IMG/VR virus record: IMGVR_UViG_3300023174_000228
Coordinates: 1 to 52,514 of that record
DNA length: 52,514 nucleotides
Direction: 5' to 3' (one strand)
Origin: a virus
Taxonomy: Duplodnaviria; Caudoviricetes
The position numbers and the translations under genes were made by a program. Each line of letters starts with the position of its first letter. Position 1 is the first letter of the stretch. The notes under the pieces are model-generated. The model was not told the origin of the DNA. It ran no database searches and was given only the letters and a program-made list of their open reading frames with translations. Of this stretch, positions 1 through 52,514 are shown one piece after another.

Positions 1-320
1 TCCATAAGTTTGGGTGATATCCCAACACTATCTGCCACTTGGACCAATGCTTATACCAATCTGATTAATAACAGTTCAGCTTATCTAAGTTCCATAAGTT
101 TGGGTGATATCCCAACACTATCTGCCACTTGGACCAATGCTTATACCAATCTGATTAATAACAGTTCAGCTTATCTAAGTTCCATAAGTTTGGGTGATAT
201 CCCAACACTATCTGCCAGCTGGAACAGTGTTTATAGCACCACTCAAACTAATAGCTCCACTTGGACCAATGCTTATACCAATCTGATTAATAACAGTTCG
301 GCTTATCTAAGTTCCATAAG
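1..320 (+). repeat. In-frame 90-bp tandem repeat
   Basis: Identical units start at 1, 91 and 181 (third partial); a further partial copy at ~258-320. Confidence 0.95.
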
Positions 321-1077
321 CACAGCAGATCAAAAACTATTTAACATAGGAAGGAGTATTGCTGGAAGAGTAGGTTTTGGTGGGGCGTACTCACTTGCGT
401 CTGGAACTGGAACAACTAACGATGCACAACAAGCGCAAGGTTCGTATAATATAAATATGAGAAGCGGAACATCTGCCGCTGGATATGTAAAACAAGGATA
501 TTACGACCCGCTAGAAACAGATTTTCAATATGGTGCTTCTACCATAGATTATTCAAAAAGAATACGGTTTGCTGTTCAAGGAATGATGTATCTTGCATCA
601 ACAAATTGTCGCATTCGTTTTGTATTTGGAGGCACTGGCAATAGCGTAGCTCCTCCCGCCGCAGATGCGAACGGACTTACAGCAAAAGGGTTTGGGGTTG
701 AATTCTTTGTGGTTAGTGGAGTTGTTCAAGCACGACTCATTGGGTTTAACTCGGCTTATCTTACGCCATCATCATACACCACGCTAACAAATGGTTTTGC
801 TATTGTAGCAAATTCAAATCGTTATTTTGCTTGCATGATTGAAAGTGATGGAACTGGAAACATAAATCTTTATGGAGCAGAATCATCAACAGTAAGAAAC
901 ATTGTAATAAGCCCAATTCCTTTGCTTACTCTGACAGGAGGTCCAACTAACTCTACAGGCTCCAATCGTTTCGGGCCGGAAATTCAAGTAGTTAATCATT
1001 CAACAATAGCTCCTACGGCATCTCCCAATGGTTTGCTTTTTTCTACAAATGACAACTGGATTATGGACATACAATGA
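1..1077 (+). CDS. Fibre-like virion protein, 5'-truncated by the window edge; W/Y repeats plus a beta-rich C-terminal domain
   Basis: Frame open from base 1; tandem 30-aa repeats SSISLGDIPTLSATWTNAYTNLINNSSAYL; G/S/T-rich C-terminus. Confidence 0.7.
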   Translation, partial: SISLGDIPTLSATWTNAYTNLINNSSAYLSSISLGDIPTLSATWTNAYTNLINNSSAYLSSISLGDIPTLSASWNSVYSTTQTNSSTWTNAYTNLINNSSAYLSSISTADQKLFNIGRSIAGRVGFGGAYSLASGTGTTNDAQQAQGSYNINMRSGTSAAGYVKQGYYDPLETDFQYGASTIDYSKRIRFAVQGMMYLASTNCRIRFVFGGTGNSVAPPAADANGLTAKGFGVEFFVVSGVVQARLIGFNSAYLTPSSYTTLTNGFAIVANSNRYFACMIESDGTGNINLYGAESSTVRNIVISPIPLLTLTGGPTNSTGSNRFGPEIQVVNHSTIAPTASPNGLLFSTNDNWIMDIQ

Positions 1078-1187
1078 TTTTAGTAATTCTTGCTGGACTA
1101 TTGGTATGTTCCTGCTCGCCACGGCGAACAACGCCACAACGCCAGCAAGTGGAAGCGTATCTGAACATCAAATATGCAATTTATTAA

Positions 1188-1370
1188 ATGAAAAAAAATT
1201 CTTTAGTTTCTCTTGATATTATAACAATACTTCCAAATGATGGAGTTCATGCTGATTTATATATTCAAGGAAACAACGTGGGACGGCTTTTTTTGAATAA
1301 AGAAGAAAAACAAATTTTGCAGGAAACTTTTATGATAGAAGAGAAATTTTTGCAGGATTTGAATGGATAA
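1188..1370 (+). CDS. Hypothetical protein
   Basis: 60-aa ORF abutting a convergent gene. Confidence 0.55.
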   Translation: MKKNSLVSLDIITILPNDGVHADLYIQGNNVGRLFLNKEEKQILQETFMIEEKFLQDLNG

Positions 1371-1577
1371 TCAAATATAAACCATCACAGCACCTGTTTC
1401 AGTTTCTTCATAATATATGCTTTGATTTCCGTGTTTTTCGAACATTTTTTGAAAAATTTGAATTGACTCATGTGGACATACTATTAGTACGGTATCATTT
1501 TCATCGTCATAACCAATATACGACGCATCCTTCAGTTTTTTCTGATTCTCTGTTAGTATTTTGGCCACAGACTTCAT
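1371..1577 (-). CDS. Hypothetical protein
   Basis: 68-aa ORF with TAAATA 5 nt before ATG. Confidence 0.7.
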   Translation of the reverse strand: MKSVAKILTENQKKLKDASYIGYDDENDTVLIVCPHESIQIFQKMFEKHGNQSIYYEETETGAVMVYI

Positions 1578-1608
1578 GATAATATTTAGATAATTTTATA
1601 GGGAAATG

Positions 1609-1635
1609 TTGAATATATAGTTCCCATGATATAAT
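1609..1635 (+). promoter_or_regulatory. Sigma70-like promoter directly before ATG 1641
   Basis: TTGAAT-N15-TATAAT with TG extension, 5 nt before ATG. Confidence 0.6.
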
Positions 1636-1640
1636 CGAAT

Positions 1641-2057
1641 ATGCGAATTAGTTGGAATAAATATGCTCTGAATCTTGCAATTGAAGCATCAAAAAGAAGC
1701 GAAGATCCATACAGAAAAGTAGGAGCATGTGCTTTAAGTTTTGACAACAGAGTTCTTGGTGTTGCTTATAACGGATTGGTCGGCGGAAAAAATGTAGTTA
1801 AAAATTTTTGGAATGACCGAAATCATCGTAGAAAATACATGATTCATGCAGAAACCAATTTACTAAGTCTTTTTGAACGCGGAGAATGTCGGTTAATTGC
1901 ATCTACACTTCTTCCGTGTAGTTACTGCGCCCGAATGATATGTGCATGGGGAATTCCTGAAGTAATATACCAAGAAGAATATGATAATGACACTGAAGGA
2001 TTGGAAATATTTAAATTTTATGGTGTAAAAGTTAAAAAATCAGACAATTTTATTTAA
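1641..2057 (+). CDS. cd: dCMP deaminase
   Basis: RSEDP..KVGA, GVAYNG, HAE and PCSYC zinc motifs. Confidence 0.9.
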   Translation: MRISWNKYALNLAIEASKRSEDPYRKVGACALSFDNRVLGVAYNGLVGGKNVVKNFWNDRNHRRKYMIHAETNLLSLFERGECRLIASTLLPCSYCARMICAWGIPEVIYQEEYDNDTEGLEIFKFYGVKVKKSDNFI

Positions 2058-2376
2058 TTTTATTTTGCAGGCATATAATTGCCATTATTGCACGTATTGC
2101 AGCGCCTTTGGCATGATCAAGGGCTGTTTCGTTATTAAATTCTTTTTCCAATTTCTCTGCCAACATTAATGAGTTTGTTGCATGCCTGATTGATCGTGTT
2201 AGGTGCCATTTGTATCCTTCTGCATACCATTCCCCAGAATAATGCTTTTCTGAATCCAGACACGCGGTCATTATATTGTTTACCAATGAGTAGGCGAGTT
2301 TTGATACTTGTTTTGTTGAAGGTGCCGATTTTGCAACCTTTAAATTTTTGGATGTTTTTGGAATGCGATGTGCCAT
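2050..2376 (-). CDS. Possible dATP/dGTP diphosphohydrolase-like (DUF5664-like) protein
   Basis: K-H..GEW...H..R.IRH....ETALDH...A pattern resembles this all-alpha family; weak match. Confidence 0.4.
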   Translation of the reverse strand: MAHRIPKTSKNLKVAKSAPSTKQVSKLAYSLVNNIMTACLDSEKHYSGEWYAEGYKWHLTRSIRHATNSLMLAEKLEKEFNNETALDHAKGAAIRAIMAIICLQNKIK

Positions 2377-2416
2377 GTGCCATTGAATTTTAGTTATCTT
2401 ATGTTATAACAAGTGA

Positions 2417-3154
2417 ATGTCAAATTCTTGCCCAATTATTTTCGATTCAGAAAAACATTCATATACAAGAATTTCTGATGGTCAAATTTTTAAAAGTGTA
2501 ACAACTTTTATAGGCGAATTCAAACCCAAAACAGATTTCGAAAAAATAGCAGAACGTATTGCTGGAAACCGGGGAGTAAACAAACAAGAGGTTCTTAACG
2601 AATGGGAAGAAATTAAAAATAAAGGAACAGGTTTTGGAACAAGAATACATCATGATATTCAAAATTATCTGGAAGGAAAAGATTGTGATCCATCTTTGAA
2701 ACCTTTCCTTGAAAAAATGAATACGGATCATCGCCTTCACAATAAAAAGGTTTTGAGCGAAACAATGATATATGATCATGATTATCATATTGCAGGAACT
2801 GCCGATTTGATTGCAGAATATATGGATAATAATTTTTTTGAAATTATCGATTACAAGACCAATAAAAAGTTTACTTTCGGAACAAGTCGATGGGAAAACA
2901 GTTATTTTGCATCTCCCGTAAACCATCTGCCCTGTAATGAATATTTCACATATGCTCTTCAGTTGAGCCTGTATGCATATGTATTTTCCAAAATGACAGG
3001 AAAAAAACCATCTCGCTTAACAGTATATTGGCTTAAAAGAAAAAATATAAAAGATTATGAAAGCTTTGAAGGAATTTGGAAAAAAATAGGCATGCCATAT
3101 CTTGAGGATGAAGTGATTTCTTTGCTAAATAGTATTGATGGCAAAAAGATTTAA
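2417..3154 (+). CDS. PD-(D/E)XK (Cas4-like) exonuclease
   Basis: SVTT, GTRIH, IAGTADL, IIDYKT and QLSLYA motifs. Confidence 0.85.
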   Translation: MSNSCPIIFDSEKHSYTRISDGQIFKSVTTFIGEFKPKTDFEKIAERIAGNRGVNKQEVLNEWEEIKNKGTGFGTRIHHDIQNYLEGKDCDPSLKPFLEKMNTDHRLHNKKVLSETMIYDHDYHIAGTADLIAEYMDNNFFEIIDYKTNKKFTFGTSRWENSYFASPVNHLPCNEYFTYALQLSLYAYVFSKMTGKKPSRLTVYWLKRKNIKDYESFEGIWKKIGMPYLEDEVISLLNSIDGKKI

Positions 3155-3404
3155 ATTAAAAAAATACGTTTTAAGAGGATTTCTTTATATTAGTATAGCT
3201 TCTCTGACTGCCCTTATGTCAGATTTAAGCGGATACAAGCTTTTTTCTGAAATTGGACCTGTTCAAACCGCAATTATAATTATAAACTTTTTTTTACAAG
3301 GATTTATATCATGGAGAGCTTTTCTGGATCAAAGCATAAGTGATAATAAAAAAGAAGAACAACTTTCTCAATCTATTGATATACCAAAAGTTTCAGATAA
3401 GTAA
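3135..3404 (+). CDS. Small two-TM membrane protein (holin-like topology)
   Basis: Basic N-terminus, two hydrophobic segments, charged C-tail. Confidence 0.55.
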   Translation: MMAKRFKLKKYVLRGFLYISIASLTALMSDLSGYKLFSEIGPVQTAIIIINFFLQGFISWRAFLDQSISDNKKEEQLSQSIDIPKVSDK

Positions 3405-3408
3405 TTTT

Positions 3409-3630
3409 ATGGACATTGTTGAAGAATACGGAATTATTACGCAATTTTTTCAAATGGACCAACCCTGTCCAAGTCAGATAAAAAATTGCCAAAATTTAAG
3501 AAATTCATATGTGCAAAGCAATACAAGCTTAAAACGTCAAGGTGGTTGTTATCCATGCGCCCACAACAATTTAAGAACACAAACCATTCAAAACATAAAA
3601 AAGAATCTGGTTTTGCAAAATGCTGATTGA
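3409..3630 (+). CDS. Hypothetical Cys-containing protein
   Basis: ATG 3409 preceded by TAAGTA-N5; CxxC motif. Confidence 0.65.
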   Translation: MDIVEEYGIITQFFQMDQPCPSQIKNCQNLRNSYVQSNTSLKRQGGCYPCAHNNLRTQTIQNIKKNLVLQNAD

Positions 3631-3898
3631 ATCATTATTTCTTTGTTCTGCAATTGTAGAAACACTTTTGGTTATTTGGTTTAAAAGTCCAATTCAGGAT
3701 GATTTAGCAATTTTTACTAAAATTCCGTTTCATGATTATCTTAGTTTAAAATTTCCACTTTTGGCAAAGTTAAGCGGATGCCATATATGCATTTCATTTT
3801 GGCTTTCTTTGTTTATTGGCATTTTCTTTTTTGATTTGGGAATATTTTTTATTTGTATTCCTGGATTTTTATATTTGATCAACCATAAAGTTTTCTAA
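3620..3898 (+). CDS. Membrane protein with CxxCxSxW motif (DUF1360-like)
   Basis: GCHICISFW between hydrophobic segments. Confidence 0.55.
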   Translation: MLIESLFLCSAIVETLLVIWFKSPIQDDLAIFTKIPFHDYLSLKFPLLAKLSGCHICISFWLSLFIGIFFFDLGIFFICIPGFLYLINHKVF

Positions 3899-4325
3899 CT
3901 TCCTGATAAAGTTTCAACGAACGTTTTTCATATTTTCTGGCATCAATTTCTATTTTGCTTTTATAATAAGTACTGTTGCATTTATTAATATCATTCAATG
4001 AATATTGATCCATGTCCCATCCATAAATTCGATCTTGTTGGAAATGTCTAAGTTCATGTAAAAGATCTCGCAAAAAGTTTTTGCGCTTAATATTGAATTT
4101 CGTATTTTCTACTGAATAAGTTACAATTCCTATCAAAGGAACCAATTCTTCATATTTGGATATTTTTAGATTTCCATGTGTATCAAAATATAAACGTTTA
4201 GCATTTATTTTTTTTCTGCTACTTTTCAAATAACCCTCTATTTTCTTTTTAAGAAAATCGACAGGTATTTTCAGTTCATCACATAAACGAACGAATCTAC
4301 TGGTAAAACAAATGCTTAAAGACAT
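3879..4325 (-). CDS. Zincin-like metallopeptidase domain protein
   Basis: LLHELRHFQQ (HExxH) and downstream EIDAR. Confidence 0.65.
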   Translation of the reverse strand: MSLSICFTSRFVRLCDELKIPVDFLKKKIEGYLKSSRKKINAKRLYFDTHGNLKISKYEELVPLIGIVTYSVENTKFNIKRKNFLRDLLHELRHFQQDRIYGWDMDQYSLNDINKCNSTYYKSKIEIDARKYEKRSLKLYQEVRKLYG

Positions 4326-4358
4326 TTTATATATTATTTATTTTGCTAAATATAAAAG

Positions 4359-4718
4359 ATGAAGCTTGCACAGGATTATAAAAATATAGCATCACTATAT
4401 TGTCAAAATACATCAAGTCAACAAAATTCTGCAAAAATAACAGAGTATTTGCGCATTTTTTGTGAAAATAACCCTAATTTGATTTTGAAGAAGGTTTATG
4501 GCAATCAGTATCTTTATGAATGGAAAAGCCCTTCATTGTTCATGAACGGTTTTAGTCCATGCCTTATAATAGAAGTTAGAACATGTAAAAACTTGGGCAG
4601 AATGATTAATTTAAAAAATCCAAATATTTTGGAAAAAATAGCTTACAGCAACTTTGTTTTAACTGAAGACAATATTTTAAATAAAATGTCACAAGTTCAA
4701 TTGCTTGGGAGTTTTTAA
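4359..4718 (+). CDS. Hypothetical protein
   Basis: 119-aa ORF; TAAATA-N6-ATG. Confidence 0.7.
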   Translation: MKLAQDYKNIASLYCQNTSSQQNSAKITEYLRIFCENNPNLILKKVYGNQYLYEWKSPSLFMNGFSPCLIIEVRTCKNLGRMINLKNPNILEKIAYSNFVLTEDNILNKMSQVQLLGSF

Positions 4719-4930
4719 TGAATCAAAGATTATTGCAACTAGACCCTCCTATCTGGGTTGTTGCTAAAGACCATGGAGAAGGACGAGCAATAGTTCTTAT
4801 TGATTATGGATTGGATCATAGTTGCATGTTTCTGGTACAATTAAATGATGGAAGATTCAGAGTTTTTAATGTAGAAGATTGTCTGGGATGTGAAAATTTC
4901 ACTTTGGGCATAGATAAGAACAAACTTTAA
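4718..4930 (+). CDS. Hypothetical phage protein
   Basis: QLDPPIWV...GEG.A..LIDYG, a pattern familiar from small phage proteins. Confidence 0.7.
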   Translation: MNQRLLQLDPPIWVVAKDHGEGRAIVLIDYGLDHSCMFLVQLNDGRFRVFNVEDCLGCENFTLGIDKNKL

Positions 4931-4957
4931 AAAAGAATAACGCTTGTAAATAGGTTT

Positions 4958-5155
4958 ATGAATCAAAATTACACTGTAAAAGTCGTGAATAATGAGAAAA
5001 AGGAAATCCGTACAGTTGATACATCTGCCATAGATGCTCATGAGGCACATAAAAGTATTTTTGAAAAAATTAATATCTATAATGAAGATATTTTGGAAAT
5101 TACAGATACAGAAGGAAACAGTGTATATAATTTGAAAAATGGTTTTATTAATTAA
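4958..5155 (+). CDS. Hypothetical protein
   Basis: TAAATA-N5-ATG. Confidence 0.7.
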   Translation: MNQNYTVKVVNNEKKEIRTVDTSAIDAHEAHKSIFEKINIYNEDILEITDTEGNSVYNLKNGFIN

Positions 5156-5179
5156 TATGCATTTTTGATAAATATTTTA

Positions 5180-5623
5180 ATGGCAATATTACCAAGCGAA
5201 ACAGTAAGATTTTATCAAACATTAGAAGAAGGAAAATTTAAAGAGCTTTCCACTAGCACTGTTTTTCCTCCTATAACCACTTTTAACGCTTCTATATTGG
5301 ATTCTACCCTGAATCCATCTGTTTGCGCTAATCCAGCTTATCGTGACACGCAACCTTTAATTTATAATCGTTATGCTGTAATAACCACACCAGCAGGATT
5401 CACTAAAGCAATACCAATTACAACAAATACTATTGTTGGTGCTGCTTCTGCTGCGGCCAGTGTTTTTGTTGGATCCAGCAAAGCTTATGATTTTTATGTG
5501 GGTGGTCAGTGGGTTACATTTGGAACAGTCCCAACAGGAGTTCTTCCGATTAATGCTCAGGGAGCAAGAATAACATCAGGAGGGGGTGCACCTAGTTCCG
5601 GTGATATAACATTCCTTTCGTGA
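5180..5623 (+). CDS. Probable virion structural protein
   Basis: T/G/A/S-rich; TAAATA-N5-ATG at 5180. Confidence 0.65.
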   Translation: MAILPSETVRFYQTLEEGKFKELSTSTVFPPITTFNASILDSTLNPSVCANPAYRDTQPLIYNRYAVITTPAGFTKAIPITTNTIVGAASAAASVFVGSSKAYDFYVGGQWVTFGTVPTGVLPINAQGARITSGGGAPSSGDITFLS

Positions 5624-6531
5624 AGATTGATCTATACAAATATTCTCTTTTAGCAAGCATTCTCGTACTAGCCGGAAGTGCCGCGTTCTTTTCTGTATAT
5701 GGACTGGCCCATCTTTTCAAAAGCCAATTCATTCCTATCATTATTCTTGGATTGGCATTAGAAGCTGCAAAATTTTCAGCCACTGTTGGACTTCATAATC
5801 TTTGGCATAAGCTTAACAAAATGCTGACCAGTTATCTTGTTGCAGGTGTAATTGCACTTTCTCTTATCACAAGTCTTGGAATTTACGGATTTTTAAGTTC
5901 TGCATATACTGTTAGTAAAGCGGAATATTCAATTGATGAAGGAAAAATAAACAATTTGGAAAGTATCAAAGCAAAGAAAAAAGAAATTCTTGTGCAATAT
6001 GACGACCGTTTAAAAAAATTGAATGATAGTAAGAAAGAACAAGAACAACGTCTTAATGATGCTGTGAAAAGCACAACCATGGTGGAAGGCAAAGACAAAG
6101 AAGGAGATAAAATTGTTTATAATGACAAAAGGGCACAACAAACTAAAGATAAAATGATTGATGTTTCATCAAAAGCCATAGAATCTGCCAATACAGAATA
6201 TTCAAATTTAATGAAAGAATATGATCAAACTCAAAGGGAAATACTTGAATTGGAAACACAGATTCTTACAAACAAACAAATTCAGGTCAAAAAGAGCGAT
6301 ATTTTGACATTTAAGTTCATTTCTGAAGGATTGGACTTGGATTTGGATCGCACTGTTCGATACTTTATTTTGATATTAATATTTGTTTTTGATCCGATGG
6401 CGCTTGCTTTGGTTCTTTTATATCAACATTTACGCAAAATTAAGGTAAATAATGTGGAAACCCACGTTATAGAAAAAGAAAAGGAAAAAATAATATACAA
6501 GGAGCCAACCGTAAGAGGTATAGGAATGTAA
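5620..6531 (+). CDS. Membrane protein with central coiled coil
   Basis: Three N-terminal TM segments, long K/E-rich helix, C-terminal TM (IFVFDPMA). Confidence 0.75.
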   Translation: MKIDLYKYSLLASILVLAGSAAFFSVYGLAHLFKSQFIPIIILGLALEAAKFSATVGLHNLWHKLNKMLTSYLVAGVIALSLITSLGIYGFLSSAYTVSKAEYSIDEGKINNLESIKAKKKEILVQYDDRLKKLNDSKKEQEQRLNDAVKSTTMVEGKDKEGDKIVYNDKRAQQTKDKMIDVSSKAIESANTEYSNLMKEYDQTQREILELETQILTNKQIQVKKSDILTFKFISEGLDLDLDRTVRYFILILIFVFDPMALALVLLYQHLRKIKVNNVETHVIEKEKEKIIYKEPTVRGIGM

Positions 6532-6532
6532 T

Positions 6533-7681
6533 ATGGCTGATAGTACTTTTGCAACATTTGATTCAGTGTCAAGTTTAACCTTCCAAGATTATTTGGTTGG
6601 TTATCGAGGTATTCGGGAAACTCAAATAAATTATACTGATTTTTTGAAAAATACTCTTCAAGCAGATCTATCCTCAAAACAATTGATAAGTGTTTACAGC
6701 ACTGTAAAATCTTTGAGCGATACTTGGGAAGAAAGCGTTTATATAACTCCATTACAGGTTGCCAGTGCCAGTTGGGATAGCGTTTATAGCACTGTAAAAT
6801 CTTTGAGCGATACTTGGGAAGAAAGCGTTTATATAACTCCATTACAAGTTGCTAGTGCCAGTTGGGATAGCGTTTATAGCACTGTAAAATCGCTTAGTGA
6901 TACTTGGGAAGAAAGCATTTATATAACACCATTACAAGTTGCTAGTGGTAGTTGGGATAGTGTTTACAGCTCAGTAAGAACAAATAGTGCTAATTGGACC
7001 AATGCTTATACTAACCTGATTAATAATAGTGCGGCTTATCTAACAGGAACTGATGTTAATCTGGGACAGATACCAACAGTATCTGCCAGTTGGGATAGCG
7101 TTTACAGCAATGTAAGAACCAATAGTGCTGGATGGGAAGCTACAAAATCTAAAATGTATGCATCAAGTGCCAGTTGGGATAGTGTTTACAGCACTGTAAA
7201 TTCTATTTCTAGTATTATACCAAACCCAGCTACAACTATATCCCCTCAAATAGCCGTAGGTATTACAGCTTTAAGTTCGATAAATTTTCTTAATACATTA
7301 TCTCCTCAATTACTATATACTGTTCCAGCTGGTAAAATATTTTTAGTTACAGATTATTCCATTATTATTGATGCAGTAGTAGGCGGTAGTGTGAGTGATA
7401 GTAGCTTACCTACATTTAGATTATATAGACACGATACATTAACAAATGCTGCTAATCAGGTTACAAACTCACTTACACCAGTAACTGCTAGTGGCAATAC
7501 ATTTACTACAAACAGATATTATAGAATTGGTGGATCTGTAACTGCATTAAATGGAAAAGCATTAGTTTCAGGTGATGATGCATCTCCGCAAAATAAAATA
7601 TGGTTTAGAGTAGAAAGTTTAGGGACAAACTCATATACAGGATTATCAGGTAGAGTTGTAGTTACAGGTAATCTTTTATAA
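6533..7681 (+). CDS. Fibre-like virion protein with W/Y repeats
   Basis: Repeats SASWDSVYSTVKSLSDTWEESVYITPLQVA; distinct C-terminal beta-rich domain. Confidence 0.75.
   Translation: MADSTFATFDSVSSLTFQDYLVGYRGIRETQINYTDFLKNTLQADLSSKQLISVYSTVKSLSDTWEESVYITPLQVASASWDSVYSTVKSLSDTWEESVYITPLQVASASWDSVYSTVKSLSDTWEESIYITPLQVASGSWDSVYSSVRTNSANWTNAYTNLINNSAAYLTGTDVNLGQIPTVSASWDSVYSNVRTNSAGWEATKSKMYASSASWDSVYSTVNSISSIIPNPATTISPQIAVGITALSSINFLNTLSPQLLYTVPAGKIFLVTDYSIIIDAVVGGSVSDSSLPTFRLYRHDTLTNAANQVTNSLTPVTASGNTFTTNRYYRIGGSVTALNGKALVSGDDASPQNKIWFRVESLGTNSYTGLSGRVVVTGNLL
6691..6970 (+). repeat. In-frame 90-bp tandem repeat, ~3 slightly diverged copies
   Basis: agcactgtaaaatc...tgggaagaaagc...agttgggatag recurs at 90-nt spacing. 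Confidence 0.9.
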
Positions 7682-7688
7682 ATATAAT

Positions 7689-8291
7689 TTAAACCGAATA
7701 AGGTTTTAAAATTCTGTATCGAATACTTATGCTGCTTGTTTGAACAATATTGGTTGTTCTTACGTAAAAATTAACAACGTTTCCAATATTGGTAACATCA
7801 TTGTTATTCATATAAAGAATTGGATATCCACTTGCACTGGATCCTAAAACCAAAGTGAAATCATTTGCAGATATATCCAGATTTGAAGAAGGTTTTATAA
7901 CTGAAGCTAAATCGCTTATATTATATCCAGTACTTATGATTACTGTTCCTGTTGTGTAATAAATTGCAGATACATTTAAAAGTTTAGTATCTACAGTACT
8001 GGAAAGTGATTGTATTTGAGCATTTGTTGTGGCACATAAACTATTAATAAGACTGGTGGTTGTAGCACTTAAACTATTAATAAGACTGGTGGTTGTGGCA
8101 CTTAAAGAAACCACGGCAGCAGATAAATTTATAATTTGATTAAAAAAACTAGTGTTATTTGGACCAATAACAAAATTAACAAAATCAAGCGTATTTGTGC
8201 CTTGTTCGTTTTCGACTATTAAAAGATTACCATTAACAATTTCCTCAATACGAGGTAATCCTTTGATATTAACTACATTCGGATCAGCCAT
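7689..8291 (-). CDS. Probable virion structural protein
   Basis: TATAAATA-N6-ATG; 11-aa repeat SLSATTTSLIN (33 bp); N-terminus resembles fibre attachment segments. Confidence 0.7.
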   Translation of the reverse strand: MADPNVVNIKGLPRIEEIVNGNLLIVENEQGTNTLDFVNFVIGPNNTSFFNQIINLSAAVVSLSATTTSLINSLSATTTSLINSLCATTNAQIQSLSSTVDTKLLNVSAIYYTTGTVIISTGYNISDLASVIKPSSNLDISANDFTLVLGSSASGYPILYMNNNDVTNIGNVVNFYVRTTNIVQTSSISIRYRILKPYSV

Positions 8292-8324
8292 TGATATTAT
8301 TTATATTAAAGTAAATCAATACAA

Positions 8325-9137
8325 GTGAAAAACATTGGTATAGGAATAGTAACTTGCAATAGGCAGGATTTTTACAATAAATGCCTTGCAAGCATTCCAG
8401 AAGACTATTTTGTGGTTACAATCAATGATGGTGAACCAATTAAAGAACCTACCCGTGAAAATCATGTTTTTATACAAAATAAACAAAATCAGGGTGTAGG
8501 TAAAAGTAAAAATATATTATTTAAAAACTTATTGGAAAGGGGATTTGAGCACATTTTCATAATTGAAGATGACATGATTATTAAAAATACTGATGTTTTC
8601 AACAAATATATAAAAGCCAGGGAAGCTACAGGAATTCAACATTTTATGTTTGCTTATCATGGTCCTGCCAATAAAAATGGCTTATCAGGAGGTCCGGCAT
8701 GTCCTCGGTTTGTGGTGGAATATCCAGATAATCTAAAAATTGCAATTGTTCAAGGATGTGTAGGGTCTTTTTGTTATTATACAAGGGAAGTATTGGAAAG
8801 GGTTGGTTTTATTGATGAACAATTTCTTAACGCTTTTGAACATGTAGAGCATAGTTATCGAATAGCCAAAGCAGGTTATACCACTCCTTATTGGAATTGG
8901 GCAGACCTTGCTGACAGTATGGATTATATTGGTGAACAAATGTGTTCAGAGCATAGCAGTTCGATTCGACCCCGTAATGATTGGCGGGAAAATATTATTA
9001 AAGGTATTGGTTTATTTTCCAAAAAACATGGTTATAATCCAGCATGGCAAAATTGCGTTCCAGATTCAAGCAGGGAACAAGTAATAAAAATACTAAAAGA
9101 AATAAAGAAAAATGGTATCTATAGTAACAGCTTATAA
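8325..9137 (+). CDS. Glycosyltransferase family 2
   Basis: IGIVTCNR, INDG, IIEDD, GFIDEQF..AFEHVE. Confidence 0.85.
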   Translation: MKNIGIGIVTCNRQDFYNKCLASIPEDYFVVTINDGEPIKEPTRENHVFIQNKQNQGVGKSKNILFKNLLERGFEHIFIIEDDMIIKNTDVFNKYIKAREATGIQHFMFAYHGPANKNGLSGGPACPRFVVEYPDNLKIAIVQGCVGSFCYYTREVLERVGFIDEQFLNAFEHVEHSYRIAKAGYTTPYWNWADLADSMDYIGEQMCSEHSSSIRPRNDWRENIIKGIGLFSKKHGYNPAWQNCVPDSSREQVIKILKEIKKNGIYSNSL

Positions 9138-9963
9138 TAATCGGTGGGATCTTTTTGAGTTCACTTTAAGAACAATTAAAAAAAGCAAATATACTGATTT
9201 TGAATTAATTGTTGTTGATGATTGTAGCTCTGAAGAGCATCGTCTTGAAGAAAAACTCAAACAATACGATTTCCCAATAACATTGGTTCGATTAGAAAAA
9301 GAAAATAAATTTTATACCAATCCGTGCATTCCATTCAACATAGGTTTTAGTTATGTCAAAGGAGACACAGTTTTAATTCAAAACCCTGAATGTTTTCATA
9401 TGGGTCAAGTTCTTCAAAAAGCTTCAACTATATCTGATAACGATTATTTGGTTTTTAGTTGCTATAACATAGACAAGCAGCTTTCTGAAAAAATAAGAAA
9501 TGAAAATGTAAAAGAAATTGATTTTTCAGTCATCAATCAGTCTATAAATCCAATAGTGAACCGTCCAGTTAGCCATTGCGAAGAAACCGCATGGTATAAT
9601 CATCCAATTTATAGGGACACAAAAATGCATTTTGCATGTGCCATAAAGAAAAAGGATTTGGATGATCTTGGAGGTTTTGATGAAAATTATAGTTTTGCTG
9701 TTGCCTATGATGATAATGATTTGGTGAAACGAATTTTAAATAAAAAAATGAATGTACAATACAGCAATGTTCCTATTGTAATACATCAATGGCATGGTTT
9801 GGGAAATTACACACAACATCACCCTATTCTTTCACAATTATTTCAGGATTTTAATCGTACATTATTTGAAAAATACACATGCAAAATAACAGATTATAGG
9901 GTTGAAAACACAAAAGGTCTAGGTAAGATGGTTCCTCGTAAAATAACCCATTACAATCAATGA
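9112..9963 (+). CDS. Glycosyltransferase family 2
   Basis: ELIVVDDCS, GGFDENY...YDDND. Confidence 0.9.
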   Translation: MVSIVTAYNNRWDLFEFTLRTIKKSKYTDFELIVVDDCSSEEHRLEEKLKQYDFPITLVRLEKENKFYTNPCIPFNIGFSYVKGDTVLIQNPECFHMGQVLQKASTISDNDYLVFSCYNIDKQLSEKIRNENVKEIDFSVINQSINPIVNRPVSHCEETAWYNHPIYRDTKMHFACAIKKKDLDDLGGFDENYSFAVAYDDNDLVKRILNKKMNVQYSNVPIVIHQWHGLGNYTQHHPILSQLFQDFNRTLFEKYTCKITDYRVENTKGLGKMVPRKITHYNQ

Positions 9964-11030
9964 AAAAAACATTTGTTACAGTGACAGGCATACGTCCGGA
10001 TTTTATCCGTATGTCGGAAATTTTTAAAAAGCTTGATGATAATTTCAATCATGTCATGGTTCATACCGGGCAGCATTTTGATACAATGCTTTCAGATGTT
10101 TTTTTTAATAATCTTTCTATTAGAAATCCAGATCATAATCTTCATGTTGGTGGAGAAGGTAAAGAACATTTTCACCAAACTGCAGAAGCTTCAGTAAAAC
10201 TTATTGAACTTTTGCGAACCTTAAAAAATGTTGATGGTGTTATCTTTTTAGGAGATTCCAATTCAGTTGCATCTTCAGTCGCAGTAAAAAAAGAAGGATA
10301 TTGTGTAATTCATATTGAAGCGGGAATGAGATCTGGAGACCGAAGAATGCTAGAGGAAATCAATCGGGTTGTTTGTGATAGTGTGTCTGATATTCTTTTC
10401 GTTTATCATGAAAACTATAAGCAAAAATTGTTAAAAGAAAATATTGATGCCCAAAACATTCATGTAGTGGGAAATACTATCGTTGAAGTTGTAAAACAAA
10501 AGAAGTTTGGACAAAGAACATATGAACATGTTTTGGTTGATATTCATCGTCCAGAAAATTTCTTATATAAAAACCGAATGCAGATTTTGTTGGACTATAT
10601 AAAACATTTCAAGAAGAATTATGGTTATACATTCTTATTTTTAAACTTTCCTAGAACAGTAAAAAAACTTGAAGAATATGGATTATATGAAGAATATAAA
10701 AAGAATTGCATATGCATACCTCTTCAAAGTTTTGACGAATATCTGAAATTATGCAATCGTTCTATTTTTATCATAAGCGATTCAGGAACAGCCCAAGAAG
10801 AACCTGCATTATTAAATGTTCCAGTGATTGTTCCTAGGGATTATACTGAACGACCCGAAAGCATACAAAATCATTGTTCGATTATGTTAAAAATAAATGA
10901 TCATGTTTGTCGTTATGAAATAGATAATATAAATAATTTTGTTAAAAAATTTGAAGAAAATAAAAATATTGACTGGTTGGGAAATGGAACTACATCTGAA
11001 AAAATAATCGAGGTATTAAAAAATATATGA
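9960..11030 (+). CDS. wecB: UDP-N-acetylglucosamine 2-epimerase
   Basis: GIRPDF, HTGQH, GDSNS, HIEAGMRS, EEINR, SDSGTAQEE, TERPE. Confidence 0.93.
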   Translation: MKKTFVTVTGIRPDFIRMSEIFKKLDDNFNHVMVHTGQHFDTMLSDVFFNNLSIRNPDHNLHVGGEGKEHFHQTAEASVKLIELLRTLKNVDGVIFLGDSNSVASSVAVKKEGYCVIHIEAGMRSGDRRMLEEINRVVCDSVSDILFVYHENYKQKLLKENIDAQNIHVVGNTIVEVVKQKKFGQRTYEHVLVDIHRPENFLYKNRMQILLDYIKHFKKNYGYTFLFLNFPRTVKKLEEYGLYEEYKKNCICIPLQSFDEYLKLCNRSIFIISDSGTAQEEPALLNVPVIVPRDYTERPESIQNHCSIMLKINDHVCRYEIDNINNFVKKFEENKNIDWLGNGTTSEKIIEVLKNI

Positions 11031-11878
11031 ATATGGACTGTGTTGTAATAGGTACAAATCTTAAAAATAGATTTGAAAACTTAAAAAAATGTACAGAATT
11101 TTTAGACAAATACAATTTTACTATAAAAAATCTAACAATAGATGATTTTGTGGAAAATATCGAAAAAGATTTTTCTTCATTTGAAAAATATGGATGGAAT
11201 GTTTTTGTTCACGAAAGAAAAGGAATTTTTGGAAACTTGGTTGAAGGATCTAAAAATTTTATTTCTGATTGGGTTTTTTATTGCGAGGATGATGTATCTG
11301 TGGAACGAATTCCTACAAATGAAGAAATAGAACAAATACAAAAATTGAAAAGTGATGGACGTGAAATCGGAGCAATTTTATTAATGTTTTCTGGAATGGA
11401 ACAGGGAAGAAATATAGATGAATTAAATGATTATCTTAAATCTGAAAAATCTTATAAAGAATTGTCCTCCGAAACAAAGATTTTTTTACGGCAAGAAAAA
11501 TTTAAAAATGATTTTTTTATAAATTTTCCAGTAATTATTTTTAAACGTGAAGTTTTGCAACAATTAATTGAATATATAAAAAATAATAAACAAGGAGTTC
11601 AAGTTGAACAAGCATTTTCACAGGCATGGTTTGAAACTGAAATATATAAAAAATATTTTACAGTTTCATACATAAAAAATTTTAAAAAATTGGAACTTAA
11701 GAATGTTGAGGATGCCAGTTTTTTGTCTGCGAAAGACATTGAATATTTCGGATCTAAACTAAATAATTTTTTACAAAATCGTGTAATCACAAAAGAAATA
11801 AATGAAAGTCATATTTTTGTAAAAACACTTGAAAATGGTTGGAATGATAATTCAATAATCGGAGGAAAAGGTTGCTAA
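11027..11878 (+). CDS. Putative GT-A fold glycosyltransferase
   Basis: VFYCEDD motif; position within the glycan cluster. Confidence 0.55.
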   Translation: MNMDCVVIGTNLKNRFENLKKCTEFLDKYNFTIKNLTIDDFVENIEKDFSSFEKYGWNVFVHERKGIFGNLVEGSKNFISDWVFYCEDDVSVERIPTNEEIEQIQKLKSDGREIGAILLMFSGMEQGRNIDELNDYLKSEKSYKELSSETKIFLRQEKFKNDFFINFPVIIFKREVLQQLIEYIKNNKQGVQVEQAFSQAWFETEIYKKYFTVSYIKNFKKLELKNVEDASFLSAKDIEYFGSKLNNFLQNRVITKEINESHIFVKTLENGWNDNSIIGGKGC

Positions 11879-11879
11879 T

Positions 11880-12659
11880 ATGAAAATTATAGGTTTTGCT
11901 CAACTCAGAAATGAAGCTTCTCGGGGTAATCTGGAAAATTGGTTCCGATGCATGGAACCTTGTGATCATATTTATATATGGGATCAGGCAAGCACGGATA
12001 ATAGCCGAGAAATATATGAAAAATATAAGCATAAAACAACAGTTCTTTACAGCCCAGTAAACAGATTTAATGAAGAACTTATATGCAAAGCTGAATTATA
12101 TAAACTTTTATTAAAAGAACATCCAGATGTTGATTGGGTATTATGGCTTGATGGTGATCTTTTACTTGATGGAAGACTTTTAGTTGATGATAATTTAAGA
12201 AAGCTTTGCAAAAAGTTGGATGATAAGGGTATTGATTTGCCTTGTTTTGGTCATTATAACCTTTGGAGAAGCGATGTTTGGTATAGGGTAGATCAAGGTT
12301 ATCACAATCTGCATTTACATTGGTTTCCTCTTTGGGGAAAGCCAACCCGCCTATGGTTTGAAGAAATAAAAGGATTGCACCATGGTCAAGTGCCCCAAGG
12401 AACAGTCAGAGGATGTCCTGTTGATGTGAGTGTGATTCATTTGGGATTCAGTAAAGATAGGTATATTGTTGACAAATATTTAAACTATAAATCTCTTGGT
12501 CAAAAAGGATGGGATTTGGATCGTTTGATTGACGAAGAAACACTTACTGTAGAAAAATTGCCAGAAAAAATTATTCCCGATTGGTTTAAAGTAAACGAAG
12601 AGCAAAATCCTATAAACAAAAAAAAGCTGATTGAACTTTATTCCGGAGAAATATCATGA
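11880..12659 (+). CDS. Glycosyltransferase family 2-like
   Basis: RNE, WDQASTDNS, WLDGD, VIHLG. Confidence 0.8.
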   Translation: MKIIGFAQLRNEASRGNLENWFRCMEPCDHIYIWDQASTDNSREIYEKYKHKTTVLYSPVNRFNEELICKAELYKLLLKEHPDVDWVLWLDGDLLLDGRLLVDDNLRKLCKKLDDKGIDLPCFGHYNLWRSDVWYRVDQGYHNLHLHWFPLWGKPTRLWFEEIKGLHHGQVPQGTVRGCPVDVSVIHLGFSKDRYIVDKYLNYKSLGQKGWDLDRLIDEETLTVEKLPEKIIPDWFKVNEEQNPINKKKLIELYSGEIS

Positions 12660-13408
12660 TACCCAGGAATGTTGAAATCATCACTATGATTTATAAAAGT
12701 ATCGATTTTTTGGATTTTATAGTTGATCAATTTTCTTCAGATGTTTGTAAATCAGAAAATATAAAAATAGGGTTTCGAATAATTTGTAATGATGCTTCAT
12801 ATAAAGTTTTGGAACATATAAAAACAAAACCTATAAAATATTCAATTTATAATGATCAAAACCCAAACGATTATTATTTGAATCGGACATATCGTGCATG
12901 GAATTATGGGGGTATGACAAGTGAATTTGACAATATTATTTTTGTTAACAGCGATATGGCTTTTAGTGAAGGATGGATTGATGGTTTGTTTCAGCATCAT
13001 AATGGAAAAAACATTCCATGCAGCAGGCTTGTTGAAAGTGGACGTTTGGAAGTTGGAGCAGGAATACCAAATAGAGGTTGGGCTCGGGAATATAATTTTG
13101 GTACCCATCCAAAAAATTTTAACAATAAAGCTTGGTTGGAAAGTGCAAAAATATCCAGATTAGATAAAATAGGATCTCTAGGTCTTTATATGCCTTGTTT
13201 ATTTGAAACTAAAACATTCAGGGAATCGGGTGGTTATCCAGAAGGAAACCTTTATACAACAGGAATAGGTAAATTTGGAGATCCTTTTTTAAAATCTGGA
13301 GATGATTATTATTTTCATGATATTCTGGAAAAAAAATATGACATGAAACATATAACTTGTTTTAATTCTTTGGCATATCATATCCAGGAGGGAGAAAAGA
13401 GTGAGTAA
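12656..13408 (+). CDS. Putative glycosyltransferase (GT2-like)
   Basis: RAWNYG, FVNSDMAF, GGYPEGN, YHIQEGE. Confidence 0.7.
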   Translation: MIPRNVEIITMIYKSIDFLDFIVDQFSSDVCKSENIKIGFRIICNDASYKVLEHIKTKPIKYSIYNDQNPNDYYLNRTYRAWNYGGMTSEFDNIIFVNSDMAFSEGWIDGLFQHHNGKNIPCSRLVESGRLEVGAGIPNRGWAREYNFGTHPKNFNNKAWLESAKISRLDKIGSLGLYMPCLFETKTFRESGGYPEGNLYTTGIGKFGDPFLKSGDDYYFHDILEKKYDMKHITCFNSLAYHIQEGEKSE

Positions 13409-13823
13409 TATGGAAAAAATATATTCTAAAATTAACGGCCAACTTCTTCACCAAATTGTAAGATACAATGATATTGTATCAACTCGTACTGATTTAAGTT
13501 CTGAAGAAACATATTTGCAATGTGCTGCATTAAAATTGCCCAAAGGACAAACATTTAAACCTCATAAACATAATATTAACCCAAGACATGATGAAAATTA
13601 TATACCACAAGAAAGTTGGTGTGTTATAAAAGGAAAAGTACAATGTATTTTTTATGATATAGATGATACTATAATTGCGGAGCCGATATTATCAGCTGGA
13701 GATGCTAGTTTTACATTTGCAGGCGGGCATAATTATTTAATATTAGAAGATGATACATTTGTTTATGAATATAAAACTGGTCCGTATTATGGTCAAAAAA
13801 TTGATAAAACATTTATTTTGTGA
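13401..13823 (+). CDS. Cupin-fold metalloprotein (WbuC-like)
   Basis: PHKH...QESW...GGHNY...EYKTGPY. Confidence 0.7.
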   Translation: MSNMEKIYSKINGQLLHQIVRYNDIVSTRTDLSSEETYLQCAALKLPKGQTFKPHKHNINPRHDENYIPQESWCVIKGKVQCIFYDIDDTIIAEPILSAGDASFTFAGGHNYLILEDDTFVYEYKTGPYYGQKIDKTFIL

Positions 13824-14344
13824 AAATTGGCCAGGATGTAATTTTAGATTTGGATATTGTAATAAAACAAAAAGATAATTGTATCATATATAATCATGTT
13901 GCTATAGATAAAGGGTTTTATTGTACAACACAAATATCAATTGGTAATTATGTGCATATCAGTCCTTATGTAACTATTTTAGGAGGTAAAACTGCTAACT
14001 TTATTGCTAAAGGATTTAACAACATAATGGCAGGAGCTAGAATAATATGCGGATCTGACAGATTTGACGATAGTGGTTTGTTTGGAGCAATGATACCGCA
14101 TGAACTAAAAGGCAAGCAAATTATAGAATCTGTAATTATGGATGAATTTTCTAATATAGGAACAAATTCAATCGTACTACCAGGTTCCAGATTAAGAAAA
14201 GGTGTATTATTGGCTGCCGGAAGTTTATTATTAGGTGATACCGAAGAATGGGGTGTATATAAAGGAAATCCTGCAGTATTAACTAAAAAAATTGATGGCA
14301 CCAAAGCTATTTCTAATGCAAAAAAATTAGGTTATAATAACTAA
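13820..14344 (+). CDS. Hexapeptide-repeat (LbH) acetyltransferase
   Basis: IGNYVHISP, NIGTNSIVLPG, VYKGNPA. Confidence 0.85.
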   Translation: MKIGQDVILDLDIVIKQKDNCIIYNHVAIDKGFYCTTQISIGNYVHISPYVTILGGKTANFIAKGFNNIMAGARIICGSDRFDDSGLFGAMIPHELKGKQIIESVIMDEFSNIGTNSIVLPGSRLRKGVLLAAGSLLLGDTEEWGVYKGNPAVLTKKIDGTKAISNAKKLGYNN

Positions 14345-14345
14345 A

Positions 14346-14954
14346 ATGTTTAACACAGTAACAAAATTTGAAAATGAAATTGCGCTTTTTTTTAATGCGC
14401 CTTATGCAGTGGCTGTTGATAGTTGTACGCATGGTATTGAATTATGTTTGAGATTAAACAATATAACAAAGATTAGTGTTCCAGTACGTACATATTTGTC
14501 CATACCCATGTTAGCTAATAAATTAAAAATACAATTAGATTGGAGAGATGAACAATGGGATAATTTTTATAGTTTAAATTATGATGATAAAAAAATAATT
14601 GATGCTGCAGTATTATGGGAAAAAAATAGCTATATCCCAAATACTTATATGTGTGTAAGTTTTCAATTCCAAAAACATCTGAGTTTAGGTCGTGGAGGAA
14701 TGATATTATTAGATAATAAAGAAGACGGAATTATACTTAAAAAAATGAGCTATGATGGCCGTCTTCCTGATATACCTTGGAGAGAACAAAATATTGATAT
14801 ATTGGGATACCATTACTATATGACACCAGAAACAGCGCAGTTAGGACTCAATAAGTTAACACAAGCGATTGAAACAAAACCAAGAAAATGGAAATACCAA
14901 GATTGGCCAGATCTAACAAAAATGTCAGTGTTTTCTGGTCATAGGACATTTTAA
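14346..14954 (+). CDS. DegT/DnrJ/EryC1/StrS PLP aminotransferase, short form
   Basis: AVAVDSCT, DAA, SFQFQKHL..GRGGM (PLP lysine); only 202 aa. Confidence 0.8.
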   Translation: MFNTVTKFENEIALFFNAPYAVAVDSCTHGIELCLRLNNITKISVPVRTYLSIPMLANKLKIQLDWRDEQWDNFYSLNYDDKKIIDAAVLWEKNSYIPNTYMCVSFQFQKHLSLGRGGMILLDNKEDGIILKKMSYDGRLPDIPWREQNIDILGYHYYMTPETAQLGLNKLTQAIETKPRKWKYQDWPDLTKMSVFSGHRTF

Positions 14955-14959
14955 AAAGT

Positions 14960-14981
14960 AATAACTATTGCAATAGTTATT
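14960..14981. repeat. Perfect 22-bp palindrome upstream of gmd
   Basis: aataactattgcaatagttatt equals its own reverse complement. Confidence 0.85.
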
Positions 14982-15005
14982 GCGATCATAAATACGACTA
15001 TAAAC

Positions 15006-15977
15006 ATGAAAAAAGCATTTATTACAGGTATAAATGGACAAGATGGAAGCTATTTGACCGAACATCTGATTTCGTTAGGATATGAAATATATGGAATTGT
15101 GCGCAGAAATTCTATGCCTGAACATCAACAAACAAGATTGGATTCAGTAAGAGATAAAATACATGTGCATTATGGTGATTTGTTGGATCAAGGAGTAATG
15201 GAAAGGTTGTTGCGGGAAATACAACCAGATGAAATTTATAACCTAGCCGCCCAATCTCATGTCAGAATAAGTTTTGATATTCCACAATTTACAGTACAAA
15301 CAAATGCATTAGGTGTTATTAATATATTGGAAGCATATAAACATGCATGCCCAAATGCTAAATTGTATCAAGCAAGTAGTTCAGAAATGTTTGGTTTATC
15401 CGTAGAAGAAGATGGTTCTCAAAAGGAAACAACAGTTATGAACCCTGTTAGTCCTTATGGTTGTTCAAAGGTATTTGGATACAATATAGTTCGTAATTAT
15501 AGAAGAGCATATAAATTATTTGCGAGTAATGGTATTTTATTTAATCACGAATCACCAAGACGTGGCAGTAACTTTGTAACAAACAAAGTGGTTAAAACAG
15601 CAATAGAAATTAAATTAGGTATGAAAGACAAATTAGTGATGGGTAATTTGGACTCTAAAAGGGATTGGGGTCATTCAAAAGATTATGTACGGGCAATGCA
15701 TTTAATATTGCAACATAATAAACCTGATGATTGGGTAGTGGCAACAGGCGAAACACGTTCTGTTAGAGATATGTGTAACTATGTTTTTGATAAATTACAA
15801 TTAAATTACAAAGATTATATTGTGCAAGATCCGAAATTTTTAAGACCTGAAGAATTGCCCTACCTAAGAGGTGATTGTACAAAAATTACAACCGAATTAG
15901 GGTGGAAACCTGATTATACGTTTGAGCAATTAATGGATGAGATGATTGAATATTGGCTAAATTTTTATAAAAAATGA
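15006..15977 (+). CDS. gmd: GDP-mannose 4,6-dehydratase
   Basis: ITGINGQDGSYL, YNLAAQSHV, SPYGCSK, FNHESPRRG, RDWGH. Confidence 0.96.
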   Translation: MKKAFITGINGQDGSYLTEHLISLGYEIYGIVRRNSMPEHQQTRLDSVRDKIHVHYGDLLDQGVMERLLREIQPDEIYNLAAQSHVRISFDIPQFTVQTNALGVINILEAYKHACPNAKLYQASSSEMFGLSVEEDGSQKETTVMNPVSPYGCSKVFGYNIVRNYRRAYKLFASNGILFNHESPRRGSNFVTNKVVKTAIEIKLGMKDKLVMGNLDSKRDWGHSKDYVRAMHLILQHNKPDDWVVATGETRSVRDMCNYVFDKLQLNYKDYIVQDPKFLRPEELPYLRGDCTKITTELGWKPDYTFEQLMDEMIEYWLNFYKK

Positions 15978-15983
15978 TATATC

Positions 15984-16937
15984 ATGAATAACATTATAGA
16001 TAAATCCAAATGGGGACAATTTAAGAATGGGTGGCTGGTAAATGATTGTTTGACATGCATACCTAATACAAGAACGTTTTGGCATGATTTATTAGATTGG
16101 TTTCCTAATCTTAAAGACAAATGTAATGGATATACAGATTATTCAATACTTCCAAATGTAATAGAATCTACTAAACCTTATCCTGATTATATTATTAGAA
16201 ATGGTTCTTATTTTCGTAAACTTAATATTGATGTTCCTACATTCAGTTTAATTCAAGATACGATGAATGAACCTATGCAAACAGAAGTTATAAACGCATC
16301 CACATGTGTAGTTTTTGCTTCAAAACAAACATACAATATTTATAAAGATAGAATTAATCCAAAAAACGTAAGAGTAATTGAACAATCATCTGATTTTAAT
16401 TTTTTTAAACCTATCCCTGAAAGACATCCTGATGTTTTACCTAATTCAATTATTTTTATAGGTGATTCTTCATATCATAAAAAAGGATTTCATCGAGTTT
16501 TGAATCTAATAGAAGCGATGACCGATTTTAATTTTTGTTTAGTAATGAAGGATAATACTAATTTGGATGTCATACCATCTCACAGTAGAAATCGTGTACG
16601 TATATTCAACAGAGTTAATACCGAAACAGTCAGACTTTTAATTAATTCATCTGTATGTGCTATTTGTACTTCCGGAAATGAAGAGGGTCATTTTGCCGGG
16701 ATAGAAATAGGCGCATGTGATATTCCAATGGTATCAAGACCTATGGGATGTTATCTGGACAGAAAAGACGATAAAACCTGGGGATTAATAGCAAATGATG
16801 AAGATTTTCCAAACACAATAAGATATGTTGTAAAAAATCTTAATTTATTTTCTCCTAGACAATATTACTCAAAGGAATATACTCTTGAACGGTGCCGTGA
16901 AAAATGGACAACTGTATTAAATGAATTTGTGAAATAA
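15984..16937 (+). CDS. Putative GT-B (GT4-like) glycosyltransferase
   Basis: HKKGF...EEGHFAGIEIGACDIP (E-x7-E). Confidence 0.7.
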   Translation: MNNIIDKSKWGQFKNGWLVNDCLTCIPNTRTFWHDLLDWFPNLKDKCNGYTDYSILPNVIESTKPYPDYIIRNGSYFRKLNIDVPTFSLIQDTMNEPMQTEVINASTCVVFASKQTYNIYKDRINPKNVRVIEQSSDFNFFKPIPERHPDVLPNSIIFIGDSSYHKKGFHRVLNLIEAMTDFNFCLVMKDNTNLDVIPSHSRNRVRIFNRVNTETVRLLINSSVCAICTSGNEEGHFAGIEIGACDIPMVSRPMGCYLDRKDDKTWGLIANDEDFPNTIRYVVKNLNLFSPRQYYSKEYTLERCREKWTTVLNEFVK

Positions 16938-16946
16938 TTTTTTTAT

Positions 16947-17774
16947 ATGAAATTTACAGTTCAAATAGAATCTGGTTTATGTAACTTTCTTAAGTCTTTT
17001 ATTACTGCTTTAAGCATAGCAGAAACCAATATACTACCTAGAGTTAATCATTGGTTTGATGCAGATTGTCGAGAAATTTTTGATGATTCTTTAATTTGTC
17101 ATGGTCCACATGAATTTGGTGAATCATTTATTTCAGCTAGATTTCTTATTTTAAAATCAGAAGAATCAGAACAGCCCGATTTAATAAATGATGCTAAAGT
17201 TTTGGGAAGAAAACCTGATATTACAAATGAAAATATTGCTCATTTATTTTCAGAAAATCTTACTATTGATTGGTTTTACGATAGAAGTCTTATATGTGAT
17301 AAAGTATATAAAAGGATTCAAAATGGAATTGAAAAAATTAAATGGAAAAATGAGGTTTTATCCGAGGTAGATAGAGTTTCTAAGCAATTTGAATATCCAT
17401 TATTAACAATACAAATAAGAACATGGACACACAAGTTTGATCCTCCTAACTGCACTCAAATTCGTGATGGCGTTATAAGAGATTATAATTTTGAAACATA
17501 TAAAAATGCAATTGATAAATTTTTACCAAAAGCAAAAACAATTTTTCTTACTTCAGATAAAGACGGCGTTTTACCAGAATATTTTGATTATTTGAAAGAT
17601 TACAATGTAATAACATATATTAAACCAAATCATATCACGCAAATGCAATATTCTGCAGCAACAATGTTATTGGGTGCAAAAAGTGATATGTTAGTTTGTA
17701 GTCGACTCAGTACATTTGCTGAGTGTATGTGGTGGTTTGGTGGGTGTAAAGCCGATACAATACCTGTTTTTTAA
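16947..17774 (+). CDS. Fucosyltransferase-like protein (NodZ/O-FucT-like motifs)
   Basis: SGLCN, IQIRT, IFLTSD, STFAECMWWFG. Confidence 0.65.
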   Translation: MKFTVQIESGLCNFLKSFITALSIAETNILPRVNHWFDADCREIFDDSLICHGPHEFGESFISARFLILKSEESEQPDLINDAKVLGRKPDITNENIAHLFSENLTIDWFYDRSLICDKVYKRIQNGIEKIKWKNEVLSEVDRVSKQFEYPLLTIQIRTWTHKFDPPNCTQIRDGVIRDYNFETYKNAIDKFLPKAKTIFLTSDKDGVLPEYFDYLKDYNVITYIKPNHITQMQYSAATMLLGAKSDMLVCSRLSTFAECMWWFGGCKADTIPVF

Positions 17775-17827
17775 AAAAATTATCGTAAAATTTGACAATT
17801 TTTTACTAATTGATATATAAGGTTAAT

Positions 17828-18793
17828 ATGGATAAAATACTAATTATTGGTGGATCAGGATATATTGGAGGTTATTTGACTGATCTTATAACGAAGTCAC
17901 CAACAACAAAAAATTATAATCTGTTAAAGCCTGCAGTTTTAGACAATTTGATTTATGAAGATCGTTTCTTAAAACAAGTGGATTTTTATAATATTGATGT
18001 TCGAGATGTAAAGGAATTGGATAAGGTAATTCATAATTATAAAGTTGTTGTTATGCTTGCAGCATTGGTTGGAGATCCTGCATGTGCTGTAGACAAACAA
18101 TTATCTTATGATATTAACGTTACTCCTGTTAAATGGATAACAGACAATTATAAGGGGAAAATAATTTTCACTTCAACATGTTCAGTTTATGGAAAAAATG
18201 ACGATCTTATTGATGAAAATGCAACACCAAATCCTCTTTCCATTTATGCTGAAACAAAACTTGAAGCAGAACAGTATCTTTTCTCAAAGAGACCTGATAG
18301 CTTAATTTTCAGATTAGGTACACTTTATGGGTTGGGAGATAGTCATAGTCGGCTACGTTTGGATCTGGTCGTAAATGTATTAACACTCAAGGCATCTTTG
18401 GGTGAGACATTAAAGGTATTTGGTGGAGAACAATGGCGACCTCTTTTGCATGTAAAGGATGTGGCAAATGCAACATTGTTTGGAATTTCAAATAATATTT
18501 CAGGAATCTATAATCTTTCTGAAAGAAATGCAACAATGCGTGACATCGCTGAAACCATAAAAGAAGAAATTCCATCTGCAAAGATTGAATATAGCGAAAT
18601 ACCATTTGAAGATCTTAGGAATTATAAGGTCAAAAATGAAAAGATCATGAAAACAGGATGGAACCCTCAATATTCATTGGTTTCTGGGATAAAAGAAATG
18701 AACGATGTTTTTAAACAAAAACGTGTTAAACAAGTAATGGATGATGTTTATCACAACGGAAATTATATAAGGAGACTTTATGGAAAAAAATGA
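17828..18793 (+). CDS. NAD-dependent nucleotide-sugar epimerase/dehydratase (extended SDR)
   Basis: GGSGYIG, TSTCSVYG, YAETK, GGEQWRP. Confidence 0.9.
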   Translation: MDKILIIGGSGYIGGYLTDLITKSPTTKNYNLLKPAVLDNLIYEDRFLKQVDFYNIDVRDVKELDKVIHNYKVVVMLAALVGDPACAVDKQLSYDINVTPVKWITDNYKGKIIFTSTCSVYGKNDDLIDENATPNPLSIYAETKLEAEQYLFSKRPDSLIFRLGTLYGLGDSHSRLRLDLVVNVLTLKASLGETLKVFGGEQWRPLLHVKDVANATLFGISNNISGIYNLSERNATMRDIAETIKEEIPSAKIEYSEIPFEDLRNYKVKNEKIMKTGWNPQYSLVSGIKEMNDVFKQKRVKQVMDDVYHNGNYIRRLYGKK

Positions 18794-19244
18794 AATTAAA
18801 ACATTAAATGGTGGATTGGCAACAGATGATCGTGGAACAGTTCGTTTTGTAAATGATTTCAATTTTGAAGGAGTTAAAAGATTTTATCAGGTACAAAACC
18901 ACCGAGAAGGATTCATCCGGGCTTGGCATGCTCACCAGAAAGAAGCCAAATATGTTTATGTTGCAAAAGGAACAGCTTTGATTGGTGCGGTTCCTTTTGA
19001 TGTAATGATGAATCTAAAAAATAAAAATGGTGAATTGGACAATTCAAAAATTTTTAAAACTGTTTTGTCTGCAAACAATCCTAAAATAGTGTATATTCCA
19101 TCTGGTTATGCAAATGGATTTAAATCTTTAGAGAAGGATACTATAATTCAATTCTTTAGCACAAGCACACTTCAAGAATCATTGGGAGATGATTTTCGAT
19201 TTGACTATGATCTTGTGGATATTTGGAAGGAGGACTACCGATGA
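18780..19244 (+). CDS. rmlC: dTDP-4-dehydrorhamnose 3,5-epimerase family cupin
   Basis: DDRG, IRAWHAH, YIPSGYANGF; next to an rmlD-like gene. Confidence 0.7.
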   Translation: MEKNEIKTLNGGLATDDRGTVRFVNDFNFEGVKRFYQVQNHREGFIRAWHAHQKEAKYVYVAKGTALIGAVPFDVMMNLKNKNGELDNSKIFKTVLSANNPKIVYIPSGYANGFKSLEKDTIIQFFSTSTLQESLGDDFRFDYDLVDIWKEDYR

Positions 19245-20071
19245 AAATAATTGTATTGGGTAAGAATGGAATGCTTGGAAGATATATTTTCAAATATCTT
19301 GGAAAGAATTTTGTTGTAAAAGGAATTACACGTGAGGATTTGGACGTTTCAGATACTGATAATTTAAAAAATAATTTTAATAAATTATATGATGTGGGTG
19401 TAAATGATCTTGTTGTTAACTGTGTAGGAACTATCAAACCCAGATGTGATGAACTGGGAGAAATCAATGCAATTAAAGTAAATTCTATTGTTCCCAGGAT
19501 TTTGGCAGATCTTTCTAAAGAAAAGGGTTTCAAACTTTTACACCCGACAACTGACTGCATTTATTCTGGAAATACAGGTGCATATAAAGAAATCAGTGAA
19601 ATGGATGTAAGTGATGTATATGGTGTAACCAAGTATTTGGGTGAAACAAAGCATGCCACTAATTTAAGAGTAAGCATTATTGGTGAGGAAACAGTTAATA
19701 AAAGAAGTCTTGTGGAGTGGTGTAAAACCTTAGATGGAAAAGAAGCAAAAGGATTTACAGATCATTTATGGAATGGAGTAACTTGTTTGACTTATGCAAA
19801 AATAATTGAAACCATGATAGAGAAGAACATATGGTGGACAGGAACACGTCATGCCCTTTCACCAAGATCATTGAACAAATATGAATTGGTTAAGCTCATC
19901 ACTGATGTTTATAAAATAAAGGTAGATTTGAAGGAAGCAGAATCTGGAAAGAAATGCGACCGCACACTACAAACAATTCATGGTGAAAATAATTTGTTCA
20001 ATATACCTGATCTTCAAGTACAGATTAGTGATATGCAAAAATTTAGTAAAGAATTATATTCTAATGAATGA
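19241..20071 (+). CDS. rmlD: dTDP-4-dehydrorhamnose reductase family
   Basis: GKNGMLG, TTDCIYSG, YGVTK, RVSIIG. Confidence 0.85.
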   Translation: MKIIVLGKNGMLGRYIFKYLGKNFVVKGITREDLDVSDTDNLKNNFNKLYDVGVNDLVVNCVGTIKPRCDELGEINAIKVNSIVPRILADLSKEKGFKLLHPTTDCIYSGNTGAYKEISEMDVSDVYGVTKYLGETKHATNLRVSIIGEETVNKRSLVEWCKTLDGKEAKGFTDHLWNGVTCLTYAKIIETMIEKNIWWTGTRHALSPRSLNKYELVKLITDVYKIKVDLKEAESGKKCDRTLQTIHGENNLFNIPDLQVQISDMQKFSKELYSNE

Positions 20072-20856
20072 AGGTTTCTTTTTTTCAAACGTATATTGAT
20101 CGTTTGCCTCTTTTAATGGCAAGAAGTGAGGATGGTTTTTTTAAAAAATTTACAGATAATTTTGATGTAAATATAATTTCTCTGCATAATGTAACGGAGA
20201 ATGTCAGAGATTATGTAAAAAATAATCAAATTGTTGAAAATAAAATTATATTAGAATTTAACAATATAAGTTATACGCAGTGCATATCAAATTTACTAAA
20301 TGTACTTTCAGATCTTAAGTGTGAAAAATTTTTCTTTTATCAGGATGATACTTTTTCTAATGAGATAGATGAATCCAATTTTTCAGATCTGATCGATGTT
20401 TGTTTTAATTTTGAATATGAAATTGTAAGTCTTTCTCACAAAATAAGTCTTTTCAAAGAAATGCGTAAAGAAATTTTATATAAAACAAAAAGTTTTAATG
20501 TTTATAATACAAACACATATGATTTTTGTAAAACAGGTAGTTGGTCGTTTGACGACTCTCCTTTTATTTGTGATTTTAAACAATTAAAAAATATTTTTGA
20601 TGATACTTATTTTTCTTGTGGGGATATATGGTCGGCTGAAAAATATTTAAACAATAAATTCAGACAAAAATGCATGAATAGAAGTATAACCGACATATCT
20701 TTTTTTGTTCAATACGGTCTTATTGGAAATAATGTTCATCAGCATCATAAAGAAGATATTAAGAAGAAATTAAAATTATCAAAACAGGTGGTGGATATGC
20801 TTGAATATTATTATGATAATCCTAATATCTGGAATCCTGCCTTGAATAAAAAATAA
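20068..20856 (+). CDS. Hypothetical protein, possible glycosyltransferase
   Basis: FFYQDD motif; last gene of the glycan cluster. Confidence 0.5.
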   Translation: MKVSFFQTYIDRLPLLMARSEDGFFKKFTDNFDVNIISLHNVTENVRDYVKNNQIVENKIILEFNNISYTQCISNLLNVLSDLKCEKFFFYQDDTFSNEIDESNFSDLIDVCFNFEYEIVSLSHKISLFKEMRKEILYKTKSFNVYNTNTYDFCKTGSWSFDDSPFICDFKQLKNIFDDTYFSCGDIWSAEKYLNNKFRQKCMNRSITDISFFVQYGLIGNNVHQHHKEDIKKKLKLSKQVVDMLEYYYDNPNIWNPALNKK

Positions 20857-20874
20857 TTGTGATAAGATTTGTAT

Positions 20875-21867
20875 ATGAATAAAGCCATAGGGTTTGAAGA
20901 TGTTGTATTGATTCCAAAATATAGTGAATTGGAATCCCGAAAAGGTGCAGATACAAAGGTTTGTATTGGAAATAATGTTTTTAAGTTGCCAGTAACTCCT
21001 TCAAATATGGTTTGCACGATAAACGATGAGTTGGGAAAATTTTTATCTGAAAACATGTATTTTTATGTAATGCATCGGTTTGGTGACACTTTAAATTTTG
21101 TTAAAAAAGCAAACGAAGAAAATTGGAAATTCATTTCAATTTCTGTTGGTGTAAGAGAAAAATGCGACAAAATAGTTGATCAATTAAAAGAACAAAACCT
21201 TAAAGTTGATTGTATTCTTATTGATGTTGCACATGGTCATCATTTTCTTGTAAAAGAAGCTATAAGAAAGATTAAAAAATATTTTCCTGACACTCTTGTT
21301 ATTGCTGGAAATGTTACCACCAAACAAGGAACACAGGACTTAAAGGACTGGGGTGCAGATATGGTCAAGGTGGCAATAGGCACAGGCAAGGCATGTATAA
21401 CCAAAGACAAGACAGGATTTACACTTCCAGTGTTTACATGTATTCAGGAGTGTGCAGAAGTGGATGTGCCTATAATGGCAGATGGAGGCGTTCGTTGTCA
21501 TGGAGACATTGCCAAGAGCATTGTTGCAGGTTCCACCATCAATATGGTTGGAAGTATGTTTGCAGCATGCACAGATAGCCCTGCAGATAGAATTATAGAA
21601 TATCCTGTAACAGATTCAAAAAGTGACCTGGAGTTCAAAAAACCAAAATTATATAAAAAATATTTTGGATCTGCTAGTTATGAACATAAGATCATAAACA
21701 ATCTTTCTGTTGAAAATATTGAAGGGACAACTGTTTTAGTTGAAGAAAATGGAAAAACATATTTGCAAATGCTTTTAGAAATAGAACAGGACTTGCAGAG
21801 TAGCATTTCTTATTCGGGAGGATATAATATTACTGATCTATCCCATACAAATTATAGAATCATATGA
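20875..21867 (+). CDS. guaC: GMP reductase (short GuaC type)
   Basis: FEDVVLIP, YVMHRF, IDVAHGH, GTGKACITKDKTGF, ADGG, YFGSAS, LQSSISYSGG. Confidence 0.9.
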   Translation: MNKAIGFEDVVLIPKYSELESRKGADTKVCIGNNVFKLPVTPSNMVCTINDELGKFLSENMYFYVMHRFGDTLNFVKKANEENWKFISISVGVREKCDKIVDQLKEQNLKVDCILIDVAHGHHFLVKEAIRKIKKYFPDTLVIAGNVTTKQGTQDLKDWGADMVKVAIGTGKACITKDKTGFTLPVFTCIQECAEVDVPIMADGGVRCHGDIAKSIVAGSTINMVGSMFAACTDSPADRIIEYPVTDSKSDLEFKKPKLYKKYFGSASYEHKIINNLSVENIEGTTVLVEENGKTYLQMLLEIEQDLQSSISYSGGYNITDLSHTNYRII

Positions 21868-22430
21868 TACTACCAAAACAAAAATATAATCTGGAAATCA
21901 TAAACAAAAGGTTTGCTCATGCCTATTTTAAGGATAAGGCACTTCCAAGTGGAAACGTTATTGTTTTTGCTGGAGAACTGGATCCGGGAAAAGGTTATGA
22001 CTTCTCTCAATTTTCAATTGATAAAATGGACGAAGCAATTCACATTGTTTATGAAAATCCTCTTGTTCAGGATTCTGTATCAGGGGCACTGTTCTCACAT
22101 TTTCTTATAAGTTCAATTGCCAATATTCTTTCTCAAGAATTTCTTAAAATGCCAATTGCAGTAAACATGGATAATATGATTGTTACGAAAGAATTTCAAA
22201 GAAAAAGCATTATACAGAATCAAGGAATACTGAATATTGCCAAATACAGAATAATCAATTCTTGTAGCATAGGTCATATTGCAATATGCAATAAAGCTGG
22301 TGATAATGCACCTATATATACATATGAAATGGGATTGAATGAAGAACAGGTTAATAAGTTTTCTCAAACCATAGTGGATATGTTTTATAAAGTTTCTGAT
22401 GCAATTTTTCTAAGATCTACGGCATGTTAA
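21864..22430 (+). CDS. DUF366-like protein
   Basis: RFAH.YF...LP.GN...F.G and GHIAI pattern recalled for this family. Confidence 0.5.
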   Translation: MILPKQKYNLEIINKRFAHAYFKDKALPSGNVIVFAGELDPGKGYDFSQFSIDKMDEAIHIVYENPLVQDSVSGALFSHFLISSIANILSQEFLKMPIAVNMDNMIVTKEFQRKSIIQNQGILNIAKYRIINSCSIGHIAICNKAGDNAPIYTYEMGLNEEQVNKFSQTIVDMFYKVSDAIFLRSTAC

Positions 22431-22822
22431 ATTTTTTTCAGTATATAAACAATTTGCTTTTCAGTAAAAAGGCAAAGCTTGCAGGAACAGACAGTTGTAG
22501 TGAAAATATAAGCGGATTCATGCTTAACCGGTGGATTAGTTTTTATGATAAACAAACCTGTTCAAATGTTAACACTTTTTGCAATAAACCTCATTTGACA
22601 GAAGATCCTGATTTATTGTCAAAATTTCTATTTGTTTTTATTCCACAGAAAAGCTATAAAAAAATAGATTATATTAATAAAAATAAGAACAAAAAACAAG
22701 AAGATCCCACTGATATTATTTGCAAAATAATGCAGGTCGGTAAACGTGATGCAGAAATGATTGTTAAAACAACAGATGAAAAAGATTTAAAAAACTTCTT
22801 GAAAATTTACGAAACGTTGTAA
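22424..22822 (+). CDS. Clamp-loader small subunit (T4 gp62-like)
   Basis: FFQYINNLL..K, FMLNRWISF pattern; size. Confidence 0.6.
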   Translation: MLNFFQYINNLLFSKKAKLAGTDSCSENISGFMLNRWISFYDKQTCSNVNTFCNKPHLTEDPDLLSKFLFVFIPQKSYKKIDYINKNKNKKQEDPTDIICKIMQVGKRDAEMIVKTTDEKDLKNFLKIYETL

Positions 22823-22830
22823 TTACCTAT

Positions 22831-23277
22831 GTGAATATAGATCATGTACCCGTAACGAAAAGTATAATTGACCTTAGTGGATTCAGTGGAAATTCTTTTG
22901 ATAGTGTGTTTTTAGGATATGATCTGGATCAAATTTTGGATGACGTAATCCTTGCTGAATTTGTAGATACCACAACAGATAAGGATGAAATTGTAAGAAA
23001 CGGTATTATTGTAAAAACAAATGCTATGACAAATGCTTGGCGTTTGGCAAAAGTAATTCTCATGGGTCCAAATTGCAATCTTGTTAAAAAAGGAGACGTT
23101 ATCATGTTTCCAAACAATATGGGTGTTTTGATTGGAAAAATTGAAGTTACCAATCACGGACTTGTTAAGAACGGAATTTTTATCAACGAACAAAGAATAT
23201 TCGGTGTTTGCCGTCCAAGAAAAAATGAAAACAAGCCTGCAAGCTCTAAAAACAATTCTAGAAACAAACGTCGCTGA
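22831..23277 (+). CDS. groES: Co-chaperonin GroES / gp31-like
   Basis: DDVIL...NGIIV...AKVILMGPNC..VKKGDVIMF. Confidence 0.75.
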   Translation: MNIDHVPVTKSIIDLSGFSGNSFDSVFLGYDLDQILDDVILAEFVDTTTDKDEIVRNGIIVKTNAMTNAWRLAKVILMGPNCNLVKKGDVIMFPNNMGVLIGKIEVTNHGLVKNGIFINEQRIFGVCRPRKNENKPASSKNNSRNKRR

Positions 23278-23608
23278 AATTCGTTTTGCCCGACGAAGAC
23301 CAAAAGCAGGTCATCCAGCACAGCGCCATATGATTTGCAGCAATGATAAACGTTTTCTTAGCACTGCTGCTGGTCGAATCACTTTAAATTTTCGTCCGGT
23401 AACAAACACAAAACCAGTTCCTTATTTTAACCGAAATGCAAAAAACGTTTTGAATGTTTGGGATATCATTATGCAAGATTATCGTAACATAAGTATGGAT
23501 AATTGCGATTTGGTGCAAATTATTCCTTCCGATAAGTTCTGGGATTTCTTTGAAAAAAACCTCGCCATTCTTTCTCCTGGCGAAAAAATGAGGTACATGG
23601 ACAGTTGA
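23225..23608 (+). CDS. SH3-like beta-barrel phage protein (DUF2693/WYL-like)
   Basis: L..NVAEIRF...R.M.C...VWDI...YRNI. Confidence 0.55.
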   Translation: MKTSLQALKTILETNVAEIRFARRRPKAGHPAQRHMICSNDKRFLSTAAGRITLNFRPVTNTKPVPYFNRNAKNVLNVWDIIMQDYRNISMDNCDLVQIIPSDKFWDFFEKNLAILSPGEKMRYMDS

Positions 23609-23949
23609 AACTTCCTGAAGACATTGAGAAAAACATTTTGAACTATCTTCAAAAGAAGGTGGTTTTTGTAAATGAAAACAAACAATATAAAGAAGGTGTT
23701 CTTCTTCTTTTTTCAGTAAAGGATTTTTATTTGAATTTCACAATTAGTTGTGATCGAAAAGAAAGAAAAATTTTAGAGATTCCTTTTCCTTTTGATTGCA
23801 GATTTCGTAAAAATCATATTGAGTTTGATTATCATATAACCAATCTATCTAAAGGAATGCACAACATATCTTCCAGCTTGAAGGTAATGCCCATACCTAG
23901 AAAGAAAAAGTTTTATAATACAAATATGGTTCTAAGTGCTTTGTCCTGA
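23605..23949 (+). CDS. Hypothetical protein
   Basis: 114-aa ORF translationally coupled to the previous gene. Confidence 0.7.
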   Translation: MKLPEDIEKNILNYLQKKVVFVNENKQYKEGVLLLFSVKDFYLNFTISCDRKERKILEIPFPFDCRFRKNHIEFDYHITNLSKGMHNISSSLKVMPIPRKKKFYNTNMVLSALS

Positions 23950-23972
23950 AGTAAATACTTTAGGACAAAGTT

Positions 23973-24791
23973 ATGCTGCAACAATCGTATCATTTTGAAA
24001 TAAAGGATCTTATAGCATCTTTCATAGATGCTTTTGACGGAACAGTTATACGTCGATTCAACAAAAATAGAGATGCTGAAAGCCAAATAAAGGTTCGTTA
24101 CCTTTATGCACCAAAACAACGGGTTCTTTTTGATATTGTAACCCCCGGTCAAAATCTTACTCTTCCTGTTGTTGCCATAACCATTACAGGATTGAATAGG
24201 GACGAAAATCGAGTTTTTAATAAAATTGCAGGATTCTATGTGAATCAAGCAACTCGAATAGAAGACTCTTCTGCCCAAACATCATATTTCCGAACACCTA
24301 CACCTGTTGATATAGGAATCAACATGAGCATATTGACCCGATATCAAACTGATATGGATCAGATTCTGAGCAATTTCATTCCTTTCAATAATCCTTATAT
24401 TATTATTTCCTGGCAAATTCCAACAGCATATAATCTGGCAGTTCCTCAAGAAATAAGAAGCGAAGTGCTTTGGAACGGAACGGTTAATCTGAATTATCCA
24501 GTAGATCAGGATCCAAATAATAAATCTCTTATTGTGGCAGATACCAGTTTCACAATAAAAGGTTGGATATTTCCTGCTGAAAGCCCAGATGTTAAAAATA
24601 TATTTTATATTAATACAGATCTTAATGCAGCTGGTCCAGGTGTTTCATTGAATTACGACAATTATGCTAATCTTCAAGCTCAATCATATACAAGCAATTC
24701 TCCGAATAGTGCATTTCAAAATACAGATACAATTTCCATCAGTGCAAATCCTCAATTTGTTGGTCCGTCCGAATTACAGGTGGAGGTATAA
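23973..24791 (+). CDS. gp15: Tail sheath stabilizer/completion protein (T4 gp15-like)
   Basis: YHFEIK.LI..F...F, YAPKQR, TLP, D.DQI...F.PF.NP, F.IKGW.F. Confidence 0.85.
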   Translation: MLQQSYHFEIKDLIASFIDAFDGTVIRRFNKNRDAESQIKVRYLYAPKQRVLFDIVTPGQNLTLPVVAITITGLNRDENRVFNKIAGFYVNQATRIEDSSAQTSYFRTPTPVDIGINMSILTRYQTDMDQILSNFIPFNNPYIIISWQIPTAYNLAVPQEIRSEVLWNGTVNLNYPVDQDPNNKSLIVADTSFTIKGWIFPAESPDVKNIFYINTDLNAAGPGVSLNYDNYANLQAQSYTSNSPNSAFQNTDTISISANPQFVGPSELQVEV

Positions 24792-24793
24792 TT

Positions 24794-25201
24794 ATGGGAG
24801 ACAGATACTTAAAATTAGGAGATGGTAGTTTTACTCCTCGCGCTAAAATTGTACCAACAGTGACAATAACGCCTGGATTCACCGGACTTAAACTTCGTTT
24901 TCAAGGAAATCAATTTGCATATAAAATTCAAGGATTATATCTTTCAGCAAATACAGATAATGCAATGCTTTCTTGTTTTGATTTTTATTCCCATATTAGA
25001 AGCATAAGCAGCAAATTTCATCCATTTTCAGGGTATCCTATAGAAGATTATACTATTATTGATAATAATACACTCAATATACAATTTCCTAAAATTAATC
25101 TAAGTGCTTGTAATATTGATTTTATTTTCACAAATCCTGCTGGTTATGCCAAAGCTTCACAGTCAAGCAGATTCACATATATTAAAATATTAAGCAGTTA
25201 A
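24794..25201 (+). CDS. Probable structural protein (Ig-like)
   Basis: Beta-rich, NPAGY; lies between gp15 and the portal gene. Confidence 0.6.
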   Translation: MGDRYLKLGDGSFTPRAKIVPTVTITPGFTGLKLRFQGNQFAYKIQGLYLSANTDNAMLSCFDFYSHIRSISSKFHPFSGYPIEDYTIIDNNTLNIQFPKINLSACNIDFIFTNPAGYAKASQSSRFTYIKILSS

Positions 25202-25244
25202 TTATTTTTAAAATAATAATGCACATTGAAAATTTGTTGCATTT

Positions 25245-25252
25245 TATAAATA
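25245..25252 (+). promoter_or_regulatory. T4-type late promoter
   Basis: TATAAATA 6 nt before the portal ATG. Confidence 0.85.
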
Positions 25253-25258
25253 AATAGT

Positions 25259-27061
25259 ATGGCTCAAGCTGATTATTCCTCTACAAATGACCGAGGATCC
25301 AATACTTTCGGAAGAAGTTTACAAAAGTTTATTAGTGAACGTCTTCCATACAACAACTTTGCAGTTGTTGATGTTCTATCTCAGCTAAATCCAAAATTTT
25401 CACTTTTCCAGGATACAGGAAGTCGTAGAACTGAAGCGATTGCAAAACATAGTATAAGCAGCAGCACAGGAATTAATGAAACCAATATAGGTGCGATTGC
25501 CAGTGACAATAGCGTTACCAATTATCTTTATGCAAACATACAAGCTGATAAAGCTGCTCGTATTCGTGATTATCGAACCATGGCTGCTTTTTCAGAAGTA
25601 GCAGATGCTTTGGATGAAATATGTGATGAAGTTGTGAATGTGGACGAAGAAGGTAAAATTGTAAAAATTCGTTTTCATGATGATGATTTGTCAGATATTC
25701 AAAAAGAAGAATTGCAAAAAGAGTTTCATCGTTACATTAATCTTTTTGAATTAGAAAATCGTGGTTGGGAATATTTTAGGCATATGCTTGTGGATGCTGA
25801 AATTTATTTCGAGCATATCATTCATAGAGATTATCCACAGGAAGGTATTTTAGGAGTTGTTAGCATTCCTCCAGAATTGGTCGATCCTGTTTTTGGAAAT
25901 GTTCAGAATTTGATGGTCAAAGGTTTTGTTTTAAGAAAACCACTTTTTGACAAAACCAATCCAACAAAGGTAGTGGACTATCAAATTGTTCCATTGGATA
26001 AAAATCAGGTTACTTATATTAATAGCGGAATATGGAATGAAAATAAAACAGTTCGTCTTCCTTTCCTTGAAAATGCCCGCCGTGCCTATCGTCAACTTTC
26101 TCTTATTGAAGATAGTATTGTAATTTATCGTCTTGTTCGTGCCCCAGAAAAATTGGTTTTCAAAGTAGACGTGGGAAATATGAGTCCGGCCAAAGCCGAG
26201 GGTTATATGCGCCGTCTCATGAGCCAATATTGGAGTCGTAAAACATTTGATAATAATCAGGATGCGACTGTTCAAAAGTTCAACCCACAAAGCATGTTGG
26301 ACAGTTTTTGGTTTGCTAAACGTACAGGTCAGGATGGAACCACTGTGGAACAACTTCAAGGAGGTGCAAATCTTGGAGAATTGACAGATTTGATGTATTT
26401 CATGAAGAAGTTGTATCGGAGTTTAAAGGTACCTTCTTCTCGTCTTAATCCTGAAGACACATATAAAGATGGAACAGAAATTCTTCGGGAAGAATTAAAG
26501 TTTTCAAAATTTATTATTCGGCAACAACAAAGATTTGCTGAAGGTCTTAAGAATGGATTTATAACAAATCTCAAACTTAAGAAAATGTGGTCTGAATATG
26601 GATTAAAAGAAAATCATTTTGATTTGGCATTTAATGTACCAAGCAATTTCTATGAAATGCGTGAATTGCAAAAAATGCAGATGCGCACAGAAGGATTCAA
26701 CAATATTACTAATAATGAAAGCATCAGCAAGATTTATATGCAAAAGAAGATTCTGGGATGGACAGATCGTATGGTATTGGCAAACCGTGAATTCCTTCGT
26801 AAAGATGCTGAAATGAAATGGGAATTGGATCAGATTTCAGGAGCCGGTCCGGATTGGCGTAAGCAATTTGAAGGTGGCGAGAAAACTCCAAAAGCTGGTG
26901 GGGGTGGAGAAACTCCTCCTGAATTCGGACCTTCTCCGGGTGGAGGAACAACTGCACCTACTGGTGGAGCTGCAGCTGAAGAAACCCCAGAAATACCTGA
27001 AGTCCCTGAAGGAGGTGAAACACCTGAAGCTGAAACACCTGAAACTCCTGAAGCGACTTAA
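25259..27061 (+). CDS. gp20: Portal protein (T4 gp20 family)
   Basis: YRTMA..EV..ALDEI, QLSLIEDSIVIYRLVRAPE, DVGNM...KAE, LYRSLKVPSSR, REELKF. Confidence 0.97.
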   Translation: MAQADYSSTNDRGSNTFGRSLQKFISERLPYNNFAVVDVLSQLNPKFSLFQDTGSRRTEAIAKHSISSSTGINETNIGAIASDNSVTNYLYANIQADKAARIRDYRTMAAFSEVADALDEICDEVVNVDEEGKIVKIRFHDDDLSDIQKEELQKEFHRYINLFELENRGWEYFRHMLVDAEIYFEHIIHRDYPQEGILGVVSIPPELVDPVFGNVQNLMVKGFVLRKPLFDKTNPTKVVDYQIVPLDKNQVTYINSGIWNENKTVRLPFLENARRAYRQLSLIEDSIVIYRLVRAPEKLVFKVDVGNMSPAKAEGYMRRLMSQYWSRKTFDNNQDATVQKFNPQSMLDSFWFAKRTGQDGTTVEQLQGGANLGELTDLMYFMKKLYRSLKVPSSRLNPEDTYKDGTEILREELKFSKFIIRQQQRFAEGLKNGFITNLKLKKMWSEYGLKENHFDLAFNVPSNFYEMRELQKMQMRTEGFNNITNNESISKIYMQKKILGWTDRMVLANREFLRKDAEMKWELDQISGAGPDWRKQFEGGEKTPKAGGGGETPPEFGPSPGGGTTAPTGGAAAEETPEIPEVPEGGETPEAETPETPEAT

Positions 27062-27075
27062 AGATAAATAATATT

Positions 27076-28161
27076 ATGTCAATTGTAAGCAAACAGGTAC
27101 TATATGATTCATTTTCAGCAGGTCATACACCTTCTTCTAATGATTTTAGAAATTTAATTGATACCACATACGGCTTTCCGCTAACTGCTATAAACTACAC
27201 AACTGGTTTGACCATCAGCCAAGGTTCTACTGGACTGCCTGTTTTGATCAATGGAACGACTTATTATATTCCTTTGTTTAACACCACTACAACAGCACCA
27301 ACGACTGCTGACCAAACTGCATATACAAATACTGTAAGAATTACATATCCTAATGCTGTTTTGGCTGAAACATTTGGAAGCAGATGTGCTACTTACATTC
27401 AAACACTTTGTGGATATACTCCAGATGATGTTGTCACAGCAGCTTGTATTTGTTCTGATGATAAAAATGCACCTATTTTCCCGAACAATACATTTGGTCA
27501 ATATCCACAATCTCTGCAACAATTCAGTGGTCCATTCTTTGCTGGAGGAATTGGTGGATATCCTTTCCCTGGAATCGTTGGTCTTTTTGCTTGGATGAGT
27601 CACGTAACAGAAACTGGTGCATTATTCATATATGTGCATCCTCACATTGGAATTACCAAGAGTGGTCAAGTTGGATTCATGAAACGCAGAGGTCAAGGTG
27701 GAAATCTAAGTCAAACATGTGGAGCTGTAAACGCTGCCCAAGCCCGAATCGTTGGTCCTTTGAGTGCAACAGCACCAACATTTCCAAGTGCAGAATTTAC
27801 AGTTAATGATTATCAACAATATACACTCGTTAATGCACTTTGGAGCAATACTACCGTAAGAAATGCACTTACAGCAGCTTCTCCTGTTCAAGGCGGAACA
27901 TATGCTCAAAGAATGAAGATAGCTACAGATGCAATTCTTAATGCTGCATTAAGTGCAGTTGAAACAATATTGCCAATTTCATATAATGCATTCTTTCAAG
28001 GTGAAAATAGTAAAGATGTTTTTGTGCATGCTGGCACATTCATCAATGTGGATGATGGATATAGCGCTTATGTGGACACGATTGCATTTAAAAAATACAA
28101 TCCTGTAACACAAACATTTACAACTCTTACTAGTCCCTTTACAGCAACTTTTGGATTATAA
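27076..28161 (+). CDS. LCIB/theta-class carbonic-anhydrase-like domain fused to a virion-type N-terminus
   Basis: CSDD...GPF..GG.GG.PF.G..G..A..SH...PHIGI...G.VG...R.GQ...TCGA...DYQQ; Cys/His/Cys zinc ligands present. Confidence 0.8.
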   Translation: MSIVSKQVLYDSFSAGHTPSSNDFRNLIDTTYGFPLTAINYTTGLTISQGSTGLPVLINGTTYYIPLFNTTTTAPTTADQTAYTNTVRITYPNAVLAETFGSRCATYIQTLCGYTPDDVVTAACICSDDKNAPIFPNNTFGQYPQSLQQFSGPFFAGGIGGYPFPGIVGLFAWMSHVTETGALFIYVHPHIGITKSGQVGFMKRRGQGGNLSQTCGAVNAAQARIVGPLSATAPTFPSAEFTVNDYQQYTLVNALWSNTTVRNALTAASPVQGGTYAQRMKIATDAILNAALSAVETILPISYNAFFQGENSKDVFVHAGTFINVDDGYSAYVDTIAFKKYNPVTQTFTTLTSPFTATFGL

Positions 28162-28164
28162 TTT

Positions 28165-28365
28165 ATGCCAACAAATATTGCCACAGCAGTAATCAATGCG
28201 ATTACTGCAATTTTCGGTGCAATCAATAATGTATTTGGAGCAAAGAACACACCTGAAATGAAAGATCGTCAGGAAAAACAAAAAGAAGTGGATTATACAA
28301 GCAAGGCAGAACAAGCTGTAAAGGAGAAAGATGTTAAAAAGATTCGCGATATTCTCGCTGAGTAG
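28165..28365 (+). CDS. Small protein with hydrophobic N-terminus and helical tail (i-spanin candidate)
   Basis: Overlaps the downstream lipoprotein gene by 35 nt. Confidence 0.5.
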   Translation: MPTNIATAVINAITAIFGAINNVFGAKNTPEMKDRQEKQKEVDYTSKAEQAVKEKDVKKIRDILAE

Positions 28366-28750
28366 TTTATTGATTGCAGGATGTACCACAGTTACACCTG
28401 ATAAAATCAAAGACGAAGTATCCAGTTATGATGCCAGCACACCCACAGGGTATGATGTGCAGAATAGCGGTTTTATAGGGTTTACTGATGATGGTAAAGG
28501 TCTAATAACAGCGTTTGGTGTTTTAAGGTACAATACCCTTGTAAAAGCATATAAGATCAAATTTAAAGGTTATAAGGGGGTAGAACTTAATGAAAATGAC
28601 GGGATAACTGAATATGCAGATAAACTGGGAAATAAACTTTATATTATTGATCAACAGCATCTTGTTTATTATGCCATTCTTAACAGTTGGCGTAAAGAAG
28701 GTAAGCCTACCGATAGCATTGTGGATAAGGTAATAGACAAAGTTAATTAA
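28331..28750 (+). CDS. Lipoprotein (o-spanin candidate)
   Basis: Signal peptide with lipobox LIAG/C. Confidence 0.7.
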   Translation: MLKRFAIFSLSSLLIAGCTTVTPDKIKDEVSSYDASTPTGYDVQNSGFIGFTDDGKGLITAFGVLRYNTLVKAYKIKFKGYKGVELNENDGITEYADKLGNKLYIIDQQHLVYYAILNSWRKEGKPTDSIVDKVIDKVN

Positions 28751-28773
28751 TATATAAAGATTAAATAATAATA

Positions 28774-29058
28774 ATGAAAAATTTTAAGGATTTATTTACA
28801 AAATATCTCACTGAACAACCTGCTCCGGCGGCACCTCCCACAGAAAAGCCTGATGTTAAGCCAGATACAGAAAAACCTAGCACAGAACCAAAATCACCAC
28901 CTCGTCGTAATCCATTGGAACCTCGTCCTGGTTTTCAACCTCGTCCAAAAGGATTGGTTCCTAAAGGAAGTGAAGAAGAGGAAGAAGCTGAAGAAAATAA
29001 ACGCAATTCGGACGTTAATTTGTTTTTTAAATATCGCCAAAATCTATCTCGCAAATGA
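28774..29058 (+). CDS. Pro-rich late protein
   Basis: TAAATA-N6-ATG; leader MKNFKDLFTKYLTE. Confidence 0.75.
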   Translation: MKNFKDLFTKYLTEQPAPAAPPTEKPDVKPDTEKPSTEPKSPPRRNPLEPRPGFQPRPKGLVPKGSEEEEEAEENKRNSDVNLFFKYRQNLSRK

Positions 29059-30194
29059 AAAACTTCCGGGAAGCAATTGAAACTGGGGAACATGAAGACC
29101 TGATTCACCCAGAAAAAAGAAAACAACTGGAAGCAGGAACTGAAGAAATACTTGGTGCGCTTCCTGAAAAAGCACAGGATTATTACGAACTTATAGTTTC
29201 TGAAGCTTATCAAAAATTGTTGTCTCGTATTCAGCATTACACAAAAGCACCTTTGACACAGAGGAATTTTCCCAAGCTAGTTTCCAATGTTTTCGGAGCT
29301 TTCAATAAAATCAGTGAGATTGAAAGTGCAAACAAAGCCAAATTGGAAAAATTAGCAGTTCAAGTTGTTTTGGATCTTCCAGAATTTGAATATGTAAAAA
29401 AATTAGTGGAAAGTAATCGTCTCAAGATTGTTGCCAAGCTGGGAACACCTGATCTTAAAAATGCAGTTACCCAATCTGAACAGGAAGCACAGGAGAAACT
29501 TTTACCGGATGTGGAAGGACTTTCTGAATTGGAAGAACTGAATCAGATTGTGGCGGAAAATCTTTTTGATGATACTGAAACAAAACTGCGCCGTCGTTTG
29601 GCCAACACACTCATGCAGGGAAATGCAGTCAGCAAACTTTATCTTTTCAATCTTGTGAAAAATCAATTGGATGAAATGGATAAAAGCCTGATTTACAACT
29701 ATGGGTTGATTACAACTGTGGCCCAACTTTTTTATTTTGCTGCACCTCCGATTGAAAACTTTAATCTTTCCATGATTGAAGCAGCCGCTCAAGGTAGTGA
29801 AGAAGTTGTTCCAGAAGGAGATACTTACACAATCAAAGCACTTGCTAAAACATTTCCTTATTTGGTTCATGAAATTGTAAAAGGAATATATGAATATTTG
29901 GCAATTGATCCGGACAAGAGTGTTCCAGAAGCTGCGGTAGAACGTAAACTCAAGAAGGATGTGATCGAACAGGAAGTGACAGATACCATTGCTGGTCCGG
30001 AACTTTGGAATAAAATATTCGAATTGGTGGGTAGTGAAGACCAAAAGTATCTGCCTTTTGTTTATCAAAGTGTATTGGCCCAGCCTATTGAAGATATTAA
30101 AAACATATTCCGAGGAGATAAGGATGGAGAACGTATTATTCAAAGTTTAGTTATGAAGGCAAAAAAGACAGCTTCGGAAGCTGAACAAGAGTAA
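29055..30194 (+). CDS. Hypothetical alpha-helical protein
   Basis: 379-aa ORF with ATGA overlap. Confidence 0.8.
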   Translation: MKNFREAIETGEHEDLIHPEKRKQLEAGTEEILGALPEKAQDYYELIVSEAYQKLLSRIQHYTKAPLTQRNFPKLVSNVFGAFNKISEIESANKAKLEKLAVQVVLDLPEFEYVKKLVESNRLKIVAKLGTPDLKNAVTQSEQEAQEKLLPDVEGLSELEELNQIVAENLFDDTETKLRRRLANTLMQGNAVSKLYLFNLVKNQLDEMDKSLIYNYGLITTVAQLFYFAAPPIENFNLSMIEAAAQGSEEVVPEGDTYTIKALAKTFPYLVHEIVKGIYEYLAIDPDKSVPEAAVERKLKKDVIEQEVTDTIAGPELWNKIFELVGSEDQKYLPFVYQSVLAQPIEDIKNIFRGDKDGERIIQSLVMKAKKTASEAEQE

Positions 30195-30209
30195 ATAATA
30201 TATAATAAA

Positions 30210-30641
30210 ATGAACAAAGACAGCAAACTTATTTTTGAAGCTTATATTAGCAAAAAACTCTCCGTATCAGATTTTGAAAAGAATTTAAACATTAATTTTG
30301 CTAAAATCCCAGTTGGTCTTCAAAAGTTTTATCGCAGTTTTGCAAAATATCTTCCAGATGAAATTCCAGGAGCCGAATCTTTAAATGATATTGTTCGTTC
30401 CTTGCAAAACTATAGGGAAGATTCTGAGACCAAACAGCTTGCACCAATTCCTGCCGGAAAACAAGAAAAAGCCATATTGGATGATCTTGTAGCTTTTGGC
30501 ATATTAACCAAAAAAGGTGAAGCAGCTCCAGAAACTGATGAACCCAAGGAAGTGGAAACTCTGGATAGTGATGAAGATACTGGTGAAAGTGATATTGATG
30601 TGGCTAAAGAGCTGGGTTATAATCCTGGCGAAATTCAGTAA
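30210..30641 (+). CDS. Hypothetical late protein
   Basis: Leader MNKDSKLIFEAY; acidic tail. Confidence 0.8.
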   Translation: MNKDSKLIFEAYISKKLSVSDFEKNLNINFAKIPVGLQKFYRSFAKYLPDEIPGAESLNDIVRSLQNYREDSETKQLAPIPAGKQEKAILDDLVAFGILTKKGEAAPETDEPKEVETLDSDEDTGESDIDVAKELGYNPGEIQ

Positions 30642-30683
30642 TCAGATGCAGACAAAGTGGTTTTGATGGCAAAAGTAGTTGCT

Positions 30684-30703
30684 GCTGGTGGCGCTACACC
30701 AGC
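30684..30703. terminator. GC-rich hairpin between convergent genes
   Basis: gctggtg-gcgcta-caccagc; no clear U-tract. Confidence 0.35.
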
Positions 30704-30739
30704 CACCCTAGTTGCAAACTTGAATGTAATTGAAGCACT

Positions 30740-31639
30740 TTAATTTATATTAATAAAAGCTTTGTCTTTCATTTTAAATTCAAAATCAATATCAATATCA
30801 TCCAGTCCGTAGGTATCAGGAAGTTGTTTTACATAATCAGCATGAGCCCGAGGATTTTTGCCTTCCCTGCTTTCGCTATAATGAAATAATGGACGATAAC
30901 TCCTCCAACTGTCCCTGCACAAACTAAATGCATCTTTTTCAATCATGTCATCCGGATGACATTTGTGATGCAAATAGTCAAACGTAATAGGTATCAAAGA
31001 TATTGGATAAAGATGACGGGTAAGTTTGCGTACACTCCAGCATTTGCCTTTATCATCATTTTCCACAACCAATCGTTTGCGAGCATCCAAAGTTAATAAA
31101 CCAAGATTGTCCACAAACCGTCTGGCAATATCATCAAAGTTGCCTCTGCTGTTGTTGATGTGAATGTTGATAGGACTGTTGTAATCCAATGGACAACCCA
31201 GCTGAGTAAGAAACCAACCAGTGAAGTTCAGTTCATTAATGGTGCGATTCAATGCATCTTTGTTCTCTGTGGCTAATACATTAAACTCACTGGGATGGGA
31301 TGATAAGCGCACAGGATGATCTTGGATATAATTTCGGATGAGCAAAATGGTATCAGTTATTTGTTTGCAATTGGGCAGATCTTCTAGTTTTACTTTTGCT
31401 TTGTCATATGTGATGAGCGGAAACAAATCACTGCTCAGACGATAATTGTAATTGTTTTCATAACAGAATTTGATGGCTTCACCTGTCACCATCATATTGT
31501 TAAGAATGCGATTACCCAGATCTTGCAAACCATCTTTGCGGTTCATGTTGCTGAACTTTTTATAAGTCATGGTTTTGAACTTTTTAGGTTCAACCATATC
31601 CTGCAAGCTGAGAACAATGCAACAAATGCCTCGACGCAT
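30740..31639 (-). CDS. uvsE: UV damage endonuclease
   Basis: YRLSSDLFP, RLSSHPSEF.VL, INIH, RLVVENDD, FDYLHH, HYSES, AHADY. Confidence 0.92.
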   Translation of the reverse strand: MRRGICCIVLSLQDMVEPKKFKTMTYKKFSNMNRKDGLQDLGNRILNNMMVTGEAIKFCYENNYNYRLSSDLFPLITYDKAKVKLEDLPNCKQITDTILLIRNYIQDHPVRLSSHPSEFNVLATENKDALNRTINELNFTGWFLTQLGCPLDYNSPINIHINNSRGNFDDIARRFVDNLGLLTLDARKRLVVENDDKGKCWSVRKLTRHLYPISLIPITFDYLHHKCHPDDMIEKDAFSLCRDSWRSYRPLFHYSESREGKNPRAHADYVKQLPDTYGLDDIDIDFEFKMKDKAFININ

Positions 31640-31673
31640 TATTTTGTTATACAGACAATGAATGTTGTGTCAA

Positions 31674-31898
31674 TTAAATTCCAATACCCCTACGATGCAA
31701 CAATTCTATTTGAGGTTTAAAGTTGGCAATTCGTATTTTTTCATAATCATCTTTGGACTTGGGCTTTTCTTTCTTATTCTTTAATTCTTGTATAAATTTA
31801 TTCATTTCTTGTTTTGTATCAAAAACATACCGCCTGCCTTTATCATCGTGATAGACATAACCAATACCCATAATGAAATCTGCTTTATTTTTTATCAT
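31674..31898 (-). CDS. Hypothetical protein
   Basis: 74-aa ORF. Confidence 0.6.
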   Translation of the reverse strand: MIKNKADFIMGIGYVYHDDKGRRYVFDTKQEMNKFIQELKNKKEKPKSKDDYEKIRIANFKPQIELLHRRGIGI

Positions 31899-32034
31899 TT
31901 TATTTTTAAAAGAATTGCTACAAATTTTTCGGAAATTTCTTCAATTTTTAACAATAATTTCCAAAACCATGCTTGTACCATTTTATTATTTATAAAAATG
32001 TTGCTTATGTAAACCATATTGCTATAAAAGAAGC

Positions 32035-32646
32035 ATGACCGAAGGAAAGAAATATACCATTTCCATCATTAATGGATCTCTTGGAGGTCGCACCGGAAAC
32101 ACTCATAATCTCATAAAGAAATTACGTAAAACCATTAATAAAATCGATCCAGAAATAAAAGTACGGGTTATTCATCTCACACCCAGTTTTAATTGGCTCC
32201 TTGTGAGAAAATACATAAGAACCAGTGATGCTTTTGTTTTTTGCACAGGAACATATTGGCAAAGCTGGGGAAGCCCCATGCAACATCTTTTTGAAAAAAT
32301 GACAGAACTTGAAGGAAAGAAACATCTTTTGGGTAAACCTGTTGGAGCAATTTCAACTATGCATTCAGTTGGAGGGCAGGAAGTTGTTAGTCGAATGCAA
32401 GGTGTTCTTTGCAGTTTGGGTTGCGTAATTCCTCCTTTCTGTGGTTTTGCATACAGTTATGCAGATCATGTGGCTCATCGTAGCCGATATCATGGGAAAA
32501 AACTGATGGATGATGTATGGCATTTGGAAGATATTTGTGCATTAATTAATAATGTTATTGAAAGTATGAAAGGAACGAATAAATGGAAAGTATGGGATTT
32601 CCTAGATACACAAGCTTTTGATCCAACAAGCATATGGCTAAAATGA
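32035..32646 (+). CDS. NAD(P)H-dependent FMN reductase / flavodoxin family
   Basis: INGSL...GNT, TGTYW, GKP, HSVGGQ. Confidence 0.85.
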   Translation: MTEGKKYTISIINGSLGGRTGNTHNLIKKLRKTINKIDPEIKVRVIHLTPSFNWLLVRKYIRTSDAFVFCTGTYWQSWGSPMQHLFEKMTELEGKKHLLGKPVGAISTMHSVGGQEVVSRMQGVLCSLGCVIPPFCGFAYSYADHVAHRSRYHGKKLMDDVWHLEDICALINNVIESMKGTNKWKVWDFLDTQAFDPTSIWLK

Positions 32647-33635
32647 CATTTATTGTAACAGGAGGAGCAGGATTCATTGGCCGACATCTGGTCAAGAATC
32701 TGCGCAACAGGTATCCAGATTCTAATATTATTGTTTTGGACAAGCTTGGAATAGGATCCGACAAAAAAAGTCTTAGATCCTATGATGTTGAATTTATTGA
32801 ACTTGACCTATCTGACAGGAAATGGTTGGGTGTATTTTGCACCACCGTATCTGAACCGGTGGATTGTGTGTTTCATCTTGCAGCGGAAAGTCATGTGGAT
32901 CGAAGCATCACTTCTCCCAATGGTTTTGTGGATTCAAATGTAACAGGTACATTCAATATTCTTTTTGGTCTTCAAAACAAATATAAAAAGTTTATGCATG
33001 TCAGCACTGATGAGGTTTACGGATCGTTGAATATTGATTCAGATCCAAGCAAGGAAACAGACCATCTCAAACCTAGTAGCATATACAGCTCGACGAAGGC
33101 AAGTTCAGATCTTATTGTTCTGGCTTCTTATCACACCAACAAATTTCCAGTGATAGTTACTCGGTGTTGCAACAACTATGGACCTGGACAACATGCTGAA
33201 AAATTCATACCGGTTGTTTTAAACAATGCTTTGAATGACAGAAACATACCGGTTTATGGTAATGGAATGAATGTGAGAGAATGGATATATGTGGATGATC
33301 ATGCCAATGCCATTATTGATCTCAGTGAAAAGGGTGAAATTGGAGAAATATATAATATTGGTTCTGCCTACAGATTAGATAACATTTCTTTGGCCAAACA
33401 TATTTTAAAAATATTAAAAAAACCAGAAAGTCTTATCAGTTTTGTAACTGATCGTCTTGGACATGATATTTGTTATAAACTAGATAGCGCAAAAACAAGA
33501 AGCACAATTAATTTGCCAAAATATGACGAACAAAGATTTTTACAATTTTTGAAACAAACAGTTGAAAAACATATTTTATCTGTAAATAAACAAAAAGGAG
33601 AAATACCATGGGAATGTTTGATAACATCAAAGTAG
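32634..33635 (+). CDS. rmlB: dTDP-glucose 4,6-dehydratase
   Basis: TGGAGFIG, HLAAESHVDRSI, STDEVYG, YSSTK, NNYGP.Q..EKFIP, DRLGHD. Confidence 0.93.
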   Translation: MAKMTFIVTGGAGFIGRHLVKNLRNRYPDSNIIVLDKLGIGSDKKSLRSYDVEFIELDLSDRKWLGVFCTTVSEPVDCVFHLAAESHVDRSITSPNGFVDSNVTGTFNILFGLQNKYKKFMHVSTDEVYGSLNIDSDPSKETDHLKPSSIYSSTKASSDLIVLASYHTNKFPVIVTRCCNNYGPGQHAEKFIPVVLNNALNDRNIPVYGNGMNVREWIYVDDHANAIIDLSEKGEIGEIYNIGSAYRLDNISLAKHILKILKKPESLISFVTDRLGHDICYKLDSAKTRSTINLPKYDEQRFLQFLKQTVEKHILSVNKQKGEIPWECLITSK

Positions 33636-34237
33636 AAACCAAGTTGCCTACAAACAAGCTGATTGAAAAATTTCTGGGAAAAGATTTCGATCTGACACGA
33701 TTGGAATATCAAACCAAGGATTTGGAAAATGCACTTCTTAACTATACAATTAAAAAGAACGGAGATTTGTTTGTGGAACATGTTGAATACCGGGACAGCA
33801 CCCCTGAAGAAAAAAAGCAGGATATTAAAACATATGGTAAACAATTCGGATCTTTTCGATTAAAAGTAAACAGCAGAACATGGGAAAAAACAAATCATAC
33901 GGGTGATGTGGAGTTTTATGCTTATGAAAAAGCAAAGCAAGATGGCCGATATTACACAATTGATTATAAAGCCCATGTTGTAAAAGGAAAAGTCAAAAAC
34001 ATAAAGCTGATTAAAGCTGAAAGAGAAAACGATCAGGCTTATGCAGAACGATTGATGGTGGAACACAAATGGTCAGAAGAAATCCAAATTCATAATGAAA
34101 GGGTAAGCAAACTATCTTATAAAATATTGAATAATGTTTATAATAAGCCTGTAAGGATGGCATTAAGATTAGCTTATAAACATAGCCAAAGAATTCCTAA
34201 TTTGTTGCTTAAACTGGAACGCAAGATTTTATATTAA
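33608..34237 (+). CDS. Hypothetical phage protein
   Basis: MGMFD...YQTKDL pattern. Confidence 0.75.
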   Translation: MGMFDNIKVETKLPTNKLIEKFLGKDFDLTRLEYQTKDLENALLNYTIKKNGDLFVEHVEYRDSTPEEKKQDIKTYGKQFGSFRLKVNSRTWEKTNHTGDVEFYAYEKAKQDGRYYTIDYKAHVVKGKVKNIKLIKAERENDQAYAERLMVEHKWSEEIQIHNERVSKLSYKILNNVYNKPVRMALRLAYKHSQRIPNLLLKLERKILY

Positions 34238-34638
34238 AAATATAATTGTTCGAATCGTGATTGATTGTTGCTGAAAAATATACGATTAATACCCAATTGT
34301 TTTAGCATATCCTGACAACCAATACATGGCTTGGCCAAAACAAGCATATTGTTCCTGTCGATTCTTGTGTTCACTATATCAAGATCCTGTAGTGTTTGCC
34401 GACCGAATTTTATCACGGCAGCCAGTTCACTGTGTATGCCAATAATTTCATTAATAGGTTCATTTCTTTTATTTCGATAACCAAATTTTAAATTTTTAGG
34501 ATGAGTCTTGTTTGGATTGTTTATTCCAATACTCATTATTTTGTCTTTGTATATGATAAAAGAAGCATGTCTACATCGATAATCACCGTGGGTTGGCAAC
34601 AAAGCATAACTCAATTCAATTATCTTTTTAAAATTCAC
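34234..34638 (-). CDS. Zinc-dependent cytidine-deaminase-fold protein
   Basis: RH...SIGIN, IHSE, KPCIGC. Confidence 0.8.
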   Translation of the reverse strand: MNFKKIIELSYALLPTHGDYRCRHASFIIYKDKIMSIGINNPNKTHPKNLKFGYRNKRNEPINEIIGIHSELAAVIKFGRQTLQDLDIVNTRIDRNNMLVLAKPCIGCQDMLKQLGINRIFFSNNQSRFEQLYF

Positions 34639-34695
34639 CGGGCGATAGTATCATGATAATGATTGACAATCAATATTTTTTAATTAAATATTAAA

Positions 34696-34851
34696 GTGAA
34701 TTTAAAAAAAGAAAAGATTCTGGAACGAATTACCAAATTGGAGAAAGAAATTGAGGAATTGAAGGATGTTGTTAAAGTTTTATATTATATAAGCAATCCC
34801 AATAAATTTACAAAAACCGATTGTAAGGGTATAATTTTAAAGAAAAAATGA
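34696..34851 (+). CDS. Small coiled-coil protein (below the ORF-track cutoff)
   Basis: TAAATA-N5-GTG; 51 codons. Confidence 0.5.
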   Translation: MNLKKEKILERITKLEKEIEELKDVVKVLYYISNPNKFTKTDCKGIILKKK

Positions 34852-34890
34852 TTAAATATTTATATAAGCAGTCAAAATAGCAGGGAACAT

Positions 34891-35082
34891 ATGGGAAGTG
34901 GAATTTCAGAAATGATTCAAAACTCTGATTTATATAAAAGATTTTTGCAAGAAAGGGATGAAATTTTAAAAAATAAATGGTATATGAGTGAACGGGAAGG
35001 AAAGGATGTTGGTTTTGAAAGGGCTCTTTTAGATTGGGTTTGGCATCACCGAGACAAATGGATTAAAAGATTGACAAAATAA
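34891..35082 (+). CDS. DUF4032-like small protein
   Basis: EILKNKWYMSEREGKDVGFERALLDW. Confidence 0.75.
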   Translation: MGSGISEMIQNSDLYKRFLQERDEILKNKWYMSEREGKDVGFERALLDWVWHHRDKWIKRLTK

Positions 35083-35090
35083 TAGTTCTG
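35059..35090 (+). repeat. 32-bp direct repeat, copy 1
   Basis: tggattaaaagattgacaaaataatagttctg, identical to 35844-35875. Confidence 0.93.
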
Positions 35091-35128
35091 GTAATGAACT
35101 TTTAACATTTAAAATATAAATAATTAGT

Positions 35129-35851
35129 ATGAACTTTAATGAACTATTAACATTTATAGCAGAAGATGGCGAATCGGTTACTACTCAATTTGAAAGATTG
35201 GTTGGGAGTGATAATATGCCTGAATTTATCAGTTTCAATTATCTTACAAAAGCAGGGGAACATGCAAAATACACCGTCAACATTGGAATGGAATATCAAA
35301 GAATAAAAGAAAATAATATCAATAAAATTCAAAAGGCACAAACCGATCCAGATGCTGTAAAACAAGCAATACAACCCAAATTGGAAAAAATTGCAGGATC
35401 TCCAGAAGGAGATGTTGATGGACATCCTGTGCAAAGCATTCTCGCGGCTGTTCCTGAAATTCTTGAAAAGATCCTGCGACAAGAATCCAAATCTTTAAAT
35501 CGTATAGAACAGGAAAAACCCACTGCTCAAGCATCGAGCTACCAACAAATGATTAAAGGTATTAAAAAGAATGTTGATACGGGAGTTTATTATATTGAAG
35601 GTGTTGTTCGTAGCAAAAAGCTTTTGGGAGCGAAGGCTGAATACGGATCTGTTAATAGAAGAACAGCGGTAACAGCAGGAGAACCTTTTGTTAAAAAATA
35701 CTTGAAACTATCAAAACCCCAAAAATTTATAATACATCCAAGTTTGATGGAAGGTATAAAAGTTAGACAAACTGCAGTTGCTGTTGATGGTCAAGAAACA
35801 CAACAGAACACAGTTGAATTGGCAGGGGAATTTAGAGCTGATTTGGATTAA
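35129..35851 (+). CDS. Hypothetical late protein inside a direct-repeat-bounded cassette
   Basis: TATAAATA-N6-ATG; leader MNFNELLTFIAE. Confidence 0.85.
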   Translation: MNFNELLTFIAEDGESVTTQFERLVGSDNMPEFISFNYLTKAGEHAKYTVNIGMEYQRIKENNINKIQKAQTDPDAVKQAIQPKLEKIAGSPEGDVDGHPVQSILAAVPEILEKILRQESKSLNRIEQEKPTAQASSYQQMIKGIKKNVDTGVYYIEGVVRSKKLLGAKAEYGSVNRRTAVTAGEPFVKKYLKLSKPQKFIIHPSLMEGIKVRQTAVAVDGQETQQNTVELAGEFRADLD

Positions 35852-35875
35852 AAGATTGACAAAATAATAGTTCTG
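35844..35875 (+). repeat. 32-bp direct repeat, copy 2 (contains a TTGACA -35 box)
   Basis: Identical to 35059-35090. Confidence 0.93.
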
Positions 35876-35888
35876 ATACCCTGTAGGG

Positions 35889-36110
35889 ATGAAGTTTACA
35901 ACAGAACAACTTTGGACATTATATTTTGGATTAGGTATTGCCCAAGCATGGCAAGATCAAAAAATTGAAAAGGATGAAGGTAGTTGCATACCCAAGAGTT
36001 ATCTATGTGATGTACAGGTAATAATTCTTGATGAAATTAATCGCAGACAAAACAAATCAAATTTTTTCAGGATCCGCCGAATAATGAATCTTCTTAATTT
36101 CTTTAGATAA
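35889..36110 (+). CDS. Hypothetical protein
   Basis: Preceded by TTGACA-N15-TACCCT-N6; overlaps the purA 3' end. Confidence 0.55.
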   Translation: MKFTTEQLWTLYFGLGIAQAWQDQKIEKDEGSCIPKSYLCDVQVIILDEINRRQNKSNFFRIRRIMNLLNFFR

Positions 36111-37040
36111 GTTTTCTTGGAAAAATTGAACCATCTTTTCTTTGTTTTCAAATTCAATCACTGTGTGGTTATGAATTATTTTATATAATCCTGTTTTATC
36201 CAATACATCCCATTTGTTGCTGTAAATGATATCACATCCTGATTTCTCAATAGCATAGTTCAGAAGAGTTAGATTTAACCAATTCACTTTGCGTTTACGG
36301 TTTGTGGTGGTTCCATATTCATGGCCCAGTTCAATTATTTTTGCGAATACAGGATCTTTGACTGAGTCTTCTGGAAATCTTGGATCCAATCCACTCTTTG
36401 TGTCATATGCCTTGCAAACTCCAATAATATCCCGGATTTTACGAGGAGAGAATCCAAGACTGCAAGCAGCATAAGGAAGAGTTTCACTGCTTGTCACATA
36501 AGGATAAACGCCAAAGTTGATATCCAACCAGAACGATTGGGCACCTTCACAAAGAACATTTCCTTTCAATTCACCATCCCAAATATATTTTGCATCAATT
36601 GCATCTTTAGCAAGAGTTCCACAACGAAGCATTTTGTCTGAATAACAAGGAGCAATTCCTTTTCCTGTCGTTCCCAACTTCTCCTTTAAATGTTTGTTGT
36701 CATATTCAATATGCTTGTCTGTGATAACGTGTGCATTTGGAGCTATCTTAATAAGATGAGTATCCACTCCTACACTTTTAAGATATTCTATTTCTTTATA
36801 AAATGATTCAGGATGCACAATACAATTGGGTCCGATAATGCATTTCTTTTCATTAAAAATACCAGAAGGAACCAGATGTGTTTTATACATTTTACCATTT
36901 TTGTAAATGGTGTGACCTGCATTACTTCCTCCATTCCATCTGCACACATAATCATAATTCTTTGAGAGATTATACGTTATCTTTCCTTTACCTTCATCTC
37001 CCCAGCACAGTCCAAATATGATGTCTACGTGTTTAATCAT
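36057..37040 (-). CDS. purA: Adenylosuccinate synthetase (short form)
   Basis: WGDEGKGK, GGSNAGHT, GTTGKGI.P.Y.DK, EGAQ, YPYVTSS, EYGTTTNRKR, NKWD. Confidence 0.93.
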   Translation of the reverse strand: MIKHVDIIFGLCWGDEGKGKITYNLSKNYDYVCRWNGGSNAGHTIYKNGKMYKTHLVPSGIFNEKKCIIGPNCIVHPESFYKEIEYLKSVGVDTHLIKIAPNAHVITDKHIEYDNKHLKEKLGTTGKGIAPCYSDKMLRCGTLAKDAIDAKYIWDGELKGNVLCEGAQSFWLDINFGVYPYVTSSETLPYAACSLGFSPRKIRDIIGVCKAYDTKSGLDPRFPEDSVKDPVFAKIIELGHEYGTTTNRKRKVNWLNLTLLNYAIEKSGCDIIYSNKWDVLDKTGLYKIIHNHTVIEFENKEKMVQFFQENLSKEIKKIHYSADPEKI

Positions 37041-37086
37041 GATTTATCTTACCATTGTTTTTATTAATTCAATCTGGAAAATATAG

Positions 37087-37114
37087 TTGACAAAATAAAA
37101 CATTTTGTTACCAT
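37087..37114 (+). promoter_or_regulatory. Sigma70-like promoter
   Basis: TTGACA-N16-TACCAT-N6-ATG (37121). Confidence 0.7.
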
Positions 37115-37120
37115 GATTTT

Positions 37121-37429
37121 ATGTTTGTGAAAGGTCAACAAGTTGTATGCATAAACGATGTTTTTGAACCTTGGGTTTATAAACTATATGCACAGCTGCC
37201 CAAGAAAGATATTGCATATACTGTTCGGGATGTTTATATCGGAAAAGAAGATCTTAAAGACAAGGATGGGGGAAGCGTGGGTATCATCTTGAATGAAGTA
37301 AAAAATCCAATTGATCCCACCTGTAAAAGTGGACCCCAGGAACTGGGTTTCAACAGTGAACGATTTGCCCCACTTAACGAGGTTGAATTTGAAAATGTAA
37401 ATGAAGAGGAACTTGTGGAAGCATTATGA
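37121..37429 (+). CDS. Hypothetical protein
   Basis: G..VVCI.D.F...LP.KD..YTVR...E.GFNSERF. Confidence 0.8.
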   Translation: MFVKGQQVVCINDVFEPWVYKLYAQLPKKDIAYTVRDVYIGKEDLKDKDGGSVGIILNEVKNPIDPTCKSGPQELGFNSERFAPLNEVEFENVNEEELVEAL

Positions 37430-37764
37430 AACAAAATCTAGAAAATAAATTATATAAAGACTTTCCTAAGCTTTTTGCTCAAAAAGATTTGGACAAAATG
37501 CAAACTTGTATGTGCTGGGGTATTGAATGTCCGGATGAATGGTTTGATGTGATATATGCTGCTTGTCAATGTATTCAAACCATGACTGACAATAATAAAC
37601 ATATTTCAGACAAATACCCTCAAGTGGAATTTACTCAGGTGAAAGAAAAGTTTGGTTTGTTGTGCATGTATAATAATGTAAACTCTGGTTATGTTAATGG
37701 TGTGATTGACATGGCAAATGCTATGATTAACCATATCCCTGTTAAAAGGAGAAAAAAACTATGA
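37426..37764 (+). CDS. Conserved phage protein
   Basis: WGIEC...W...QVKEKFG.L motif. Confidence 0.8.
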   Translation: MKQNLENKLYKDFPKLFAQKDLDKMQTCMCWGIECPDEWFDVIYAACQCIQTMTDNNKHISDKYPQVEFTQVKEKFGLLCMYNNVNSGYVNGVIDMANAMINHIPVKRRKKL

Positions 37765-37952
37765 GAACTTGGAGTGCAACATTCTTGGCATCTTTTGTCA
37801 TGGGGCTTTTTGCTTATGTGACTTTCATCAAAGAAAATCCAGTCAGTTCTTGGTGGTGGGTTTTGGCAATTTTCATATTGATCAGCATATTCATGCATGA
37901 TGCTGATGATATTGAATATCAAGAAAATGAAGAAGAAAATGAAGAAGAATGA
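37761..37952 (+). CDS. Small two-TM membrane protein
   Basis: Two hydrophobic segments, acidic tail, ATGA overlap. Confidence 0.65.
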   Translation: MRTWSATFLASFVMGLFAYVTFIKENPVSSWWWVLAIFILISIFMHDADDIEYQENEEENEEE

Positions 37953-38208
37953 AAATACTGATCCATTAAAGGACATTGTAAGAAAAAGAGCAACCGACTA
38001 TCATCCGTGGGGAAAGATGAAACGCTGGGAAAATGAGAAAGAGGATTATCCTGATTGCAGTTGTGGATGCAAACATTTCAGACCTTTATATAATATAAAA
38101 ACACAAATTGACTTCGATTATGGGGTTTGTACCAATATCAAATCTGCTCGATGCGGATTATTGACTTTTGAACATCAAGCCGGTAAAGATTGTTTTGAAA
38201 AGCAATAG
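37939..38208 (+). CDS. Cys-rich protein (DUF3027-like); start uncertain
   Basis: CSCGCKHFRPL...YGVCTN..S...G.LTFEH. Confidence 0.6.
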   Translation: MKKNENTDPLKDIVRKRATDYHPWGKMKRWENEKEDYPDCSCGCKHFRPLYNIKTQIDFDYGVCTNIKSARCGLLTFEHQAGKDCFEKQ

Positions 38209-38433
38209 TTAGTTTTCCAAAAGATCATCCACACCATCTCGATCTTTGTCATGATATTCGCTGGGATCACGCACAAACACCTGTTTGGCTTCTAAAAATT
38301 CTTCAGTTTCTTGAACTTCTTTGGTATAATAAACATCAAGATTTTCATTATTTTTCGAAAATAAAAATCGAAAAAGAACAAAAATAACCGAAACAAACAA
38401 ACATGTTGCTAAAAATAAATACAACCAGAACAT
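38209..38433 (-). CDS. Small membrane-anchored protein
   Basis: N-terminal TM; DKDRDGVDD tail. Confidence 0.6.
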   Translation of the reverse strand: MFWLYLFLATCLFVSVIFVLFRFLFSKNNENLDVYYTKEVQETEEFLEAKQVFVRDPSEYHDKDRDGVDDLLEN

Positions 38434-38434
38434 A

Positions 38435-39592
38435 TTAATGTTGTAGTAGGAATGTGTATTTAACATCCCTTCGTTGTGCAGGTCTATCACTATCCCCAGA
38501 AGGTAATACAATTACATTGTATTGGAATTTTTCACCTTCTTCTGAAGGAAGTTCGTCCGTATATTTTAAAGAATCATATGTTAAATTTGTTACACCTTCA
38601 ACTTTGTTGTCTTTATAGTTATTATATATTATTTGTTTAAGATCATCTCTTCCTGTGTTTTCGTTTTTAAATAAACTTTTACCATTTTTATCTTTTTTAT
38701 AACCAGATCCTGACGGAACAAAAATACCTTTAAAAATTTGTTTATCCACAATTTCAGAATATTTTACATCATCTGAACCCATTTTTTCCTTTTCACTGGA
38801 TTTTGCACCAGATGAAAAATTCATGACAATTCCATTTTCTTCACCTGCTTTAATATATTTTGCAATTTTAGTATATGCATAGGATTCAACATTATATTTT
38901 GATTGTAATTTTCTTGTTACATTTAAAACTATATTAAAATAAACATCCGAGAACAAATCTCCTGCATCGTTCCATCTTAATTTAAGTTGTTTATTTTGTT
39001 GGTTTGCTTGAACTGCATAAAGTTCTGCTTCATTATAAGCGATACGTTCATATTCTTCAGGATCATTCATCATAAGCTGAAGCCTTCTTACCAACTTCAT
39101 ATTTTTCTCATCACTGATTATGTAAAAACCTTTCATGGCATAACAAATTTTTGCACAGTCACCAGCTCCAGGACATGTGTTTATCACATAAAATTCTTTA
39201 TTATCAGTATCCCATAAAACAGCTCGAAGAGCAGGTATTCCAGTATTGATTGTAATTGAACTTTCATCCGCACTATGTTTTGATTTTTCTCCAATATCAA
39301 ATATTGTTTTGGGACGTTCTGAAATATTTTTGATAAATTGTTCAATATTAATTCTTCCTTCTTCTGTGGGTATATTTCCTTTGCTTATTCTTGGAAAATT
39401 TGTTTTTGCTTTGGGTCTTTCTTTTTCAGGTAATTTAAGTCTTTCCAATTCAGAATTAAGTTCATCTGCAACTTGATCAGGACTCAAACATATTTTTTGC
39501 ACATCTTTAAATTTTTCCCAGTCCACTTCATTTAATAATTGCATTTTATTTGCAAAATATGATTCGTATATGAGATGTGAATCCCTGTCCAT
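38435..39592 (-). CDS. Gp88-like (radical-SAM-like Cys motif) protein with N-terminal leader
   Basis: TCPGAGDCAKICYA, RWNDAGD, YAYTK; TAAATA-N5-ATG. Confidence 0.75.
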   Translation of the reverse strand: MDRDSHLIYESYFANKMQLLNEVDWEKFKDVQKICLSPDQVADELNSELERLKLPEKERPKAKTNFPRISKGNIPTEEGRINIEQFIKNISERPKTIFDIGEKSKHSADESSITINTGIPALRAVLWDTDNKEFYVINTCPGAGDCAKICYAMKGFYIISDEKNMKLVRRLQLMMNDPEEYERIAYNEAELYAVQANQQNKQLKLRWNDAGDLFSDVYFNIVLNVTRKLQSKYNVESYAYTKIAKYIKAGEENGIVMNFSSGAKSSEKEKMGSDDVKYSEIVDKQIFKGIFVPSGSGYKKDKNGKSLFKNENTGRDDLKQIIYNNYKDNKVEGVTNLTYDSLKYTDELPSEEGEKFQYNVIVLPSGDSDRPAQRRDVKYTFLLQH

Positions 39593-39597
39593 TCTAT

Positions 39598-39619
39598 TAT
39601 TTAATTATTTTTATAAATA
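39598..39619. promoter_or_regulatory. Back-to-back late promoters
   Basis: TAAATA on the minus strand (39598-39603) and TATAAATA on the plus strand (39612-39619), each 5 nt from an ATG. Confidence 0.75.
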
Positions 39620-39624
39620 TTATA

Positions 39625-40071
39625 ATGAGAAAAATATTTGCATTATTTGCAATATCAGGCATTTGCTGTGCTGAACCAACCAATAAAACAAATCTTTATG
39701 ATTGGAAGATACTAAAATATGTGGATGGTGATACAGTTGAAGTACAAGCAGATTTTCTACCAGTTGAACTGGGCAATCATTTATTATTAAGAATATATGG
39801 GGTGGATACTCCTGAAAAAGGATGGAGGGCTCAAAGCGATCATGAAAGACAGATGGGAGAACAGGCAAGTGCTTTTACCAAGAATCTTTTACAAAATGCT
39901 AAAGTTATTAAAATTCAGGTAATATGCTGGGACAAATATGGAGGCAGATTATTGGGAGATGTGATAATTGATGATAAAAGTCTTCGACAACTATTGCTTG
40001 AAAACAAATATGCCCGGGAATATTATGGAAACAAGAAAGAAAGCTGGGACGATTATGACAACAGTAAATGA
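39625..40071 (+). CDS. Thermonuclease (SNase family) with signal peptide
   Basis: VDGDT, RIYGVDTPE, DKYGGRLL; hydrophobic N-terminus. Confidence 0.9.
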   Translation: MRKIFALFAISGICCAEPTNKTNLYDWKILKYVDGDTVEVQADFLPVELGNHLLLRIYGVDTPEKGWRAQSDHERQMGEQASAFTKNLLQNAKVIKIQVICWDKYGGRLLGDVIIDDKSLRQLLLENKYAREYYGNKKESWDDYDNSK

Positions 40072-40154
40072 ACCATTATCAGGCATGGATGAATATGTGG
40101 AAGATCTGAGCGATTATTTTGGAGATAATCCAAACAAAAATTTATATAAAAATA

Positions 40155-40286
40155 TCAGTTAACGTATCCGCCCGCTCTCAAATCCTGGGAATCTTCCATC
40201 ATGCCTGGACGAATTGTTTTTCTGTAATTATCAGTTGAAGAGCATCCAGCGATTGTAAAAAGCAAACCCAGTATAAACCATCTCAT
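40155..40286 (-). CDS. Small lipoprotein (43 aa, not in the ORF track)
   Basis: MRWFILGLLFTIAG/CSSTDN; ATGA overlap with the upstream ORF. Confidence 0.6.
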   Translation of the reverse strand: MRWFILGLLFTIAGCSSTDNYRKTIRPGMMEDSQDLRAGGYVN

Positions 40287-40438
40287 TTTTGAATTTGAGA
40301 TCCGGGAGGAGCATAAGCTTCTACCGGTAGATTTTCTCCAATATAACCAATTTGCATTTCAGTTTTGGTTTTGGAATCAATACCGAAGATTTCCCAACCA
40401 CCATCTTTGTGCTTTTTAATTTTGTATGTATCGCTCAT
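40283..40438 (-). CDS. Small hypothetical protein (51 aa, not in the ORF track)
   Basis: MSDTYKIKKHKDGGWEIFG...; preceded by TTGACA-N16-TATAAA-N6. Confidence 0.65.
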   Translation of the reverse strand: MSDTYKIKKHKDGGWEIFGIDSKTKTEMQIGYIGENLPVEAYAPPGSQIQK

Positions 40439-40525
40439 AATTCGTTTATAAAGTATGTTTACTGTTTGTCAATTTAATATATTATAATATATATTTACAA
40501 AAATAATTGTTACATAAATAGTTAG

Positions 40526-43500
40526 ATGCAGAATCCTTTAGAGAATTTCCTGTTGAATCTGGCTGAAAAGATTCAAACTGAAAAGGAATATAAAGAGATT
40601 GTAAAAAATTCAGAAAGCGTTGATGTTAATAAAGATGTGTTCGCTGGCTTTATTGAAGGAATAGCCAACACAATAAAAGAAAATGTAAAGAATGAACCAA
40701 CTGAAGAAAAGCCTTCTGAACCAGATCCCTTGGAAAATTTCCTTTCAACTTTGGGTGAAAAATTAAAGAACCTGCCTGAAAAGAAAAAAGAGGAAGAAAC
40801 AATAAAACAAGAAGAACCTGTTAAAGAAAATCAACCAGTAAAACAAAAAGAACCAGTTGAAGAACCAAAACCAGTTGAAACCAAACCTGAAAACGAACCA
40901 ATCAAATCAGAAGAAAATGAAACACCAGATGCATTTGCAGGATTTGTAAACAATCTTGCAAACATATTAAAGAAAACACCTGAACAAAAAATAGAACAAC
41001 CTGTTGAAAATGAAAAACCAAAAGAACAAGTTAATGATTATGTAAAAGTATTATCCAATAACAAAAAGGTTAAAACACCTGAAATCAAGAATGTTGAAAA
41101 GAAACCAGAAGAAAATGAAGAAACACCAGACATCAAGAAATTTGTGGCAAATTTTGTTACAAAAGAATTGGAGTCATTTAAAAATGATCTGACCGAAAAG
41201 TATCTGAAGAAAGCAGCAGTACTGAGTGAATATGCCGGAGGAGGTGGAACCAATGCTGTTCAATATGCAAATGGAGGGGTCATGAATGGTGACCTGAATG
41301 TTAATGGTCACATACTCTCTGGTGGTAGAGATATATCTAATTTCTTTGGAAATGGTGGAGGGGGCGGTACTCAAACTCTTTCATTCAATCCAAGTAATGC
41401 AGATCTTTCTATCAGTGGTGGAAATACAGTTAGTTTATCTGCATTAAGTGGAGGTGGAGGTAGTCCTACAGATAGATTAGTTAGCGGGTCTTTCTTGGTG
41501 GTACTGAGTAGTGATGGTACCACAACTATTCCTGGTTTATTAACAGTACCTAATTTATCAGGAGGAGCTATTCTTACTGCTGCAGGTTATGATGATATCG
41601 AAGGTTTTTATGGCCAATCAAATATTCCAGTTATTCAAAATGGTATAAATGGTACCATTGATATAAGCAATGTTGGCGTAGTAACTGTGTCAAATTCAGG
41701 CGAAAATTATACAAATGGCATAGCTATTATAGGAGGCGGTACAAGAATTATAATTTCAGTAACTTCACCCGGATGGGTGTATAATTCTAATGGTTCTATT
41801 ACATTTCCAAATGGCTCCACACAAACAACAGCATTTACAGGCAATCCAGATTCAAGTAAATGGGATAGTAATTATACCACAACAAATTCAAATAGTGCTA
41901 GTTGGTCTAGTGTTTATACAAATGTAAATTCAAACAGCTCTAATTATGCTCTTACAAATACTAATGTAATTTTTCAAAACAACGTAACTGTATTGGGTAA
42001 TTTAACTGCTAAAGGAACAGCTACATTTGCCAACACAATATTCACCACAACTAGTGCATTAAGCGTCGTTAATACAGGACCGGGACCTGCGTTATATGTG
42101 TTTCAAGCAGCAGGTCCTTATGATGTGGCTAGTTTTTATGATGGAGATGGAATTGAAGTGTTGCATGTGGGCAATGCTAATCCAGGTGGCAAAGGATTTG
42201 TTGGTATTAATGAAAGTTTTCCTGGTACTGAACTTACAGTTAATGGTGCTATTAGCAGTAATAGAACTATTACAGTTCTAGGTGGCAACAGCAATCAATG
42301 GAACAGCAATTATACCACTTCCAATACTAATAGTGCAAGATGGGAATCTGCCTACACTTCTTTTAATGCTAATTCCGGTAAATACGATTCTAACTACACT
42401 ACAACTAATTCGAACAGTGCTAATTGGTCTCAAGCTTATACCAATTTAACATCCAATTCGGCTGCTTATCTTTCTGGTGTAAATATTAGTTTACTAGCTA
42501 CTACTTCAGCATCATGGAATAGTGTTTATAGTACAACACAGAACAATAGTGCCATATGGTCTTCTGTATATACTTCATTCAATACTAACTCTGCAAAATA
42601 CGATTCTAATTATACCACAGTAAATTCTAATAGTGCCAATTGGAATTCAGGTTACAATGCATATACTCAATTAAACAGTATTAGTGCTTCTATTATTGTT
42701 GATGGCGGTAATACTCGTGCTTCTGATATTAATATTGGAACTAATGATAATTATAACTTATTTCTAGAAACAAACAATTCAAAAAATGTTGTTATAACAC
42801 GCACAGGCAATGTAGGTATAGGTACGCCAGTCACAACAATAGCATCAAATCAAGATTTAATCGGATATAATTTCTTCTCTTTAATTAACAGTTTAGCTTC
42901 TACAGCTTCCCCAGGGTTAGCTGCTAGTACTATTGCTGCAGGCTTAATGACTAGAGCAGCAGGTATTAATGGATTTGCATCTATAGCAGGTTGGGGATCA
43001 CAAGGCTATAGTACGGGATCCGTTGATATAGCATCAGCAATTACAAACACAGAGTACTATACAATTCCAATATACTCAACACAAAATACCACTATAATAT
43101 TAAAATCATTAAATGCATTTTTTGTAGATAGATCTCCATCTGGTCCAACAAATATGGGATTTCTTTATGGTACCTCTAGCAATCCTTTACTCGCTAATGC
43201 TCTTGCTATTACCCCGCTTCCTGCAACTCCTACCAATATTAATACAGGTATTAATCAAGCTTTGACTGCAAACCCTATAACAATTACCCCAGGCACAACT
43301 GGCTACATGTTCCTGGTACCATATGGAGCTACAGCAGGAGGTGGGCGATTGATATTTCAAAGCACTTACCCTGCAGGAAATGCAAATGATTTAAGCTTTA
43401 TAGGCACAATAACAGATGAACCATATAATAAACTCATAGTTGCGGGTACACTATCAGCAAATATAATAGATATCAACATGTTAAAAGCTCAATCAACTGT

Positions 43501-43588
43501 GCCTGTTGCAGGTACCAGAACATTAACATCATTATTTTTATCTATAACTGTAGGAACTAGTAGTTTGTATATTCCGCTATATAAATAA
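40526..43588 (+). CDS. Large fibre-like virion protein
   Basis: Charged N-terminal ~235 aa, Gly-rich linkers, W/Y 14-aa repeats, GNVGIGT motifs; TAAATA-N5-ATG. Confidence 0.8.
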   Translation: MQNPLENFLLNLAEKIQTEKEYKEIVKNSESVDVNKDVFAGFIEGIANTIKENVKNEPTEEKPSEPDPLENFLSTLGEKLKNLPEKKKEEETIKQEEPVKENQPVKQKEPVEEPKPVETKPENEPIKSEENETPDAFAGFVNNLANILKKTPEQKIEQPVENEKPKEQVNDYVKVLSNNKKVKTPEIKNVEKKPEENEETPDIKKFVANFVTKELESFKNDLTEKYLKKAAVLSEYAGGGGTNAVQYANGGVMNGDLNVNGHILSGGRDISNFFGNGGGGGTQTLSFNPSNADLSISGGNTVSLSALSGGGGSPTDRLVSGSFLVVLSSDGTTTIPGLLTVPNLSGGAILTAAGYDDIEGFYGQSNIPVIQNGINGTIDISNVGVVTVSNSGENYTNGIAIIGGGTRIIISVTSPGWVYNSNGSITFPNGSTQTTAFTGNPDSSKWDSNYTTTNSNSASWSSVYTNVNSNSSNYALTNTNVIFQNNVTVLGNLTAKGTATFANTIFTTTSALSVVNTGPGPALYVFQAAGPYDVASFYDGDGIEVLHVGNANPGGKGFVGINESFPGTELTVNGAISSNRTITVLGGNSNQWNSNYTTSNTNSARWESAYTSFNANSGKYDSNYTTTNSNSANWSQAYTNLTSNSAAYLSGVNISLLATTSASWNSVYSTTQNNSAIWSSVYTSFNTNSAKYDSNYTTVNSNSANWNSGYNAYTQLNSISASIIVDGGNTRASDINIGTNDNYNLFLETNNSKNVVITRTGNVGIGTPVTTIASNQDLIGYNFFSLINSLASTASPGLAASTIAAGLMTRAAGINGFASIAGWGSQGYSTGSVDIASAITNTEYYTIPIYSTQNTTIILKSLNAFFVDRSPSGPTNMGFLYGTSSNPLLANALAITPLPATPTNINTGINQALTANPITITPGTTGYMFLVPYGATAGGGRLIFQSTYPAGNANDLSFIGTITDEPYNKLIVAGTLSANIIDINMLKAQSTVPVAGTRTLTSLFLSITVGTSSLYIPLYK

Positions 43589-43603
43589 TATTATACGAAA
43601 AGC

Positions 43604-44089
43604 TTGTATAGCTTCTGTAAGAGATTAATTAAACCACTTGTTATATTAGGTGTTTTTAGTGCTATAACCTACGTCTCCTTCATTGTTGGTATATTAGAAG
43701 GTAAACGTGTATACGGTACATCTTCTAAGTTTTATACAGATTTGCCCAATTCCTGTTTTATTGAAGCTTTGATACATTCTTCTCGTGCCAGTCTAATTTT
43801 AAAGAGCGATGTACATGCATATTCGTCAATATACGGGTTCACGTACTATCTTGGAGATGATAAAAATAATAAACAGATATTTGGACATGCTGTTTCAATA
43901 TTTGAATATAAAAACAAATTATGGATATATGATCCAGTATGGGGAACCATGCTTGTGGGCAAAGCTACTGCTAGAAGTCAATATGAAAGAATGTGCACAG
44001 AGTTTATTGAGAAATGTTATAGATACAAAATCAAAAAATGCTTTGTAGTGGATGATTGGTCTGTTCCTGCCTATCAGGATAAAGAATAA
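43604..44089 (+). CDS. Membrane-anchored papain/transglutaminase-like protein
   Basis: N-terminal TM; NSC...GHAV...IYDP candidate Cys-His-Asp triad. Confidence 0.55.
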   Translation: MYSFCKRLIKPLVILGVFSAITYVSFIVGILEGKRVYGTSSKFYTDLPNSCFIEALIHSSRASLILKSDVHAYSSIYGFTYYLGDDKNNKQIFGHAVSIFEYKNKLWIYDPVWGTMLVGKATARSQYERMCTEFIEKCYRYKIKKCFVVDDWSVPAYQDKE

Positions 44090-44095
44090 TTGAAA

Positions 44096-44332
44096 CTAAA
44101 AATCGTTATAAAAAATCTTAAGAATAAAATGGATTAACAATCCAAGTGTGCCCAAAAATATTAATGATGTTAAAACTTGTTTTATAGGATGATCATTACC
44201 TAATCTATTCCAAATATCAGTTACATGATAATAGTAATCTCTCATACACTTATCTTTGTTTAAAAAATTGAATGGCATATTATATGTTATTCGTGAATGA
44301 TAAAAATTGAATATCTTCCATGTCCAAGACAC
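44096..44332 (-). CDS. Small membrane protein; start uncertain
   Basis: C-terminal TM segment. Confidence 0.45.
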   Translation of the reverse strand: MSWTWKIFNFYHSRITYNMPFNFLNKDKCMRDYYYHVTDIWNRLGNDHPIKQVLTSLIFLGTLGLLIHFILKIFYNDF

Positions 44333-44754
44333 TGATAATAATATCTAAACTTTTCTTCACCCTGCACATATACTCCCCATACATCAGCTTCAAAATATTC
44401 TTTTAAATGCAGTGTTTGTGATTTTTCTTTGACATGCTCTCTAATAAAATTAGTAACCTCTCTTACATCTCCTTCAAACACCACTGTTTTGCCATGTGTA
44501 TTATGTTGTGCCATTTTATCTCCTGAAGCTGTATCTATGTCCAATCTATTACCATTATTTATAGCTGAATAGCAGAGACACGCAACTATAAAGATTGCAA
44601 AACCAGAACCAATTTTGCAAACTGCTCTTCTGATGTTCTGCCTCTTATGATACCTTTTATAAGTAGGCAGAAAATTATCAAAATAAACTGAGGAAGGTGT
44701 ATTAAGATTTGCAGCAGTCTTAATAGCCTGTGATAAAGACATATCTTGGTTCAT
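44287..44754 (-). CDS. Single-TM hypothetical protein
   Basis: 155-aa ORF with a central TM segment. Confidence 0.65.
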   Translation of the reverse strand: MNQDMSLSQAIKTAANLNTPSSVYFDNFLPTYKRYHKRQNIRRAVCKIGSGFAIFIVACLCYSAINNGNRLDIDTASGDKMAQHNTHGKTVVFEGDVREVTNFIREHVKEKSQTLHLKEYFEADVWGVYVQGEEKFRYYYQCLGHGRYSIFIIHE

Positions 44755-44876
44755 TTCTTTCTAGCTAATCTTAGACCAATTAATGCTATTATTCCAGCAC
44801 CAAAAAGTACACCATTTTTTACTTGTATTGATATACATATTATAATTTATATTAAAAATAAAACAAATTATATAAT

Positions 44877-45041
44877 TTAATATTTAAAAATAATAGTCTT
44901 TGCCCTCAGATTAGGATCCTGCATGCCATCTGGACTGTCTAAGAGATTATATTCGCTGGTGTTCTTTTCAGGGTCATGAACGACATAACTGTTGTCAGTT
45001 GCACATCCAGCTAAAAGAAAACAGAATATAAGTTTCTTCAC
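44877..45041 (-). CDS. Small lipoprotein
   Basis: TAAATA-N5-GTG; KKLIFCFLLAG/CATDN lipobox. Confidence 0.65.
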   Translation of the reverse strand: MKKLIFCFLLAGCATDNSYVVHDPEKNTSEYNLLDSPDGMQDPNLRAKTIIFKY

Positions 45042-45093
45042 ATTTTTATTTAAAACATGTCTATTAAAATCAATATTTGTTAAATAATTGAGA

Positions 45094-45372
45094 ATGAACA
45101 GGATAATTGAATATTTTAAAAATATGAAAAGGTGTAACAAAACTTTTTATATGCTGTTCATACCGGCCATGCTTTATACAATATGGGGCATGATCGAATT
45201 ATATACCACTTACTTTAATATGCTTACAGCAGAAGATCACTTACAATTCTTCTTGAGAATATTCTTTCCTATCAGCTTGGGATTATTTATAACCAGCTTG
45301 GAACGGCGCAAAAGATTGAGGGAAAATGCAGAACTGAAAACAAAGATTGAAAAATATTTGAATGGTCAGTAA
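45094..45372 (+). CDS. Two-TM membrane protein
   Basis: Two hydrophobic segments, basic tail. Confidence 0.65.
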   Translation: MNRIIEYFKNMKRCNKTFYMLFIPAMLYTIWGMIELYTTYFNMLTAEDHLQFFLRIFFPISLGLFITSLERRKRLRENAELKTKIEKYLNGQ

Positions 45373-45460
45373 CGCACAATCACACTCAACACATAAAACA
45401 AAACCCCGGTACAAATAAGAAAACTCACCAGATCCATAAAATTATTTAATAAATACTAAT

Positions 45461-45700
45461 ATGCGATATGATCAATTGGTTGAAAGTTTGTTGAATGGAT
45501 TGGCTGCTGGTAAAACTGAAAAGCAGATTGCCGACAAGCATGGTGTGAGTGTTGAGAGAGTTATGAAAGAATTGCAACAGGGAACAGACGTGGAAATGGA
45601 GCATACCAAATGTCCCAAAATTGCTAGGCAGATAGCAAGTGATCATTTGTGGGAACGTCCTGATTATTATATAAAATTAAAACAAGTTGAAGCAAAATAG
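45461..45700 (+). CDS. DUF5661-like protein
   Basis: G..VEMEHT...A..IA.DHL.E.PDYY.KL; TAAATA-N5-ATG. Confidence 0.8.
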   Translation: MRYDQLVESLLNGLAAGKTEKQIADKHGVSVERVMKELQQGTDVEMEHTKCPKIARQIASDHLWERPDYYIKLKQVEAK

Positions 45701-45727
45701 TTGACAACCATATCTTCATGATATGAT
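45701..45727 (+). promoter_or_regulatory. Sigma70-like promoter
   Basis: TTGACA-N15-TATGAT (TG extension)-N6-ATG (45734). Confidence 0.65.
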
Positions 45728-45733
45728 CGGTGG

Positions 45734-46027
45734 ATGAAGTACTCAATTCAAAGCAAAGATAAGGAAAGCATGGTGGAATTCAGCAAGGTAAAACCTGGAG
45801 AAGTTTTTAGCTTCTTTGACCATGAAAGTCTGCAACGGGCTAATCATAACGTTTATATGAAAATGTATACATCAGGAAAAAACAGTTACGAACATGAACT
45901 TGTGGATCTTACTGATGGAAAAACTTATAATTTTAGTGAAAAGAAGCGGGTAACTTTGAATGATCCTGATGAATCGCAAGCCAACAAAGTATATGTTTTA
46001 AATACAAAATTAAACATTACCATTTAA
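45734..46027 (+). CDS. Hypothetical protein
   Basis: 97-aa ORF behind a promoter. Confidence 0.75.
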   Translation: MKYSIQSKDKESMVEFSKVKPGEVFSFFDHESLQRANHNVYMKMYTSGKNSYEHELVDLTDGKTYNFSEKKRVTLNDPDESQANKVYVLNTKLNITI

Positions 46028-46076
46028 AATAAACGATATAAGTCTTTTTATTTCATATAAAAAGATAAATAATTGT

Positions 46077-46445
46077 ATGCGTAAAACTGATATTGATATG
46101 TTTTCAAAATATGTCGAAAGCCGCAGAATTATAAAAGAATCTTCGGAAGAGGAATTTCGCAATAAAATGATGGGTTATGCTAAAGCCTTGGGTCATTTGG
46201 AAGGTGTTTTGAAATATGAACTGCAACGACTTAAAGGTGCGCAAGTTGAACTGAATAGTCCAGAAATCAATCGGTCAATCAAAAGTCTTCAAGATGGATT
46301 GAATAGTGCAAAACAAATGACAGAAACATCTGGTCCTGAAACAAAGCAAGAAGAAGAAGAAAAACCTGAAAATAATGTAAAAGATATGAATCCGGAAGAA
46401 GCTTTGCAAAAATACGTGGAACTGCAAGATTTAAAAGTAAAATAA
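46077..46445 (+). CDS. Hypothetical late protein
   Basis: TAAATA-N5-ATG. Confidence 0.75.
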   Translation: MRKTDIDMFSKYVESRRIIKESSEEEFRNKMMGYAKALGHLEGVLKYELQRLKGAQVELNSPEINRSIKSLQDGLNSAKQMTETSGPETKQEEEEKPENNVKDMNPEEALQKYVELQDLKVK

Positions 46446-46481
46446 ATTGATATATTAAAGATCCAGTTATACTGGAGGGGT

Positions 46482-46625
46482 ATGAAAGAAAACGACAGTG
46501 AACTAAGAGACATTTTTGCATGCATTGCATTACATGCCATCATCATGCAAAAGGGTTATACTGAAACATCTTGTACAGAATCTTATAAAATAGCTGATCA
46601 GATGTTGGTTGAGCGGGACAAATAA
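46482..46625 (+). CDS. Small phage protein (47 aa, not in the ORF track)
   Basis: LRDIFA..AL....SYKIADQML..R matches a common phage motif. Confidence 0.65.
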   Translation: MKENDSELRDIFACIALHAIIMQKGYTETSCTESYKIADQMLVERDK

Positions 46626-47467
46626 TGTCCGAAATAAGTTTAGTTGATACTTTCAGCTTCAACGGCGAACCTGTTGTTCAGCTTCGGTTGAGGTATCTAT
46701 ATCCTCATGTTGATCGATTCTTTATTGTGGAATCTTGGATCACTCATTCCGGAAACAAAAAAGATTTACTATATAAAGACAAGTTTGCTGAATGGTTTGA
46801 GCCTTACAAAGACAAAATAGAATGGGTCATACTGGATAGTTTTCCCAGCATGACAAAAGAATGGAAAGAGGAACATCAATATCATGATTGGATGTTGGAT
46901 AATCATGAGCATTGGTATCGAGAATCTTTCCAAAGAAATGCCAGTCAACAATTGATTCAACAAATGTACAGAGGTAAAAGATACATGGTGTTTGTTTGTG
47001 ATGCGGATGAAATACCTAATGTGATGCATTGGAATCAGGAGGAACGAACAAAAATATATGATGCGGTCAATGATCCTGTTTATTTGCCCATGATTTTCTT
47101 TCATTACAATTTCAATTGGGTATATCCTTATCTTTGGGAAAACCGGGCATATGTGGTAAAAGATTCAAATTTGATAAAAGATTTTAATTATTACAGAATC
47201 ACACATCCTTACACAAAAGAATGTAAAAGAATAACCATGAGTCAGGGTGGATGGCATTTGAGTTATTTTATGGAAATAAAAGATATCAAGAGAAAACTGC
47301 AAAGCATTGCCCATCGGGAATGTGACAATATACTCAGTGAACAAGACATAATAGATTTTGTAAATAATGGAAAAAATCCGGCAGGTTTGGGCAGGGCTGA
47401 TGTTATTGATTTCAAGCCCACACCAGAAGAAATATTTCAAAAATTACCATTTATTATTAAAAAATAA
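46625..47467 (+). CDS. Glycosyltransferase family 17 (beta-1,4-GlcNAc transferase-like)
   Basis: F.FNGE..LRL..L..HVD.F.IVES..THSG, RE.FQRN, DADEIP, GGWHLSYF. Confidence 0.85.
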   Translation: MSEISLVDTFSFNGEPVVQLRLRYLYPHVDRFFIVESWITHSGNKKDLLYKDKFAEWFEPYKDKIEWVILDSFPSMTKEWKEEHQYHDWMLDNHEHWYRESFQRNASQQLIQQMYRGKRYMVFVCDADEIPNVMHWNQEERTKIYDAVNDPVYLPMIFFHYNFNWVYPYLWENRAYVVKDSNLIKDFNYYRITHPYTKECKRITMSQGGWHLSYFMEIKDIKRKLQSIAHRECDNILSEQDIIDFVNNGKNPAGLGRADVIDFKPTPEEIFQKLPFIIKK

Positions 47468-47495
47468 GTTTATATGTAAAAGATTAAATAACTAT

Positions 47496-47657
47496 ATGAG
47501 CGAAAAGAAGAAAAAGAAGAAGGTGAATCGTCTGAATCTGAAAGAATGTGAAGAGATTATAAAACGTTTGGGGGGTCAGCTGGAATGTCAATATCTTCAA
47601 CAAGTGATGAATCAATACAATAAGCTTGTTGCGCTTAAAGAATTTAATAAAAAATAA
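47496..47657 (+). CDS. Small basic protein
   Basis: TAAATA-N5-ATG. Confidence 0.65.
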   Translation: MSEKKKKKKVNRLNLKECEEIIKRLGGQLECQYLQQVMNQYNKLVALKEFNKK

Positions 47658-48413
47658 TCAGGGAATTTTGAAATTTTGTCCGGTGAAAGGATCCCGGATG
47701 GTTTGACCACTTTGGATACCTGGACTCTTTTTGCTGAAAACAAAATCACTGAAAGGACTTTTCACCATTCCATTAGCATCTTCAATTCCTGATGGCATGC
47801 CTCCACCTTTTTGAGCGCTAAATTCCAGTCCACCCTCCACATCTTTTTCAGATCCTCGCACCGTTTCAATTTCATTTCCCAACGAAGGACCCTTTTCCCT
47901 GGCAGTTCCTTTTTCATTTCCACCAAAATCACTTCCTTTTCCATAAGCAGAAGGTGTTTGTTGCTGAACTTGTTGAGGTGATTGTTGTTTTCCCTTGGGT
48001 CCGCTAAAATAATTAGCCAATGCTCCGCCTGCAACAAGACCAACTCCTGCTCCTATTTTTCCTGCATCACTTCCTTTGCTGACACTTTTTCCTATTTGAC
48101 TGCCTGCCAATGCACCGCCCAACATTCCTGCCACAGTTGCTGTGGGTTGACCTGTTCCGGCTCGCCATCCAAAAGGAGTTTCCGCTTGTGCTTTGCTGGC
48201 ACCGCCCAGTGCAGCTGCGCCCAATGCAATAGCCGGTATGGTTTTCTTTAATGCACCTTTGGCTATTTTTTTAAGCTTATCCAATCCGCCTTCATTCAGC
48301 ATATTGGTTATGTCATCTTGGGTATATCCCAGATTATTCAATTGCAATTTAACCAGCTCTAGTTCAATTGCTTCATTATAAGCCCTGCAAACAACATGAT
48401 TGTTATATTCCAT
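47658..48413 (-). CDS. Glycine-zipper-containing late protein
   Basis: AGMLGGALAGSQIG...GAGVGLVAGGALAN; TATAAATA-N5-ATG. Confidence 0.8.
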   Translation of the reverse strand: MEYNNHVVCRAYNEAIELELVKLQLNNLGYTQDDITNMLNEGGLDKLKKIAKGALKKTIPAIALGAAALGGASKAQAETPFGWRAGTGQPTATVAGMLGGALAGSQIGKSVSKGSDAGKIGAGVGLVAGGALANYFSGPKGKQQSPQQVQQQTPSAYGKGSDFGGNEKGTAREKGPSLGNEIETVRGSEKDVEGGLEFSAQKGGGMPSGIEDANGMVKSPFSDFVFSKKSPGIQSGQTIRDPFTGQNFKIP

Positions 48414-48480
48414 AATTGTATTTATACTATATATTTATATTAAAAATATAGCTTTTTAAATCTTCTTGCTAAGTAAATTT

Positions 48481-48675
48481 ATGAAAATAACCATGGAAAC
48501 TAACTTTGTTAAGGATGGCAAAAAAGCATCAACTCTGAGTGTGACACTGGATCATGATCAGATTGTTAATATTGAAAAAACACAAGGAGTAGATGCTGCT
48601 AATCTAGCTATTGACAAGTTCTTGCATCGTTTCAGCAACGATATAAAGACAAAACTTGTTAGTATTTTAAGTTAA
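48481..48675 (+). CDS. Hypothetical protein
   Basis: TAAGTA-N5-ATG. Confidence 0.7.
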   Translation: MKITMETNFVKDGKKASTLSVTLDHDQIVNIEKTQGVDAANLAIDKFLHRFSNDIKTKLVSILS

Positions 48676-48692
48676 ATTTGCTAAATAATCAT

Positions 48693-49301
48693 ATGAATCG
48701 GGATGTTCATATGATTTTTGAAAATTATATGGCTGCAAAGCCATCTGAAAAAGCTCATCCTTATCACGGCCCATTAACAGATTTGGGAGGTGGATATTAC
48801 TGGGCAGCTGAGAAAGATGGTGATACTGATGATAGATGGTATAACTTTTTTCTACTCAAAGGAGTAGATGCTGCTAATAATCTTTACAAAACCATATCTT
48901 CATTTATTAAAGTCAGAGATTATGATTTGGATTTGGTTGGGGATGAATCTGATCGTATTAAAGCTTGGTTAAAGAAAAATAAGGGTATTGATTTGGATAG
49001 TGAAAAAATAGAAGCTAATGATGAAGATGCCGAAGATTATGTTGCAGGAATGAAAATGCCACAATTTATTGAAAGAGTTTTGATTATTGCAGGAAACAGC
49101 AGCATCAGTCCTCAAGACAAACTTCGGCGCATATTAAAAATGAGCTTCAATGCCAAAAGGGATTTAGAAGGTCATGAGGATGAGGAACATAATGATGCAA
49201 ATGAAAAAGGTGAACTGTTGAAGGGTATGATAAAACAGGGAATGATACCCAAAGGAAGTACCGGAGCCAGTCATTACGGCGGAACTCGCGAAAAAAAATA
49301 A
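48693..49301 (+). CDS. Hypothetical late protein
   Basis: TAAATA-N5-ATG; leader MNRDVHMIFENY. Confidence 0.8.
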   Translation: MNRDVHMIFENYMAAKPSEKAHPYHGPLTDLGGGYYWAAEKDGDTDDRWYNFFLLKGVDAANNLYKTISSFIKVRDYDLDLVGDESDRIKAWLKKNKGIDLDSEKIEANDEDAEDYVAGMKMPQFIERVLIIAGNSSISPQDKLRRILKMSFNAKRDLEGHEDEEHNDANEKGELLKGMIKQGMIPKGSTGASHYGGTREKK

Positions 49302-49350
49302 TATATATAAAAACATTTGACAAGCCATGGACTGCATTTACCATGGACTC

Positions 49351-49533
49351 ATGAATAACTTTAAATATCCAATGCTGTTCAGCAATGTGCATTTTGTTTA
49401 TTTCATGTTTGCCTTGATTCTTTGTGGTTATTACAAATATTCAGAATATCAAGTGCAAAAGATGGAGAGACAAGCAGTTCAGCGGGGATATGCTGTTTAT
49501 GACAATCAAACAGGTGAATGGAGATGGAAATGA
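49351..49533 (+). CDS. Small membrane protein
   Basis: TTGACA-N16-TACCAT-N6-ATG; TM segment then AVQRGYA.YD..TGEWRW. Confidence 0.7.
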   Translation: MNNFKYPMLFSNVHFVYFMFALILCGYYKYSEYQVQKMERQAVQRGYAVYDNQTGEWRWK

Positions 49534-49706
49534 AGTTGTTTTTCAGCAGAGTTTTATATTTTATTGGAGACCTGATTAGCCGTACCATCATGCGTTGGGG
49601 TGATGGATATGGTTATCCAATTTACAATAAAATTATGCTTTGGAGTGTGAATCTGGACAAGCATTCTAGAGTTTGGAAAAAAGTAAAATCCAAAAAACGA
49701 AAATGA
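49530..49706 (+). CDS. Hypothetical protein
   Basis: ATGA-coupled small ORF. Confidence 0.6.
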   Translation: MKLFFSRVLYFIGDLISRTIMRWGDGYGYPIYNKIMLWSVNLDKHSRVWKKVKSKKRK

Positions 49707-50200
49707 ACGAACAGGAAATTCAACAAAAAATAAAAGATATGTTGGAAAGAAACAACATCAAGATTGTTCACATATCATTGTTCGAAAAGCTGATGAATTG
49801 GTATGTGCTGGATTTCTTCAAAAGGGTAAAATATTTCTTTCAGGAACATGTGAATGGATACAATGAAACTGATCCTTGGAACGTGGCATGGTATATTGCA
49901 CGAAAAGCTTTGCCTCCTTTAAAACATATGCGCAACAACTTTCATGGCACCAGCATTCGTTATCACAAAGATAAAAAAGATGGAACTGTTGTTGAATTGA
50001 ATAATCCTGTTCCTGGACCAAATTTAGAATCATTAACCGAACAGGAATGGCGAGATGTGTTGGATGATATTATATTTGCTTTTGAATATCAAATAAAAAG
50101 TGATCATCCAGATTTTGATTATAAAGATAATAGAGGAATGAAACGTCAAAAACGAGGATTGAAACTTTTCAGCATTTATTATAATAATCTTTGGGATTGA
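49703..50200 (+). CDS. Conserved phage protein
   Basis: W..VLD.IIFAFE...GL.LF..YY..LWD pattern. Confidence 0.8.
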   Translation: MNEQEIQQKIKDMLERNNIKIVHISLFEKLMNWYVLDFFKRVKYFFQEHVNGYNETDPWNVAWYIARKALPPLKHMRNNFHGTSIRYHKDKKDGTVVELNNPVPGPNLESLTEQEWRDVLDDIIFAFEYQIKSDHPDFDYKDNRGMKRQKRGLKLFSIYYNNLWD

Positions 50201-50655
50201 CCATAAAGTATCAGTTTGCAAAAAACAAGTAATCAAACTGCTACAGCGGTTTTTACATTATTATTGTTTTTAAAATATTTTTTAAAAAAAGCAACAAGCT
50301 TTGAAAGCACATTCCACATAAAAATCCTATAAAAATTAACGCAAGACCCACACTGCAATCATTAACAAATGTTTTAATAGCTAGATTAAACCATCTTTTC
50401 ATTAAGTTTTAATATTTACTGCATATTAAACCATTATATATAGTAAAAAAAATATATAAATATATTTTGTTCTGTAAAAATAACCCAGTTGATTTTCAAC
50501 ATTCAAATGTTAATATAAAAAAATGATTGCACTAAGCATTGATACTTTGTTTGCAGGCATAGTACCATTCTTCTTTATTTGTTTTGGATTGATATGGATG
50601 GCATTTAAAATCATAGACTTTTTTAAAAAGTAAAAAGAAACAGGAACAGGAACTG

Positions 50656-51219
50656 GTGAAAGTTGTTCAGATTGGAACAGGATGTGCCTGGGATGATCTC
50701 TCAGATATTATAAAAGATCAACAACCTGAAATACTGATTCTTGTGGAACCTTTAAGGGTACACAACACCAGCATAAGAGAATGTTATAAACATGTAAAAA
50801 ACAAACATGTGCTGAATTTGGCAATATCAACAGGGCAGGAGCAAACCATAACATTTTATCATCATTTGGATGATGGTCCCCTGTTTGAAGTGGCAGGAAC
50901 AAGCAAAGAGCACATCATCAAACATGGCCTTGATCCCGACCGGATCTTGCAAAGCAACGTGGAATCAATTCGAATCAATCAGCTTCTCGAAAAATACAAT
51001 TTAAATCTGCTAGACATTCTTTATATTGATGCTGAAGGAATGGATGACGATATTATAAAAGATCTGGATTTAGGCAAATATCTTGTCAGAAAGATATATT
51101 TTGAAAATCTACATTTGAAAAACCATGACATCTATGATTTTTTAGAAAACAAAGGATATGAAATAACACAGTTTACTGGCAAAAATGGTTGGACCAGCAT
51201 GGCAGAAAAAAAGATATAA
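50656..51219 (+). CDS. FkbM-family methyltransferase
   Basis: VQIG, LVEP, NLAIS, IDAEGMD, FEN.H. Confidence 0.8.
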   Translation: MKVVQIGTGCAWDDLSDIIKDQQPEILILVEPLRVHNTSIRECYKHVKNKHVLNLAISTGQEQTITFYHHLDDGPLFEVAGTSKEHIIKHGLDPDRILQSNVESIRINQLLEKYNLNLLDILYIDAEGMDDDIIKDLDLGKYLVRKIYFENLHLKNHDIYDFLENKGYEITQFTGKNGWTSMAEKKI

Positions 51220-51229
51220 TATTCATTTT

Positions 51230-51430
51230 ATGAACCAGGCAGAGATTTATTGCCTTAAAAAAAGCAACAATCGTAAAATCAGAATCATAAGATCGTTAAT
51301 GACCGGATTCTTTGTTACACTAGCCTTGGAACTTTTATTGTTGTGCATGGTACAACTGCCAAAAATGAAACAATCCCATCCTTCTTCTTCACCCCCAGTA
51401 AAAATAATCAAAAAGAACAAAAAACGTTGA
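51230..51430 (+). CDS. Small membrane protein
   Basis: One TM segment, basic tail. Confidence 0.45.
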   Translation: MNQAEIYCLKKSNNRKIRIIRSLMTGFFVTLALELLLLCMVQLPKMKQSHPSSSPPVKIIKKNKKR

Positions 51431-51598
51431 AAAAGCAAGTGAATATATTAAAATGAGCCTGAAAACATATGTTATACACGGTAAAAGTGGAAAAGAACTG
51501 TGAAAGCACCATAACTGTGCAGGCAGATAACGAGGATCAAGCAAAAGAACTGGCAGAGAAACTTAAGCATCATATGCAATTATTTTGGAAATAATAAT

Positions 51599-51931
51599 AT
51601 GAATGATAATAAAATAGTGTTTAAAAGGGAGATGTTTAATGAACTGAAAAGCAGTCGGGGTGGATGGAATCGTAAACAACTAGAGGCGTTGGGAGTGCCT
51701 TGGCCATTGAAGGCAGGATGGGCCCAGCGATTGATTGGTCAAACCTTTACCCAGGAACAACTGATAAATGCAAAAAATGCAGGCAACTATGATAAGAAAA
51801 AACCAATTCTTTTAGAAATGATAAAACAAGGAGGAGATGAACAAATGTATAAACGAATGCAAGATATGGAACAAAGATTAAAAAACCTGGAACGTTTGAT
51901 GATTTTGCAAATAAAAGAAAAAAATATATAA
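51599..51931 (+). CDS. Hypothetical phage protein
   Basis: RGGWNRKQLEALGVPWP..AGW motif. Confidence 0.75.
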   Translation: MNDNKIVFKREMFNELKSSRGGWNRKQLEALGVPWPLKAGWAQRLIGQTFTQEQLINAKNAGNYDKKKPILLEMIKQGGDEQMYKRMQDMEQRLKNLERLMILQIKEKNI

Positions 51932-51939
51932 GGGAAAAA

Positions 51940-52140
51940 ATGATATTTAAAATAGTTGAAGATTTTAAAAAGAATACCTGCCAGTTCAATGTGTTGAGTG
52001 GATATGATGCAGATGATATTGCATGGGAAACCCTCAAATCTTTCAGATCATATCCTGAAGCAGATGATCTTGTTGCATCTTTATTGGAACAATATCGTCA
52101 GACTTTTTACAATAAATTATTGAAAAAAGAAGCAAAATAA
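51940..52140 (+). CDS. Hypothetical protein
   Basis: 66-aa ORF. Confidence 0.6.
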   Translation: MIFKIVEDFKKNTCQFNVLSGYDADDIAWETLKSFRSYPEADDLVASLLEQYRQTFYNKLLKKEAK

Positions 52141-52307
52141 GAAAGAATTGTTGCCAGAATAGGCAAAAAGAGGGTCTTAAAAATGAAAATATACAAATCC
52201 TATAGAGAGGATATGGTTTGTTTAATGGTTTAATAGGGGAAAGACATTACATTGTACATACAGATGGAAAAAATAATAGATAAGATAATAGATAATAGAT
52301 CTAGATG

Positions 52308-52389
52308 TTCTAGGGATTCTAGGGATTCTAGGGATTTTATAAATATATAGGGGTTCTGGGGATTCTAGGGGTTCTAGAGGTTCTAGAGG
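52308..52389 (+). repeat. Non-coding 9-bp tandem repeats (TTCTRGRGR x3 + x4) around an AT-rich core
   Basis: ttctaggga x3, then ttttataaatatatagggg, then ttctgggga ttctagggg ttctagagg ttctagagg. Confidence 0.85.
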
Positions 52390-52514
52390 AATTATTTACA
52401 AAATATTCTACAAATACTGGCCCATCCGCACTTTCGCGATGTTTTTTTATTTTAAATTTCCTATTATTTTTTTTATATATTTATTTTGATAATAATTCTA
52501 TATATTTTCAAAAT

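What the first reader, a model, noticed from the sequence alone, without database searches (positions are those of the whole stretch)
27065..28161. Carbonic-anhydrase (LCIB/theta-type) domain built like a virion protein, next to the portal gene
Seen: residues ~85-361 carry the LCIB-family signature (CSDD, GPF..GG.GG.PF.G, PHIGI, CGA, DYQQ) with all three predicted zinc ligands. The first ~80 aa look structural: 'L..SF..G..P...DF.NLID' resembles an N-terminal motif of fibre proteins, and 'VLINGTTYYIPLF' resembles the C-terminus of the large fibre in this window (ITVGTSSLYIPLYK). A Thr-rich linker follows, the whole protein has virion-like T/A/G-rich composition, and it has its own late promoter. 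Established: LCIB-family proteins are carbonic-anhydrase-fold components of algal CO2-concentrating mechanisms and have bacterial homologs. Inference: a virion-displayed carbonic anhydrase (local pH or bicarbonate change or sensing at adsorption), or an enzyme fold co-opted as a structural tip. I know of no described example.
Basis: partly seen in the sequence, partly recalled or inferred. Interest (0 to 1): 0.85.

Follow-up and report, generated by a model that had tools for sequence, protein, structure and literature searches.

The report
Carbonic anhydrase on a phage fibre anchor
An uncultured freshwater T4-like phage encodes an LCIB-type carbonic anhydrase domain fused behind a small N-terminal module that elsewhere heads phage tail-fibre proteins, so the enzyme is probably carried on the virus particle, which has not been described for this enzyme class.

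Summary
ORF 27076-28161 (+, 361 aa) carries a genuine LCIB/theta-type beta-carbonic-anhydrase domain (Pfam PF18599 E 7.5e-26; Foldseek to PtLCIB4 and 6kfs, TM 0.79-0.80). The zinc ligands C126/H190/C215 and D128, H176 and R204 are conserved.

Residues 1-69 are a separate module. A profile of it finds the N-termini of collagen-like tail-fibre proteins and of a 635-aa structural protein of a Flavobacterium phage. In sister phages the same locus after the portal gene encodes a 95-aa protein that shares the first 34 codons, a clean cassette swap. Three copies of the module are predicted to bind one another (0.54 against 0.01 for the best control).

At least 123 uncultured phage contigs encode this phage-specific LCIB clade. 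In five other clades, unrelated N-extensions are shared with neighbouring fibre-like proteins. The viral domains have about half the charged residues of the cellular ones.

Best reading: a virion-displayed, probably active carbonic anhydrase. This is unproven: there is no isolate and no virion proteomics. The resemblance to the window's own large fibre is weak, and synteny with the portal holds only for close relatives.

The parts
27063..27070 (+). GATAAATA, a late-promoter-like octamer (NATAAATA) 5 nt before the ATG
   Evidence: The same motif lies 5-6 nt before the portal ORF (25259) and the fibre ORF (40526). 9 of 18 plus-strand sites lie within 40 nt upstream of ORF starts, against about 1 expected. 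An ATAAATA core precedes the homologous genes in 15 of 15 relatives. The promoter function itself is inferred.
27076..28161 (+). The whole gene: 361-aa fusion protein (N-module, Thr-rich linker, LCIB-type CA domain), stop codon included
   Evidence: The portal/gene junction and the N-module/CA junction are bridged by contigs of three further runs from three studies.
27076..27177 (+). Codons 1-34: the conserved anchor, shared with the 95-aa protein encoded at the same locus in sister phages
   Evidence: blastn of L168 (LCIB form) against L167 (95-aa form). Homology runs from the portal gene through codon 34, breaks, and resumes 9 nt after the LCIB gene's stop and 27 nt after the small gene's stop. 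Protein alignment.
27076..27282 (+). Residues 1-69: N-module (anchor motif L..SF..G..P...DF.NLID plus a beta-hairpin ending YYIPLF)
   Evidence: Profile A3 against 1.84 billion representatives gives 46 hits at E <= 1e-3; the best stretch starts at residue 1-14 in 39 of them. Of the 19 fetched or scanned, 9 carry collagen repeats, tail-fibre PHROGs or a Peptidase_S74 domain. The module also heads gp046 of Flavobacterium phage lotta8-2. Three-copy prediction: score 0.54 against 0.01 for the best control, with the interface including residues 61-69. dN/dS 0.10-0.31.
27283..27312 (+). Residues 70-79: Thr-rich linker TTTTAPTTAD
   Evidence: pLDDT is below 50 for residues 66-76.
27313..28158 (+). 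Residues 80-361: LCIB/theta-type beta-carbonic-anhydrase domain
   Evidence: dN/dS 0.06-0.08, computed on residues 85-361.
27451..27453 (+). Codon of C126, predicted zinc ligand (CSDD motif; D128 follows)
   Evidence: Invariant in 23 of 23 relatives. Aligned to the Cys of CSDE in PtLCIB4 and 6kfs. Conserved at 90% or more in 66 viral and 79 cellular sequences.
27643..27645 (+). Codon of H190, predicted zinc ligand (PHIGI)
27718..27720 (+). Codon of C215, predicted zinc ligand (CGA)
25259..27061 (+). Upstream neighbour: T4-type portal protein gp20 (600 aa)
   Evidence: PF07230 E 9.3e-105 and phrog_213.
23973..24791 (+). Context: gp15-like tail sheath stabiliser
   Evidence: PF16724 E 1.6e-18 and phrog_227.
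40526..43588 (+). Context: 1020-aa T/S/G-rich fibre-like ORF whose C-terminus (…SSLYIPLYK) weakly recalls the hairpin of the N-module
   Evidence: No PHROG hit. The link to the finding is weak.

Best explanation
The gene encodes a modular virion appendage protein.

Residues 1-69 form a small trimerising anchor of a kind that elsewhere heads phage tail-fibre proteins. In sister phages the same anchor is the start of a stand-alone 95-aa 'mini-fibre' encoded right after the portal gene. A Thr-rich linker ties this anchor to an LCIB/theta-type beta-carbonic-anhydrase domain that keeps its zinc site and active-site residues.

The protein is made late, together with the structural genes. It is mounted on the particle; the site is unknown, and a place near the neck or portal is suggested only by gene position. 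It exposes up to three carbonic-anhydrase domains to the water. There they interconvert CO2 and bicarbonate plus a proton in the host's surface layer during adsorption.

Shown here: the fold, the conserved catalytic residues, the fibre-type N-module, the cassette swap, the purifying selection, and the extracellular-like composition.

Inferred: attachment to the virion, trimer formation in reality, enzymatic activity, and any benefit to infection.
For: (1) The LCIB fold and catalytic residues are present. PF18599 E 7.5e-26; PDB profile hits 6kfs and PtLCIB4; Foldseek TM 0.79-0.80. 32 positions are conserved at 90% or more in both 66 viral and 79 cellular sequences, among them C126, D128, D129, H176, H190, R204 and C215. 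dN/dS of the domain is 0.06-0.08.

(2) The N-module is a fibre head.
- 46 profile hits; the best stretch starts at residue 1-14 in 39 of them, in proteins of 45-700 aa.
- Those looked at include collagen-repeat proteins with many PHROG tail-fibre matches and a Peptidase_S74 protein.
- tblastn of the stand-alone form finds residues 5-86 of a 635-aa 'structural protein' in the tail-fibre position of Flavobacterium phage vB_FspM_lotta8-2.

(3) Cassette swap. In 6 loci with portals 85-88% identical, the gene after the portal is a 95-aa protein with the same N-terminus (HMM E 5.5e-9 to 2.5e-12). 5 more distant loci have 91-94-aa forms. DNA homology between an LCIB-bearing phage and a 95-aa-bearing phage is continuous up to codon 34 and resumes just after the stop codons.

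(4) Three copies of residues 1-72 score 0.54 (runs 0.50-0.58) against 0.01 for the best of 3 controls. The mark was reached by 20 of 30 proteins solved as pairs and 1 of 23 solved as single chains. Partner pLDDT is at least 71 and the runs agree in at least 67% of contacts. The calibration used two copies and its own alignments, so the counts hold only roughly.

(5) The same design recurs with unrelated N-termini. 23 of 76 LCIB ORFs with an N-extension of 30 aa or more share that extension with the first residues of non-LCIB ORFs of these loci. The partners include proteins with an RCC1 propeller, a phrog_677 'baseplate wedge tail fiber connector' part, or a Fib_succ_major domain. In three protein clusters the LCIB domain is inserted into a loop of a conserved ~500-aa late protein, with a Cys on each side.

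(6) Composition. K+R+E+D is 0.10 (range 0.07-0.17) in 83 viral ORFs and 0.23 (0.19-0.26) in 79 cellular ones. T+S+A+G+N is 0.44 against 0.31. Neither pair of ranges overlaps.

(7) The late-promoter-like motif is shared with the portal and the fibre and is conserved in relatives.

(8) 41 of 76 loci have an annotated morphogenesis family within 3 genes. This is a lower bound, since 50 neighbour proteins were scanned.

(9) No cellular homolog has the N-module: 0 hits in 488 ORFs of 80 loci.
Against: - There is no direct evidence of virion location. The family has no member in 50,697 phage records and none in BFVD, so no isolate and no virion proteomics exist.
- No other ORF with the N-module was found in the window, in the +-10 kb flanks of 80 loci, or in 8 related records. 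The idea of a shared docking site therefore rests on comparison between phages, not within one.
- Many viral LCIB proteins have only 11-57-aa extensions with no detectable partner; 53 of 76 with an extension of 30 aa or more had none. They could be free proteins.
- About a third of the loci show no structural neighbour. One group lies beside a glycosyltransferase and a carbamoyltransferase, which looks metabolic.
- The AF2 monomer model of residues 1-80 has low confidence. The trimer is a prediction from a 9-row alignment.
- Some LCIB-family proteins lacked carbonic-anhydrase activity in vitro (review PMC5876011, passages read).
- A carbonic anhydrase only speeds an equilibrium, and a benefit of a few enzyme copies on a particle is not obvious.
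Confidence: 0.5

Rival explanations
1. The protein is on the virion, but the LCIB fold serves as a binding or structural tip (a receptor-binding or decoration domain). Carbonic-anhydrase chemistry is irrelevant to infection, and the zinc site is kept for stability.
For: In other clades the LCIB domain takes the slot that paralogues fill with binding domains: an RCC1 propeller, Fib_succ_major, and a gp9/10-like connector part. CrLCIB and LCIC lacked activity in vitro (review PMC5876011). All the evidence for display listed under the best explanation applies here too.
Against: Conservation goes beyond the three zinc ligands. D128, D129, Q142, H176 and R204 are invariant in 23 of 23 relatives, and all of these except Q142 appear among the 32 positions conserved at 90% or more in both viral and cellular sequences. 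Only one position is fixed differently in viral and cellular sequences (T178 against P). A domain that had changed function would be expected to drift at the active site.
Confidence: 0.17
2. It is a late-expressed auxiliary metabolic enzyme that works inside the infected cell. It might supply bicarbonate for carboxylations or carbamoyl-phosphate, or control pH. It sits among structural genes only because insertions are tolerated there, and the N-terminal fusion is an accident of insertion.
For: Viral alpha-, beta- and gamma-carbonic anhydrases have been reported as auxiliary genes (preprint 10.64898/2026.01.21.700432, passages read). The locus is a hot spot: L005 and L008 carry about 8.7 kb more between this gene and the next conserved one. 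One group of loci has the gene beside a carbamoyltransferase and a glycosyltransferase. 35 of 76 loci have no annotated structural neighbour within 3 genes.
Against: - The N-module is under purifying selection (dN/dS 0.10-0.31).
- The fused gene is kept intact in two different genome contexts at about 80% identity.
- Fusion to shared N-termini recurs in at least five other clades.
- The charged-residue content is half that of the cytoplasmic cellular homologs, with no overlap.
- The viral clade is separated from the 79 best cellular relatives by one branch (support 100). Identity is at most 38%, so it is not a recent host-derived gene.
- The gene carries the motif of the late structural genes.
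- No psbA was found in 5 large carrier contigs, two of them complete, so shutting down a cyanobacterial carbon-concentrating mechanism is unlikely.
Confidence: 0.2
3. It is packaged inside the head and injected with the DNA, like T4 internal proteins, which share an N-terminal capsid-targeting sequence. This property of T4 is recalled, not tested here.
For: In the window the gene follows the portal gene directly. In T4, prohead-core genes lie there (recalled). Several paralogues share an N-terminus, as T4 internal proteins do (recalled).
Against: The same N-module heads collagen-like fibres of up to 700 aa and a tail-fibre-position protein. Such proteins are unlikely head cargo. The LAE motif that follows the linker belongs to the LCIB fold: it aligns with the cellular and PDB sequences. 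It is therefore not evidence of a protease site. The low-charge composition is unlike a DNA-associated internal protein.
Confidence: 0.06

Closest known systems
LCIB / theta-type beta-carbonic anhydrases (PtLCIB4 5b5y, 6kfs, CrLCIB 5k5w, LCIC 5b5x; Pfam PF18599)
   Same: Same fold and same motif set. The Cys-His-Cys zinc ligands, the Asp after the first Cys, and the His and Arg that the review PMC5876011 names as important are all conserved.
   Different: Identity to solved structures is 15-20% and to the best bacterial homologs 28-38%. The viral domain is longer, with a ~9-aa insert after the CSDDxNxP motif, and has half the charged residues. It carries N-terminal virion-type modules that no cellular homolog has. 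Known members act in algal chloroplasts or are uncharacterised cytoplasmic bacterial proteins of about 248 aa.
Modular phage tail fibres and tailspikes: a conserved N-terminal anchor with an exchangeable C-terminal receptor-binding or enzymatic domain (general phage biology, recalled)
   Same: The N-terminus is conserved and the distal part is swapped at a sharp DNA breakpoint. Paralogues in one phage share an N-terminus. A trimer is predicted. The composition is T/S/G/A/N-rich.
   Different: The cargo is not a depolymerase, esterase or lectin acting on a surface polymer. It is an enzyme of inorganic carbon. The stalk is only about 70 aa. In the window the gene lies in the head/neck region, not among the tail-fibre genes.
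gp046 'structural protein' of Flavobacterium phage vB_FspM_lotta8-2 (MN812204)
   Same: It starts with the same module, the motif L..FF..GD.P....F..LID followed by a hairpin ending FLPVF.
   Different: It is 635 aa with no LCIB domain, lies at the end of the tail module before the amidase, and its annotation rests on similarity only.
Small neck or head appendages: T4 fibritin with its C-terminal foldon hairpin, phi29 head fibre, T4 Hoc (all recalled, none tested here)
   Same: A short trimeric appendage encoded beside portal or capsid genes. A beta-hairpin with an N/D-G turn lies at the predicted three-fold contact.
   Different: No sequence or fold match was obtained. The attachment site is unknown. 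None of these carries an enzyme of small-molecule metabolism.
Virus-encoded alpha-, beta- and gamma-carbonic anhydrases reported as auxiliary genes (preprint 10.64898/2026.01.21.700432; giant-virus CAs in BFVD)
   Same: A virus encodes a carbonic anhydrase.
   Different: They belong to other CA classes and are interpreted as metabolic. No virion module is described for them. The BFVD hits to giant-virus CAs are weak (E 0.015).

Membership tests
LCIB / theta-type beta-carbonic anhydrase (PF18599) | Match to the family profile above the curated cut-off | tested here: met
   91.2 bits against a cut-off of 25, E 7.5e-26. All 52 relatives carry PF18599 in the precomputed table.
LCIB / theta-type beta-carbonic anhydrase (PF18599) | LCIB-type beta-CA fold | tested here: met
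   AF2 model plus Foldseek: 5b5y E 2.5e-13 TM 0.79, 6kfs TM 0.80, LCIB and LCIC also hit. Classical beta-CAs hit only at E 7e-3 or worse.
LCIB / theta-type beta-carbonic anhydrase (PF18599) | Cys-His-Cys zinc ligands | tested here: met
   C126, H190 and C215 are invariant and align to CSDE, H(V)G and CCG of PtLCIB4 and 6kfs. That these are the ligands is taken from family knowledge. Zinc itself was not modelled.
LCIB / theta-type beta-carbonic anhydrase (PF18599) | Active-site Asp, His and Arg (His162 and Arg194 of CrLCIB are named as important in the review PMC5876011) | tested here: met
   D128, H176 and R204 are invariant and conserved at 90% or more in viral and cellular sets. They align with the GH and RRG of PtLCIB4. 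The mapping to CrLCIB numbering is my inference. The primary paper (Jin et al. 2016) was not held.
LCIB / theta-type beta-carbonic anhydrase (PF18599) | CO2-hydration activity | not testable with these tools
   Needs recombinant protein. Some family members are inactive in vitro.
Phage fibre-type modular virion protein | N-terminal module shared with bona fide fibre or structural proteins | tested here: met
   collagen repeats, PHROG tail-fibre families, Peptidase_S74; Flavobacterium phage gp046.
Phage fibre-type modular virion protein | Exchange of the distal part behind a conserved anchor | tested here: met
   The DNA homology break falls at codon 34 and homology resumes just after the stop codons. 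11 loci carry the short form and 7 the LCIB form among the 75 newly fetched portal loci.
Phage fibre-type modular virion protein | Homotrimer | tested here: inconclusive
   Prediction only: 0.54 against 0.01 for the best control, from a 9-row alignment, with three copies where the calibration used two.
Phage fibre-type modular virion protein | Physical presence in the particle | not testable with these tools
   No isolate exists: no match in 50,697 phage records.
Auxiliary metabolic gene of host origin | Close similarity to host genes, cytoplasmic-enzyme make-up, no virion module | tested here: not met
   Identity is at most 38% to the best 80 of 438 cellular matches. Viral sequences lie on one side of a single branch with support 100. 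Composition does not overlap that of cellular homologs. An N-module is present.
T4-type encapsidated internal protein | Short N-terminal capsid-targeting peptide removed by the prohead protease | not tested
   No model of such a signal was at hand. The LAE after the linker is part of the LCIB fold.

The most novel reading that the evidence does not exclude
Many lineages of uncultured freshwater phages, from T4-like myoviruses to 326-kb jumbo phages, carry catalytically active LCIB-type carbonic anhydrases on the outside of the virion. The enzyme is grafted onto whatever anchor each phage uses: a mini-fibre next to the portal, paralogous tail-fibre N-termini, or a loop of a conserved late protein. 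This would be a new class of virion enzyme, one that acts on a dissolved inorganic molecule (CO2, bicarbonate, protons) at the host surface rather than on a surface polymer. It might read or change the carbonate chemistry of the host's boundary layer or capsule to trigger or aid adsorption.
Probability: 0.35. Interest if true: 0.9.

Novelty: new variant of a known kind. Interest (0 to 1): 0.8.

Why it matters
Virion-borne enzymes known so far cut or deacetylate host surface polymers or cell walls. A carbonic anhydrase mounted on a phage particle would add inorganic-carbon chemistry to what a virion can do. It would also give the poorly understood bacterial and viral branch of the LCIB family a first functional context outside algal CO2-concentrating mechanisms.

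The family is large: 123 viral contigs in one collection. The window's stretch is held by runs of 9 studies, 2 of them possible sources of this DNA, whose labelled samples are freshwater or lake water. The family evolves under strong purifying selection.

The clean cassette swap behind a 34-codon anchor also offers a natural scaffold for displaying foreign domains on such phages.

The claim is directly testable by metaproteomics of virus-size fractions of lake water and by assaying a recombinant domain of about 280 aa.

Tried and rejected
- Cultured phages: tblastn of the protein and megablast of 20 kb of the window found nothing in 50,697 records. BFVD holds no LCIB-like fold.
- Cyanophage idea (a cytosolic CA that collapses the host's carbon-concentrating mechanism): no psbA in 5 large carrier contigs, two of them rated 100% complete. 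The portal is only about 33% identical to cyanophage portals. Set aside, not excluded for the window's own incomplete genome.
- A second copy of the N-module within one genome: none in the window, none in the flanks of 80 loci, none in 8 related records. L171 and L008 were not held.
- No T4-type portal was found in the two 82-85 kb records of the sister clade, so their portal locus could not be inspected.
- ESM Atlas for the 95-aa protein: best scores 0.87 or lower, no named family; a lead only. PHROGs gave no firm family for the short forms.
- The primary paper on LCIB structures (Jin et al. 2016) is not held. A review was used instead.
- Literature searches found no report of an LCIB-type CA in a phage or of a virion-borne CA:
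  - 'LCIB' + 'phage': 5 papers, 3 listed, none relevant by title or abstract.
  - 'carbonic anhydrase' + 'auxiliary metabolic' + 'phage': 17 papers, listing seen, one read in passages.
  - 'PF18599' or 'LCIB_C_CA': 1 paper, on diatoms.
  - 'carbonic anhydrase' + 'virion' + 'tail fiber' + 'bacteriophage': 6 papers. Two were read in passages; in one the enzyme is a size standard, in the other a plasmid gene.
  - Supplements were closed and the library is partial.
- Expression: the one RNA run holding any words of the stretch gave a single perfect 162-nt contig in the portal gene and three pieces of 47-62 nt with 6-9 other letters each. None lies on the LCIB gene. This says nothing about expression either way.
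- The ~500-aa protein that hosts an inserted LCIB domain could not be identified. AF2 gave pLDDT 32, so no fold search was run. There was no firm PDB, PHROG or phage-record match for it or for its two upstream neighbours; the PDB search gave only short WD-40 repeat matches over query residues 216-258, best E 1.9e-4. PF04717 was not found in three of its records.
- The LAE motif as a prohead-protease site: rejected, because it belongs to the LCIB fold.
Full report
**What is at the coordinates**

The window is a 52.5-kb fragment of an uncultured virus record, estimated at 25% of a genome. G+C is 28-39%. ORF 27076-28161 (+) encodes 361 aa. It follows a T4-type portal gene by 14 nt: 25259-27061, PF07230 E 9.3e-105. 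A gp15-like tail sheath stabiliser gene lies further upstream. The portal is only about 33% identical to the nearest portals in 50,697 phage records, which are cyanophage portals. Neither the protein nor 20 kb of DNA around it matches any of those records.

**The carbonic-anhydrase domain is real**

- Pfam PF18599 (LCIB_C_CA) matches residues 112-332 at 91.2 bits against a cut-off of 25.
- A profile of 23 relatives finds the solved LCIB-family structures 6kfs (E 8.4e-26), PtLCIB4 (4.6e-23), LCIC and LCIB.
- An AlphaFold2 model (mean pLDDT 76.5, high over most of the domain) gives Foldseek E 2.5e-13 and TM 0.79 to PtLCIB4 and TM 0.80 to 6kfs. Ordinary beta-carbonic anhydrases follow far behind.
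- C126, H190 and C215 align with the zinc-binding Cys, His and Cys motifs of the solved proteins. They are invariant, as are D128, D129, Q142, H176 and R204.
- A review names a His and an Arg as important for active-site integrity in LCIB (PMC5876011, passages read). By alignment these are H176 and R204; this mapping is my inference.
- Across 66 distinct viral and 79 cellular sequences, 32 positions are conserved at 90% or more in both sets. Only one is fixed differently.
- dN/dS of the domain is 0.06-0.08, with synonymous sites near saturation.

The catalytic apparatus is therefore intact as far as sequence can show.

**The N-terminus is a module of its own**

Residues 1-69 are modelled poorly as a monomer and vary between clades of relatives. 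A profile of residues 1-72 from nine close relatives was run against 1.84 billion representative proteins. It gave 46 hits at E <= 1e-3, with the best stretch starting at residue 1-14 in 39 of them, in proteins of 45 to 700 aa.

I fetched 18 of these and scanned 14, one of them not fetched. They include proteins with collagen triple-helix repeats and numerous PHROG tail-fibre matches, a protein with the Peptidase_S74 chaperone domain of endosialidase-type fibres, and proteins in which the motif is an internal repeat.

tblastn of the stand-alone form found the N-terminus of a 635-aa 'structural protein' of Flavobacterium phage vB_FspM_lotta8-2. That gene lies at the end of the tail module, before the amidase. 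Its first 70 residues have the same two parts: the motif L..FF..GD.P....F..LID, then a hairpin ending FLPVF.

None of 79 cellular LCIB homologs (median 248 aa) has the module, and there are 0 hits in 488 ORFs of their loci.

**A cassette swap next to the portal**

I fetched 80 portal loci, 75 of them new. In six with portals 85-88% identical, the gene after the portal is a 95-aa protein. Its first ~38 residues match those of the LCIB protein, and its last residues (…TLNGSAVKIPFFN) resemble the hairpin …VLINGTTYYIPLFN. Five more distant loci (portals 60-62%) have 91-94-aa forms there, in L183, L205 and L223 followed by large ORFs of ~670 and ~410 aa that I read as fibre-like.

DNA of an LCIB-bearing phage (L168) and a 95-aa-bearing phage (L167) is 87% identical from upstream of the portal through codon 34 of the gene. 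It is then unalignable, and it becomes 90% identical again from 9 nt (L168) and 27 nt (L167) after the stop codons.

The enzyme domain thus replaces the distal part of a small protein whose first 34 codons are kept. That is the pattern of receptor-binding-protein exchange in tail fibres (general knowledge). The N-module is under purifying selection (dN/dS 0.10-0.31).

The fused gene also occurs, about 80% identical along its whole length, directly after a T4-like major head protein gene in another set of phages.

Contigs of three further sequencing runs from three studies bridge the portal/gene junction and the module/domain junction. The fusion is therefore not an assembly artefact.

**Trimer prediction**

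Three copies of residues 1-72 scored 0.54 (three runs, 0.50-0.58) against 0.01 for the best of three controls. The tool's mark was reached by 20 of 30 proteins solved as pairs and by 1 of 23 solved as single chains. Partner pLDDT was at least 71, and the runs agreed in at least 67% of contacts. The interface includes residues 61-69 of each copy. The calibration used two copies and other alignments, so the counts hold only roughly. This supports a fibre-like trimer but does not show it.

**The wider family**

One viral collection holds 123 contigs that encode a relative; the best 80 were examined. On a tree with the best 79 cellular relatives, drawn from the 80 kept of 438 matches and mostly Bacteroidota at 28-38% identity, the viral sequences occupy one side of a single branch with support 100 (FastTree). 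This is an old, phage-specific clade.

The gene's place varies:
- after the portal (12 loci);
- after the T4-like major head protein;
- between a 539-aa major head protein and a virion structural protein;
- between an adaptor and the tail sheath;
- beside tail proteins;
- beside a glycosyltransferase and a carbamoyltransferase;
- as tandem pairs.

41 of 76 loci with a called LCIB ORF have an annotated morphogenesis family within three genes. This is a lower bound, because I scanned 50 neighbour proteins in PHROGs.

**The same design with other anchors**

Of 76 LCIB ORFs with an N-extension of 30 aa or more, 23 share that extension with the first residues of non-LCIB ORFs in these loci. This occurs in five groups with unrelated N-termini.

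In L023, four proteins of 155-356 aa begin with the same ~35 residues. In L020, L024 and L026 the partners are 219-847 aa and include an RCC1 propeller and a part matching phrog_677 'baseplate wedge tail fiber protein connector'. Elsewhere the partner carries a Fib_succ_major domain or is a 67-127-aa protein encoded just upstream.

In three protein clusters of 775-776 aa the LCIB domain is inserted, with a Cys on each side, into a loop of a conserved ~500-aa protein. That protein is found in 266 viral stretches, including records of up to 326 kb. I could not identify it.

**Composition**

The 83 viral ORFs have 0.10 (0.07-0.17) K+R+E+D and 0.44 (0.39-0.50) T+S+A+G+N. The 79 cellular ones have 0.23 (0.19-0.26) and 0.31 (0.26-0.38). 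Neither pair of ranges overlaps. This holds for the enzyme domain of the window protein alone (0.10 and 0.43). In the window the protein ranks with the fibre-like ORFs. Such a make-up is usual for exposed fibre proteins and unusual for cytoplasmic enzymes (general knowledge).

**Expression signal**

NATAAATA occurs 18 times on the plus strand. Nine sites lie within 40 nt upstream of ORF starts, against about one expected. A site lies 5-6 nt before the ATG of the portal, of this gene and of the 1020-aa fibre-like ORF. An ATAAATA core precedes the LCIB gene in both contexts and the 95-aa gene, 4-9 nt before the ATG, in 15 of 15 relatives. That it is a late promoter is inferred from T4-type phages.

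**Reading**

The best-supported explanation is a virion appendage: a trimeric anchor, a linker, and an exposed and probably active carbonic anhydrase. I put display at about two in three, and display with relevant catalysis at about one in two.

Where it sits and what it does for the phage are open. A carbonic anhydrase at the host surface would speed local CO2/bicarbonate/proton equilibration where a respiring cell keeps these out of equilibrium. Whether that aids or cues adsorption is speculation.

The rivals are:
- a displayed but non-catalytic tip;
- a late intracellular auxiliary enzyme;
- an encapsidated, injected protein.

The host is unknown. Bacteroidota is a guess from the nearest cellular homologs, the Flavobacterium phage module, the partner domains and the G+C content. 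psbA was absent from five large carrier contigs.

**Limits**

- There is no isolate, no proteomics and no assay.
- The window is a quarter of a genome.
- Only the best 80 of 123 viral matches and 80 of 438 cellular matches were studied.
- ORFs in the loci were called by a simple longest-ORF rule.
- The tree is a quick one.
- The literature library is partial and supplements were closed.

Noticed in passing
window 9960-18793 and 32634-33635: A set of nucleotide-sugar enzymes: UDP-GlcNAc 2-epimerase (9960-11030), GDP-mannose 4,6-dehydratase-type (15006-15977), and further NAD-dependent epimerases/dehydratases (17810-18793, 32634-33635). With so many T/S-rich fibre-like proteins, virion glycosylation is one idea. 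Untested.
   Followed up: no
window 20869-21867 (+), 36057-37040 (-), 30740-31639 (-): An IMP dehydrogenase/GMP reductase-family protein, an adenylosuccinate synthetase-like protein (327 aa, matching in two stretches) and a UvdE UV-endonuclease. These are purine-metabolism and repair genes in the same fragment.
   Followed up: no
window 28331-28750 (+): A 139-aa ORF two genes downstream starts with a lipoprotein-like signal (…SSLLIAGCTT). It is 99% conserved in relatives whose LCIB gene is only 90% identical, and about 75% identical copies occur near the LCIB gene on the opposite strand in L020, L024 and L026.
   Followed up: partly
L005 and L008, 11083-19801: About 8.7 kb of extra genes lie between the LCIB gene and the next conserved gene (the orf66 homolog), compared with the window. 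The locus after the portal is an insertion hot spot.
   Followed up: partly
L027-L033 and L036: Two LCIB-family genes lie in tandem (361-406 aa followed by 285-314 aa). L029 lies in a 202,880-bp record with terminal repeats and L032 in a 217,413-bp record, both rated 100% complete.
   Followed up: no
L241 and L242 8001-10328; P0100-P0102: An LCIB domain (about residues 112-397) is inserted in-frame into a loop of a very widespread, 80-99% conserved ~500-aa phage protein (more than 3,141 protein clusters). It replaces an eight-residue loop and is flanked by one Cys on each side. The host protein has no Pfam, PHROG or phage-record match, only short WD-40 repeat matches in PDB (best E 1.9e-4), and folded poorly.
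   Followed up: partly
L074 and L075 against L053-L055, L065, L072: In two loci the LCIB gene is 374 aa instead of 308. Its first 61 residues are 81-87% identical to the start of the 306-307-aa protein that precedes the LCIB gene in the sister loci, and that protein is missing. This is a second, independent N-terminal fusion.
   Followed up: partly
window 26850-27058: The portal protein ends in a ~70-aa low-complexity tail rich in G, E, T, P and A (…GGGETPPEFGPSPGGGTTAPTGGAAAEETPEIPEVPEGGETPEAETPETPEAT) beyond the Pfam portal domain, which ends at residue 511.
   Followed up: no
window, plus-strand gene starts (25245, 27063, 35115, 40513, 45448, 46064): The NATAAATA motif sits only 5-6 nt before the start codon. 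If it is a T4-type late promoter, the transcripts would be leaderless or nearly so. It could instead be a translation-start context.
   Followed up: partly
L052, L056, L058, L061-L064, L067, L068, L070, L073: In this group the LCIB gene lies near a glycosyltransferase (phrog_24687) and a Nol-like carbamoyltransferase (phrog_1601). In 9 of the 11 loci its N-extension matches a 127-aa protein that is encoded just upstream of the LCIB gene in L062 and L063. A link between bicarbonate, carbamoyl-phosphate and glycan carbamoylation is conceivable.
   Followed up: no
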